A stretch of 64,000 nucleotides of DNA from Takakia lepidozioides (taxonomy: Eukaryota; Plantae; Bryophyta), in contig CM060731.1 in NCBI GenBank assembly GCA_030704615.1, forward strand, positions 63,984,001-64,048,000, in the 5' to 3' direction. Positions within the stretch are counted from its first letter, which is position 1; each line of letters starts with the position of its first letter. The notes under the pieces are model-generated. The model was not told where the DNA came from. It ran no database searches and saw nothing but the letters and a program-made list of their open reading frames with translations. Of this stretch, positions 1-64,000 are shown piece by piece. Both the position numbers and the translations under genes were made by a program.

Positions 1-1452
1 ACTGGGACCACATCGGTGCCTTCTCTTTCTGAGGCATCACGTCGTCAAGTGTTGGGGCAAGCAATGGATCTAAATTGCTTGACCTGGATTATCAGCTTGG
101 CTATGGCTGAACAATGAAGAGTGCGGAGTGCACTTCCCTTGATGGTCTCTCTGCCTACCAAGATGGTACAGGCAGTGAGTGGGGGCAAGCCGGTGAGGAC
201 CACGGGGTGTAGACATCCATGGCACACGTGGGAGGTGATTGAGGTTCGGAGGGAGTTGGCAGCCAAGGCGGTTGTGATGGATGAGGTGGGGATTCTTCTT
301 GGATTGAGGAGATCCTCAAGGATGAGATGATGGGGCAGGATGAGGCCTTGTCATTGACGGAGCAGGCAGGGAGTACTGCTCATGAGGTTGCGGCATAGCA
401 ACCATGGGACGCGTCCTCTACCTCTAAGTCTGCTGGACTTAAGGTTGCAGTTACGGAGGACAATTGGGAGCCTGACATTGGACCCATTGTCACTGGAGGA
501 GAGAGACGACGTATACGGCGGTTCCTGAGGCTTACAAGAATTGCTTTGCCTTCAGTTTGAAGGATTTGAGAAGGACGAGGAGATGGTGCCGGGATGGCAT
601 GCATCTGCCTTTTTGTGTATCTTGGCATCAGGAGGTCAGATTGGACCTACAACAGGGATGACTATAGACGGAGTGTCTGAGGACCCTGAGGCTATTGATG
701 AGCCAGGTGGTGCCAGAGGTATACATGAGAATTCGGTTGTGTTGGACTACCTCCGCACTGGAGACACGGTAGCTAGTGTGACTGCCAAGGAGAGGGATCG
801 GATCCTGCAACGAGCCAAGAGGTTCAAGTGGGAGGGGATACACCTGCTGCGAGTGTAGGAGGATGGTTGGGTGAGGATCGTCCCTCACCCAACAGAGCGT
901 GCACGGTTAGTGCGGCATGCCCATGAGGAGTTGGGGCATTTTGGAGTGCGACGCACTCATAATTTACTGCAGGGGCAATATTGATGGCGTGGTATGCACA
1001 TAGAGGTGCAACAGTTCATGGCTAGGTGCATGGTATGTGACAGGGTGCGTGCTTCATTCAACGCCTCTACACCACAGTTGCATCCTTTACCCATCATGGG
1101 ATTGGGCTACAAGTGGAGTCTTGACTTCGCAGGGCCGTTGCCATTGATGATGCGCCACCACAGATATGTGTTGGTGATGGTGGAGTACTTCTCCAAGTGG
1201 ATTGAGTTGGTTCCATTGCCTGACAAGGCTAGTGAGGGGGCTGCGTATGCATTCCTGGAGCGTGTGCTTAGCCGATTCAGTGCTCCAGCTGAGGTACTCA
1301 CGGACCAAGGGAGAGAGTTCTTGGGGGAGTTTTAGGCTTTGTGTGATAAAGCCTTGATAGACCACCGTACCACTTCTTGGGATCATCCTGAGGCCGATGG
1401 CTTGGCAAAGAAAGTGGTGCAGACGGTGAAGAGGGGTTTGCGCAAGTATGGC
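1..1452 (+). mobile_element. Degenerate, internally deleted second copy of the DNMT-bearing Ty3/gypsy element (DNMT C-terminus and linker joined to partial integrase; runs off the window start)
   Basis: 1-~568 aligns to 6373-~6940, and ~568-1452 aligns to ~8295-9180. The RT/RNase H interval is missing. Integrase motifs WSLDFAG and TDQG are retained but with stops (TGG>TAG, TGG>TGA, CAG>TAG). Confidence 0.93.
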
Positions 1453-2056
1453 AGGCATTAGCAGTGGACAACAAACTGCTGTAGTTGGCGTTGAGGGCCT
1501 CAATATTGCTTTGGACAATCAGAACTCTGTTGGAGCCAACAGTTCTGTAGCTGTAGGTGAAATACCAAAGTGGGTGAAAGCTAGGCTTGGAACACAGCCA
1601 AAGACAGCCCCGGGGACCAAGGTGTTCAGCCACAAGGCCGTGGTGTACTGGAGTAGAGGAGCAGGAGCTACACAAGTTTGTGCAATCAAACAGCGTTGCA
1701 GCCGGACACGCTCTGCACAAGGCAACCACGAGCGGGGGTTCATTAGCGAGGACAAGTTTGTTCTGTTTGAAGGAGATGCAATCATTTGCAATGAAGACAC
1801 CCGCAACCGTCTCAAAGCTTTTGAGTTGAGAGACTATCAGACCCTACCTTTGTTTTCTTTAGTGTTTAGTGAGCGGGAGATAGGGGAGTATTGCTTTGTC
1901 TCTACTTGGCAGAAAGAGGAGGAGGGTTGGTTAGAGCGAGCTACTGTAGCTTGGGACAAGGTTAGTGGCAGGTTTATGGACATAGATATACCTCCTACAC
2001 CTTACCATCATGCAGAGCGAGGCACTTTGAGAGAAGTCTGGCAGATGATAGCATAG
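1448..2056 (+). CDS. Unknown 202-aa ORF, probably the 3' part of an extra ORF upstream of gag
   Basis: About 200 stop-free codons with globular-looking composition. It begins at the point where homology to integrase stops (…CGCAAGTATGGC|AGG…), and its ATG lies in the integrase-derived side of that junction. No domain recognised. Confidence 0.4.
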   Translation: MAGISSGQQTAVVGVEGLNIALDNQNSVGANSSVAVGEIPKWVKARLGTQPKTAPGTKVFSHKAVVYWSRGAGATQVCAIKQRCSRTRSAQGNHERGFISEDKFVLFEGDAIICNEDTRNRLKAFELRDYQTLPLFSLVFSEREIGEYCFVSTWQKEEEGWLERATVAWDKVSGRFMDIDIPPTPYHHAERGTLREVWQMIA

Positions 2057-2325
2057 ATCAGGATTAGATCTTGCTTGGTCGGGCTTCTATTCTTCCCCTC
2101 CATCTCTGTACTATTTTCATTACCTTGTACTTGTAGTTGCCAAAGCCTCTCTTGGTGGAGGCCAGTCAGTCCGGGGTTTTGGGTTGGGATATTCTGCAGG
2201 ATCAGTATTGCAGCTGGATTTTGGTGTGGGGGTGTTGATGTTTTGATTTCTTGTGTTTGGATCCCCCCCAACACCTGCATGCTTGACGGTGCGCCATATT
2301 GGTTTTGTGTGGGCGCTTGCTTTCA

Positions 2326-2460
2326 TAGGGATTAGGCCGGATTTGATCACCGGTCAATCCTAGAGTATGCTGTCGGTGGTGAGGCTGGAGTGATGACCAG
2401 CAAGACCACCAGTGTTTCTTCTATGGTGAGGCTGGGTTGATGACCAGCCAACCATAGGAG
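2326..2460 (+). other. Three tandem stem-loops in the gag leader (candidate packaging/dimerisation signal)
   Basis: GGATTAGGCCGG-ATTTGATCA-CCGGTCAATCC; GGTGGT-GAG-GCTGG-AGTGATGA-CCAGC-AAG-ACCACC; CTATGGT-GA-GGCTGG-GTTGATGA-CCAGCC-A-ACCATAG. Pairing read by eye; function inferred. Confidence 0.5.
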
Positions 2461-2576
2461 TTCTTGCGGTGGATGCAGGTGCAGGTGCCCTGAGCCACTG
2501 GGATATGACCCTTAAACTGCAACAGGTGCCTACCCGTGTCACTATTAGAACTAGTAATAGAGCCTTATAGTGTCAC

Positions 2577-5234
2577 GTGGGGGAGGTACACATTGTGAGT
2601 GTCATCACGGAGTTACCCAGGGGTTTTGAGGGGAGTACGGCTACAGGCAGTAGCAGTGAGAGTGGGTTCACCAGACGAGGTGTTCATTTCAGACCACCTT
2701 CACCTCCACCCTCAACTAGTGCAGAGTCAGACACAGACTCAGAGGCTTCATCAACAGGTATGCAGTTTCATTCGCCATTGTTGTGGGACGACATGGAGGA
2801 GATGTATGGAGCTACCAAGGGGCCTCGTAGGTACTCTGGAGCTGTGGGCACAATCGAGTTGGATGACTTAATCCAGGAGTTCGACAGTTGGTGTGATTTG
2901 CAGCAGATGCGCAATCCACAGCTATTCACCCCATTCATGGCGTGGAAGGGACTGTTCCAGCATTTGGAAGGTCCGCCTATGGACGATTACCACGAGTTCA
3001 GGCGAGGACATGAAGCAGAGATTGAGGAGTGGAGGATGTATTGGTCACCTGACTACGTCTCCATTACTCGAGGCACGACGCGACCAGTAGCTGCATCAAT
3101 ACCAATATCTCCCACTACCAGCACTAGTAGTGGAACAAGTAGTGCCGGTACTTCTACAGGTGGTACCAGTTCAAAATGTGCTACTACTCCTCCTGCCACG
3201 ACTACAACACATGTGCCTAGATTCAACCCGGTGGTGGAGTTCTTCCAGGAGTTGCGGAAGAACTATCAAGGTGTACGGACAGAGAAGCTGCGAAGTTTGC
3301 AAGACTTCCAGCGCAAACCCAGTGAGAGCTTGCGAGAGGCCTACACTCGTATGAGGCGCTTGATAAGTGTGACCCAAGGGGTTACTGAAGCTCAGGCAAT
3401 CCAGTTTTGGTATGGAATTTTGGACAAGGAGCTCAGGAGAAGGGTGCGGGATGCAACCCTGTTACAAGCAGCCCAACCCACATTAGCAGATGTGTTTCTG
3501 CTGGCTGAGCGGATTGAGCTCAACATGGTGGAGGAGCGAGTTGTTACCATTGGGTTTGGCAAGGACATGCATGCACGAGGCGTAGCTGCCAGCCCACAGG
3601 CACAAGGGACTGCCCAACAGCGTGGTCAGGGGGGCAAGGTTTCCCAACCCAAGTTCCATGGAGCTTACAGGGGACCTCAGGTGCAGAGGCCCGTGGCATC
3701 TTTTGTAGGCCAACAGCAACCAGGGGTGATATGTTGGACATGTGGAGGACCCCATGTCAAGAGAGATTGCCCAGAGAGTGGCAAAAGGCCGGCACAAACA
3801 CAGCCTGCACAGTTGCAGTGTGGGCATTGTGGCAAGTATGGGCATGGAGATGCCCAGTGTTATGACTTCCATCCTGAGTTGCGCCCAGGCCAGTTCCAAG
3901 GGAACAATGGTGGCCGGGGGCGAGGTGGACCAGCCCAAAGAGGACGAGGTGGTCGGGCACGAGGTGCAGGCCAAGGGCAAGCTCAACATGGCCAAGGACG
4001 CGGAGGTCAGGGTGTTGACCAAGGCATGGCCAACCGGCTTCAGCAGCTAGAGCAGAGGCTCGCTGCCATGGCTACAGCTCAGGTGGTACCGGCTCCCAGG
4101 CGGGATGGTCCACCTCCTGCTCCTGAGGGAGGAGATATGGGAAGCATGGGATTCATGTGCGGAGCAGCACTACCACTAGAGCAGGTGAAGTCTGCTGCAG
4201 AGGTGACTCGAGGAGCAGCACGAGTTCCTGAGCCACGAGGTGTAGAGGTGGAGTTGGATACACAACGTGGGGAGGCAAGCCGTCAGGCGAGGCTGCCTCA
4301 GTCATTCACCTTGGCGGAGACAGTGTCAACGCCATCCATGGCACCTAGTTCTCGCCCGACTGTTACCGAGGCGGAGGTTTCTATGCCATTGTGGAGAGTT
4401 ACACGTGCAGCACTGACACCTGCTGCCAAGGCTAGTGCAGCCGGTGTGTTGTTGGGGGCAGCCACCTTTGTGTGTCAAGCCCCACTGTTCTCGGCAACCA
4501 TGATTGCGACGCCAGGGGTAAGACCAGCTGCAGTGTTCAGACTAGCAGCAACACTCTGTGAGAGTGGGGAGGTCACTTCATCTTCTGCGGAGTTACTGGA
4601 AGGTGTAGTGGCAGAGGGATCCTCGGATTTGAGGGTCAAGACTGCCACGGCTGCGCCATGGCAAGCTGCAGCTGCCAGGTTGACGGAGCTGCCAGCTAGG
4701 CCAGCCTTTGAGTGCGCCATGGTGACACCTGGAGTTGTCTTGTTAGACAACCAGGATGTCATTTTCTCTTTGAGTGGACCGGCAGGCAAGAAGTACCGGC
4801 CACTGCGGGTCTTGTTGGACTCGGGAGCTCAGCCACTGATGTTGGGCAGAGCTGCTATTGCAGGTTTGGGCCTCATGGAGGCGGATATGGAGCCTTGTCA
4901 TTTCCAGATACAGACATCTCTGGGAGGATCAGAGCATGCTCGGGGCATGACACGGCATCAGTTGGCCATTAGACTGCAGCCGGATCATCCTATCGATGGC
5001 TCAGTAATGCGAGCCAAGGCCATTGTGACAGATGCGGTCTCTTACGATGTCCTCATTGGTGGGGCAGTGTTATACCCCATGGGCTTCACCCTGGACTTTT
5101 GGGAGGAGTCAGCATTCTACAGGCCTGGATGGCAGTCAGGGGATGGTCGTCGTGCACAGCTCCCTGTGACATTCATTGGGGGTATTGCGGCTGCCCAACG
5201 GGCCAACACTAGCCGCCTTTACAGCTGTAGTTAG
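2577..5234 (+). CDS. gag: Gag-protease polyprotein
   Basis: Capsid-like LQDFQRKPSESLREAYTRM; Zn knuckles CWTCGGPHVKRDC and CGHCGKYGHGDAQC; RGG/Gln-rich tract; retropepsin VLLDSGA…YDVLIGG. First ATG at 2760. Confidence 0.9.
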   Translation: MGEVHIVSVITELPRGFEGSTATGSSSESGFTRRGVHFRPPSPPPSTSAESDTDSEASSTGMQFHSPLLWDDMEEMYGATKGPRRYSGAVGTIELDDLIQEFDSWCDLQQMRNPQLFTPFMAWKGLFQHLEGPPMDDYHEFRRGHEAEIEEWRMYWSPDYVSITRGTTRPVAASIPISPTTSTSSGTSSAGTSTGGTSSKCATTPPATTTTHVPRFNPVVEFFQELRKNYQGVRTEKLRSLQDFQRKPSESLREAYTRMRRLISVTQGVTEAQAIQFWYGILDKELRRRVRDATLLQAAQPTLADVFLLAERIELNMVEERVVTIGFGKDMHARGVAASPQAQGTAQQRGQGGKVSQPKFHGAYRGPQVQRPVASFVGQQQPGVICWTCGGPHVKRDCPESGKRPAQTQPAQLQCGHCGKYGHGDAQCYDFHPELRPGQFQGNNGGRGRGGPAQRGRGGRARGAGQGQAQHGQGRGGQGVDQGMANRLQQLEQRLAAMATAQVVPAPRRDGPPPAPEGGDMGSMGFMCGAALPLEQVKSAAEVTRGAARVPEPRGVEVELDTQRGEASRQARLPQSFTLAETVSTPSMAPSSRPTVTEAEVSMPLWRVTRAALTPAAKASAAGVLLGAATFVCQAPLFSATMIATPGVRPAAVFRLAATLCESGEVTSSSAELLEGVVAEGSSDLRVKTATAAPWQAAAARLTELPARPAFECAMVTPGVVLLDNQDVIFSLSGPAGKKYRPLRVLLDSGAQPLMLGRAAIAGLGLMEADMEPCHFQIQTSLGGSEHARGMTRHQLAIRLQPDHPIDGSVMRAKAIVTDAVSYDVLIGGAVLYPMGFTLDFWEESAFYRPGWQSGDGRRAQLPVTFIGGIAAAQRANTSRLYSCS

Positions 5235-6702
5235 TTGGCCTGGAGAGTTGCTGGAAGGCAATGCCCATGCAGAAGATGTGCCACCTCCAGCAGAGCAGGA
5301 TGACATGCATGGTATGGCGGAGTTGCCTGCCATGGTTGCTCACACTCCATTGTGGGGTACGAGCAAGGATTTGCAGCAGGTTGCTAATCGACGGGTGCAA
5401 CAAGCCTGGGTAGAGGCTTTTGTACCGTCAGGAGAGGAGGAGAGTGCGGGTATTGCACCAGGACCACCTCAGTTGTCACCATTGGATACCACACCTATTG
5501 TGTGGCAGTATCCGGATGAAGGCATTTGCCTTCTGGACTTGTTTGGCGGGATCAGCACCGGATTGGCTGCTGTGCTACAGGCAGGTGTGTGGGTAAGGCG
5601 TTACCTGTATGTGGAGAGGGATGAGACTGCACGACGCGTCTCACTGCGCCATGTTGCTCAGTTGGTACAGCAGTACCTTGCTTTGTTGCCAGTGTCTGCA
5701 GTTCGTGGATACCAACAAGCCTTGCCAGCAGACATTTCGTTGCTGGGGGCGCCGGATTTGGAGCAGGTTGGCTCCATTGATCTGGTAGTGGCAGGTTGGC
5801 CCTGCCAAGGGCATTCATCAGCCGGGCATGGCAATGGATTGCGAGACTCGAGGACGGGTCTGTTTTGGGAGATGGTGCGGATTTTGCGCCACTTGCAGCT
5901 TCATCAAGCTGTATCTCCAGCATACATCTTGGAGAATGTGCCACTGATGGGCGATTCTCGGGCCAGGGTGATGGCCAGTGTGCATCAAGTCCGGTCGTGG
6001 CTTGGGTCAGCAGTGCTGCTGGATGCAGCTGCAGTAGGATCACGGGCTCATCGTCCACGACTATGGTGGACTAACTTGATGCCACCCGCACTGCTCAAGC
6101 GTGCATTTGATGGGGTGCAGCGGCCAACACACCTCATAGTGGACAGCATTTTGGACACAGGGAGGCAGTCTCAACGTGTGAGACACGATGACCGTTCGCC
6201 TTTGGCAGTGGTCAACAGGGTGGGTCAACCACGAGCAGCATTACCTACACTGCTCAGCTTCCCAGGATCCCATGCTTTTTCGGGATGGTGGACCTGGCCT
6301 CTGTGGGATAGCCAGTTGCAACAGTTAGTGGAGCCTAATGCCGACGAGCGAGAGCGGGCTATGGGATTTTCCACTGGGACCACGGCGGTGCCTTCTCTTT
6401 CTGAGGCATCACGTCGTCAGGTGTTGGGGCAAGCAATGGATCTCAATTGCTTGACCTGGATTATCAGCTTGGCTATGGCTGAGCAACGTAGAGTGCGGAG
6501 TGCACTTCCCTTGACGGTCTCTCTGCCTACCGAGACGGTACAGGCAGCGAGTGGGGGCGAGGCGGTGAGGACCACGGGGTGTAGACATCCATGGCACACG
6601 TGGGAGGTGCTCGAGGTTCAGAGGGAGTTGGCAGCCAAGGCAGCTGTGATGGATGAGGTTGGGGATTCTTCTCGGGATGAGGAGGTTTCAATGATGAGAT
6701 GA
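5176..6702 (+). CDS. DNMT3-like C5-cytosine DNA methyltransferase domain inside the retrotransposon
   Basis: Motif I LDLFGGIS (~5530), II YVERD, IV VVAGWPCQ (catalytic PC, 5800-5805), VI LENV (ENV 5932-5940), VIII AHRPRLWWTNL, IX ERERAMGF, X RRQVLGQAMD. Linear motif order, no introns, overlaps the end of the gag ORF. Confidence 0.92.
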   Translation: MGVLRLPNGPTLAAFTAVVSWPGELLEGNAHAEDVPPPAEQDDMHGMAELPAMVAHTPLWGTSKDLQQVANRRVQQAWVEAFVPSGEEESAGIAPGPPQLSPLDTTPIVWQYPDEGICLLDLFGGISTGLAAVLQAGVWVRRYLYVERDETARRVSLRHVAQLVQQYLALLPVSAVRGYQQALPADISLLGAPDLEQVGSIDLVVAGWPCQGHSSAGHGNGLRDSRTGLFWEMVRILRHLQLHQAVSPAYILENVPLMGDSRARVMASVHQVRSWLGSAVLLDAAAVGSRAHRPRLWWTNLMPPALLKRAFDGVQRPTHLIVDSILDTGRQSQRVRHDDRSPLAVVNRVGQPRAALPTLLSFPGSHAFSGWWTWPLWDSQLQQLVEPNADERERAMGFSTGTTAVPSLSEASRRQVLGQAMDLNCLTWIISLAMAEQRRVRSALPLTVSLPTETVQAASGGEAVRTTGCRHPWHTWEVLEVQRELAAKAAVMDEVGDSSRDEEVSMMR

Positions 6703-6770
6703 TGGGGCAGGATGAGGCCTTGTCATTGACTGAGCAGGAAGGGAGTACTGCTCAAGAGGTTGCAGCATAG

Positions 6771-7969
6771 CAACCACGGGACGCGTCCTCTACCTCTAAG
6801 CCCACTGGACTTAAGGTTGCAGTTACGGAGGACAATTGGGAGCCTGACATTGGACCCATTGTCACCGGAGGAGAGAGACGACGTATACGGCGGTTCCTGA
6901 GGGCTTACAGGAATTGCTTTGCCTTCAGTTTGAAGGACTTGGGAGCACTGAAGGGTCAAGAGATCCGTATTGAGTTGGCCACTGACACGCCAATCTTTCG
7001 GAGACCCTATAGATACAGTGACATGGAGAGGTCTTTGATTCAGATGAGGACTCAAGATCTCTGGGAGGCAGGTTTGGTGGAGCTCTCTGGTGGAGAGTAT
7101 GCTTCAGCCACAGTGATGCCAGCCAAAAGGATGTCTATGGCAATTGGACGGAGAGACGTATGTGCGGTGATTACCGGCCTGTAAATCGTCAGACCAAGTC
7201 CGATAGGTATGCCATGCCGACACCTTTGATGCCATTGGGCATTCCAAGGTCTTTAGCACGTTGGATTTACGATCCGGATATCACCAGTTGCCGATCAAGG
7301 AGGCGGATAAGCAAAAGACGACATTTTGGGGGATCAATGAGCACGGGAAGGATTGCCTATACCAGTGGCGGTTCTTACCATTTGGGCTTAAAAACGCTCC
7401 GCTGAGTTTCAAAGAGTCATGGACAGGATTCTAGCAGGGGTGGAGTTTGCTCGGTGCTACATAGATGACATCATCATCTTTAGTGCTACGGTGGAGGAGC
7501 ATGAGAGACACCTTCAGGGGGTATTTGAGCGCTTGAGGGCGCACGGATTGAAGTTACATCCGGGAAAGTGCAAGTTTTTCCACAACCAGATTGAGTATCT
7601 GGGTCACATGATATATCCTGGAGGATTGGGGGTACAGCAGACTAAGTAGAGTCCATTGCACAGGTTCCACGCCCCACGGATGTGAGCCGAGTTCGAGCTT
7701 TCATGGGGTTAGCAAACTATTACAGACGGTTTGTTAAGGGATTTAGTGCCATTGCAAAGGCTCTAACCAAGCTAACCAAGGTGGACCAGGAGTGGCAGTG
7801 GGAAGATGAGCAAGAACAAGCTTTTCAAGAGCTCAAGGCGAGGTTGACCTCGGCGCCCATCTTGAGACGACCTATCAGGGGGCGTCTTTTCAGCTGCATA
7901 CAGATTGGAGCATGCTGGGGCTTGGAGCGGTGCTCACACAGGTGGATGATGAGGGAAGAGAGTTCGTAG
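6771..7969 (+). pseudogene. pol: Reverse transcriptase and connection domain of pol, broken by about 5 small indels
   Basis: Across frames: RRPYRYS, EYASATVMPAK, MCGDYRPVN, LDLRSGYHQL, PFGLKNA, YIDDIIIFS, KCKFF, YLGH, FMGLANYYRRFV. The frame is open from 6771 into the 6930 ORF. Confidence 0.93.
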
Positions 7970-9891
7970 TGGCTTATGCTAGCCGCTCGAACAATGTTGC
8001 AGAGTCTAAGTATAGCTCATATGAGGGAGAATGCTTAGCTGCAGTGTGGGCCGTGGCACACTTCAGGTGCTATCTATACGGCAATCTCTTCACCCTTGTC
8101 ACGGATCACCAACCACTCAAGTGGTTGATGGAGTCAGACAAGCTTACGGGGAAGCTTGCACGGTGGGCACTCATCCTTCAAGAGTATGACTTTCAGGTGG
8201 TGCATCGACCGGGTTTGGTCAATCGCAATGCAGATGGGTTGAGTCGCAATCCATGCACGAGCCAGCAGGATGACACTGGAGCTCGGTGGCATGGTGAGAC
8301 GGACGAGGAGATGGTGCCCGGATGGCATGCATCTGCATTTCTGTGTATCTTGGCAGCGGAAGGCCAGGTTGGACCTGCAACAGGGATGACTGTAGATCAA
8401 GTGTCTGAGGACCCTGAGGCCAGCAATGAGCAAGGTGGCGCCAAAGATATACATGAGGATTCAGTTGTGTTGGACTACCTCCGCACTGGAGACACTGCAG
8501 CCACTGTGACTGCCAAGGAGAGGGATCGGATCCTACAACGAGCCAAGAGGTTCAAGTGGGAGGGGACACACCTGCTCCGAGTGTGGGAGGATGGTCGAGT
8601 GAGGATTGTGCCTCACCCAACACAGCGGGCACGGTTAGTGCGGCATGCCCATGAGGAGTTGGGGCATTTTGGGGTGCGACGCACTCATAGTCTACTGCAG
8701 GGGCAGTATTGGTGGCGTGGTATGCACACAGAGGTGCAACAATTTGTGGCTAGGTGCATGGTGTGTGACAGGGTGCGTGCTTCATTCAACGCCCCTACTC
8801 CACAATTGCACCCTCTTCCGATCATGGGATTGGGCTACAGGTGGAGTCTTGACTTCGCAGGGCCGTTGCCACTGACCATGCGTCACAACAAGTACGTGTT
8901 GGTGATGGTGGAGCACTTCTCCAAGTGGATTGAATTGGTTCCATTGCCTGATAAGGCTAGTGAGGGAGCTGCGTATGCATTCTTGGATTGTGTGCTTAGC
9001 CGATTCGGTGCTCCAGCTGAGGTACTCACGGACCAAGGGAGAGAGTTCTTGGGGGAGTTTCAGGCTTTGTGTGACAAGGCCTTGATAGACCACCGCACCA
9101 CTTCTCGGGATCATCCTGAAGCCGATGGCTTGGCAGAGAGAGTTGTTCAGACAGTAAAGAGGGGTTTGCGCAAGTATGGCTTGCAGAAGGGACACCTAGG
9201 AGATTGGGACCTTCAGTTACCCTGGTTAGCCATGGGCTACAGGTTCAGCAAGCAAGCATCACTTGCCTCCTTCTCACCATACTTTCTTCTCTTTGGCCGA
9301 GAGCCGGATTTGCCTACATCCATTCGTAGAGAAGCTGCTACAGTTCTTAACCTTGACGATCCGGACATGTGGGCACGTGCATGTGAGCAGCGTGCAGAGT
9401 TGTTCAAGAGAGTCATGCCCATGGCTTTCGAGAACCTTGCCATTGCACAACACCGTGATACGTTGAGGTATGCTACCATACGTGGTGGGGGCTATCGTCC
9501 TGGGGTTCGGAGATTCAACCCTGGTGACTATGTCTATCTGCAGCAGACTGCTCCTACGACCCTGGATGTGACTGCAGGACGTGTTATTTTGAGGGTTCGA
9601 GAGGTCTTGCCCTCAGGCGTCTTGGTCTTGGAGGGTCGGGATGGCATAACTTGGAAGGACCATGTGCGTAATTGTGCGCCATGTCACCTTCCGAATGTCG
9701 ATGGCAGGATTGACCCAAACCTGGCAGTGGTATCTGCAGGTTTGAGGTGCATGTTGTGTGGGTCTGCTAAAGGGGCAGCCACCATGCTGGTGTGTGATCG
9801 ATGCTCTAGAGGTTGGCATATGGGATGCTTGACTCCACCTCTTGAGATGGTTCCGGATGGGGATTGGTTATGTCCACATTGCATTGGATAG
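7912..9891 (+). CDS. pol: RNase H - integrase - C-terminal PHD finger
   Basis: RNase H GLGAVLTQ, YEGECLA, TDHQPL, NADGLSR; integrase Zn site H-H/CMVC; DDE motifs WSLDFAG, TDQG, AERVVQT; C4HC3 PHD CMLC…CDRC…HMGC…WLCPHC at ~9748-9882. Confidence 0.95.
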   Translation: MLGLGAVLTQVDDEGREFVVAYASRSNNVAESKYSSYEGECLAAVWAVAHFRCYLYGNLFTLVTDHQPLKWLMESDKLTGKLARWALILQEYDFQVVHRPGLVNRNADGLSRNPCTSQQDDTGARWHGETDEEMVPGWHASAFLCILAAEGQVGPATGMTVDQVSEDPEASNEQGGAKDIHEDSVVLDYLRTGDTAATVTAKERDRILQRAKRFKWEGTHLLRVWEDGRVRIVPHPTQRARLVRHAHEELGHFGVRRTHSLLQGQYWWRGMHTEVQQFVARCMVCDRVRASFNAPTPQLHPLPIMGLGYRWSLDFAGPLPLTMRHNKYVLVMVEHFSKWIELVPLPDKASEGAAYAFLDCVLSRFGAPAEVLTDQGREFLGEFQALCDKALIDHRTTSRDHPEADGLAERVVQTVKRGLRKYGLQKGHLGDWDLQLPWLAMGYRFSKQASLASFSPYFLLFGREPDLPTSIRREAATVLNLDDPDMWARACEQRAELFKRVMPMAFENLAIAQHRDTLRYATIRGGGYRPGVRRFNPGDYVYLQQTAPTTLDVTAGRVILRVREVLPSGVLVLEGRDGITWKDHVRNCAPCHLPNVDGRIDPNLAVVSAGLRCMLCGSAKGAATMLVCDRCSRGWHMGCLTPPLEMVPDGDWLCPHCIG

Positions 9892-10151
9892 TGGGAGTGG
9901 ATACAACCATGGAAGGCTAACAAGAAACGCAAGGCCCAGCTACTAGGAGACCTTGAACACACGAGGTCCTGGCTCAAGTTCACAGATTGCAAGACGGCGA
10001 CTAACGATGGGGCTACTCTTGTACCCGACCTCTTGGTCTATAGAGTTTGAGTGCAATAGGGGCAGTGATAGAGGACTTAGTACGGATGTGGCTATTACAT
10101 CTTGTAGCTATCTGGAGGTAGAGGGACCTACCCACCAGCTAGGGGGGCGAT

Positions 10152-10679
10152 TGTGGTAGACTACTTTATTTTGCATATATGTGTGGTGTGGTTTGGACAG
10201 CGATGTAGTTGTGTAGCGATACGTATGCGCACGACAGGTGTCAAGTTAAATAAGCACATTGTGAAAACGACTAGAATAAAGCTAGTTATTTGTACTTAAC
10301 ACTTGGATTTAGGTCAAGTGTTAAGTCAGGTGTCAGGTTTAGTTTGACACCTGAACCGTCTTATCTTCACGAGAGCGGCAGTCGCGCAGCTCATCTCTCT
10401 CGAGTTGAGCCTGCGCGACCGAGCTCATTCATCGCTTCAGATCTGAATGTGCTTATGATGGGAGTGTAGGTTGTTGTGGGGTGGAGTCCCCATAGCTTGG
10501 GGTGCCCCTGGCTCGACTTCTGTTTTAACGAGTGATGCTGTTGGATTCATGTTGTTTCTTGTATGAACAGTGTGTTCTTAGCTTTTCTTATCATTGTGGC
10601 AGACTACTTTATTGTGCATATATGTGTGGTGTGGTTTGGACAGCGATGTAGTTGTGTAGCGATACGTATGCGCACGACA
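10152..10679 (+). repeat. Candidate 3' LTR (528 bp) bounded by two 85-bp direct repeats (10152-10236 and 10595-10679)
   Basis: Starts TGT just after the PPT (AGGGGGGCGAT) and ends ACA, where PPR-coding sequence begins abruptly. The two 85-mers differ at 2 positions. No 5' LTR is available to confirm the limits. Confidence 0.65.
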
Positions 10680-13300
10680 AAGGCCTAGAAGTTGGAAAAC
10701 AGGTGCACACTCACATTGTCCAAAGTGGATTCACGCCGAACGTTTTTCTACTCAACAACCTTGTCAACATGTATGTTAAGGGGAGCATCATGGATGATCA
10801 CCAAGTGTTCAACACAGAATGCCTCAACGATCTTTAATCACGTGGAATATAATGTTGGCAGGATTACCAAGCATGGGCGTGGTACGAATGCTTTGGAGAC
10901 CTGTGAGCAAATGCGCGAAGGGGTGAAGCCCAACCACATCGTGTTTGTATGTGTTTGCAATGCATGTGCAAGCCTGGAAAAGGGGAACGAGGTCCATGGT
11001 GACATCGGTCAAAGCTAGAATTGCACTGGATGTCATTCTGAACACTGCCCTGACCTGGACATGTATGCCAAATGTGGATGCATTGAGGATGCAAAGGGAG
11101 TTTTTGACACTATGGCTAAACGAGATGTGGTGTTGTGGAGTGCGATGCTTGCAGTGTATATTCAACAGGGACGTGGGATGGAGGCTTTGGAGACCTATGA
11201 TCCAATGATGGGGGAGGGGGTGAAGCCCGGCCACTTTGTGTGCATTTGCAATGCTTGTGCAAGCCTGGCAGCCCTGGACAAGGGCAAAGAGGTGCATGGG
11301 GATATCATCAAAGCTGGAATTGTACCAAATGTCATTCTGAACAATGCCCTGGCAGCTCTGGAAAAGGGGAAAGAGGTCCATGGCGACATCTTCAGAGCTG
11401 GAATTGTACCAAATGTCAGTCTGAACCATACCCTGGTGGACATGTATGCGAAATGTGGTGCATTGAGCCTGGACGAGGGCAAAGAGGTGCATGGGGTATC
11501 ATCAAAGCTGGAATTGTACCAAATGTCATTATGAACACTGCCCTGGCAGCTCTGGAAAAAGGGGAAAGAGGTCCATGGCGATCTTCAGAGCTGGAATTGT
11601 ACCAAATGTCATTCTGAACCATATCCTGGTGGACATGTATGCAAAATGTGGGTGCATTGAGCCCTGGACAAAGGCGAAGCGGTGCATGGGGTATCATCAA
11701 AGTGGAATTGTACCAAATGTCATTATGAACACTGCCCTGGCAGCTCTGGAAAAGGGGAAAGAGGTCCATGGCGACATCTTCAGAGCTGGAATTGTACCAA
11801 ATGTCATTCTAAACCATACCTTGGTGGACATGTTTGCAAAATGTGGGTGCAAAGGGATCTAGGATCTAGGATGCAAAGGGAGTGTTCGACACTATGGCTG
11901 AACGAGATGTGGTGTCGTGGAGTGCGATGCTTGCAAGGTATGCACGGCAGGGATGTGGGATGGAGGCTTTGGAGACCTATGAGCAAAGGATGGGGGAAGC
12001 ACATCATGTTTGTGTGCATTTGCAATGCTCGTGCAAGCCTGGCAGCCCTGGAGACGGGCAAGAGGTGCATGGGGATATCATCAAAGCTGGAATTGTGCCA
12101 AATGTCAATCTGAACACTGCCCTAGCAGCTTTGGAAAAGGGGAAAGAGGTCCATGGCGACATCTTCAGAGTTGGAATTGTATCAGATGTCATTCTGAACA
12201 ATACCCTAGTGAACATGTTTGCAAAATGTGGGTGCATCTAGGATGCAAAGGGAGTGTTCGACACTATGGCTGAACAACATGTGGTGTCGTGGAGTGCGAT
12301 GCTTGCAGGGTATGCATGGCAGGAAAGTGGGATGGAGGCTTTGGAGAGCTATGAGCAAATGATGGGGGAAGCACATCATGTTTGTGTGCATTTGCAATGC
12401 ATGTGCAAGCCTGGTAGCCGGCTTGGAGAAGGGCAAGAGGTGCATGGGGATATCATCAAAGCTGGAATTGTGCCAAATGTCAATCTGAACACTGCCCTGG
12501 CAGCTTTGGAAATGGGGAAAGATGTCCATGGCGACATCTTCAGAGTTGGAATTGTACCAGATGTCAATTCTGAACAATACCCTGGTGAACATGTTTGCAA
12601 AATGTGGGTGCATCTAGGATGCAAAGGGAGTGTTCGACACTATGGCTGAACGAGATGTGGTGTCGTGGAGTGTGATATGATGCGCTTGCAGGGTATGCAC
12701 AACAGGGATGTGGAATGGAGGCTTTGGAGACCTATGAGCAATGGAAGTACATCATGTTTGTGTGCATTTGCAATGCTTGTGCAAGCCTGGCAGCCCTGGA
12801 GAAGGGCAAGAGGTGCATGGGGATATCATCAAAGCTGGAATTGTGCCAAATGTCAATCTGAACACTGTCATAACAGCTTTGGAAATGGGGAAAGATGTGC
12901 ATGGCGACATCTTCAGAGCTGGAATTGCACCAGATGACATTCTGAACAATACCCTGGTGAACTTGTTTGCAAAATGTGGGTGCATCTAGGATGCAAAGGG
13001 AGTGTTCGACACTATGGCTGAACGAGATGTGGTGTTGTGGAGTGCGATATGATGTGCTTGAAGGGTATGCACAACAGGGATGTGGAATGGAGGCTTTGGA
13101 GACCTATGAGCAATGGAAGCACATCATGTTTGTGTGCATTTGCAAGCCTAGCAGCGGGCCTGGAGAAGGCAAAGAGATACATGGGGATATCATCAAAGTT
13201 GGAATTGTACCAAATGTTAATCTGAACACTGCCCTGGCAGCTTTGGAAAAGGGGAAAGAGGTCCACATGGCGACATCTTCAGAGCTGGAATTGTACCAAA
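10680..13300 (+). pseudogene. PLS-class PPR pseudogene expanded into a tandem array (~66-bp and ~375-bp units)
   Basis: Repeated ALEKGKEVHGDI-x-x-AGIVPNVILN and MYAKCG-x-IEDAKGVFD…RDVVSWSAM motifs, with many frameshifts and recurrent TAG stops. No E or DYW domain. Confidence 0.88.
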
Positions 13301-13376
13301 GTGAATGTCTGTCAGATTACCAGATGCAAAGAGGTGCATGGTTGCATCGCCACAGGCAGCAGCTGCAGCGGCATAG

Positions 13377-13455
13377 TTGAACTAAATCCAAGTGTTAAAT
13401 ACAAATAACTAGCTTTATTCTAGTTAGTTTCACACTGTGTTTATTTAATTTGACA
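13377..13455 (-). repeat. 79-bp inverted copy of LTR-internal segment 10239-10317
   Basis: Reverse complement matches TGTCAAGTTAAATAAGCAC…GGATTTAGGTCAA with 8 mismatches by manual alignment. Confidence 0.85.
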
Positions 13456-13918
13456 AAGGGCCGAGTATTTTACAAGTACGATTTGCCGAATTTTGGATTT
13501 CCTTCAACTGCAAGCAAGCCCAAGATTTTACCGCTCCTCGAGGAACTCAGAGCTAAAGGAGGGCTGATGTCACGGACATAACCTAAAAAAAACTTACTAG
13601 AAATAAATACCAAAAATTATCAAGTTATCAAAAGTTACCATGATTTTCTATGATTTATCATAAGTTATCATTAGTTACTAATTTATCGAAATTAACTACC
13701 AAATTACGGAGAGTAACTCAGTAAGATGCTTCCCCAAGGAGGAAGTTTCTTGTGAGACTTCCCATGGTAGAGGAAGCTTCTCAGGAGACTTCCTTTAAGC
13801 ATTTCTGGGGCTACTAGTGTAAAACTAGCGCTTGGAAGAGCAATTTGAGTTTGTGATTCGAAGTGAGAATTTATCGAGAGGATAGCAGGGTGTACAGGTG
13901 ATTGCATTGCAAGCAGGA

Positions 13919-16900
13919 ATGGCAGAGCACGGCAAGTTGCGCCTCTACATTGATATACTCTCCCAGCCTTGTCGTGCTGTCCTCATCTTCTGCAGGTTCG
14001 TTGCACAGCTCTCTGCACGCGTCTTTCTCTTGAATCGCCAATCTTTTCTCTTTTAGGCGATCTGCGTACCGGTACCTGAATCTCTAGGATCAGTAATCTC
14101 CCGTAGACATTCAGGAGACAAATATTCAGAATCTCCAGACTCTCTAGAATCGGTACTCTGGACTTGTGTAATTTGGTCCTGCTATATCTCAATCAACATA
14201 AAGCACACTGGTGCAGATCATGTGTTCAATGTGGGTAATTACATTACAAGGTGCACTGGATCAATATTGCAGGCTCAGCGCCTTGCTGCGACAGCCGCAC
14301 CACCTTTCCCCCAGCATTGTGATACCTGCTACAATAAACCTATGTTAATTAGCCAGCACCCAAGTTAGGTGACTAGGTCATGCAGTGGGGTCGGGGTTGT
14401 GTGTGGTAGCTAGTTGGTGTATGTGTATGCATTGTACAGTTGCTGGCAGGCCGCGTGATGGATTGGGGTGATGGCCTGGCAGGGTTAACAATATAGAAGT
14501 GGAGGTGCACACTGTTGAGCTGATGAAAGGTGAAAACCAACGATCTGAATTCAAAGGTAAACACCCACTCGTCTGCCTTCTTTTGGAAAAGAAAATTCTG
14601 GATCAATTTCGTAGCTCGACCTGGTCTTGATTTCTGTCCTTGAAGATTGAAGGTTGGATTGGCTTTGAGGCTTGCAGAGTCATTTCTACTGAGCCTGAAT
14701 TCTGTTCAAGATGCAGCTATGGCGGTGGAAGCCCGCGCGTGTTCCTTAAGGCTCTGCGATGAAGTCTTTTAATCCAATGTGTCGTCCTTTGCCTTCTGAT
14801 CATGCGTTCACTGTAGATGTCACCGTCAAGGAAAGGGAGGGTTGCTGAAATATATAAAGCTTAGCACTTGAAATGTTCAAAACAAGTGGGAGGTGTGCAT
14901 CATGACAGTATCAATTGGTGTACGCAGCCATCAGTCCTATGGGACTAGTTCCTGCTATCGATGATGGTGGCTTACGGATTTTTGAGAGGTTAGTACACTT
15001 CACTACTTTAGTGATCTACACACGATCATCTTACTAGTTATCTGTCAACTTGAACATCCTTTCACAGTACACATATATACGAATTTTTACAATAATACGT
15101 GGGTATCCAGCCGGACATGTACATGTGTATCTTGAGTACCTAGGCCGATCCTGAAGTGTTTTTTGGGCTTCTCTTCTCGGGGAATTTGGGGGTGCAGCCA
15201 TGCAATCTTGCGATATTTGTCAAGTAAACCAGGAGTGGCTGATCACTGGTAAGTCATCCGTGGACATATGTTGGAAATTTAACCCATTCACATAGTACCA
15301 TACGACCTCAGCCCGGGAGTTATGTTTACTCAAGATATGAGCCCTACATGAGCAGTGCAATGACACGATGGATCCAGTAGATAGACACTTGGTTTACCTG
15401 TAGAGAGTTCACTGTACATGGAAATTGAGAGGAAAGTCAATGACCAAACGTACAATGCAGACTTCGGTTCGCAAATTACTTTCAGACCTCGTAGATGAAG
15501 CCAAAACAGGCCTATCTATTCTTTCCAAGATCTTTATCCCACGAGTAACTTTTCTTTTTGCAGGTACCCCAAGCTCGATATGCAGAGAAGAGCCCAAATT
15601 GACTGTGTACTGGATTGGCATCATGCGAATTTACACCGTGGTACAAGTATGAGCACTTGTTTTTCACTCGTTTTTCACTTATGTGCGTCTATGATATTTG
15701 TATATAGTGACATAATTCAGCTTGTGATCTCGATGGATCTCCCTGGGGATTGTTGGCTATCTCGGAATGAGTTTGTGTAAGCTCGTTACCAGTTTCATGA
15801 CCTTCTTTGGACTGATAAACTTGTACGTCCTGGAAACTTGTTCGTTTATAGTTTCTGAGAAGCCTCCTAGATGCATGCTTGAAACGTCCTTCACTCACTG
15901 CCTTGGCTTACTTCTTGAATCTGATAGCGGGTATTTTGAGCTTAGCTCAGGTGCCTGGGAAGTTATGCCAAGGTAATCCTCGTTATCTAATTTGTTCTGG
16001 ACTGGGACCACCATGCCAACGTTTGACTCGTAAAGTTCTCTTGAATTCACATATGTTATCTTAAGTTCCTGGAAGGAAAGGCGAAACAGCTCTTCCTCAA
16101 GATTTCCCTGAGCGACCCTAATTCTAAGCATTTACGGTGGACCTTATTAGGAAGAGGACGAGCTGCTTTATACTTTTAACCTAAGACTGCAGATACTCTT
16201 GCTGTTGTGCATGGACCACGGTTGTACATCATATTTGTTGAGCAATACCTGTTAACCACAATAATTTTGATTGACCTGATAGGGATTTAATGTAGAACTT
16301 CATAGTGTGGATGAGTAAGTTATTAACAAGTCCACCGTTGTTGTCAAGTTGCGGGTTTGAAATTTTAATCAAGTCCACCGGCATACATGAATATCTCACA
16401 GGGATACTCAATTTCAGAGTGAATAGTTCTCAATATATTGCATGCCAAAATGTGAATATTGCGCGGTATGCTCTACTATGCTTTGCACATTGCAACCCGA
16501 ATATTAATATCATCTATGCACATGAATGTTATGGCTGCAGCTGGAGTGCTGCGCCTGCGGGTGGTGAATGCACTACTCGGTAGGGAAGATACAGATGGAT
16601 GGCCACTATCTTCTGCTGAAAAGTCTTTGAGGTCAGCCCTCGAAATGCTAGAGACGGTGTGGTTGCAAGCAGGACAACGATTTGTGGTCAAGGGGGATCA
16701 ACCATCTATTGCAGACCTCAGCCTTGCATGTACGGTGCAGCAACTGCAGGTACTCATAATGTGTGATGACTTGCATATGTGTTTCCAGTATGGTGCCCAA
16801 CGATCGAAGTGCCAAACAAGATTGTCGGTTCTGATGGCCAATGTTGTAACTCCGGAGTTGCAAATGGATACTAGGAGTCAAGGAAGTGTATAAGAAACTG

Positions 16901-17191
16901 GTAGGCACTTCTGTCGTCCTAAGGTTGCATGATAGCCACTATTCCATACAGTTATTTGAGTTCACCAGGGTTGGATTTTTTGGGCAGCTGCTGGAGAAAA
17001 AGGAGGAGGTAGCTTTGCTCGCCTCTAAGGAAAGGGTTGCAGCATGGATAGCTGCAGTAAAGAATGCTACACAGCCACACTTTGAAGAGGTGCATGAGGC
17101 CTTCTACAATCTTTCCAAGCATCTCCAAGAGGAACGGTATAAGGCTGCTCAGGTCGAGGAATTTACATTAGATGTCGGAGTTGAAGCATAA
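13919..17191 (+). CDS. GSTT: Theta-class glutathione S-transferase, 7 exons
   Basis: GT-AG exons: MAEHGKLRLYIDILSQPCRAVLIFC (13919-13995); VNNIEVEVHTVELMKGENQRSEFK; ISPMGLVPAIDDGGLRIFES; HAILRYLSSKPGVADHW; YP…VLDWHHANLHRG; …QPSIADLSLAC…; last exon ends at TAA 17191. Confidence 0.92.
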
Positions 17192-18302
17192 AAGCAACCC
17201 AGGTATTTCAAAGCATTGCAAACATTCATGAATAGCAATGTTGGGATCCTGCATTGGGGTTGGGGACTCTACACTTCTGTGAGGTCCCAGTGTTTGGTTT
17301 GTTAGGTCACATCTGGCCAAATAAAGTTGCTATGGACCAGTAGGATGCAACAATTTCCAGCATTGTATCTTTCTGATCAACCACAATATACATCGTAAAG
17401 TTAGACTATCTAGAGCAATTTGGCAACACTTGAAATCTTGGGCTCTAAACCAAAATGTCCAGTGTGGGGACAGGTTATGGTTGCTGCAGCTTTTCTCCCC
17501 AGTCACTGGTCGAGGTTAGCTAAAACTCCATTTCTAACATGAGCACAGCAAGGGTAGCCCTGCAGTTGGCTCTGTAGTTGATAAAGTATCCTGAATGTAT
17601 CTAAGGAAGTAGAGCTGGCATACTGTGTCTCTTATCCTTACCATTCCTCACTCAAAGGCTAGGATGGGCTGTGAGTCTTCATGCTTGGCTTCCAGATCGG
17701 GGTACGGAATGAATATAAACTTCTCGGTACTTTTCAGGCTGGTGGAGGGGTTACAAGCTGAAGTTTAGAGTTGAATCAAGTGGTTGTGGTAGAGATGTAC
17801 AGAGGTGAAGTGGTCATCTGAATAGTAAAGAGGCATTTATGGGCAAATGCAGTGTATGAATGGTGGTCAACTCTGTACTTTAGATCTATGCTGTTGTTCG
17901 TTGCAATGCGGGTCCCCTCCTGTCTAGCAAAGCACCTTCACAGAGCATACATCCCAATTTTACATTCTTATTACCAGGAGAGAATTAGCTGTGTCTCACA
18001 CTTCACAGAATCTATGTAGAAGAAACTAATGAGAACTTACCTGGCCAAGATTTCTGTACGTAGTAATTTAAAAGAGGGGGGGACGGTCCAAATTTTCAAA
18101 ATCTAGAAGTGGCCTTCAATCATGGGCTGGGATCAGTCTGGGACCTGTCCAGTCTAACGCCAGCTGCCTCAATGTGCTTTGTGAAAGCTGGCTGGTGCCA
18201 TCCCTGCGTAGTTCTGTTCCTTAATTCTTTTGGTGAAAGAGATCTTGCAACAAACCCTGGGTTTGAACTGCCAACTGTTCCTTCCACAAGGAGTAAAACG
18301 TA

Positions 18303-21300
18303 CTAGTCAGCTTTGCTACAAGCAGGAGTATCAGCCGCATCGGCTAGTCCACCAGTTTGCTCAAGGTGGTCGTGGTCTGACACAAACGACAGTTCGCATG
18401 CAAGAGCTAGGTGATCGCTCCCCCATTTCTGTGCACAATTGTCATCAACCATTCACCAATTAAAAACCCCACCCATCACATCCAAAATGTCACCAATAGT
18501 ACCAAAATGACTGTCTATCTAATCAGTTATTGTATTCTTTTTTCCTTTGCAAAATGCAAGTTATGCATTCAGAAATAAGTTAAAGTTCAGCTATGAGGCA
18601 CCATGATAAAAACAATGGCCGTGAAACAATAACGGAAACTCTGCTACGACTCTGGTGTGTGCGTGTGAGAGACAGAAAACCAGGCGGCACCGGGCTCAGC
18701 ATCTTCTTGGCTTGGGAAGGTTGTGATCAGTATATGAAGTCTCTTCTTGGGTGCTGCTGGGAATAGACAAAAACCATGCTGAAGGGAGAGAGGGAGAGAG
18801 AATGTACTCATAAGACGTTGTTTGCCGTAGCCTTGTGGCCATTGACCCCGCGCCCAGTTTGAGCGGAAACCATAGGGAACGAACCTACCTCTGTCAGGGG
18901 CTGACATTGGTAGTAAGACTTACCTTTATACATAGAATTGACCCGGGTTTTCCAGATATCCTCTAGAAATCCCTTCACACAAGCATCAATCTGCTGTGTG
19001 TGATTTGCCCAAAAACTAGGCCTCAGGAGGGCCTGGGCTTTTGGCTCAGCCTCGAGAGTTTCAAAGTTGGTAAACACGGGTACAGGCACAATTCCCTTGA
19101 TAGAGTTGAAGAGAGCGTCTCTTTGGTGAGAGAACCCGGACAGTGTATCAGAAAATGAATACTGTCTTCAGATTGCCCACACAACGGGCAATTGCACTCT
19201 CCCTTTCCTCTCTGCTTCTGTTTGCTGTTCAAAGGTAGGCTTCCTGCCCTGAGTTTAAATTTCCCGAGAGTGGGTAGACCCTTGAGGTCATCCAAAATGT
19301 CCTCCCCATGTCACTGACTGGAAACAAGTTCAGGGAAGTTTTCTGCCTAACTTCATTTTCATCAGACAATCTCATGGCAACAGACATGGCTTTGGACACT
19401 ACAGCCTCTAAGTCAGATTTATCCAGCAGGGTCAAGACTTGCGGATCCAGGTCCAGGTCCTTGAGAATCTCTTCTACTCTCTTCTGCCAGGACTTAAGCC
19501 TGTTTGACAGGGCGGTCCTGTTTCCAAGATATAGAGTCGATTAACTTAGGATATCTGGTGTTGGGCATATGTTGCAGCTGACTCCACCATCTGACCTTGA
19601 ATTCATCTCGTCGGGAGCTTAAGGATGGAATGCCAAACTCACCCCGAACAGCCACATTGGCTGTTTTGGAGCATGCTGACATACACTCCTTAAGCACCCC
19701 CACTTGAATGGATTCTAGAGACTTAGCCTGGTTGGAGTTATCAACCCATATAGCAGATCCGTACTCCAAGGCAGGTCTAATAACGCGACAAAGCATGGTT
19801 TTCTTAACCTCAGAGTTGACCCCTCTGCAGTAGAAAAATTTAGTGAGCCCCAGAGCTTTGCCCTGGACAGTTTGAACAACTTTCCGGATATGTGCATCCC
19901 AATTACAATTGGAGGAAAACACAACGCCCAGGTAAGTGTAGGAAGGGAGGACCGGGATCTCTTAGCTACCCCACTGCCACTTAAGATCACTTCCTCCCTC
20001 TCCTCTGACGTTGAATGCTACCACTGCACATTTGCTGACATTAGCCTCTAGCCCCCAAAGATCAAAGTATCTCTTCGCGCAATCAATCAACTCCTGGAGA
20101 TTGGTTGGAGTCTCCCCTATGCCTGCGAAGTCATCTGCAAACATAAGGGCTGGTATGGTGGGTATCACCCACCCTTAACCCAAATCCCTCACTTTCACAT
20201 CCTCGAGGAGTTGATTGATGAAAACATTGAAGAGCAGAGGGGAGAGAGTACATCCTTGAGCTACACCTTGGTCTATGTCAAAGAAGTTGGACTTCTGTCC
20301 GTAACAGTGACACAGCTTTTGGTGTGAGCATACAAGTTGTGGACAACTCTCCACATCTTTCCCTTGATCCCACAAGACCAGAGGCGGAACCATAGGCCAT
20401 CTCTCCACACTGTGTCATAATCCTTTTTGACATCCAGGAAAAAAACATAAGTGGGTTTCCCTTCTTTTTTCCTTCCCTGAATAATCTGGCTTAGAGTTAA
20501 GATATGATCCACACAGCCCCTGTTTCGCCGAAAGCCAGCTTGGCCTTCGTGGAAACAACCTCTAGACTCCACATCAACCTCGAGACAAGTACTTATAACT
20601 CTGCAGAATGTCTTGCCAACAGCATTGAGGAGTGTGATGCCACGGTAGTTCCCCGGTTCTTCTCTGTCATCCTTCTTGTATAGATTGACAATGACCCCCT
20701 GTCGCCAGCGAAAGGGGATCATTTCAGTCTTCCAGATAAGGTTAAAGAGGAGAACTAGGGCCTCTATCATGGGATCGCCACCGTGCTTGATAAGCTCGTT
20801 GACAATACATCAGGTCAACCAGCTTTATATCCATTTTTCAATTGCTTCCACAATCTCAGAAGAACTAATGGGAGCGTTATAAGCCATTGAAATATACTCC
20901 AGTTCATCAGGGCTGTTTTGAATCATAGGGACAGTTTTTCCAACTGTGTCCCTCCATTCAGCAGAAGACCCCTCACTGTTAGACCTAGAAGTTTCTGCCA
21001 AGGATACTGTAGTGATTTTCAAAGGTTTTGACAATGTCAACCGATGAAGTCACCACTGCACCTTTAGTAGTCTTCAGCGCTTGTACTTGCTGACCGTTTT
21101 TAGGCTTGTACAAACGTTGAAGGGCCAACCAGAATTTCTTGTCATTACCACCATGGTGGTTTGAGTTTATTTCACTGTATAACTTATCCCAGTATAATTT
21201 CTTCTGAGACCTAACAAGCTGATTGATATCTTTACGGAGCTGGTAGTACCTCGCCCACATTCTTTGTTGTTTTCAAATTGCAGCACTCTTATAGAGGGCT

Positions 21301-24300
21301 CGTCTCTCAGCTATCTTGAGTTTGATCTCATTGGTCCACCAATTAACAGCTCTACGCAGACAATTAGTTTCCTCCCAAATGATCTTGTCAGCCACGGAGG
21401 AAACGAAACTCTCCCCAAGAGTCCACTGCTCTTTCGACTTCATTTCTTGCGTTGTCAGAGAGAGACTCAAGTTCTTGGAGCGATTGGACAAAGTGAGGGA
21501 GAGCCTCTTGCAAGGCCTGGACGTACTCAGCCTTGACCTCCTCATTATGGAATTTTTCTATGCGCCACTTCCGAATCGAACGTTTCACAGATCTCTTGGT
21601 GTTGAGAAAACACCTTTTGATCTCAGTCCAAACCAGGAAGTGGTCAGAGGTACCAATATCAGTTCTGTCGATCAACACATTGGCACACTGGGGAAACAAA
21701 TTTTTGTCCATTATGATATAGTCCACAATGGAACGTTCCCCAGTTTGGGATTTCTCACGAGTCCACTGCACTTGGTCACCTCTTGTCCTGTTATTCAAGG
21801 TCAAAAGCTGAAGCTCTTCCAGACAGTTAATTAACCGTCTGCCATTAGAAAAAGCTCGTCCTCACCAAAAGGCCCAATGATATCGTCCTGATGGAGCCCT
21901 TTGCCCACCCGGGCATTGAAGTCACCCAATAGCACTACCTGACCTTTGGCAAGGAAGAAGCACAGTCCAGCTTTACATCTTCGAAGGCTTTGTCTGCGTC
22001 AGCACTAAGGGTCCCCTCTGTGGGCATGTAAACACAACCCACAAAGAGGTCCTTCGTACTCATGCCGCCCTTCAGATTCAGTTTTAGCCAGATACTATGC
22101 TCGTACCTCAAACCCTTGTTGAGAATTTCACAATTATCAAACAAGAAATCACGGACAAAGAATCCAACCCCTTTTTGACCGCGTTTGGCAGAGGCTGCCT
22201 TGAGAGTACACATCCTACCTGCCCATTTATAACCATTGACATCTCCAACCAGTTTATCCGACGTTTCCCATGTTTCTTGCCCAGCACAGATATGAATATC
22301 ATTAGTCCGAAGGACTTGTCCCACTTCGAGTTGTTTCCTTTGGTTAGTAAGCCCTGAGAAGTTGAAAGTGGCCAGCCGCAAGCCAGCCCTTTGCATGTGA
22401 ATTGTTTGTCGTCTAGGTAGCTTGTGATTGCTCCTGGACGGCCAACCGTTCTGCAAAGGGGGGACAGTTACCCCATGTGTAGATTTTGCTCGTCTTGTGT
22501 AAACTTTGAGAATTGGTAAACCATTCAGGGTACCAAATCCTTCAGTTACACGACGCACAGGCTCCGCACACTTAGGGGTATATTGTCCGTCAGACTGCTT
22601 GGGACAATTACCCCGTGTGTAGATTTTGCGTCTTGTGTAGACTTTGAGGATTGGTAAACCAGTTAGAGTACCAAATCCTTCAGTTACACGACGTTCAGGC
22701 TCTGCACACTTAGGGACAGATTGTCCATCTGACGGCTTGGGGACAATTACCCCGTGTATAGAATTTGTTCGTCTTGTGTAAGCCTTGAGGATTGGTAAAC
22801 CATTCAGAGTACCAAATCCTTCAGATTCAGGACGTTCAGGTTCTGTACACTTAGGGGCATCTTGTCCTTCTGGCTGTTTGGATTCAACCTCATTCAGAGC
22901 ATCAAACCGATTAGAAACCCTCAAGTTGAAGTCCTTGCCCTTGGTTGTCTTCCTAGAGCGCCCCATTGAATCACCAATGTCTAAGACCGCTCTCCAGCCA
23001 GTCAAGGGACGAACTTCTTTGAGATTGAATTGATGTGGGACTCTATTATCAAGTCTCGAGATGGAACCATTAGCCATGAAATCCAAGCCTAAGCTAGAGC
23101 ATGTAGTTTTAAAGGACACATCGTCCATCCTGGGATTCACCCCAAAAACTACACATGAAGCCCTAGATTTGGCATAAGTAACCAATTCCCAGGAATCACC
23201 CTGGGGAGTGTTGATGTTGATAGGAGCTAAAATCCAGAGAGAGAGAGAGAATATGTATCATACGACATTTCCGTAGCCTCCAGAGAGAGAGAGAGGGCAC
23301 AAGCATCAACCTGCTGTGTGTGGTTTGCCCAATAACTAGGCCCCAAAAGGGCCTGGGCTTTTGGCTCAGCCTCAAGACTCTCAAAGTTGGTAAACAGAGA
23401 TACAGGCACAATTCCCTTGATAGAATTGAAGGGAGTGTCTCTCTGGTGAGAGAACCTGGGACAATGAATGAGAAAATGAATATTGGCTTCAGCTTGCCCA
23501 CAAAACGGGCAATTGCACTCTCCCTTTCCTCTCTGCTTCTGTTTGCTGTTCAAAGGCAGGCTTCCCGCTCAGTCTAGTGCCGAGAGTGGGTAGACCCTTG
23601 AGGTCATCCATGATGTCCTCCCCCATGTCACAGACTGGAAACAAGTTCAGGGAAGTTTTCTGCCTAACTTCATTAGAGGGAGGGAGAGAGAGAGAAAGAA
23701 CCTGTGATGGAAGGCCTTGCGTACGCTGTAGAATATCCAGAGGAAGAGTATCTAAAACCCTTACTGTAGACAAACCCTCTGTATGCCTGCACCAGCCAAT
23801 TCATCATTATGGCTCTCCTTACCTCCAAATGCCATAGCTTGCCTTCTATTGCTAGATGAGCATACAGTTGACTTCATCCCATGATCTGACAATATTTGGT
23901 TCCCCTATCACTTAGCCACTGAGACCCGCTATATTTCCTACTGGTCACATGCAACTTGATCTTACACTTGTCTGCAGCTTCCTTGCTCCATGTCCTCAGT
24001 GCTGTAACATTCTCATTTACAAAACTTAAGACGCATTGTTTCAGAAGGATCAACAGAGGTATCTGGGAGCAAATACCAAATGTAATCAACAGTCCCCATA
24101 AACTTGCGGTGATAGGTTGTAACAAGTGGCTCCCCCATGTCATCTCTGCTGCCAGCCTTGCCCTGCTCATAGAAGCTGCAAGGTCAGGAGGATGTACTAC
24201 TCCAACAAAGAAGGACACAGTGGCCCAAGACATTGGACCACCTATGTGGGAGGACACTGGCAATGGACCAATAAGCTAGAGAGATCACAATATCCAACAA

Positions 24301-27300
24301 GGCCTGTACTACAACAATGACGGACTGAACCCAAATACCCTTTCTGACACATCCGGTCTCAACATCTCAACAAACACCATAGACCATCCTGTACATGGGA
24401 ATTTCCTTGTAGAGAACTATAGAATGGCAAACGAGCCACATGATAAACACCTGCTTTCAATTTTGCAACAATCACAAACCCCTATTCAAAAATTTCCGTG
24501 AAATTCACCGTACCAGAAAACCAAGCTTGAGAGTGCAATATCAGACTGCAGTTTGACTGACAATTGCCAGTAGGGGAACGGTAGAAAGGAGACCTCAATT
24601 TCCGAGTAGGCACTCTGCAGCTTTAAATTGTGCCGGAGAGTTGTATCCTGCTCACTTCCTGTTGCTGCCTTCAGCTCATCAGGAGTCCAACTCCATGGCC
24701 TGACAAAAAGGTGACCCTTGGGACATAAGCCAGACCATATAGCACGGTGATGCAATTGAATCTCTATCTCCTTGATGAACAGAACCACAGACAGGGACTA
24801 ATTGACTTAAACCATACCTTTCCGGCGGTACAAGAACATCCACTACCGAGCCCTCCAGCTGACAGCTCACATCAAGATCACGTCCTTCTAGTGATGAAAA
24901 GACTGAGACTGTGCTTGTCTCCCTGACATAAGTGGCCAAACCCTCTTTCCCATCAATAGCAACTGTACATGCTTCTGTCTCCACAGACACTATGCTAGGC
25001 ACATCACTGCCAGCCAACTCCTCCCCAGCAACCAGTGCATCAATCGGCGAAGACTGAGAACATGAGCGCCACCTGTAAAAATGTCCCCCAGCTTTTCAAA
25101 GTTGTGAAAATAAATGTATTTCTCAGCAGTGACATTGTTACATTACGTGTTTGCTAAGATCGAGCTACCAATATTGCACTCAGTCATACACTATAGATTG
25201 TCAAAGGCAACACTCAGTAAAAAGTTTATGAACTGCTGAAGATCTATGCACAAGAGTCATCCCTTCCTTCAACCTTCCCGTCATCTGCCACCAATATCAA
25301 GTGCAGACATATTCAAAGCTACCTGTTTGCCTCAGATGCAGGCAGCCCACTTGACTCACATGCCACATGGCCATTGCCTTCCCCATCATCATACTGCCCT
25401 GATATTAGTCGTCGGTCAAGATCAGCCACGTCCAGCTACATTCCACACAACCACTGTAAATGCATATACAGTCCAAATTGGCTTTTCTATTTGTAAATTA
25501 TAATTGACACAAGCGACATGCACATCGCTACAATTAGCATAACTGTTTTGAACGTCCACCTAACACAAAGACAGCCAGGTTACTAGTACAAAACAAAGGA
25601 CACAAAAGTAAGAGCAAGAGTACACTACATCATGCCTTCCTGTCCATTATGCATATACGATGCAGGCAAATAAATGGCAAGAAAGTCACCTAAATATCAC
25701 ATTATACACAAAGATTCATTACTTAATTCATTGGATACTCTGCATATATTTGACAGACTTCAGTCCTACAAAGATTAATGGATTCCTAAAGAAGAGTAAC
25801 ATGAGGGGAGTCTATTCCACACCTCGGAAGTAGCCACGTAGTGGTACAGAGCACTCTACAAGCCCAGACCAAACAAATCTGACTGTCAGAATCATATAAA
25901 TGTTCATTAGTCCTGTTCAGCCTAGCAGCGTCAGACTGCCACAATCACTTATCCACAAGTAATACAGCAAGATCTTAAGACAAAAAGAAGGTTGGATATT
26001 ATCACAGATGCCACATGCACAAGCATCAGCCCTTCACTGGAAAACTGCATGTATATTCAATTGAACACTAGGAACTTATATTTTACCTTGCTTGCAGCAG
26101 ATGGCCACTCAATTCGAGCCTCGATGACAAGCACATATTCTCTAACAAAATTTTTCATATATTCGAGCAAGTTGTCCAAATATAGACATTCAAGTCAGAG
26201 CATAATCCACAACAAAAGAAAGTGTCTACCGACAGACATTTCATTCCACTGGTGGATGCCCTGGACATGCTACAGGCTATGTCTTATTGTAATTAGGGGG
26301 CAGCCAGCATGACATTACCGTGGGGGTACTATTAAAGTCACCAGCAATTGCAACAGGTGCGCCACCCCAGTCTTGGGAGAGAGTGTTTGCTCTGTCCAAA
26401 AGCACACGAACCTGGAAAAATGTCCAGGAATCCATTAAGATGGTTAGCAACCACATTGACTAGAGGCTTCAAATCATACAACACCAACCTTGTTGGGAGT
26501 TGGGAGCCATGACCTTAGGGTATCCTTTTTTAATTAGCTAAAACATTTCTTCAAGCTAGCATAGTACTCCACTTGGAAGTGCATTAATGGGTTTCGAAGC
26601 CATAATCAAATTTGCTTATGAGATTGTTCATTCAACACATCCAAAACATCCTGCAACTTTTTGAAGTCGGTAGGATGAGCCTCTTGTTGCTCTCTAATTT
26701 TGCACATGCACTAAGATCCTATGACTTGCTACCTGGCCAAGCTTGATGTCACCACGTTTGGGGTTAAAGAGCACATGAATGTTGCCCACCACCACACATT
26801 TGTTTGCACTGTTCCATTGCAACGAGAGACACTCAGTTATAGTTTTTCCATCTGGATCCACATATCATTATTACTCTCCTTCAACGACTTGATGATGGGT
26901 TATATATAATAATATGACTCTACATTCCCATTATGGAATGATCTGCTTCACCCACATCCGCTGTGCAACATGTAAAGTTTCTGCCAATTGCTATACATTC
27001 CCGTCCCAAAATTGGTTTTCTGCAATTCAGGCTACAGACTATCTGAGTGCATGGATAAACATGCTGAGGTGATGGAACAGTAACAGGAAGATCTTTGAAG
27101 ACTTCATGAAAACAAACCCAGGAAACCTCGCACCTGACATAACTTCCTGAAAAGTTAAAAAACAATGTCTTCTTATCATTTTCAAGGAATTTAACAGCTC
27201 ACCAATCAGAACCATACATCTATGTCTCAAAGTAAGGGAATTCAGTTCTAAGCAAGTTCAAACAAGTAACACCTTCACAAAGGATTGAGCGAGGCTCACT

Positions 27301-30300
27301 GGTACCCAGATTTTTCTGGTTGTATCTCCTCATGTTCGTTTGACTTGCAATTCCCATTTGTGCTCTGAGAAAATGCACGGCACAAGCGTTGGCAAACCAA
27401 GAATGTTCGGGACGGAAAAGTTGGGAGATGGAGTAATTACAAAATCCTACTGCTTCACCATGAAAGGCTCTCATTACAGACTACAATAGCACACACAACA
27501 CCCTGGAAAGACGCCAAGCATCACCTGTAAAACACACAGCTGTGCGACATTGTCACGAAGGTCAAGCTCCCTGAACTCTATACTCTCCTCTTGAAGAAGC
27601 TTGAATCTGAGACCACAATAACAAAGATCAGATCTTGTCTGCTTACCCCTCTAATTGGCCAAACATTGGAAGACTCAACACAGTGTACTAAAGGAGAAGA
27701 CCAGGACAGAATCTGGGTTGAGAGAGCAAGCAGTCCTGGTATAGTAAAAGACAAAATCATTGCAAGCTAAGCCTTAGGTGTACATAAAGTCTTGGATGGC
27801 TGCTTCTTGGCCCCAGGGTATGTATGGCCCTATGGGGTGGCATTAAGCCTAAGACATGTTGTATCCAACTGAGATTGAGATTCACCGAACCTTCTTTGTC
27901 TCCAGAAAATAGCACATCCATCATTTGCCTTGCCTGTGCGGCCCTGTGCATAGATAGCCCAATAAATTATCGCTCAGATGAGGGTCATTCAATTTCTCTC
28001 GGCTTGGCATCAGTGAACTCCTCATGCTGCTACTCTCTCTCTGCAAAACACTATGATCTAGAACATCTTTAACACTTCCATCTGACTGCAACGGCATACG
28101 AAATTGCTTCCTGCCACTTTGGATAGTTGTAATCACCACAAAGTTCATCCAGCAGAAAGGGCACAGCTACAAGATCATTTAGCCTCCTACAAGTTTGTCG
28201 ACTTTTTGCCAACCCCTCCACCCCCCTAACCATAAACTGGAGAAATGTTTGCACCAATAGGAAAGACACTTGGTCAAGCAGTTTGATCCTCAACTGCACA
28301 AGGATCTAAGAATGATTGGTGGATGGAATATGTAGAGGCCTGAATACCGATGCAATGAGGCACACACCTTGTACACACCCGTGTAACCTCTTTTTTGCAG
28401 TTCCTCATTTAAGTCATCAAACCGATCCACCTCCTGCTTGTGACAAGAGTGGGGGAGTTGGTTGGATAGCCTTGATACTGCAAGAGGACTACATGATATT
28501 CTGATAGGAGCAATGCCAACCCATCAAATAGATTCTACATCACAATTCAACCCTCTATCATGTAGCTGGTCAGAGTTGGACAGTAGACAAAAATTGTGTG
28601 ATGTTAAAAGCCAGACTGAATTGATTAGCATGCAATCATAATTTCATACCCTTCCACACTCTCATCTTTATACCCTTCCACACTATTCAAGATGAGACAA
28701 AAACTGAGAAAATATCCTTGAAACCTTTCAGAAGCATTGTCTACTAAGCTTCAGATAAGAGCACAAGCCCACAACCGTGAAAGCCCCTTGTGCACTTGGC
28801 CATTGTCTCAAAATTATTGCATGCTACATGTCAAATAGTATAACTTCATGCCTGAAGAAAACGTAAACCTTGACCCAGCTTGAGACCTTGTGTAAATCTC
28901 AGCATCTTGCAAATAGTAGAGTAAACCATTTATGAGGTTAAAAAGAAACAAGTATATAGTATATACATTATAAACGGATCATGTGTACACTTGAGTAACA
29001 CTAGGATCACTGGCATCATTTGCAAAAGTGTAGTGAATATTGTGCAGAGCAGTCTAAGGAAGTGGTCCTGTCTGTGTGGAGTTTGCATCTGGCAACCAAC
29101 ACAAGGTTGTGAGAATTTTACAAATACAGTGAGCACTAACAAACTGATAGAAGAATAAAGTTCAGCCTCCGGTTTGATAGCGGACAGCTCACTTGTAAAC
29201 ACAAGATGTCTGGAGACCAGAGGTTAATCTCCTGCAGAAGCTTCCACTTGCGAGTGCCCCACTTCATAAAGTGTGAGGGGATGTGATAGTACAGTTCCCG
29301 CCAATGCTGTCGAACATTGTCCACCGCCAGAATGTTGTAGGACACTAGTATAAATTTCTCTGGAGGCACCAACGAACCAACATGTCAAAGTCAGCACTTC
29401 AAAACATATTTTAATATAAGCTCAATTTGATACACAGAATGTCACATTCCAGAGAATGTCAGACTCACTACTTGTTTCATCACCCGGGCAGCTTCCATTA
29501 AGATTACTACCGGAGCTGAAGACCTTTCAGAGGTAAGAATTTGCAGGTCAAAAAGGCCCAGAACCCCTAAAGCCAACTATGTGAGGTGAACAAGCATCCT
29601 GGCTAACAGTCTTTACACATAGCAGCAAAGATCATCAACTCTCCTTTACTCTTAAGACACCAAGACTGGTACAGTGGTTCAAATAACTTGAATTCGCAGC
29701 AGAATCCAAAGTGACATCTCATAGAAACGGTTTTGAAGCATCTTCCCACCATGAGCTAAAGAAGGTTTCTGGACTGCATGGAGCCAGTAACGGTACTCAT
29801 CGGAGCTTACACGTCGCCTCACTGCCCTCTCCCCTCCCCGATTACTATGGCACCATCTGTGATTACCCCCACCCGTCCACCCCCTCCATGATGATTGAGT
29901 TAATCATGCCCCAGGCGGAATAATTGCAAATACTGACTGGGTTTCAACGAAAGTTTCATAAATTGACTGCGTTGAGAAAGCAAATCCCTGGCGATCTGTC
30001 GCAATTCTGGACTGGTAGACTTGTGTAAACCTCTTTAGCATGGAGAATTCACTACTGGCATGGATGATCACAGTCTACAGATGTACACGTGGTAGCCTAA
30101 TCACCACTATAGAGCAGGACACGCATAGAACACTAAGCGAGTGAGGTACAAAGATTCTAGAAGTGAACACAGTCCTAGCATCTAAAGCACGCAACACTGA
30201 CCTTCCTCCGTTTCTGGACGAGCCCCCGCGCCCATTACTCGGCCTCTTAACCAGAGGACGCTCGGGAGGGGCACCACTTGTGTTGGTTCCAGCCATGCTC

Positions 30301-30572
30301 TTGAATCTCTCTAGATTGCCAATCGTCTTACTTGACTGCATCCCCAACAAGCTCGAAGGGCCCTTCTCATAGGTGCTACTTTTACACAAGGGCTCTCCAT
30401 TACATGCCCTCCAATTTGAGGCCGGCAAGACAAGCAAAGAAGAGATTTGCGAGAGCGAAAATGGGGCGGGCGTGAGCAACCGGGCGAGAGAAGGCATAGG
30501 GGCCTGCTCCATGCGCTGCCCCCTAAACCCCGGAGCTGGAATCTCAAGAGGCGCTGTGCAATAAATGCCCAC
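18303..30572 (-). CDS. CCR4/Angel-like EEP-family nuclease (carbon catabolite repressor 4 homolog), multi-exon; start approximate
   Basis: Exons encode EKFILVSYNILA…SPDILCLQ (~29190-29360), DLRDNVAQLCVLQ (~27530-27575), PVAIAGDFNSTP (~26320-26410), LQSAYSE, GEPLVTTYHRKFMGTVDYIW (~24078-24163), TEGLSTVRVLDTLP…GLPSQ (23702-~23787), and a terminal exon KWGSDHLALACEL…stop (18303-18428). Confidence 0.88.
18800..23230 (-). mobile_element. Degenerate non-LTR retrotransposon (LINE; APE endonuclease, RT, C-terminal CCHC) in the last intron of the CCR4-like gene; clade unresolved, possibly RTE/RTEX-like
   Basis: APE motifs LATFNFSGL, GQETW, GVGFFV, VYMP, VDYI, SDH; RT motifs YRGITLL, QAGFR, FLDVKK, GVAQGCTLSPLLF, FADD; CPLCG…HFLIHCP. 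Several frameshifts. The 3' end runs into a TC-rich tract. Confidence 0.9.
22461..22875 (-). repeat. About three tandem ~140-bp coding repeats (46-47 aa) in the LINE ORF upstream of APE
   Basis: PKC(A/T)EP-x-R…EGFGTL-x-GLPILK(V/A)YTRR occurs three times in ORF 21935-23185. DNA unit starts at ~22461, ~22601 and ~22740. Confidence 0.85.
23237..23673 (-). mobile_element. Second, 5'-truncated 3'-end fragment of the same LINE family, flanked by (GA)n
   Basis: Aligns to ~18800-19355 (NEVRQKTSLNLFPV, KQRGKGECNCP, EAEPKAQALL), with an internal deletion at an (AG)n run near 23282-23295. Confidence 0.85.
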
Positions 30573-31221
30573 ATTTAGAACTTTACTTGCCCCCTCTACA
30601 CTCTACACTCCATCCATTCTTTATTTGGACCTTCAACAATCGGCCTCCAACTCCTCTCCCAAATGTGCTTACAGTATCCTTTCAATTCTATAAACATCTT
30701 ACCGCCCACAAATTATAGCGGTATCGGCCCAACCTTTCTAATTCCAATCGTCTCTCTCTCATCAAGGCGTTGATGTTTGAAGAGCTGTAATGGTTGAAGC
30801 CTGGGTTGTATGAGGCGGTGGTTGAAGCTCTGCCTGCTGAGCTGCACACCGGTGGTTTGCGCAGAGAGATATGAGATATCCGGACTTGAAACATAAGAGT
30901 TCGAAGGATATTTTATGGATAGAGGGTCAGTCGAACCTCCCTCGGGTGAAGGCAGAGCTGGTTGCTATGACACAAGTTCAAGCACAACCTAGTGATGGTT
31001 CTCAATTCGGCGTACACCTTGAGCATCCAGGCCAAGCAAACACCAGGTATTGTTGATGCTGATGATATAGAGGGCTTAATGTCATACAGATTGGAACTGT
31101 TAAGTCTCTTTTGAAAGTCGACTACTTTAGTCATTCTGTAACAACGGGTTGTCCTCATACAGCCATCTTTCTGTGAAGTAACTAGAGCTTCAAGTGTTTT
31201 GTGTGCATCTGCGCTTACTAG

Positions 31222-32892
31222 TTGGCAGCTAAGAATGGCCAGTCACGCAGGGTGGAAGAATTGAGACACGCACAATGTTCTGTTGGGCATCAGACTGGCA
31301 GCAGGAGTAGCACTTCAACCATCATCACTGCTTTTGGAAGACGCCCAAGAGAGGGAAAAAACAAGAGCTCTCCTTGTGTTCATTGGGATGTGAGGACACT
31401 ATGTGAGAAGGGACGACTGAAACAAGCGCTGCTGATCTTGCAGCAACCAGGCATTCGGCCAGCCAGCAATACTTATGTCTGTCTCTTGCAGGGGTGCATC
31501 AACTTGAAAGCCCTGGCAGAGGGAAAGCAGGTTCATGCCCACATTATCCAAAGTGGATTCAAGCCAAATGTTTTTCTTGTCAACACCATTATCAGTATGT
31601 ATGCCAAGTGTGGCAGTATCACGGATGCACGCCAAGTGTTTGACAAAATGTCTGAACGAAATATGTTTACTTGGACTGTGATGATGGCAGGCTATGCCAA
31701 GCACGGCCATGCTGAGGATGCTTTCAAAATCTATGATCAATTGCAACAGGAAGGGGTGATGCTTGACAGGGTCACTTTTACTACTGTTCTGAACGCCTGC
31801 GCCAGCCTTGGAGCCCTAGAAAAAGGTAAGGAGGTTCATACTGATATTGGCAAGAGTGGAATTGTGCCAGACATCATTCTGGAGAATACCCTTGTCGACA
31901 TGTATGCCAAATGTGGGAGCATAGACGATGCGCGTGAAGTATTCAAGCATATGGCTAAACGAGATGTGATCTCATGGAACACGATGATTGCAGGATGTGC
32001 CCAACATGGGCGAGCTAGGGAAGTCCTCCAACTTTTTGAACAATTACGACAAGAAGGTTTGAAGCCTGATAGTATCACCTTCATTTCTGTACTCTCTGTA
32101 TGTAGCCATTCAGGCCTACTTGATGAAGGTCGTCACTACTTCAATTCCATTATTCGAGATCATAGCCTCACACCTACAGTGGAGCATGTTGGTTGCATGG
32201 TGGACCTTCTTGGCCGTGCGGGGTGTCTCCATGAGGCAGTGGACTTCATTAAAAAAATGCCATTTCAACCTAGTGTTGTTGCAGCATGGAAGGCTTTGCT
32301 CGGTGCCTGTAAAGTTCACGGTGATGTGCAGCTAGCAGAACGTGTGGCAAAATGCGTTCTTGAGTTGGATCCACAGAACACTGCAGCTTTTGTGCTGCTA
32401 TCAAATATCTATGCTGCAGCTGGGAGGTGGGATGATAAAGCAAAGGTGAGAAAAATGATGGATATCAGGGGGGTGAAAAAGGAGGCAGGGCGCAGCTGCA
32501 TTGAGGTCAACAACCAGGTGCATGGGTTTGTGGTCGAAGATAAATTGCACCCACAAATTAAGGAAATCCATGCTGAGTTGCGGAAATTATCTGGGCAGAT
32601 GAAGGAGGCAGGGTATGTCCCTGACACTCGGTGCGTATTGCTAGATGTCAAGAACGAGCAGAAGGAATTTTCCCTTTCCTACCACAGCGAGAAGTTGGCC
32701 ATTGGTTTTGGCCTTATTAGCACGGCCCCAGGGACACCCATTCGTGTCATCAAGAATCTTCGGGTCTGCGATGACTGCCACACTGCCACCAAGCTCATCT
32801 CAAAGATTGCTGGGCGGGAAATTGTTCTACGTGATACCAACCGATTTCACCACTTTAAAGATGGGGTTTGTTCGTGTGGGGATTATTGGTGA
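31222..32892 (+). CDS. PLS-E-DYW pentatricopeptide repeat protein (organellar C-to-U RNA editing factor); true start probably upstream
   Basis: PLS motifs, E domains, deaminase motifs HSEKLA and CDDCH, terminal CSCGDYW. The ORF is uninterrupted, but there is no in-frame ATG before the first PPR motifs. Confidence 0.95.
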   Translation: MAAKNGQSRRVEELRHAQCSVGHQTGSRSSTSTIITAFGRRPREGKNKSSPCVHWDVRTLCEKGRLKQALLILQQPGIRPASNTYVCLLQGCINLKALAEGKQVHAHIIQSGFKPNVFLVNTIISMYAKCGSITDARQVFDKMSERNMFTWTVMMAGYAKHGHAEDAFKIYDQLQQEGVMLDRVTFTTVLNACASLGALEKGKEVHTDIGKSGIVPDIILENTLVDMYAKCGSIDDAREVFKHMAKRDVISWNTMIAGCAQHGRAREVLQLFEQLRQEGLKPDSITFISVLSVCSHSGLLDEGRHYFNSIIRDHSLTPTVEHVGCMVDLLGRAGCLHEAVDFIKKMPFQPSVVAAWKALLGACKVHGDVQLAERVAKCVLELDPQNTAAFVLLSNIYAAAGRWDDKAKVRKMMDIRGVKKEAGRSCIEVNNQVHGFVVEDKLHPQIKEIHAELRKLSGQMKEAGYVPDTRCVLLDVKNEQKEFSLSYHSEKLAIGFGLISTAPGTPIRVIKNLRVCDDCHTATKLISKIAGREIVLRDTNRFHHFKDGVCSCGDYW

Positions 32893-34582
32893 AGCATCCA
32901 ACAGGTTTGGAAGGAAGAGTGCGGCTTCAAACGCAAGGGCAGAATTTTGTTCGGTGCAGTCAAAGTGTGTAAGCAAAGGTGAAGTTGAAAGAGGGAGTTG
33001 GTTTCAACAACTGTGAGTGTCAGTTACATTGTCAGCTCAGTTCAGTGAAGATTGTAAGATGACTCGGTAATGACCTGACAGCAAGGAAGCAGTCCATTAC
33101 TCTGGGCAGCCAAAGCAGGGAACAACAATTGGTGGAGCTACTTCTGGAGGCGGGTAAGTTCGATCAGTTTTCTTCTTTTCCAATAAATAGTCTGGTGGAG
33201 TGCATTGGCTGTAGCGCTTCTTCACCAGATAGGCTCATTTTTTATTGGGTTCTGATGAATGTGCTTAAACTGACTTTGCTCTGCTGAACAACCCCAAACA
33301 TTGTCTGTAATGCGTCAATTTTACAGTCATAATTACGGTTTTAATTCACTACTCTCACTAAAACTAAGTGTTTCCCTATGTGATGAGGGCAGGTCGCAAT
33401 CTGACGCTGTGCAACAACCCTGATGAGAGGGCCCTTGATGTGGCAGCCGGTGACATCAGATGCATCCTGATTCCTGTGAGAAATCTATGTAACCTCCACT
33501 ATGTTTGATGATCTTAAAAGTATTTAAATCCTGATATATTGTTGTCAACTTGGGGTTCTTGAGGATATGGATGCATTTCAATATGTGAAAAGTCAGCAAG
33601 AAATGGTCTTTACCCTAGCAAGTTTTGAAGGAAAATAAGGGTGGAATCTTGGACTTTCATATATACTGTCAGGAAGTCCCTTTTCATGAGCTTTGCTGGC
33701 ATATATTTATGGGTTGCCTTTGGTATGCATATAGAGGCTAACTAACTTTTGCAAGCTGTATTAGTGCGAATCTTTAATCCCAGCTCTATATAATGCACAG
33801 GGGATACTCTGCAGGAATGGTCAACATGCAGCTCTTTGCTCCTCCTTGGATTGATGTGTCTATGAAAATCGGGATACCCATGCCGATTATAACTTAACGG
33901 TGAGTTTGGAAAGCTATGTTGCTAAAGTCCTTACTCATCTCCCGCAACCTTTGTTCTCTGCTAGGGCTCCATTGGACAGAGGAGACGCACAGGAAGGATA
34001 TAAGTTGTGAATTGTTCCTATAGTTTGAGTAGCTGCAAGTAAGAGTATTGACGTTTGAAATTCTGATCGAGATTAGAGTTGCATGTGAGTGAAATTGTTC
34101 TTCTAGAGGGCGTGGCATGTTACTTCCCTCCCTCCTCTGGTTCCTCATCTTCCAGACTACCTTCCTGAGTGTCAAGCTCCAAGCTAGAAGAGAGTCAGCT
34201 GGCAAGGGCTCAATGAGAGAAGTCCTCCTCATGTTGTAATCAAAGTTCTGTGAAGTGTTGGAGGGAATGCATCTCAAGATCAGTGTTGAAACTGCACTGA
34301 ACAAGTTGGTTTGTCTAATGGGTTATTGCGGTCCTCTGTCGATGTTCAATCTGCTCAATCAATCATTCAAGGAAGTCCCATGCACTGAAGAGCATGATGT
34401 GTGAGATTGCATACTTCGTGAGGCGCTGTAGGTTATGAATCAGACCCATCCACAGTACCATGAATCTGCATGCGGGATCGAATGCTTGAGAGGATTTCAT
34501 AATTCATCAAGACTCAAACAAACTGAAATTCCAGCACACTGAATTGCAATCTCAGCTGATACAGGAAGACGTACGTACACGT

Positions 34583-35769
34583 ACTGGAAGAGTTCCTAGC
34601 TCTGGGTTTTGGCAGAGGATTTCAATGTCTCGAAGCTTTGGAAAGTAGAAGTCGCGCTCCTTCTCCAGACTATCCACTGATAGCTTTAGCTCGGTGACCT
34701 GCTTCCCGTACGGGTCTTCTTTTTTGGCCTTGTTCTGGGTACACACACCACCCACAGATGTGAATATAAGAAACAAATTGACAAGTTGTCTCTTCCTCCC
34801 ACTAGCACATTTTGTCTATCATCTTGTCCTCTCCCTTGAGATGGCCGGGTTGAGATACTAAACCCAATGTGTGAATAAGCAAATCTCAATGTTCTTCTTC
34901 TCTCCTCTAGTAACCTGTGCACACACATGTAGTGCTCATCAGTCTGCTTGTGTCCCTAAGATAATTACCAATGTTTCCAGTATTCGCTGTGTAGAAATAG
35001 AGAGAAAAGTGAGGAGTGGATGAAAGAGATTACCTGTTCATTGAGAGCCTGAACTTGTTTGGGAGGAGATGTAGGTACACTGGAAAGCTTGGTTGCCTTG
35101 GTGGTCACTGCAGTCCACCCCAACAGACGTTCAAGTCATTTTTAAGCAGACACATCCAATCAGCCTTCCCAGGACTGCCCAAGGATTGCAGGGGCTGGTT
35201 CACATAAAAGAAGACCTGAAACTGATGGATACTTTCGACTGAACTAATTTGCATGAAAAAATGGGAATGCATACTGTTTAAATGAGTGTTCTCAGTTCGT
35301 TGAGCTGACGATGAGCCATGACCACCAGGGGTGGCCCTCCATTTGATGAAGCCTTGGCAGTAGGAACACTGTGATTATTATTTGCGCTCATGAGTGCCTT
35401 CTTGTTTGCCTCTTTCCCTCCCTTGCAGGCCTCTCTTCTCTCTGTCCCATTGTCGCTGCAACTTGCCAGAATGAGGAGGGTGTACAAATACTTGAACTAG
35501 CATCCAAAATATGTAAAGAAAGAAGACAGGAGCAGGCCATTTCCCAGAAGCCATGACAGAACTATGTGGGTAGCCTGTAACCTACAAGGTTCCCCAACAG
35601 AGCACTGAAGAACCCACACATAAGCAACAAAAACAACACAGCAGCAGATGCACTTACTTGGGGTTTTGACATGGCCATCGTTGATGGAGTCGCAATAATT
35701 CTTCATCCACTGTACAAATTCCAAATTGGCCAATGGCCGGCCCTTCACCAGCTTGCTCACCTCAATATG
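34583..35769 (-). pseudogene. EB1: Microtubule end-binding EB1 gene fragment, apparently 5'-truncated
   Basis: [23 protein letters not shown]-x-YCDS (end of CH domain), [40 protein letters not shown]-terminal CH exons not found; conserved positions altered (D>A in RPLDNLEF, P in FYF-x-KLR). Confidence 0.7.
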
Positions 35770-36355
35770 CTGGGCGGGTAATCTAGAACCCACTGCCCAG
35801 CGTGGGCAAGGGCAAACTCATGGCTGTCGGAGGTGCCTAGCGCGTGCTTTCGAAAGTTTTTTGTTCTTGGATACAAAAGGGTAGCAAGCCGTTAGTTCAT
35901 ATCTTTTGGTCTTCCCGGCCAGCTCTATGCTTTCTTCTTCTTTTCTAAATCTCTAAATCTGGTCTTTTCACACACGCATCTACTTGCTCCATCTCCCTCT
36001 TTGGTCTTGGTTAGTTGAAGAAACCGGTGCCACCTTGTCGACCTTTTTATATCCTCTGGAGTGCAATAGGCAGGAGATCTCACCTGCGAGAGATTGTATG
36101 TTCTAAGGAGAAACGTCAGACCAGCAAGGACAGGAGGGAGAGGCCGCAGGGCGGTGAAGGACGGTGTAAGGAGGCACGAATCGAGCCTATCAAGTGCTGG
36201 GCATGTTTTAAGCTGCCCTGCTTAGACACATGTAACCTGGGTGGCAATTGGAACGTAGACTTGCAGCACAGGATTGACAGGACCAGGAAGTGAGACTGTA
36301 GTGTAATTATCAGCAGAGTGTCACTTGTTCTAAGTGCACAAATTGGTAGGGAGCA

Positions 36356-39610
<3,255 letters not shown>

Positions 39611-41009
39611 AGAGGTTTCAGCCTTTGAAGTAGAGAGGCTGTTCGCAGTATTCAACAATTTCTGGGTCTACTAGGCAATTAGCAAATAGGTATTCTGTTC
39701 TTAGCCCCAATTTTGAGCCCTCTGAGGCTATCATGAGAAGCATTAAATGTATTCCTAAGAAATTGCAAAACCTTCAATGAGATTGAAGCTGCTTTAGAAA
39801 TCTCTGATTTGCATCCAAGCACTTGCCACATGAGGCTCCTGTCAGATCATCATGCTTGAGTGGCCTCAGCCTTTTGAACACCCATCTGTTTCGCTATACT
39901 TTTTGTCAACTCATGAAAGGGGCCCAGGATGATACATCCCGGACACATCCCCAAATCATGATAAATCCAAACACCCAACACCTTTCTACACTGCGTTTTG
40001 CGAAGGAGTGAAGAGAAGAAGAGCATGTCCTGCACAGTCTCTGCAGAGACAGGGCAGGCAGAGTGATGGCAGATCTGGGTGAGGATATGTGCAGTGTGGG
40101 CCATGAAACTGCAGGTCTAAAGCGCTGCTCCCACGAGCGCTACAGAGCAGGACAAGCACAGATCCCGCACCCAAGATGGCAACCTGCCCACTGTCCCACT
40201 CACTTTCAACCCTCGCTTCACCCTGGGCCTTTTCACCATTATTTCCCATCATTTCCCACACGCAATGATGGATATGGCAGGATTGAGCCGAGGTGCACAA
40301 CATTTCACTGTTCTCATTCATTCACTCAGCTTGGGATGGTGACTGACTCTGCATTTGAGGAATCGAGAGTCGCGATGCTATGCACCTTACCCTGTCCAAC
40401 TTACTTTTTTTGTCGCTAGTGTCTAGTAGAGACATGCTCTATGATCTCTAAGGTCCAGAGCTTTTGCAGAGTGCCTAGTACTACTCATTCTTGTGCGGAA
40501 ACCAGTCAAATTACGCATTGATAGATGAAGTTCAAGACAACTGCTCAACCAGCATTTGTTGCTGGCCAGGATTTCAGCGGATACCCGATCTTGTGACAGT
40601 TTTTGCAAAGTGCTTGTATGTCTGCTGTGGTCCAAGGAAGAAATATGCAGCACCATCGAGCAGCCCCTGAATTTTCACTAGCTTGTATCTGCATGCTTGA
40701 TCCTGTGATGAACCTAGAAAAGCGACGGCATTTGCAGAACAGAGTCTTCTATGCTCTGCAAGAGGGCAGAGACCCAACTCAACCGATCCATGCCTAACAT
40801 TGTGCATCGATGCGATATACAGCCTCATATCTGTGAGCAACCAGCTTCCAACAGATAGCTCGCTGATTGGGAACTCTCCTGTGGAAATTTGGGAGAACAA
40901 CATCACATTTGCAAGGAGCTGGATCTCGCACTGACATCATCATCATTCATCTTTCTGCTGTATTGATGAGAATGCGCAACCGCAGATTGCACTCATAAAA
41001 CAACTTAGC

Positions 41010-41032
41010 CTCTCTCTCTCTCTCTCTCTCTC
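41010..41032. repeat. (CT)n microsatellite
   Basis: About 11 CT units, directly visible. Confidence 0.95.
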
Positions 41033-41711
41033 CACAAAATAGATCAGCAGCGCCGAGGGAAACGGCGAGACATGGCACTACCGTCCGGGGGCGGCAGTCG
41101 CCAGACGTACGGTGAAATACGGTGCGATGATGTCAGATCCAAAAGGGGTCATGATGACCGGTGATTGCCTGTCAAATCTACTTTTAGGATACGCTGCACA
41201 GTATGCGCCCACCGGTTGTTACCTGTCGCCCCCCAGATCGAGTCTATGCCACGTACACGTACCGGTGACATGCTAGCCGGCGAGGTTGATGAGCCGCACA
41301 TGGTGCCGTCTGCGAATGACGCTCGTCGTCGTCACCGTCACGGCTCGCAGATCTTGCAATGCGCTACGGAATGGTGAGATTCATGCGTGTGTGCGGGAAG
41401 ATTGAAGGTGCGGATTAGGGTTGGAGCTGTGCGGGTGGTTGAAGCAGCAGGTGATGATTGGAAGAAGCGCCGCCTCTTCGCTCAGATCGTCTCTTGCTTG
41501 TCTCGGACGTGGATCTGAGCAGCAACTGTGTACCTACCTGCTTTTCTGCCACTTATCTCTCGTGCATCCCTTGCCTCGCTACACTTGTATGTATCACAGC
41601 GGCTTGGCGTTTGTTTGTCCTGTATTTCCGCAGAATGTGGTTAATATTTTAGCCGTAGCCGTGTAGTTGCAAATTCTGATCCTGTTTTACTTATCAGGAA
41701 TCCTGAGCCTG

Positions 41712-41945
41712 TGACAAGATGGTTCTGAACATTATCGTTCCGATATTAGTGGCTGCAAAGACAATGACAAGATCTGAACATTATCGGTCCGATATTAGTG
41801 GCTGCAAAGACCATGACAAGATGGTTCTGAACATTATCGTTTCGATATCAGTGGCTGCAAAGACAATTACAAGTTGCAAATCCCGAGGAGCTGAATATTG
41901 TCGTTGAGATATTAGTGCTGCAAAGCAATGACAAGTTGAAAATCC
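41712..41945. repeat. Minisatellite of ~50-bp units (three clear copies plus degenerate ones)
   Basis: TGACAAGAT(GGT)TCTGAACATTATCG-x-T-x-CGATAT-x-AGTGGCTGCAAAGAC repeated head-to-tail. Confidence 0.85.
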
Positions 41946-42429
41946 CGAGGTCATGTGATGTTCAATCCTATCTTCTGGCGGCTTGGGACCTCGCTCACTG
42001 AGCCCGGAGATCAAGACCAGATGTATGAAGAAGGTAATGTTGAGATTTGGCAACGACAAATTGTGTTGTGAATATTTTAATCAACCTTTCTGATGATCGT
42101 CACATGAAAATAGTGTATTGATCATACAAAGCATATTTTACTCCAGAGATTTTACGTCAGAATTGGAAAAGGTGAAGTATTGCAGTTAGACTCTATAAGC
42201 TGTCGAGGTCAGTTGGGGTCGCTGGCAACTAGATATCAGTTTCACCTAACTTAGATCTGATTGGAGTAGCACTTCTGCCTAAACTGAGGATGCCACTGCA
42301 GGTCCGCGACACTTGCAGCGAGATTTTCCTAGTATTCAAAAACTCTCACAGCTAACTTTTGTGGGAGCAAAAAAAATTTTGATTGACATGTCAACGTCCA
42401 TCTTAATGTCAGTGGATTAGGATCTGGCT

Positions 42430-45392
<2,963 letters not shown>

Positions 45393-48300
45393 TCAGTCTC
45401 TTCAGACAATGTGGTGCCCTCTACGTTCTTAGTTAGCCTGATTCGACAATGGCTTGAACTTCTCTATCTGCATGAGCCCCGCCGTTATTTCCTCTCCTTT
45501 CACAAGGGCCCTCCCCTCCTTTCCGCCTCTTCTTTATCCGACTGGATAGTACTGGTCTCCATTCCCGCATTCTATACCTGAGATCACATGCAAGCCATTG
45601 GTTAGCTAGCTGCAGTTGGCAAGTGGAGAGGTCCAAGACCAATGATTCTGAAAGCGCAACTGAAGAATCCCCGGAAACTAATACCCCCTGGCATTACCAG
45701 AACGCATGCAAACATGTGATTTAACATGACTGCCGCACCTACTTTTGGGGCACCCAACACGGCTGCGCAGACTTCAGATTATGCTCCACACAAGTTCGCC
45801 ACTCTCCTTCAGAGAGCCCAATTCAAGATGCTTGCAAGCATCAAACTGCCAGGCTCTCTCACAGAAGATGTCCACAGAAGACCCAAGCACCAAACTACCA
45901 GCGAAGCGGCCTCCGAAAGGACCTGGCTTCCAAGAGGCACAGCGATTTGACAGCACTCACAAATCCAATCACCAAATCGCAAGCAAATCCAGCACACACC
46001 TTGTATTTCAACACTGCAACAGCGATGCATCACCCAGAAAGCGCGGATCGACCATAGCGGCTGCCCTTGCCACGTCCTCCGGTTACCAGTCACCACAGCG
46101 CCGACAACTTAGATAACCAGACAGAATGTTGTAAATATCTCACTCTCATCTCTCTCTTAATGAATGTCCAAGTTTCTGCTCTGCATCTTCTTCTTCTCCT
46201 TCCTCATCTGGATAAGCAAAGTTGGAGCCCATCCACATACCCTCAACCATTCAACTATCTCCATTTGTCCTCCACATCTTCTCATGAATCCCTCATGTCT
46301 TTGCTACTGACCAATCTGCCAAATGAATACTTCATGAGAGATGACTACACTTGTTGCTGAGTTGAAGCAATTATGTGCTGGTTCATGAACATGTGATATC
46401 TTTATTCTCTGTTCAACAAAGATTACAAATAGAGGGTTCCCCTGTACCAGTTTGTCATGCCAGGAATGAATCAGTCCACTAAATGTTTGATCTTTAAAAA
46501 ATTTTAAAAAAAAGTTTGATCTTAGAAAAAAGAAAAAACTATGATCTATGGCACCCTCCACAGATGGGCACCTTGACATCCATCCAGGGGTGTAGAGGAT
46601 AGGAAGAGGTGCCCAGAAGGTAATACACTGCATGAGGTGGGTGACTGGGACTGCCGGTCGGTCGTGTGACGTGTGTAATGATGATCATAGTTATGGAAGT
46701 CCATGACAATGATGAGCAACATGAGTCTGCAAAAGCTGCAGCACCCTCCTTCACACTCGTTCACCCACACTCACTGCCCACATTCACCTTCCTCAAGACC
46801 CCAACCATTTCCTTGCCATGGAGAGTAGAGCTTTTTTAGACACATTCAGGGAGTACTTACTACTTACATACTGAACCCAATTGAATTTCACCCATATGCC
46901 AAAATGCAGCTCTGGGGATTGAGAGTCAAGACTGTCATGGTTCTTGAGTTCTATTTGACAAGGGAGAAATGCAGCTGGTCCTTCCTCTTCTGATTTGGAT
47001 GTACTCAATGTTTACTTCTTTGTTACTAAGGACTGCCTCCTGCAGCTTCCCTGCATGGTAGTCCACCTTCTTTGTACAACTTTAAGGCTAATAGCCTGAG
47101 GACTACAAGCTTGAAACCTATGATTGTCTTACAATGAGGCTAAATAAGTTATGTACTGCAAAGGTCACCTCATTCCTATATATAGATCACAGATCATGTT
47201 CTAGAGAGCCCCAGCCATACCCTCATTGCCTTTATCATTTTTCCATGCCCAGCCCATCATCACCACTATCATTACCAAAGCAGATTTATCATGGCTGACT
47301 CCTCATTACAAAGATACCAACTGAAGTTGCTTTGCACTTTCCCCAATCGGCGGTTCCATTAGTGCCCAAATTAGTGGAGCAAAAGTAATGGGCAAGAGTG
47401 ATGGGCCATGAATGCCATGGTGGGTGCTACTAATTAGCACTATAAATGTATGATATGGTTATTACTGTCCCTCCAGGGTACACATTCAGTTATAGTAATG
47501 TGGGTTTTAACTATAATGATCTCCCATTCACTGGGTGCAAGTTAACAAGACTTAAGAGCTCTTTATGAAGTACAAGTTGAGTTGCCCATTTATGGTTTTC
47601 GTTAGAGAGACCACCAAACCCTCAGTAATTTCCCGGGACTTCAACCAAATCATCCATACTTAGTTATTGAAGCAAATGTGTAACGCCCCAGAGTACACAG
47701 TAGCAGTGTTGACAATGGACATGCTCCTCATTTCAACTCCTAATAAGCATGCAAGACTAAAACAAGTTGACACTCTGATGTGGTACCTCTAAAGGCCCTC
47801 TTCATCACTCTGCTCCTTTATTATTGCCGACTTGGTAGCAAACCTTCCACAAGCTTGCATATTTCTATTAAGGTTTCATTACATCGCTTTCAAGTTCCAA
47901 CATGGGCACACAAACCGAGTGATGTGCCTGTGGCCAAGATGTGAAGGTATGTGGGATGGTTGAAAGTTGAAACTCGGTGGAACATATTTAATGACTTCAT
48001 CAAAGGGAGCCGAGGAGTTGTAGTGATGGTAATCAATGTGTGAAAGGAAATGAAAGAACAAATTGTCAACCCCTTCCCTCTGGAGTCTGTAAGTAGTATG
48101 TGGGTTGATTGATGATGGCTTCATTTCCTTCCTCATATTTCGGAGTGACTGTGACTGTGACTGCGGTTTCAAGATATGTATATCATAATCCACCTTGAGA
48201 GGAAAGTCATTGAGCTTGTTTCTCTCTCTGAAAGGACTTGAATCAATGTCCTGTTGCTTTCTTGTTTGTCACTTTTCAGTGCACACATTTCATGTTGATC

Positions 48301-50775
48301 AGAGAAACAATATACTACAAACAATGAGTTACAATCATGGTTCAAAATACATCCAGGGACAGATTTGATTCGTTGAATTGAGCTCCAATTATCTCTGAGG
48401 ATCTTTTTTCATTCTATTCTATTGCATTGCATTCCAAGCCTTTTTGGTTATTCTCTGGGCCAGTGCTCTCGAGGTGCACTCTAACGTGCCTGGGCATGCA
48501 GAAGGTGGGTCCCTGAAACAGATGTGGGGGTTTTGAGTCTCCCTTTTCTGCGCTTCTCTCCAAATTTGTATAAAATCTGGAGCTCGCAGTTCGATGCATT
48601 GAAGTCAAGAATCTGGAGCCTGAAGTAAGGAGTAGAAGCTACAAATACCGCTTTTGGGTTCTGAATGGTGGGCCCTTTAGTGCAGTATCGATGAGCAGGT
48701 TGTGCAGGTTGTTGTTGTTGAGGCAAAATTGGACACACTCACAAAAGTGCCCGGTGATTGTTGGTAGGAGTGTGTGAACTGTGAAGAGGAAGGAGAAGAA
48801 ATGAAAGAAGAGATGACAAGCAGCAGCAGATAGGGAAGATAAGGAAGGGGGAGGACGCTCATCAGCAGGCGATGGTCTTTCCAGCACGTGCAAAAGGGCG
48901 AGGGCTGCCCCCACCCTCATTCCTGTGCCGTCTGGCCCTTGCGATGCCGACACTGCACGCTCCCCAACGGCCAACTCATGGCCTCATTATGTTGTGTACT
49001 ACATGCCAGGCCCTGCAGCCGTCTGTTGCACTGCCACCACCTTCTTCTCTCATGCTAACTTCTACCGGATTTGCTCGCACACATTGTAAGTAGCTAAGCA
49101 AATAGCCTTCAAGCTGCGGTGATGTCTCGACTCTCGAGAGATCATCGTACTTGGAAATACGAGGAAGGGCTTCCACTTACTTCCACTCACACTGCGTATG
49201 TAATCTATACAACTCTGCTCAAGCAAAGTGTACAACACTCCCATTATCCCAATACACTGACTGGCTCAGCATTGAATGAACATCTGCAGCTCAGCAGGCA
49301 ATGATTGAACATGGATGTTACCGAGTAATCATTACGCTTGATTGTGCTGTGGGTAAGAGATCTCCTCGAAAGAGGGTACTTGTCCAATATTCTACTCAAA
49401 TCATCACTCTCAGAATGGATCTGTCCTGCTACATGCGCATGAAGAGCGCTAAAATTCCCTCGATGCAAACCTCCGTTTCGGTAGTGCCAGCCGTCTCCTT
49501 CCCTCACCTTTCCTTTCCAATTCACATACTCAAAGAAAAATTTCGAGCCCATTGTGAGATTGCAACATAGACTGGTCATCATTTTGATGGCTGCTTGCAG
49601 TGTCTTTGAAGCTTCATATGGAGTTCCACTACTGGATGTGTGTAATATCACTCCTTGTTGAGTCTGCTTGTTCTATCCAAGGGGGATGCAAAAATTGTTG
49701 GTGATGCAGAATGCCACAAGTTCTTGTTTAGTCTGCTTGTTCTATCCAAATGGAAACTAATATTTCAAGGAAAGATTAGGATCCATGGATTTAGAGGTCA
49801 TCTTACAAACTGGGCCCTTGTAAGAGGATTCTTCATTTCAATCCATCAAGAACTGGTTCATCTTTCTACACTCATATGTTTCAGATCTAATATATGACAA
49901 ACTAATCCATCACATCAAAGTGGACTGCCCAAGTGGGTTCATGAAACAGTGCCTGTGCTCCTCGCAGCCTACACTCATGCCATTGTCTGCAGGCAACAGC
50001 GAGCATCGTCTTTGTGCACATAGTAACCCAATCATGTTGCTGTTCACTTCGTCACTAGTTACATGGACGACTGTGGAAGAAAAACAATGCATAATTGGTC
50101 AGTAAACTTCCAGAATGATGGAAGCTACTTTGGAACTGTGATACTATGCGAGTAAAGAGTGTGGACAACTATCCAGAGTTATTCACAACCTTGCAGTTGG
50201 CCATTCCACTTACCAAGGATTTAGTTTTTTCTCTTTCCCCTACATCACAGGGCTTTCCTTTAAGGGAATTGTTAGTGGGCTGTTGAGGGTATTACTGCAC
50301 AAATAGATATGTAGATGACAAGGAATGTGGTGTTGATGCACTATTTTGAAGTGAGCCAGGGGGAAGCTGTTGTATGCAGTTGTGAGGATGTAATGCAGGT
50401 GCACCTTGATGGGGCTCTTGACAGTGTGGCCACCCACCTTCTGACTGCAGGTGGATTCATTTTCTATTTGATTTGCAGCTAAACTATCTCTACTTGTGCC
50501 CTACAACTATATATTGTAGGAGACAGCTTTCTTACATGGGCGCCCTTCGAATCGCTAACGGGCTTTTAAATCACTCTGCCCTCAACTTTTTTATGGCACA
50601 TGTGCCTCACTAAGTAAACTAAGCAAACAGTGTCACGGCCCCAAGAGGACGTATAGAGATATGCACAACTCCTACATGACTTCTACACTCCTTCCGGCAT
50701 TCCATGCACATACATAACTGGCCACAAGTTTGATCAACTCACAAAACCTGGATGAACCAATAGATCAAAAGGAGG

Positions 50776-53700
50776 CTACCCGTTCCCACCACCCCATCGC
50801 CGTTTCCTCGCTGGCCGCTCTTGTTTCACCTCCACGGTGAGTGGCTGGGCTGTGCTAGAGTTATTCTCTTCCCTTTTAGAAACATTATCAGTTGCTTGTT
50901 TTTTTAGCCTTCCAAAACGCTCCTTCCGCTTCTCTAGAACAGCTGCCGAAACTGAACTTGTTGGCTGTGACTGCTGCAGGTCTTCCCCAGGCTTCCGGTT
51001 GTTCACATCCAACATGTCCGGATGCTTATTGTCTTTCTTCACACTAGTGCCATTTCCACTCCGTTCAACCTTGGCACCATCCTTGTCAGCATCCATGTTT
51101 GCGTGCCGCTTGCTTACATATGCAGTTCGCTGCTTATCCTTACGCTCCTTCAAGATGTGTTCTGCAGCTTGCTGTTCCACTCGCAAGTGGTCCTGCAGCC
51201 ATAAAAGCCCTCCAGACCTTAGCAGTAGTGCTTAGATGCAAGTAATCAACCAACAAGTTCCTTAACTGGTAAATACACCCTGAAGATTCTATGGAAGGAC
51301 TGGTGAGAGTACCTGTGCTGCAAGAACCCTCCCTGCCTCAGCCAATGAAACATATCATCCTTAGTAGTTCACCTGGGAGTTCTAAAATTACTGTGGGCCA
51401 CCTTAAACCCAAGTTTGGTTATGCAGAGTGGATGACAGAAAGATCGAGAACCAACATTTAGACCAGTGGTAAGGGCACAAGCCGCCTCACTAGTGGTTGT
51501 GGGTTCAAACTTCAAACCACATGTTGGATGTCATAAACGTAACCTTCCCACAGGAAGGCAGTAGCCCTTCGGGATCAAGTGACACCTTAAGTTACCCTTG
51601 CTTCGGCAATGCATTCACATTTTCAGAAAGGTCCGCATGAATTTCGATAAAACTTCAGAAGTTTTAGAGGAGGTGCACAACTTCCGCTCGCCAAATATGT
51701 AAGCATATGAAAAGGGCTGACAAACTCACTACATACCTGCCGTCTATCAGCTGTGTGCCGTTGACTGGTTGATGGTGCTTCCTGTGGACGCCGTTCTTGA
51801 AATCTTGTGCTATGGTGAACCCCCTGTCTCTTATCCACCTCCATGGATGCCTGCAAGTCCCTTTCCTTGCGGCTGGTCCAGCGCTCCAGTTTCGATCGCC
51901 CCCTCCGTTCTGTCTCATCCTCATCTCCTGAAGATTCACTTTCACTAAAGACAGATTTCTCTCCCTTTATGGAGACAAGTCGGCGGGCATTCTCAATATC
52001 CTGACCCCTTTTTGAGGATTCCTGGGACCTTTTTGATGGCAATGCCTTGCGATCCACATGTCGTGCAACCTCTGCAGCTTGGTCCTGCAAATCCATAGGA
52101 AGACACATTTCAAACAAGGGTGTGTCTCTCTAATCTACCATGTACTTTTGAGAATGCATAACATGAAATTCAACAAAAGACTGCACATAACCCAGATCTG
52201 ATGTTCTCATGTCCCACTGAGTACAGACATATGGTGTGCACAGCTGGAGGTTTATTTGTTGTGTCTTTGACGGGAGGATTGACAGTTCTGGGTGTGCCTA
52301 GCATAGCAAAATTGCTAGGCTCTAAAAGCGAGCATAGTCTGAAAGAGGGGGTAGTCACTTCATTGGTGGTAATGAGGCCTTTCTTAAAGCCAGCTCTCCC
52401 TGTCAATGCAAGAAGCATGGAACACATCGTGGCCCTCAATTGCTCCATAATCATACTCATCCACCAAGCATATATGGCTTGGGAGACAATCATAACAACA
52501 GCTTTTCAGGATTTTCTGAGCAGGATCTCCTTCAGTAATACTCATTCAATTGTCCACAGTTTTCGACAGGGCACCTTGTCATTGTGAGCACTTTGGTGAT
52601 GCTCATCATTTTTGTGCCTCTTACTTCCATCTGAATGAACACGGTGGTTCTTGTCTCCTGAATGGGACCCATTGCGCTCAATGACAATGTCCCTGCCCAA
52701 TCCTTCCCATGCTCGCTTCTGCTCGTGTACATCATCATTTCTTTTCCGCTCCTCCCGAACCCGCAATTCTTTCTCCCTGTTCACAAATACTATGTTTGGT
52801 GTCTTCATACATGCCTATACTGAGGGTCTTCCCTCCGTGTTTACCCCCCTTTCAGCAGAACATTCTTCAGGGTAGTAACCTGTGTCTGACTGACTCTCTC
52901 TCATGCAAACAGCTTGGTTGCAGGTTCATCTCTCTACAGAAAATGAATAGTTTACCTACGGCCTGCATATGTTGCGTAACTTAGTTGCTACTGGGTATCC
53001 ATATTGCAAAGTGAGAGGCCCAGATGCAATCAGGGTCCTCGAACCTACTGAAGTAGAAAACAAGGTCAATTATTGATTTGTCACTCACAGGATAGTGCAC
53101 AAAATCATCTGCTACAAATTAGTAAACCAAGCCAAGTGAACAATGCATCATACCGGTGTCCCCTCCTGTCAACTCTTGAATCTTCTGTTCGATCTTTTCC
53201 CCTTCCCCGCAGGTCCTCGTGCCGTGTTTTCCCTCTTGAATGATCCTCCTCTCGGTCAACCCTCTCCTCCCTCACCCGACTTCCCTCCCGAGCACGGGGT
53301 CTTCCTTCCTCTCTTGCCCGGGTCCCTTCCCTTTCTCGACTGAACCAGGCCTCATCATCACCAGCTCCTTGACGGGTTCGACTGTTCCGACCTACTCTAT
53401 CCTCTTCTCTTGCTTTTTCTCCATGCATCTCCTCCAATCTCCGTCGATGCCCAGCATCATCCCTTTCCCTTTTCCACGACACATCAACCCGCTCCTTGCG
53501 ATGCCGATATTCTTCAGCTCTCTCCCTCCTCCGTGCTTCTTCCTCTCTCTCTCTTGCCTTATCTCTCCGAGTGCGGACTCCATCCTCCCTCTCTAGCCTA
53601 TCCCTATCTGCCATGTCTCGCCCCCTCCTTTCACGAATATTATCATCCTTCACGTTCCTCCGTTGAGATTCTTCTCTCTCATTGGGCTGCCACCTCTCCC

Positions 53701-56700
53701 TCTCCTCATCACGTCTGCTGCTGCGCATGGAATTACTTTTTGGTGGACGATATCCATCTAGCTCCTCATAAGGACTTCCATCTTGTGCCAAGGGCCTACT
53801 CCGTGACACATCCTGCCGTCGTGGTTGTGAAATTTCATCACTACCATCAAACTGTTCCTTCGACTGCTCCCAGCTAGAGTCCGAACCCTCTCCACTAGAT
53901 TCCGACAGTGAAGTTTTCACATGGCTAGACTCCTCTCTTTCTGCTTTAGGTGCAGAGACTTTAGCTTTCTTAGAAGCTCGGGCAGTATCGCTGGGCTCCC
54001 AACTGTCTTCATCAACAAATTGCTCCTTTGGAGCAGACCTCTTACGATCTTCCGAACGTCCCTCAACTGATGGTTCATCCACACTCTTCTCTCGTACGGT
54101 GGAGATAGAGCGCCTAGCAGCCACCCTTGTCTCTACCTCATACTCACGGCTCGGACTTTCATGTTCCCTACTTTCTCGAATGCTTTGAGGTTCTCGCCCA
54201 GACCAGTTGGCCCCACTTCCATTGCTATGCTCCTCTTCCCACTCCACAGGAGGGACCCCCCGTGGTGGAGTCATCAAATTTGGTGGTGTCCTACGCCTGC
54301 TGGTGTTCATGTAACAAACTTGTAAACAAGAGGGTCTCTACTAAATTCCATCTGTATAAATCACATGTCTCATTGCAGTAGATAAACAAATTCGAGAAGG
54401 TCAGTTAAAACAAAGACATTTTCTTAGGCAGTGACTATGACTTTGAATCCGGTTTCGACGCAACTTCAACAATACCAGGCAGGCACATTGATTGTGATAG
54501 TCCAAGAGAGGGCAAGGATGCAAACATCCAGGGAGGGGGGGGGGAAGAAAGTGTACTAAAAATTGAACACATCCAGATACTTGTTTGGAAAAATCTGGTG
54601 ATAGCCTGTAAGATAGCTCCTGACAGCTCCTACTGAAGACGCAGCACAGCCACAGACAGTATGACCAGTGCTTACTTGGAGCTACCTCTCTTCTCCAACT
54701 AACATTGCTCTCACAAATCTGGAAGGGCAGCCCTGATCATACATCACACAGCCTAATACGCAATAGTCATACCTCAGAGGCTCATGGAAGTCCATCGGCA
54801 GCATGCGAGGAGGGAAGTTCTCTTGTAAAATTCCAGGTCCAGGACCAGGCAATGGGGCCATGCCAGGCCTTGGTCCACCATACATGGGAGGCCTTCCCAT
54901 TCCCCCCCTGGAGGCCACATTCGAAGTTAGCACAGGAAGTTTTGAGACAAAAATAAACTGATGAGATCAACAACAACTACTGCAGTAAGTTAAGATCTGC
55001 ACAATAGCTTGTTTTTTGGGCCTCAGGGACAGCCAGATCCTCACACCCTCTTTCACTATTCTTAGCACAGACTGATAAAAACGTGATGCTTCAAGTAAAA
55101 ACAAAAACATAACATGCATCTCAAATAGAATTCAAACTTCAAGGGGAGTGAGAACTCTTGAATATGGAGGTAAAGAGCTAGACTCTCTCTCTCCACGTCA
55201 CCTTTCTTGTTTTGGGAAGAAACAAAATGTGTGCCTAGGTTGTGGGCATGACAAGGTAAGGGTTCTCCACTTGATCACTGTGTATGCGTGAGTGAAAAAT
55301 CCTTGCCTCATCATTGAAGAGAGTTTCACTCCACCTCTGCCCTCGAAATGACGTGCCCAAATGCCATGGCTACAGCCACTTTCCTTCAGCCTGAATTTCA
55401 ACCCAAAGAAATGCTCTTGTGCAAGTCCTTTGGGAGAACATCTACATGGAAAGAGTACATATTCCAGTCTGTACAGCTGCAATGAGAGAGGGCGTTTACC
55501 AAATCACTTACCCCTCACCTTCCTCTCCTTCCTTACTTGAATGAGCCCTTTCATCATTGAACCTTTGTTGAGTCACAAGGCTTCCTTGCATTCATGATGA
55601 ATGAACACATCTCTCGCTCTCTCACGCTCTTTGGGACATCCACAGACAGACACATGTGGAGACACTATCAGGCGACTCTCATACAGCAGAGACACAGTAC
55701 CTCTTCAAACCTTTATGCAAACAGCTCAAGTGAGGGCAGATCACAAGGAACAAGGTACAACGCTTGTAATGTGCTCATACCTTCCACCAGGCGGCAATCC
55801 AAAAGGACCGCCTGGAAACATGCCAAAATCAGGGCCAGGACCAAACTCAGGACCAGGGCCAGGTGGTCCCATGGGCATACCTGGCCCCCTAGGAAAAGGC
55901 CCAGGTCCCTCAACAACCATGTGGAGAGCTGGACGCAGACCCATGCCATGCATGGGTCCTCCTCTCATGCCCATCCCCATCCCCATATTGTCCGACTCCC
56001 AAGGCTCAGGGTGGGGATAAAAATCCACCCAGGGGCCTGGGGCTCCTGGTCGAAAGTCGCGGGGTTCATCTTCAATGCGATAGGGAGGGACTTGCTCCAT
56101 GGTCGGGCCACCCCTCTCATCCTCCTCCCGGTACTCTTCGTGGTGCATGCTTGATGGTGGTACTGGCTCATCGTCAGCAGCATCTTGCAGAACAATCTGT
56201 TCGCAAGTGGAGATGCTGCTTTAGATATGCCATCTGGCAAGCTCATAATACTACACTCAATACTACTCACAATACTACTCTACGTTGATTACATACACAG
56301 TTCTGTTCTTCAATTTGTGTGTAGCTTCTGGCTGACTATCTGGTCATTATCTATCAGCATGCAGGAAAATTACAGACTTCCATGCAGGTAATTGCCACAT
56401 TAGGGTCCTTGTGAGCACTACCAGGTAAACCTGACCGTAACAACCATACCACAAACAAGACTAAAGACATTTTTCAGCTGCTTGAGAAGGCAGGGACAGA
56501 ACCTGAATGACTGCATCAGAATCACGAGTGCGACGACGAATATCTGAGGAAGGGCGCCTCTCTCCACCTCCACCATCAACCTGAATTGCCCGCCCTGTTG
56601 GCTGGACAGAGAACAGGTGGGGAGCCGACACTTGTGAGTGCAAACATTGCAAAGTTGACACTAAGATACAACCAACTCTACATAACCACCACAACAGTTA

Positions 56701-59700
56701 AACCACTAGAGAATGTAGTAGAGAGAAACGGCGGGGCAACAAAAGAAGAAAACGAAATTCTAATACAGCCATGGGAGGCCCAAGGAGAGGGAAAAAGAGG
56801 AAGGGGAGGGTCAAAACAGTACAATGGTTGAGCGACCTCGGCCAGTCCCACGCCCTCGCCCAGCTCCTCCTGCATGCGTGGCAGAATCAGGTTGGCGTTG
56901 TTGGGGAAAACTGAAGTCCCCTGAGCCATCCTGCATACTTGCGGCTGCAGCTAACTCCGGAGGTAAATCTGGATCATACTCCTGTCTCACCCCAAGGACA
57001 GAACAAGGGGGCCATAAAATTGCAAATTGTTAGGAGGATTTGATCCTAAAGACAACGAATTTAATAGTATGTGTCTTCCCTGCTTTTCAACACTGAACAA
57101 TGCAGAAGTGATAGTAATCTGGTCACGGTGCACAATGCAGAACAAAGAACACAGTATCCACGTAGCAAGTGCCATGCACTTTGGGAGAATCTGAAGAGAA
57201 GGTCCTTGCTAGTAAAAGATCATCTTTGAGCTGGGCATTTTGGTAGGATGAAGTAAAGTAAAAAAGAGAGCACGATGAAAAGTTTACAGAACATTCACAC
57301 GAATTAGACTCTGTGCTTCAGCAGGACAGATGATGCAATATCTAAGTTGACGGCCACCTACTATTGGGCATTCTGGTTTAATACTGGCAAAGCAAATCGC
57401 ATGCCGTCAAGGTCAAATATACATCATATAGGACAAAGGGACTTGAAAAATCTACAATTATTTTGTGAGTGACTGTTGGCTCAAAAAGAGCGATTTGACC
57501 ACCATTTGCTAAGCTTGACCGGAAGTAGTACGTCCATCGCACAATGCACGGACAAATAGAGAACAATTATGCATCTCTTATGCGCGACTGTAGCATCCTA
57601 GTTAATGAATAAAAACCAGCAGTTTGAGTAGCTTAAGTGGGAAATGCTAACCTGTTCTGACCGCCCACTTTCATAGACTCGAATTTTGCTCTGCATGGTT
57701 GCCTCCAGTCGCAGCTGGGCCTGCAAACAGAGATCCACCAACCAACCAAGCTCCTTACATCACAACTCGATGAAGTACTACAGCAAGCTCAAGCCATAAT
57801 AACCCCGAGGAGATAAGTGAAGATGACATTCAAGCACTAAATACAACTCATTCACACATGGAGAGATTCTCATTCTGCAACATGGCTTTATCGTTGTCCT
57901 CCACCCAATATAATGTTACTATCCCATTTGGTATAGTCACGGTCTACTGAGCATATATAAGCCATACAATTATGTGCATGCATACCCTCTCTTTGCTTCT
58001 ATTCATGGGATTAGCAAATGAGCAGGGTATGAAGGTAAGTTAGGAACATATTGCTCCCAGATACTAAGGCAAGATCAGGGGACACCCCAGGAAAGTCCAT
58101 CGTGACATGTAACCCCAGTAGCTAATTACCTTCATTTGACATCCTATTAGGGGTATGTCCTGGAGTTTTAGCACATCCCTACTTCACTGATTTGGACTTC
58201 TTGATCATACAGTTGATAGAAGTCATGTATTGTACCCTGAGCAACAGAACCTGAAAGTACCCACTCCTAGCTGAGTTTCACTTGCACTAGAATTTACTTC
58301 CCATATTGGAACTTATGTTACCTTTCCTTCAAGGCCTAGCATATAACAACCAATCCCTACAATGTAAAACCCAGATGACAAGGCGTGTTGTTAAACTACT
58401 CAGGAAGGCTGCAGAGCAACCAGATGCCTGGATTCCTGAAAGGATGAAGAAGTACCAGTTGTCGACAATATTGTTTCCAGGTACTCTCAATGAAGCCGAA
58501 ATTGAAGTAATCGGTAGGGTCAACACCAGGGCGTCGCCATGGCTTATCCTCCAGGGAATCAAGGTCTATATCAAACACAGACCTGCACCATTACAACTTC
58601 CTCAAAACCACAGCAGGCTGCAATGACTGCAAATACCACCACTAACCTGTACACTTGGTCAAAAAAATGCAATCATCAACATATCAAGCATTCATTAAAG
58701 CGAGCCTGTGGTCGCATGAAGAAGCCTGGGTGGTTCTTGTGCCAGAACTCCTGGCCACCCACATAAGATCAATGAGGGTATAGGCCAAGGATCAATTTCC
58801 ATCAACCTACCCCTCGATGCGAGTTACAACCCCTATGTAGAAGTGGAAACTTTCATCCTAGAACCAATAACCATGCCTCAATACAACCAGCCGGACTTGG
58901 TGGTTGCTTACTTAGTGGGTGGGAGATTGAACTCCATGCCGTTAGAATACCCACGACCTGCTGAAGTCCAGGGACCGGCACTACTTTGCACAACCCTCTG
59001 GGAGCCAGAGCTGCCACGGCCCCCACCACCCCAATCCCCTCTTCCTGTACCTGTGCCCCTGCCTTGTCCCCAACCTGATGCAACACCTCCCCCTCTGCCT
59101 CCAGCACCAGCACCTTGTGGAGCTCCTGCCTGCGTAGATGTTGCCACACCAGCTGTTGCAGCACCAGGCCTGACATACTGCAATGGCATCCAAAATGGTT
59201 TTTATTTTAACTAACTACAAATTCTATGTAAGCCTTAACTCTCTCGCGCCCTACCAGAGCTACCAGAGTGAAGGGCTCTCACAGACCTACAGTGAAGCCA
59301 ACCCGGGGAGCAGTCAGGGCCCCAGCCTAAGTATGGGTAAACCCTCTCCTGCAGGGCGTGTTAAACATGATTTCCTTGCCTCCTAGCTGCACGTCTGGTA
59401 ACACACACCGGATGAAGGTTACACTTGCTATCATGAGAAAGCACCCACCCCAGCAATGCCTGAAACATAAACGCTTGCATGATCACGTGAGTCAAACACT
59501 CACTATAGGAATATGAAAATATAAATCACTTGGCAAGGCATAGACAAGGTACCTTATATTGCGAATGATGAGATTGAGTGTGGTAGCCTTGACCACTGTA
59601 GCCAATGCGTGGCACCCCTGGACTCGCCCCAGATCCTCCAGCCTTACCGGCTGGTCCCCTATCCTCAACTCCTGCATATATTTGCTGTGAAATAGGTCAA

Positions 59701-61293
59701 CTGTAACAAGAGAGGTCTGACTGGCGTCAGAAATGCAATGCGCATATCAGCATCGGACAGCATATCATCTATACTGCCATCTTCCTCAAAACTAGTCGAG
59801 TAAACAGACATGCATCTACCGTGCAGCTATTGAGTAACTGATGCTTCTAGCACACACTCAGCCAAGGGGCACCTCTCATCCAGCACTGCCTGCCCCTTAT
59901 CCTGACAAACCACGTCCCATTTCCGCATTCAATTTCCCTTATAAATGGATATCTGCTCTATAGCACAGCTGTACGCACAAACTTGCCAGCTGGGCACTCA
60001 AGCCTGATCATGGAGGCCACAGATTCCTTGCTTGTCGAAAGTCAGTAAACACATGTGATGAACAATGAAAACTGTTAATATGCTCTGGGAGCAGGTTGTT
60101 AAGCGTTTCTGCAAGAGGCAGCTGCCTAGTTGCATTATCTACTCCAATGGAAGAGCATAGCAGCCATTATCCAAGGGTTTGCATGCTCTGCAACCAGGTG
60201 TGAGCCATAGTGTGCCAATGGAAGTGCCAAACCAGGCAGATAGGAGGTAGGAAGCTGAAAACCAACAGCATATCATTTCCTTTTCAAAGCATTAGCAATG
60301 ACTACCTGTAGGCTTGTCTGTTGCCAATATGGGAGCTCCATTTGGAGGGCCAGGCAGAGGGGCCTCGAGAGAGAGCGGAGCATCCTCTCCCCACTCACGT
60401 TCAGGCTCAAGGGGCTCGTCTCCTGCAACAATAACCAAGTCTTCTTCGTCTTCATCTTCGCTGCCCTCAACGTACTCCCCTTCCCCCGCTCTTTCCAGGT
60501 TGTTAAAAGCGGGGGCTTCATCGTTCAACACGATTTGAAGGTCATCCTCACTGTCACTGTCCCAATCATCACCTTCCTCCCCAGTTATCCCACCCATTGG
60601 AGCACCTTCCCTGCTGCCACCATCCCTCTCTGTTGCTTCTTCCTCGAGATACAACCCTCCAGATTCATGTTCTGAACCCTCTGCAGCACTTCGCCTATGA
60701 AGATCACTTCCCTGCGAAACCCCACTTTCTCCAATAGAAATAGGGTTTCTATGTCCCTCTAATGACGAGGTTTTGACAGCGATTGCATCTACCCCACTCG
60801 GAAACGATGCCTTCCCCCCACGTTCACGTATTCCAAATAAGAAGGATTTCCCATCTTCAACGCTTGTGCCCGTCAAATCTTTGACACCTGAATCCAATAT
60901 GTCATCAATTGTGCGCTCTGACCCAGTTTTATCTGTTGGTCTCAAGGCACTTTCTTCCACTTTTGATTGTGAGGACACCCTGCTAGCTGCATTTCGAGAT
61001 GTCTTTGAAGAACTGCCGTATAGCTTCCCATAAAGCAAGATTTCCTCGTTGTCAACGTCCTTTTCCCCCAATTCAAACTCTGCAGAGACAGTGCCACTCT
61101 GAACAGCACTTGCTGCCAACGGGAGTGTCTTTGTTGTGGCCAAAGCAATGGAAGAGCTGCCATATAGGAGCTCCTCATCGTCATCCTCGTACTTGTTTCC
61201 AGCTCCCTCCCTTGTCCCATATTCACTCTCACCTTTCACCTGCTCTGGCCCTATATCCGCATAGAGATCTCCAAAATCGTCGTCATCATCCAT
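50776..61293 (-). CDS. FIP1: Polyadenylation factor FIP1 (FIP1[V]-like), multi-exon
   Basis: Start [13 protein letters not shown] (ATG 61293); [13 protein letters not shown]; YVRPGA; Fip1 motif [28 protein letters not shown]; [18 protein letters not shown]; PTGRAIQV; RE/RD-rich region; C-terminal RPARKRRW. Confidence 0.93.
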
Positions 61294-62752
61294 CCTATCT
61301 GTCTGCCTCCGTTTGCAATCTCTCACGACTCTCTCAACACTCTTCTCTTTCTCAACGATCGTTCTCAAGGATTGCCTTCCTCAATGACCACCTCTGAGCT
61401 CCAAAAATCACAAATCTTAAGAGTGCCCAGTGGCAACGCATTCCACCAAAGACAACCCAATAACTGTTGCGGACGCTCTCATGAAGAATCCCGCATGCAC
61501 TTTCCCCTTCACCACCTGCCCAAAAATTTGACAACACTTCCATGCATTTTCCCCTCTACTGCCCACCTACCCCCAATAAATAAGCCCCAAATCTAACGCA
61601 GAAGCATGGTGGGTTGGAAGACAAGGACTCCTGCATTCCCGTGTCTCTCACACGCTTCCCTTTTATCCCCACCCGACCTCTCCCCTCGTGTTTCTCTTGA
61701 GTTTCTGTCCCTTCCACGCCATCAAACGATGAATGACAGTGATGGCCGATGGATGCAGTCAGCAACCTGGGAGATAAAAGCAGAGACACATTCAAAATCA
61801 TCCGATGGGCTCTGACAACACATCATTTCGATTATCCATGGCCGCGTGTTGGGTCTCCGATTTAGGACCCTGTGAAGTTGACCGAATCCTGCCGTTAGGT
61901 CACAAATATCTCAACCCTAACTTGCAAAGTTGTGTCCCGACTCCCACTATGTTCCTTCTACTGTTGACGGGGGCTTGCAACTACTTACAGAGATTGATTG
62001 CGTGCTTTGGGTGTTAGGGTTGTAAAGACAGATGCTGTCTGCGAGATGCTCGAGTGAAGGATGGAGGGAGGGTGGGTGCTGTGTTCAGTGTCATAATGCT
62101 TGCTGTTCCAGGTGCACCACGAATAGTTTTCCAATCATTCAATCATTGTTGCCATGACATCTTCAATCGTAATGGACTCATAATTTTGGCTGTGTTTGCA
62201 AGAGGTATCAATTTCTCATGCGTTGATTCCACTTTGGATATGGAAACCAAATTGTACATTTCCTTCGAGTGAGGTGTAAGCCTCTGAACTTCACATAAAC
62301 CATGTGTTACTCTTCTGTACTAAACCAAATGACCAACATAGCTACAAACCAGTGGCAGCAGTTTCGAGTCAAATAGACTGGGAAGTGCTGTCAAAAGATT
62401 GCTCAAGTGCATATAATAATCTGTACCCTCAAGTTCACAAAACAATTTTCTACTTTTGGGGCCTGAAAACTGTTACATACATTTAAGATCGAGGTTCCTC
62501 TATTGTGCCCGATCCCAAAGTGTGAGCACAACAGTAAACACTTAACCTTCTGCTACTGCACACAGAGCAAGTTTCTTGCTCACAAGTAGTCTTTCCGCTG
62601 AGCGGTAGTATCACATGTGCAGCTGCTGGATGCCAATAAGGTTATAGACGTAGGCAGATTTTGTACAAAAGATTGATCAGCTATTCTGACCCAGAGAGGG
62701 TAAGATGCAAAATAAAGGTCACTATTGGCAAGTTATGTTTGGACCCCAAAGA

Positions 62753-64000
62753 TCAATGTTTTGAGAGCTGAAACCTGAACAACAACCTTACACCAGCCAA
62801 TTCATTACCCTTTTTGTCATGTAATTGCACACACCGGTACCCAGTTTTCAGCTCAGCAACAGGGATGCAGGTTTGGCCCCCAAAATCATCCTTGTCAGTC
62901 TTGTCATATTCGTGGACTTCAATGCGCAGAAGAGCCAGTTCAGGCACTGTCAATGGGAACTCAAATTCGGACTCCCACCTGGGAATCCACTCGTCCTCCA
63001 TGGTTTTGGTCTTCTTCATAACTGTGTCAGCCGGCACTCCAGCAATCCCAACCTGCTCACCATGCCCCCACCACCTCCATCAAGGAACACGCCTGTTTCC
63101 GCAGCTCTCAAATCTCTCAATCAGCCATTAGTGCTCTGGAAACAGAAATTCACATGAAGAAATCGAGTAACACAACAAGCACTGAATATTACCCGAGTAT
63201 AGAAGTCAGGTGGAGAGTAGCGGTCAAAGTGATGTTTGCCAAACTTTTCCAACCAGCCAAGACCCATTAATACCTTTACCTGTAGCCAAAAACATGACAT
63301 CACCAATAAGGACCCCAAAGTGATCTTAAGAGAACACCTGAGCACTGCACTCTAAAGAGAAAGTAGTGGGATGGAGAAACTATTCTTTGAACCTGCAGAC
63401 AGTGGATAGGATGAATTAAACCTTCTTCAAACATTCACTTGGTGGACAAATTACCAAAATTACGAAGGCAACAAATTTCTGCTTGACTGCATGCATGGAT
63501 GTACCCTCCCTATCCTTGTACTGCATGATGTCCCCCATGCCCAAAACACTACATTCATTCATGATGTCAACCCACCAAGCCTAACGCCAAGTTCACAGAG
63601 TCTGAAGTGCGCTTACTGGATTGGTCTCAAGAGGTGTACTAGGCGGATCAAATGACTGGTCCTGAAAACTGGAAATTGGAATGAACAGAGCTATATTGCC
63701 AGGGCTGCTGAAAGTTTTGGTATAGGAGACTCCCTGCCCGGAGCCAAGCAAGTTTCAGCTGTGCTGGAACACATGTTACAGACAGATTTTACCTTCAAAG
63801 TTAGCTTTGTAGGCTGCACTTCCCGTGGATTGAATATATTGTTACCATCCCCACTCTCAAGCAGAAAATGAGGCTTCTTCACATATCCACACCCTCCATT
63901 AGCTCTGAAAAATCCCTGGACCAACCAAAGAGGCCTTCCATACCCCTGCCACACACCACTACAGCAGGTATAGAATCTACTTATAAGACGTTTGCCATAG
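62753..64000 (-). CDS. PLC: Phosphoinositide-specific phospholipase C, 3' exons (end of Y domain and C2 domain); continues beyond the window
   Basis: [25 protein letters not shown]; [13 protein letters not shown]; VGIAGVPAD…[22 protein letters not shown]…[11 protein letters not shown]. Confidence 0.95.

Follow-up and report, generated by a model that had tools for sequence, protein, structure and literature searches.

Retrotransposons that carry the enzyme their hosts use to silence them have posed a question, why such an enzyme is carried at all, that has been open since 2018. The described examples include KnitGypsy-Dnmt3 from the streptophyte alga Klebsormidium nitens and SymbioDIRS-Dnmt3 from dinoflagellates (de Mendoza et al. 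2018, PMC5890265). As described in that work, the dinoflagellate DIRS-borne DNMT3 domains carry out de novo CG methylation in yeast; the related KnitGypsy domain gave no methylation in yeast, a result that its authors call inconclusive. No gypsy-borne DNMT3 with demonstrated activity was found in the literature searched. A 2019 opinion paper regarded methylase-encoding transposons as absent from 'land plants, such as tracheophytes' (PMC6338049), and streptophyte Gypsy-DNMT3 is considered a separate capture by the authors of a preprint on EpiLTRs (bioRxiv 10.64898/2026.05.21.726589).

The window analyzed here is a stretch of 64,000 nucleotides, and its positions 2760-9891 are a Ty3/gypsy element encoding Gag and protease, an intronless, non-permuted DNMT3-like domain, and reverse transcriptase (RT), RNase H (RH), integrase (IN) and a PHD finger. 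All features are on the forward strand unless stated otherwise. The element outruns position 9891, as its repeats extend to 10679, and its 5' repeat is absent. Gag and the aspartic protease occupy the ORF at 2571..5234, which contains an ATG at 2760, two zinc knuckles and the protease DSG at 4818-4826, and which is separated from the DNMT by a frame break. The Retrotrans_gag match obtained for this ORF in a Pfam search of the window's ORFs is weak (E 0.0016, below the cut-off), and the Gag-protease region shares 50% identity with residues 1-758 of Marchantia Mp4g09160. The DNMT3-like C5 cytosine methyltransferase domain (5521..6480; DNA_methylase, E 6e-13) lies in the ORF at 5170-6702. Pol (6771..9891), delineated by Pfam and by tblastn against an unbroken relative, comprises RT (RVT_1 within 7392-7646; YIDD at 7458-7469), followed by RNase H, an HHCC-DDE integrase and a C-terminal PHD finger, with RT_RNaseH, Integrase_H2C2, rve and PHD all matched within 7810-9891. 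The Pfam domains, the PR-RT-RH-IN order and the DDE integrase bear out the Ty3/gypsy identity given in the first-pass annotation, and Ty3 Gag-Pol is the nearest match to the pol of a relative, L035 (E 4e-98). The PHD finger is nearest to those of CHD4, PHF12, KDM5 (PHD1), ATXR5 and PHF21A. A DIRS-order retrotransposon is ruled out by the presence of rve and Integrase_H2C2 with no tyrosine recombinase match, and a chromovirus by the PHD finger found after the integrase where a chromodomain is expected.

The main copy is no longer functional: its frame is broken about seven times. One separates protease from DNMT (between 5177 and 5206), one further shift lies in the DNMT-RT linker, and five interrupt RT and RNase H between 7120 and 7890; additionally, a stretch of about seven codons within the DNMT (about 6276-6302) is out of register when set against homologues. 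The earlier description of an intronless methyltransferase with intact motifs holds for the motifs, which do lie in one exon-free frame, but the copy is not intact. Upstream, a partial copy (1..571) retains the DNMT C-terminus, as previously noted for 1-568, together with the linker, a TAG stop at 396-398 followed by CAA CCA, and the start of RT, and is 93% identical to 6373-6944. It continues past an internal deletion (567..1452) into the end of the RNase H linker and the 5' part of the integrase, with stops present and 90.5% identity to 8295-9180. The probable 5' leader of the main copy (1452..2759) lacks a 5' repeat A and is repetitive in runs from the same organism, like the remainder of the element. 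It holds an open frame of 208 aa (1430-2056), for which there was no match in Pfam or among the fetched relative loci. Over the element, contig depths add up to about 10^4 times the value for the flank, a figure that is not a copy number and shows only that the element is highly repetitive.

In the unbroken relatives Mp4g09160, P0183 and L035, Gag, protease and DNMT form a single ORF, in agreement with the earlier proposal that the enzyme is made with Gag-PR. Our main reading, to which we assign a probability of roughly 0.55, takes the element in the window as a decayed member of an ancient Ty3/gypsy family of the green lineage, in which the Gag-protease frame ends in the DNMT and a predicted leaky stop; active members would then likely produce the DNMT as abundantly as Gag, likely package it, and likely methylate their cDNA prior to or during integration. 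On balance, the protease would free the DNMT within the particle and the double-stranded intermediate would then be methylated, such that new copies arrive pre-methylated as camouflage or self-restraint. The PHD finger, presumably of the class that reads unmodified H3 tails, has perhaps an even chance of steering the integrase to chromatin bearing such tails. The DNMT could alternatively be catalytic but target host chromatin or other family members in trans, with Gag-level output serving as a nuclear pool. A Gag-level dose would far exceed the need of one cDNA, and effects on the host methylome are discussed in PMC5890265. However, the DNMT is located between protease and RT or, in chlorophyte-type elements, after RNase H and before integrase (a placement not found in the literature searched), so it would stay in the packaged polyprotein in both layouts, and the Klebsormidium methylome is ordinary-looking in the same account. 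Trans action is therefore considered unlikely.

The DNMT domain of the window contains the motifs FGGIS, WPCQG, ENV, RAHRPRLWWTN, ERAMGF and LGQAMD in one intronless frame and in canonical order (I to X), with the catalytic Cys codon at 5803-5805. A plant DRM is ruled out, as there is no circular permutation. Among solved structures, sequence matches are best to DNMT3A catalytic domains (E 1e-9), followed by DNMT3B (2e-6), plant DRM (3e-4) and HhaI (1e-3), and a Foldseek comparison likewise places DNMT3A first (E 1e-14, TM 0.63-0.70), upholding the first-pass description of the domain as DNMT3-like and not DRM-permuted; these nearest DNMT3A/B sequences and folds are only about 22% identical, and the tree described below contained no host DNMT3 rows. 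The catalytic Cys is retained in all 46 full-length DNMT copies, the Glu and the Asn of the ENV motif in 45 of 46 each, and the SAM-binding FGG and ENV motifs are near-invariant. The dN/dS of the DNMT, a check proposed in the first-pass annotation, is 0.105-0.125 among three stop-free copies and thus not near 1, close to the value for the protease region (0.14) and above that for RH/IN (0.025-0.03), while close decayed pairs give 0.5-1.0. At a dN/dS of about 0.12, the DNMT is judged to be evolving under purifying selection. The CpG observed/expected ratio of relative elements (0.43-0.70) is not below that of their flanks (0.13-0.46), and in the window it is 0.46-0.55 for the element versus 0.44-0.48 for the flank. 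There is consequently no extra CG-decay signature, and this sign of self-methylation was not seen. That result, the weaker constraint on the DNMT than on RH/IN, and the inactivity of the Klebsormidium domain in yeast (PMC5890265) would all suit a domain kept for nucleic-acid binding, particle structure or modification of the element's RNA, with DNA methylation incidental or lost. A purely structural role, however, would not need an invariant Cys and near-invariant SAM-binding motifs, and we regard retention for such purposes as quite unlikely compared with the cDNA methylation proposed above.

The DNMT is separated from pol in the window by an amber stop followed by CAA CCA (6768..6776), a predicted UAG-CAR-YYA readthrough signal of the TMV type that is in the pol frame and is repeated in the upstream copy. 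The CAR-YYA sequence is the essential signal for TMV readthrough and functions in plants (PMC2754532). A stop lies 3-31 codons ahead of RT, in frame with pol, in 52 of 54 junctions, and stop plus CARYY is found in 45 of the 54 versus 8 of 767 decay stops used as a control. Some loci among the 54 are one insertion seen twice, and only about five independent motif-bearing lineages stand behind these junctions. The full CARYYA is present in 6/54 junctions and in 0/767 decay stops, and C-to-T versions of the motif occur in three further junctions. CAR-YYA is present in both window copies, L011, L033, L035 and L064, and CAR-YYC in the Sphagnum-like group. This group is the largest (39/54 junctions), and its CAA CCC is one base off the consensus and is followed by an in-frame ATG two codons after the stop, which would permit restart in this group; a Met also occurs early in ORF2 of L064, at residue 14. 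In L035, an ORF1 of 1369 aa is followed by TAG CAG TTA and an ORF2 of 1047 aa, in which the first Met is residue 117, beyond the conserved N-terminal part of pol, disfavoring AUG restart in this element. The ORFs of Mp4g09160 (1278 aa) and P0183 (1329 aa) likewise stop soon after the DNMT. The single Gag-PR-DNMT ORF together with an in-frame stop and CAR-YY makes it likely that the DNMT is expressed at the level of Gag, and pol through readthrough. Expression at this level does not extend to every member, as L078/L079, P0391 and the Closterium proteins are continuous, with no stop between DNMT and pol.

It is thus predicted, with high probability, that most ribosomes halt once the DNMT is made, whereas a smaller share pass the stop and produce RT-RH-IN-PHD. 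Such a leaky stop after Gag-PR-DNMT was not found for DNMT-bearing gypsy elements in the literature searched. Pol could instead come from an RNA that is spliced or has an internal start, or from reinitiation, with the DNMT still made with Gag. The ATG of the Sphagnum-like group would permit this, and the gag-pol stop of Tca2 showed no readthrough in yeast (PMC2194720), but CAR-YY is kept across linkers that cannot be aligned, pol stays in frame, and the first Met of L035 ORF2 comes only at residue 117, making this route improbable relative to readthrough.

Relatives of the element are found in Marchantia, Calypogeia, Riccia, Sphagnum, Closterium and chlorophytes. The same domain order is present in dozens of metagenome loci and in named liverwort and Sphagnum proteins, and a profile search returned 550 clusters (50% identity) at E<=1e-30. 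No host DNMT3 was recognizable among the best 150 matches of this search, no named Klebsormidium protein was among the returned matches, and viral contigs gave only six weak phage methylase matches. In the Atlas, the clusters obtained were no more than generic aminotransferases and phage methylases. A quick DNMT tree (67 rows chosen among those fetched, with three weak phage methylases as the outgroup) and an RNase H FastTree (30 rows) are broadly congruent, with long-branch warnings for Closterium and P0181. Together with the shared domain order, this congruence supports the earlier claim that the DNMT is a family feature and not a one-off capture. A PLS-type PPR gene with E, E+ and DYW domains and an EGF-alliinase gene lie inside the window, and the named matches of the PPR are exclusively from land plants (<=58% identity); the host is therefore a land plant, as the first-pass annotation had it. 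That a host DNMT3 was captured once as a retrocopy, that the sequence is an algal contaminant, or that the assembly is chimeric would fit the lack of a single contig spanning the whole stretch and of host DNMT3 sequences in the tree, but is already largely refuted and has a negligible probability given the recurrence of the order in so many loci and named proteins, the 550 clusters, the land-plant genes flanking the element, and the occurrence of element and single-copy flank in the same sample.

The 3' end of the element begins with a polypurine tract (10141..10149), found at the same place in relatives, directly before repeat B1 (10150..10236; 87 nt, ending in CA, with two mismatches to B2). 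B1 is followed by a 2-nt spacer (10237..10238) that completes an internal CA-NN-TG junction, also present in L005, L026, L035, L044, L064, L078 and L079 and in other contigs of the same organism. Repeat A2 (10239..10592), which starts with TG, is assigned by position, and the matching A in L044 is also the 5' end of that element. Repeat B2 (10593..10679) ends in CA at the right end of the element and is followed by decayed PPR sequence. A 79-nt inverted remnant of the start of repeat A, 90% identical to 10239-10317, lies at 13377..13455 on the reverse strand. The A-coding-B-A-B layout is complete in L044, and the window retains B-A-B. The TG...CA ends, the polypurine tract and a short target duplication (4 bp in 4/5 relative loci having both ends) are those of a Ty3/gypsy element, the left end being missing in the window; in place of a pair of identical, complete LTRs and a tRNA primer site there are split A/B-A-B repeats and 5' ends of which 0/18 are followed by TGG. 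Self-complementarity of at least 13/16 was observed in 12/18 5' ends (control maximum 10-12), and the bases after A1 are complementary to a site that lies 26 nt downstream of a TATA-like box. For the family of the window, where the 5' repeat is missing, self-priming was sought in loose ends and not established. The first-pass annotation had overlooked the conserved leaky-stop motif, the split repeats and the signal for self-priming.

By analogy with Tf1, the RNA probably primes its own reverse transcription. Self-priming would yield a [B-NN-A]-internal-[B-NN-A] cDNA, and it is about equally probable or not that this circularizes and is opened by the integrase at the internal CA-NN-TG to give A-internal-B-A-B. 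The sequences of the element ends suggest integration from a circle. A-internal-B copies can also come from B1-B2 recombination. A DNMT-bearing gypsy element with no tRNA primer, Tf1-like self-priming and circle-type ends was not found in the literature searched. A broader and more tentative reading, which we consider doubtful, is that a clade of gypsy elements spanning the green lineage, with chlorophytes at one end and liverworts and peat mosses at the other, has kept an active DNMT3 over hundreds of millions of years, that the enzyme shifted from pol to Gag behind a leaky stop to load particles, and that the clade combines tRNA-free self-priming with integration from a methylated circle opened at the internal CA-NN-TG.

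The family is now known from liverworts, Sphagnum and the land plant of the window. Annotated copies are present in the model Marchantia polymorpha, so the reason for carrying the enzyme is open to genetic tests and to methylation-aware long-read sequencing. From the conserved leaky stop, the dose and place of the enzyme can be predicted, and split repeats on an element with a DDE integrase suggest an integration route unlike that of textbook LTR elements. Bryophyte annotations may also count too many DNMTs because of such copies, which may escape finders that need two identical LTRs. If the proposals above are true, a self-methylating, circle-integrating retroelement is open to study in Marchantia.

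Parts of this arrangement have counterparts elsewhere. REM1 is a PHD-bearing gypsy element of Chlamydomonas, and soybean SIRE1 reportedly uses stop suppression with a motif said to be of the TMV type. The junction shares with TMV the nine-base UAG-CAR-YYA signal, in frame (PMC2754532, PMC2194720), but here, where the protease belongs to the Gag side, the signal would govern how much Gag-PR-DNMT is made relative to RT-RH-IN. Chlamydomonas Gypsy-7a_cRei is similarly a green-lineage gypsy element with a PHD finger, although its description in PMC9940879 includes no DNMT and its LTRs differ by only 8 bp. Troyka is ruled out by its CG...CG ends, 3-bp duplication and animal hosts (PMC12440569), versus TG...CA and 4 bp here. 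EpiLTRs are LTR elements with a cytosine DNMT and a chromatin reader, but their enzyme is DNMT4-related, is located at the end of pol, and is accompanied by a chromodomain and DAM (bioRxiv 10.64898/2026.05.21.726589). Similar to the present family, the self-priming Ty3/gypsy elements Tf1/Sushi and Tcn1 have no tRNA primer site, have complementarity to the predicted RNA 5' end, and occur in seed-free plants (Neumann et al. 2019, PMC6317226). In contrast, they are chromoviruses with ordinary LTR pairs, whereas the window's family has PHD, DNMT and split repeats; the terms PHD and Marchantia are absent from the main text of that survey. SymbioDIRS-Dnmt3 shares a retrotransposon-borne Dnmt3, A-coding-B-A-B repeats and two DNMT positions among subfamilies, and differs in its tyrosine recombinase in place of a DDE integrase, its dinoflagellate host, and the CG activity shown in yeast (PMC5890265).

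The closest counterpart is KnitGypsy-Dnmt3. The land-plant range, for which the first-pass annotation knew of no characterised example, was not found in the literature searched (the supplementary figures of PMC5890265 and the bioRxiv supplements could hold examples). The kind of element was already published in 2018 from a streptophyte alga with the same repeats. The passages of PMC5890265 that describe KnitGypsy-Dnmt3 make no mention of readthrough, self-priming or PHD. They place its DNMT inside the Pol ORF with RT and RNase H and its host among streptophyte algae, whereas here the DNMT ends the Gag-PR ORF before a conserved stop and the host is a land plant. Both elements possess gypsy domains, an intronless, non-rearranged Dnmt3-related domain with key residues, purifying selection (Ka/Ks below 0.2 for KnitGypsy, 0.105-0.125 here) and DIRS-like A-coding-B-A-B repeats. 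By description, the window element is thus of the same kind as KnitGypsy-Dnmt3.

The first 10.7 kb of the window contain a Ty3/gypsy element (approximately 2760-10679) and a deleted second copy (1-571 and 567-1452). Pfam searches of the window ORFs give the order gag (weak), DNA_methylase (E 6e-13), RVT_1, RNase H, integrase, and PHD, so that the domains for which the first-pass annotation had proposed such a search (DNA_methylase, RVT_1, integrase, and PHD) are all present. The DNMT motifs lie in canonical order in a single exon-free frame, and DNMT3A catalytic domains are the closest solved relatives both in sequence and in a Foldseek comparison (E 1e-14) of the predicted structure (pLDDT 74.5). 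The earlier description of a Ty3/gypsy element with an intronless, non-permuted DNMT3-like methyltransferase thus stands, but the copy itself is not intact. The frame is broken once between protease and DNMT, once in the linker, and five times in RT/RH, and a short stretch inside the DNMT is out of register; consequently, the window copy is dead. Further contigs from this organism do not share the sequence of the window copy at most of the break sites. The likely element leader also holds a 208-aa open frame (1430-2056, + strand) with no match in Pfam or in 86 loci, possibly an additional ORF of the subfamily to which the window copy belongs. This frame is repetitive sequence in the host, and a 707-nt contig of sequencing run X12 spans it without gaps.

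Judged by gene content, the host of the element is a land plant, as the window carries an apparently whole PLS-type PPR gene with E, E+, and DYW domains (31222-32889, + strand; of the type that acts in organelle RNA editing, its closest named homologues at ≤58% identity) and, by domain match, the exons of an EGF-alliinase gene (42826-45392, - strand), presumably a TAA1/TAR-type aminotransferase. These genes counter the concern that the contig might be algal contamination. Frame-broken PPR fragments, tandemly amplified in units of about 370-390 nt with 65-75% identity to the PPR gene at 31222-32889, occupy 10680-13310 between the right end of the element and an inverted remnant of its terminal repeat part A, and are highly repetitive in the organism's runs. 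Further features are glutathione S-transferase exons (13960-16890, + strand; GST_C_2 match at cut-off), a decayed LINE-like element (about 19400-23300, - strand; RVT_1 E 2e-12) lying between two direct-repeat copies of roughly 270 nt that are about 90% identical (18978-19247 and 23298-23568), and a long multi-exon gene (50700-61400, - strand). The N-terminal exon of this gene is acidic and other exons are rich in RE/RD, a pattern that we take to resemble plant FIP1 polyadenylation factors; the two exons searched gave no Pfam match.

Homologues of the window DNMT comprise 226 near-length and 62 longer proteins. Named land plant sources are Marchantia polymorpha, M. paleacea, Calypogeia, Riccia, and three Sphagnum species (48-76% identity), and named algal sources are Closterium, Chromochloris, and Monoraphidium, with Scenedesmus from a further search. 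A profile search with the DNMT yielded 550 clusters (50% identity) at E ≤ 1e-30. Among the best 150 matches, the DNMT follows RT/RNase H in 71, precedes integrase in 20 proteins containing no RT, and follows Gag/protease or precedes RT in 15, with 44 unclassed. By this placement there are two layouts, with the DNMT after RNase H (chlorophyte type) or after the protease (streptophyte type). Among the best 80 of 299 metagenome matches, the order is Gag-PR-DNMT-RT-RH-IN-PHD wherever contigs reach. The DNMT and RNase H trees (quick methods, midpoint root, built without host DNMT3) agree in outline: both group the window, liverwort, and Sphagnum-like copies, with metagenome loci L033/L035/L064 next, L078/L080 after these, and Closterium and the chlorophyte type last. 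This agreement argues for long co-descent of DNMT and element over a one-off capture and, with the shared order, upholds the view that the DNMT is a family feature. At L071:6429-11560 and L072, two family copies are nested in opposite orientations.

The catalytic Cys is invariant in all 46 full-length DNMT copies, and the E and the N of the ENV motif are each kept in 45. The dN/dS of the DNMT, an early proposed check, is 0.105-0.125 among three stop-free copies rather than near 1. One stop-free pair gives 0.14 for the protease region and 0.025-0.03 for RNase H and integrase, and distant pairs including the window give 0.07-0.11 where computable, near saturation. Four close pairs involving decayed copies give 0.50-1.02, as expected once inserted.

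In unbroken relatives, Gag-PR-DNMT is a single ORF of about 1250-1370 aa, bearing out the proposal that the enzyme is made with Gag-PR. The DNMT-RT junction was compared in 52 loci and both window copies, skipping two odd-gap loci. Of these 54 junctions, 35 are in frame and 52 have a stop 3-31 codons upstream of RT. The stop is followed by CAR-YY in 45 and by the full CAR-YYA in six, both window copies among them; CAR-YY follows eight of 767 control decay stops and CAR-YYA none. The stop-CAR-YY motif is retained in about five lineages with non-alignable linkers. TMV readthrough requires CAR-YYA after UAG, with ~20-32% measured in plant reporters (PMC2754532). The conserved in-frame stop with its TMV-like CAR-YY(A) context suggests that the DNMT is produced at Gag level and RT/IN by predicted readthrough. 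Against readthrough, the largest junction group has CAA CCC ATG, and the stop is absent in loci L078/L079 and some algal proteins.

The most likely reading of the mechanism is that the protease would free the DNMT within the particle, where it would methylate double-stranded cDNA such that new copies would arrive already marked. CpG ratios examined for a self-methylation signature gave no support. The PHD is closest to those of CHD4, PHF12, KDM5 (PHD1), ATXR5, and PHF21A, several of which bind unmodified H3 tails, and it would guide the integrase. The Klebsormidium DNMT domain had no activity in yeast, a result that its authors do not treat as decisive (PMC5890265).

The terminal repeat is split into parts A and B. 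At the 3′ end of the element in the window, a polypurine tract is followed by B (87 nt, 10150-10236), 2 nt, A (354 nt, 10239-10592), and B (10593-10679). Locus L044 has the complete form A-coding-B-A-B with a 4-bp target duplication, and four of the five loci having both ends show a target duplication. In the Sphagnum-like group, A alone starts all 18 5′ ends (15 distinct flanks), while three 3′ ends run on from B into A and 12 end after B. The CA-NN-TG junction, in which NN is the 2-nt spacer, recurs in distant lineages and on additional contigs from the host. Standard LTR-type reverse transcription of an RNA carrying the putative self-priming signal described below would place B-NN-A at each cDNA end. 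The integrated form would be a circular permutation of that cDNA, from which we infer that a circle is opened at the CA-NN-TG (B-A) junction and then integrated; alternatively, the short forms ending after B could arise by B-B recombination. The B-A junction is near-palindromic, and a CG five bases from the B terminus is kept across very distant lineages (window 10230-10236; L005, L035, L044, L064, L078); speculatively, methylation at this site could affect integrase choice. A tRNA-type primer site is absent after all 18 5′ ends. In 12 of them, however, the 16 bases that follow are complementary at 13 or more positions to a site at A position 162-164, which lies 26 nt downstream of a TATA-like box (control maxima 10-12). 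This self-complementarity without a tRNA site resembles Tf1/Tcn1 self-priming (PMC6317226).

A bryophyte DNMT-gypsy element, its readthrough, or its priming was not found described in the literature searched, which includes the available portions of PMC12440569, PMC9940879, PMC2194720, PMC6453930, PMC8616336, PMC6673714, PMC2774666, and 10.1101/2021.11.30.470311, with most subscription papers and Repbase outside its scope; the first-pass annotation likewise knew of no characterised embryophyte example. In the accessible parts of later citing papers, the host is given as 'streptophytes', with no land-plant case (bioRxiv 10.64898/2026.05.21.726589; PMC12344493), and PMC6338049 states that land plants, with tracheophytes as the example, lack such elements. 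The charophyte precedent cited in the first-pass annotation is KnitGypsy-Dnmt3, which the available text of PMC5890265 describes from Klebsormidium only. The element is real and of a type already published, its range is wider than published, and its predicted mechanism is more specific than in published accounts. KnitGypsy-Dnmt3 and the window family are alike in domain type and DIRS-like repeats, as far as the same text describes them (PMC5890265).

Follow-up and report, generated by a model that had tools for sequence, protein, structure and literature searches.

A conserved in-frame stop codon between methyltransferase and reverse transcriptase in a bryophyte Gypsy lineage, probably used for readthrough

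The Ty3/Gypsy-type element that lies across 2571–9891 of the 64,000-nt stretch of DNA analysed here (the window) carries a single TAG between a DNMT3-like methyltransferase (DNMT) and the reverse transcriptase (RT), and a stop codon stands at the homologous site in all 17 related loci retrieved that keep this junction. The conserved stop is a real feature, and represents an already-known strategy in a new form: readthrough between Gag and pol is known, as are the Gypsy-Dnmt3 elements of Klebsormidium. Judged from the sequence, the TAG is very probably a programmed readthrough site that would yield abundant Gag-PR-DNMT and rare RT-RH-IN.

The domain order of the element is Gag-PR-DNMT3-like-RT-RH-IN-PHD, and the underlying Ty3/Gypsy order, Gag-PR-RT-RH-IN, is present in the window and intact in a related locus, L013. 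The features concerned are the following.

1..1452, + strand: second, decayed copy, with the DNMT end, the linker, TAGCAACCA at 396–404 and part of the integrase
2571..5234, + strand: Gag and aspartic protease (LLDSGA), open from stop to stop
5527..6486, + strand: C5 cytosine methyltransferase domain, DNMT3-like (PF00145, E 6e-13)
6487..6767, + strand: linker 3' of the DNMT, broken near 6687 in the window copy
6768..6770, + strand: TAG, candidate readthrough codon between DNMT linker and RT, in the RT frame
6771..6776, + strand: CAACCA, matching the TMV-type CARYYA 3' context
6781..6796, + strand: 5' arm of a predicted long-range stem, beginning 10 nt after the stop
6868..6884, + strand: 3' arm of the predicted stem, over the GGERRR codons at the start of the RT region
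6831..7912, + strand: reverse transcriptase region, in several broken frames (tblastn with L013 ORF2)
7810..9891, + strand: RNase H, integrase and C-terminal PHD finger, in an open frame
10150–10236 and 10593–10679, + strand: 87-nt direct repeat, 3' of the coding region

Gag was called in the window from zinc-knuckle-like Cys/His motifs and a weak, below-cut-off match to PF03732. The methyltransferase retains the motifs LFGG, GWPCQ, ENV, RAHRPR and LGQAMD, and its best solved (PDB) relative is DNMT3A (E 2.5e-10; the PC, ENV and RxR motifs align). Identities of 52–75% to Calypogeia and Marchantia proteins, together with a PPR-DYW gene at 31222–32889, suggest a bryophyte host. Between protease and DNMT, at about 5170–5260, the window copy changes frame, at a place where its relatives are continuous.

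As the sequence-only reading had stated, the TAG lies in the RT frame, which continues from it as QPRDASS...FRRPYRYS, and is followed directly by CAACCA; the same nine bases recur in the second copy. That copy is internally deleted for most of RT-RH – it matches 6373–6944 and then 8295–9180 – and the two copies, both decayed, agree at 534 of 573 nt (93%). A separate 1-nt gap upstream of the stop was also found in each, near 287 and near 6685–6687. The further statement that both copies end the DNMT frame early at ATG AGA TGA stood for the main copy, which ends at the TGA at 6700–6702, and failed for the other, which ends already at 115–117, before that point. Across both strands of the window, CARYYA directly follows 10 of 5355 stop triplets; for an estimate of chance the two copies count as one event, and the evidence against chance comes from the relatives. 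The break near 6687 is not common to all copies: in 4/4 runs (from four studies, under two organism labels) the contigs are there one base longer or shorter than the window. For the family to which the window element belongs, the state of the stop site can be read completely only from X7, a 2173-nt contig that spans 6400–7400 and must keep TAGCAACCA, since none of its 12 substitutions falls at 6745–6847; in runs X1, X5 and X9, where the listing of variants was cut short, the stop may vary.

Relatives were sought more widely. A metagenome scan returned at least 29 loci, 16 of which keep the DNMT–RT junction; left out were L023–L029 (seven weak matches), L018–L022 (integrase-type sequence next to the DNMT on its 3' side) and L005 (no junction). 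Genome contigs gave five loci, namely L047, which was used, and four weak Streptomyces matches. The resulting set of 17 junction loci (16 from metagenomes plus L047) may include the same locus assembled twice in two cases, L009/L010 and L016/L017. Viral contigs were tried as a further source and rejected: they gave 17 loci with weak, apparently phage-type methyltransferase matches only, and no RT relative was found in them.

Aligned at the homologous site, these related elements carry a stop in 17/17 cases (14 TAG, 3 TAA) and a sense codon – the CAG that the sequence-only reading had considered included – in none (0/17). Fourteen loci, here called peat-moss-type because those of them placed in the tree group with a Sphagnum fallax model, read stop-CAACCC-ATG, with TAA in three of them; the sequence is TAG-CAGTTA in L012 and L013 and TAG-CAATCA in L047. 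UAG-CARYYA is thus complete in both window copies, L012, L013 and L047, and departs at +9 in the 14 peat-moss-type loci, so that across lineages positions +4 to +9 stay inside CARYYA or one base off it. The methyltransferases of L013 and L047 are 49–51% identical to that of the window, and that of L008 is 68% identical; the ORF2 proteins of L013 and L047 are 91% identical to each other. Independent evidence for the stop accordingly amounts to about three lineages plus the window.

The downstream coding frame is in register with the upstream one, as readthrough requires. L013 has 1369 + 1047 open codons, and L047 at least 1162 + 1047, in each case in register around one TAG; in these intact relatives Gag-PR-DNMT occupies one frame, and RT-RH-IN-PHD the same frame beyond the stop. 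Several peat-moss-type loci are decayed: L003 and L006 have an earlier stop, L007, L011 and L015 are shifted by 1 nt, and in L016 and L017 the element breaks off immediately past the junction. L047 is contig CADCWO010000201.1, an intact eukaryote-type DNMT-Gypsy element in an assembly labelled uncultured cyanobacterium; it is likely to be stray eukaryotic DNA, and UniRef lists its ORF2 as a cyanobacterial reverse transcriptase.

The context itself behaves as a nucleotide signal. The second codon past the stop is CCA, TTA or TCA, encoding Pro, Leu or Ser (three of the four YYA codons), and YYA codons make up 5–7% of the codons in the elements compared here. Two of the six context positions are different between L013 and L047, both of which still match CARYYA, and over the 45 nt before the stop only 17–20 of 45 positions match between the window, L008 and L013. 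Since YYA is kept while both the encoded residue and the flanking sequence vary, we regard the stop context as a signal at the nucleotide level. The identification of UAG-CARYYA as the TMV-type leaky context agrees with the consensus UAG-CAR-YYA given in the available part of PMC3159437, and, according to the portion of PMC2754532 at hand, the TMV context in plants also allows readthrough of UAA, with Tyr inserted in tobacco.

A second possible signal lies downstream. In folds of the 120 nt taken from the stop onward, a stem begins 10–12 nt 3' of the stop in both main clades; the fold z is -2.56 for the window, -2.73 for L013 and -3.96 for L047, and -1.0 and -0.9 for L008 and L012. In a duplex test whose windows were picked after the folds had been seen, the rank against other codon positions was 49/2376 for the window, 14/2354 for L013, 0/2147 for L047, 17/1244 for L008 and 131/2537 (5.2%) for L002, and the observed stem energy was reached, per 1000 synonymous redraws, by 5 (window), 59 (L013), 0 (L047) and 14 (L008). 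The arms differ in sequence between the two main clades, where they occupy similar places in a different register. Across the window and the peat-moss group 96% of cells pair, as against 65–76% for slid partners, and covariation comprises one double change in 10 pairs, a value reached by 91 of 500 shuffles. A real downstream stem is plausible, with moderate support from these predictions. In alphaviruses readthrough is stimulated by extended stems, with spacers of 7–9 nt reported in the available part of Firth et al. (PMC3159437).

Under programmed readthrough, most ribosomes would stop at the TAG and release Gag-PR-DNMT, and a minority would decode UAG and continue into the full Gag-PR-DNMT-RT-RH-IN-PHD polyprotein, presumably stimulated by CARYYA and the stem. 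The protease would then cut these products, and the combination of readthrough and cutting would place protease and methyltransferase at the level of the capsid protein, with RT and IN rare. Readthrough accounts for the kept frame, for the context and for the absence of a usable AUG: there is no ATG in any frame from -30 to +60 around the stop at 6768, and the first in-frame ATG past the stop lies 84 codons downstream in the window and 116 codons downstream in L013 and L047, inside the RT. Counting against it is the peat-moss-type CAACCC, one base off the consensus and followed by an in-frame ATG.

That ATG, two codons past the stop in 14/14 peat-moss-type loci and four codons past it in L012, with GTG at the corresponding place in L013 and L047, speaks for the idea that RT-RH-IN is made as a separate protein without Gag fusion, through ribosome restart past the stop or from an internal promoter. 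We consider this unlikely as a general explanation: with the nearest in-frame ATG 84–116 codons away in the window, L013 and L047, restart lacks a suitable codon there, and neither route explains the frame kept across the stop or the recurrence of CARYYA. RT and IN, moreover, usually reach particles fused to Gag. Within the peat-moss group, restart at the ATG two codons past the stop is possible. For Tca2, the accessible portion of the literature describes an internal promoter at the junction, and also indicates that local context need not be the mechanism at its in-frame gag-pol stop.

Somewhat less likely still is Ogre-like splicing that would take the stop out of some of the RNA, perhaps with the AG of the TAG as acceptor. 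A T-rich run precedes the TAG at the peat-moss-type site, and four Marchantia and Sphagnum gene models (P0006, P0009, P0011 and P0036) do join DNMT to RT, bridging the stop by predicted junctions; yet these are inconsistent, four models having four different junctions, whereas nine other Marchantia models end at one site to within two residues (P0002, P0003, P0007, P0008, P0012, P0076/77, P0083, P0084 and P0088). The linker is 50–58% GC, with only 16–35% T before the TAG, and no joints were seen in the contigs of 4/4 runs, which as contigs bear on the question only weakly. No Ogre-type non-coding intron separates the two ORFs, which abut across one codon, and splicing would supply no reason for CARYYA.

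The preferred reading, readthrough, is also consistent with the protein databases. Many entries are Gag-PR-DNMT proteins of about 1230–1450 aa, mostly ending 78–164 aa past the last DNMT motif and including Marchantia and Calypogeia entries; RT-RH-IN-PHD is found as separate proteins, about 1040 aa long, in clusters with as many as 226 members, and none of 72 further members listed from seven such clusters (at most 15 per larger cluster) exceeds 1099 aa. Gag-PR-DNMT models of about 1280 aa are annotated as hypothetical host genes. A midpoint-rooted FastTree phylogeny of 69 DNMT sequences, with four short ones left out, unites the window and the bryophyte elements with the L012/L013 group in one clade (local support 0.99). 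DNMT–RT joins inside this clade occur in eukaryotic gene models only, each skipping the site at a different point, whereas the continuous DNMT-RT proteins P0037, P0038, P0050 and P0051 fall outside it. RT similarity also brought up Closterium models whose linker is consistent and continuous.

Those continuous relatives, together with the decay of both window copies, are what could speak for the TAG being an ordinary disabling mutation of dead copies, or the mark of a non-autonomous family borrowing RT in trans – a reading that is highly improbable, given that the stop-bearing clade includes none of the continuous forms, that the stop is common to lineages only 49–68% identical in DNMT, that ORF2 is open for 1047 codons past it in L013 and L047, and that no protein of 2238–5000 aa more than 48% identical to the Marchantia DNMT was found (in itself weak evidence). 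Shared decay as the cause of the TAG was rejected, the relatives' frames being open on both sides of the stop; the earlier caveat of a shared disabling change from CAG to TAG is untenable for frames otherwise open over about 2400 codons.

Because more distant relatives encode DNMT-RT unbroken, the stop looks like one ancient gain, and the simplest reading of the midpoint-rooted tree would place it at the base of the stop-bearing clade or slightly earlier. P0043, outside the clade, ends 118 aa past the motif, according to its protein record only. A Coleochaete scutata transcript, P0116, has a 1083-aa RT-RH-IN-PHD ORF, called complete and without DNMT, from which it appears that the DNMT/RT split may predate land plants. 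A second large clade (L018–L022 and P0052–P0065) has a related DNMT between RT and integrase, in a single open frame that reaches 3600 aa; among its members is one attributed to Haematococcus lacustris. This arrangement is not described in the parts of the literature available.

The closest known system is KnitGypsy-Dnmt3 of Klebsormidium nitens (de Mendoza et al. 2018, PMC5890265), which, in the available part of that paper, likewise combines Gypsy domains with a Dnmt3-related methyltransferase in a polyprotein. The bryophyte elements share with it a C5 methyltransferase that carries catalytic motifs and forms part of the polyprotein (PF00145, DNMT3A match), and the K. nitens RT-RH protein P0148 is 45% identical to the RT of L013. 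The DIRS-like repeat layout described there is paralleled by L010, an integrase-carrying element with split direct repeats in the order A-coding-B-A-B (932–1273, 9494–9606, 9606–9947 and 9949–10061). In the window only the two 87-nt, B-like repeats occur, likely the B repeats of such a split-direct-repeat end; an upstream A copy was not found in 1450–2600, nor was a flanking terminal-repeat pair around the coding region. Paired repeats of 307–342 nt are present in L002 and L010, and absent from L013. The main text of PMC5890265, as far as available, assigns the DNMT to the ORF of the Pol polyprotein, implying an uninterrupted DNMT–RT frame, whereas an in-frame stop separates the two here, in the 17 junction loci. 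The words 'readthrough' and 'Marchantia' have no occurrences in that main text.

Other comparisons concern the stop. Among plant elements, RIRE2 has a gag-pol stop, and the stop of SIRE1 stands in a CARYYA context. SIRE1, from soybean, is likewise a plant LTR retroelement using stop-codon suppression, but in the portions of its description available it is a Copia element with the stop between pol and an env-like gene. Similarly limited accounts of MuLV, Tj1, Tosmo1–3, Tcry1, Tca2 and VdLTRE5 describe, as here, one in-frame stop and a high ratio of structural to enzymatic products, and state that transposition of Tj1 needs its stop; in these elements, however, the stop comes immediately after Gag, with the protease downstream of it, whereas here protease and methyltransferase both precede the stop, and the context is CARYYA. 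Ogre (Tat) elements are likewise split after GAG-PROT and before RT-RH-INT, but, in the available part of PMC6317226, by a spliced intron averaging 274 bp, where the two frames here abut. With TMV and the alphavirus and furovirus cases (PMC3159437 and PMC2754532, each as far as available), the bryophyte elements share UAG-CARYYA and a polymerase past the stop, and a long-loop 3' stem like the viral ones is predicted for them a few bases beyond it; they differ in being retrotransposons, in a spacer of 10–12 nt rather than 7–9 nt, in one lineage with CAACCC and in the absence of a 5' CAA codon.

No report of a DNMT-bearing Gypsy element in bryophytes, or of a stop placed after protease and methyltransferase, was found in a literature search that covered few subscription papers; recent literature, in the parts available, mentions streptophyte DNMT3-bearing retrotransposons in passing only. 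The elements offer a candidate natural case of CARYYA readthrough in plant nuclear sequences, in which the signal exists in several versions that diverged independently, and the family occurs in Marchantia. The stop also explains existing annotations, in which the elements figure as Gag-DNMT 'genes' some 1280 aa long or are given invented introns across the junction.

What methyltransferases do for the retrotransposons that captured them is treated as unsettled in PMC5890265 (Discussion). From where the stop lies, DNMT is predicted at the level of Gag rather than RT, which would fit methylation that is dense or acts in trans better than a helper function coupled to RT. As a speculation that we think less probable than its alternatives taken together, a recoding site might have moved behind a captured DNMT3 in an ancient Gypsy lineage, bringing methyltransferase to about the number of capsid subunits per particle; the enzyme might methylate new cDNA before integration, or host chromatin in trans, with the PHD finger on the rare integrase picking the site and CARYYA plus stem setting the dose. 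If this were true, the element would write its own epigenetic state.

The window contains other features besides the element. A degenerate tandem array of PPR-like DNA at 10679–13300, with units of about 190 and 380 nt, resembles the 31.5–32.1 kb part of a PPR-E-DYW gene of the RNA-editing type, which lies at 31222–32889 on the + strand. A frame with an alliinase EGF-like domain lies at 44778–45392 on the - strand.
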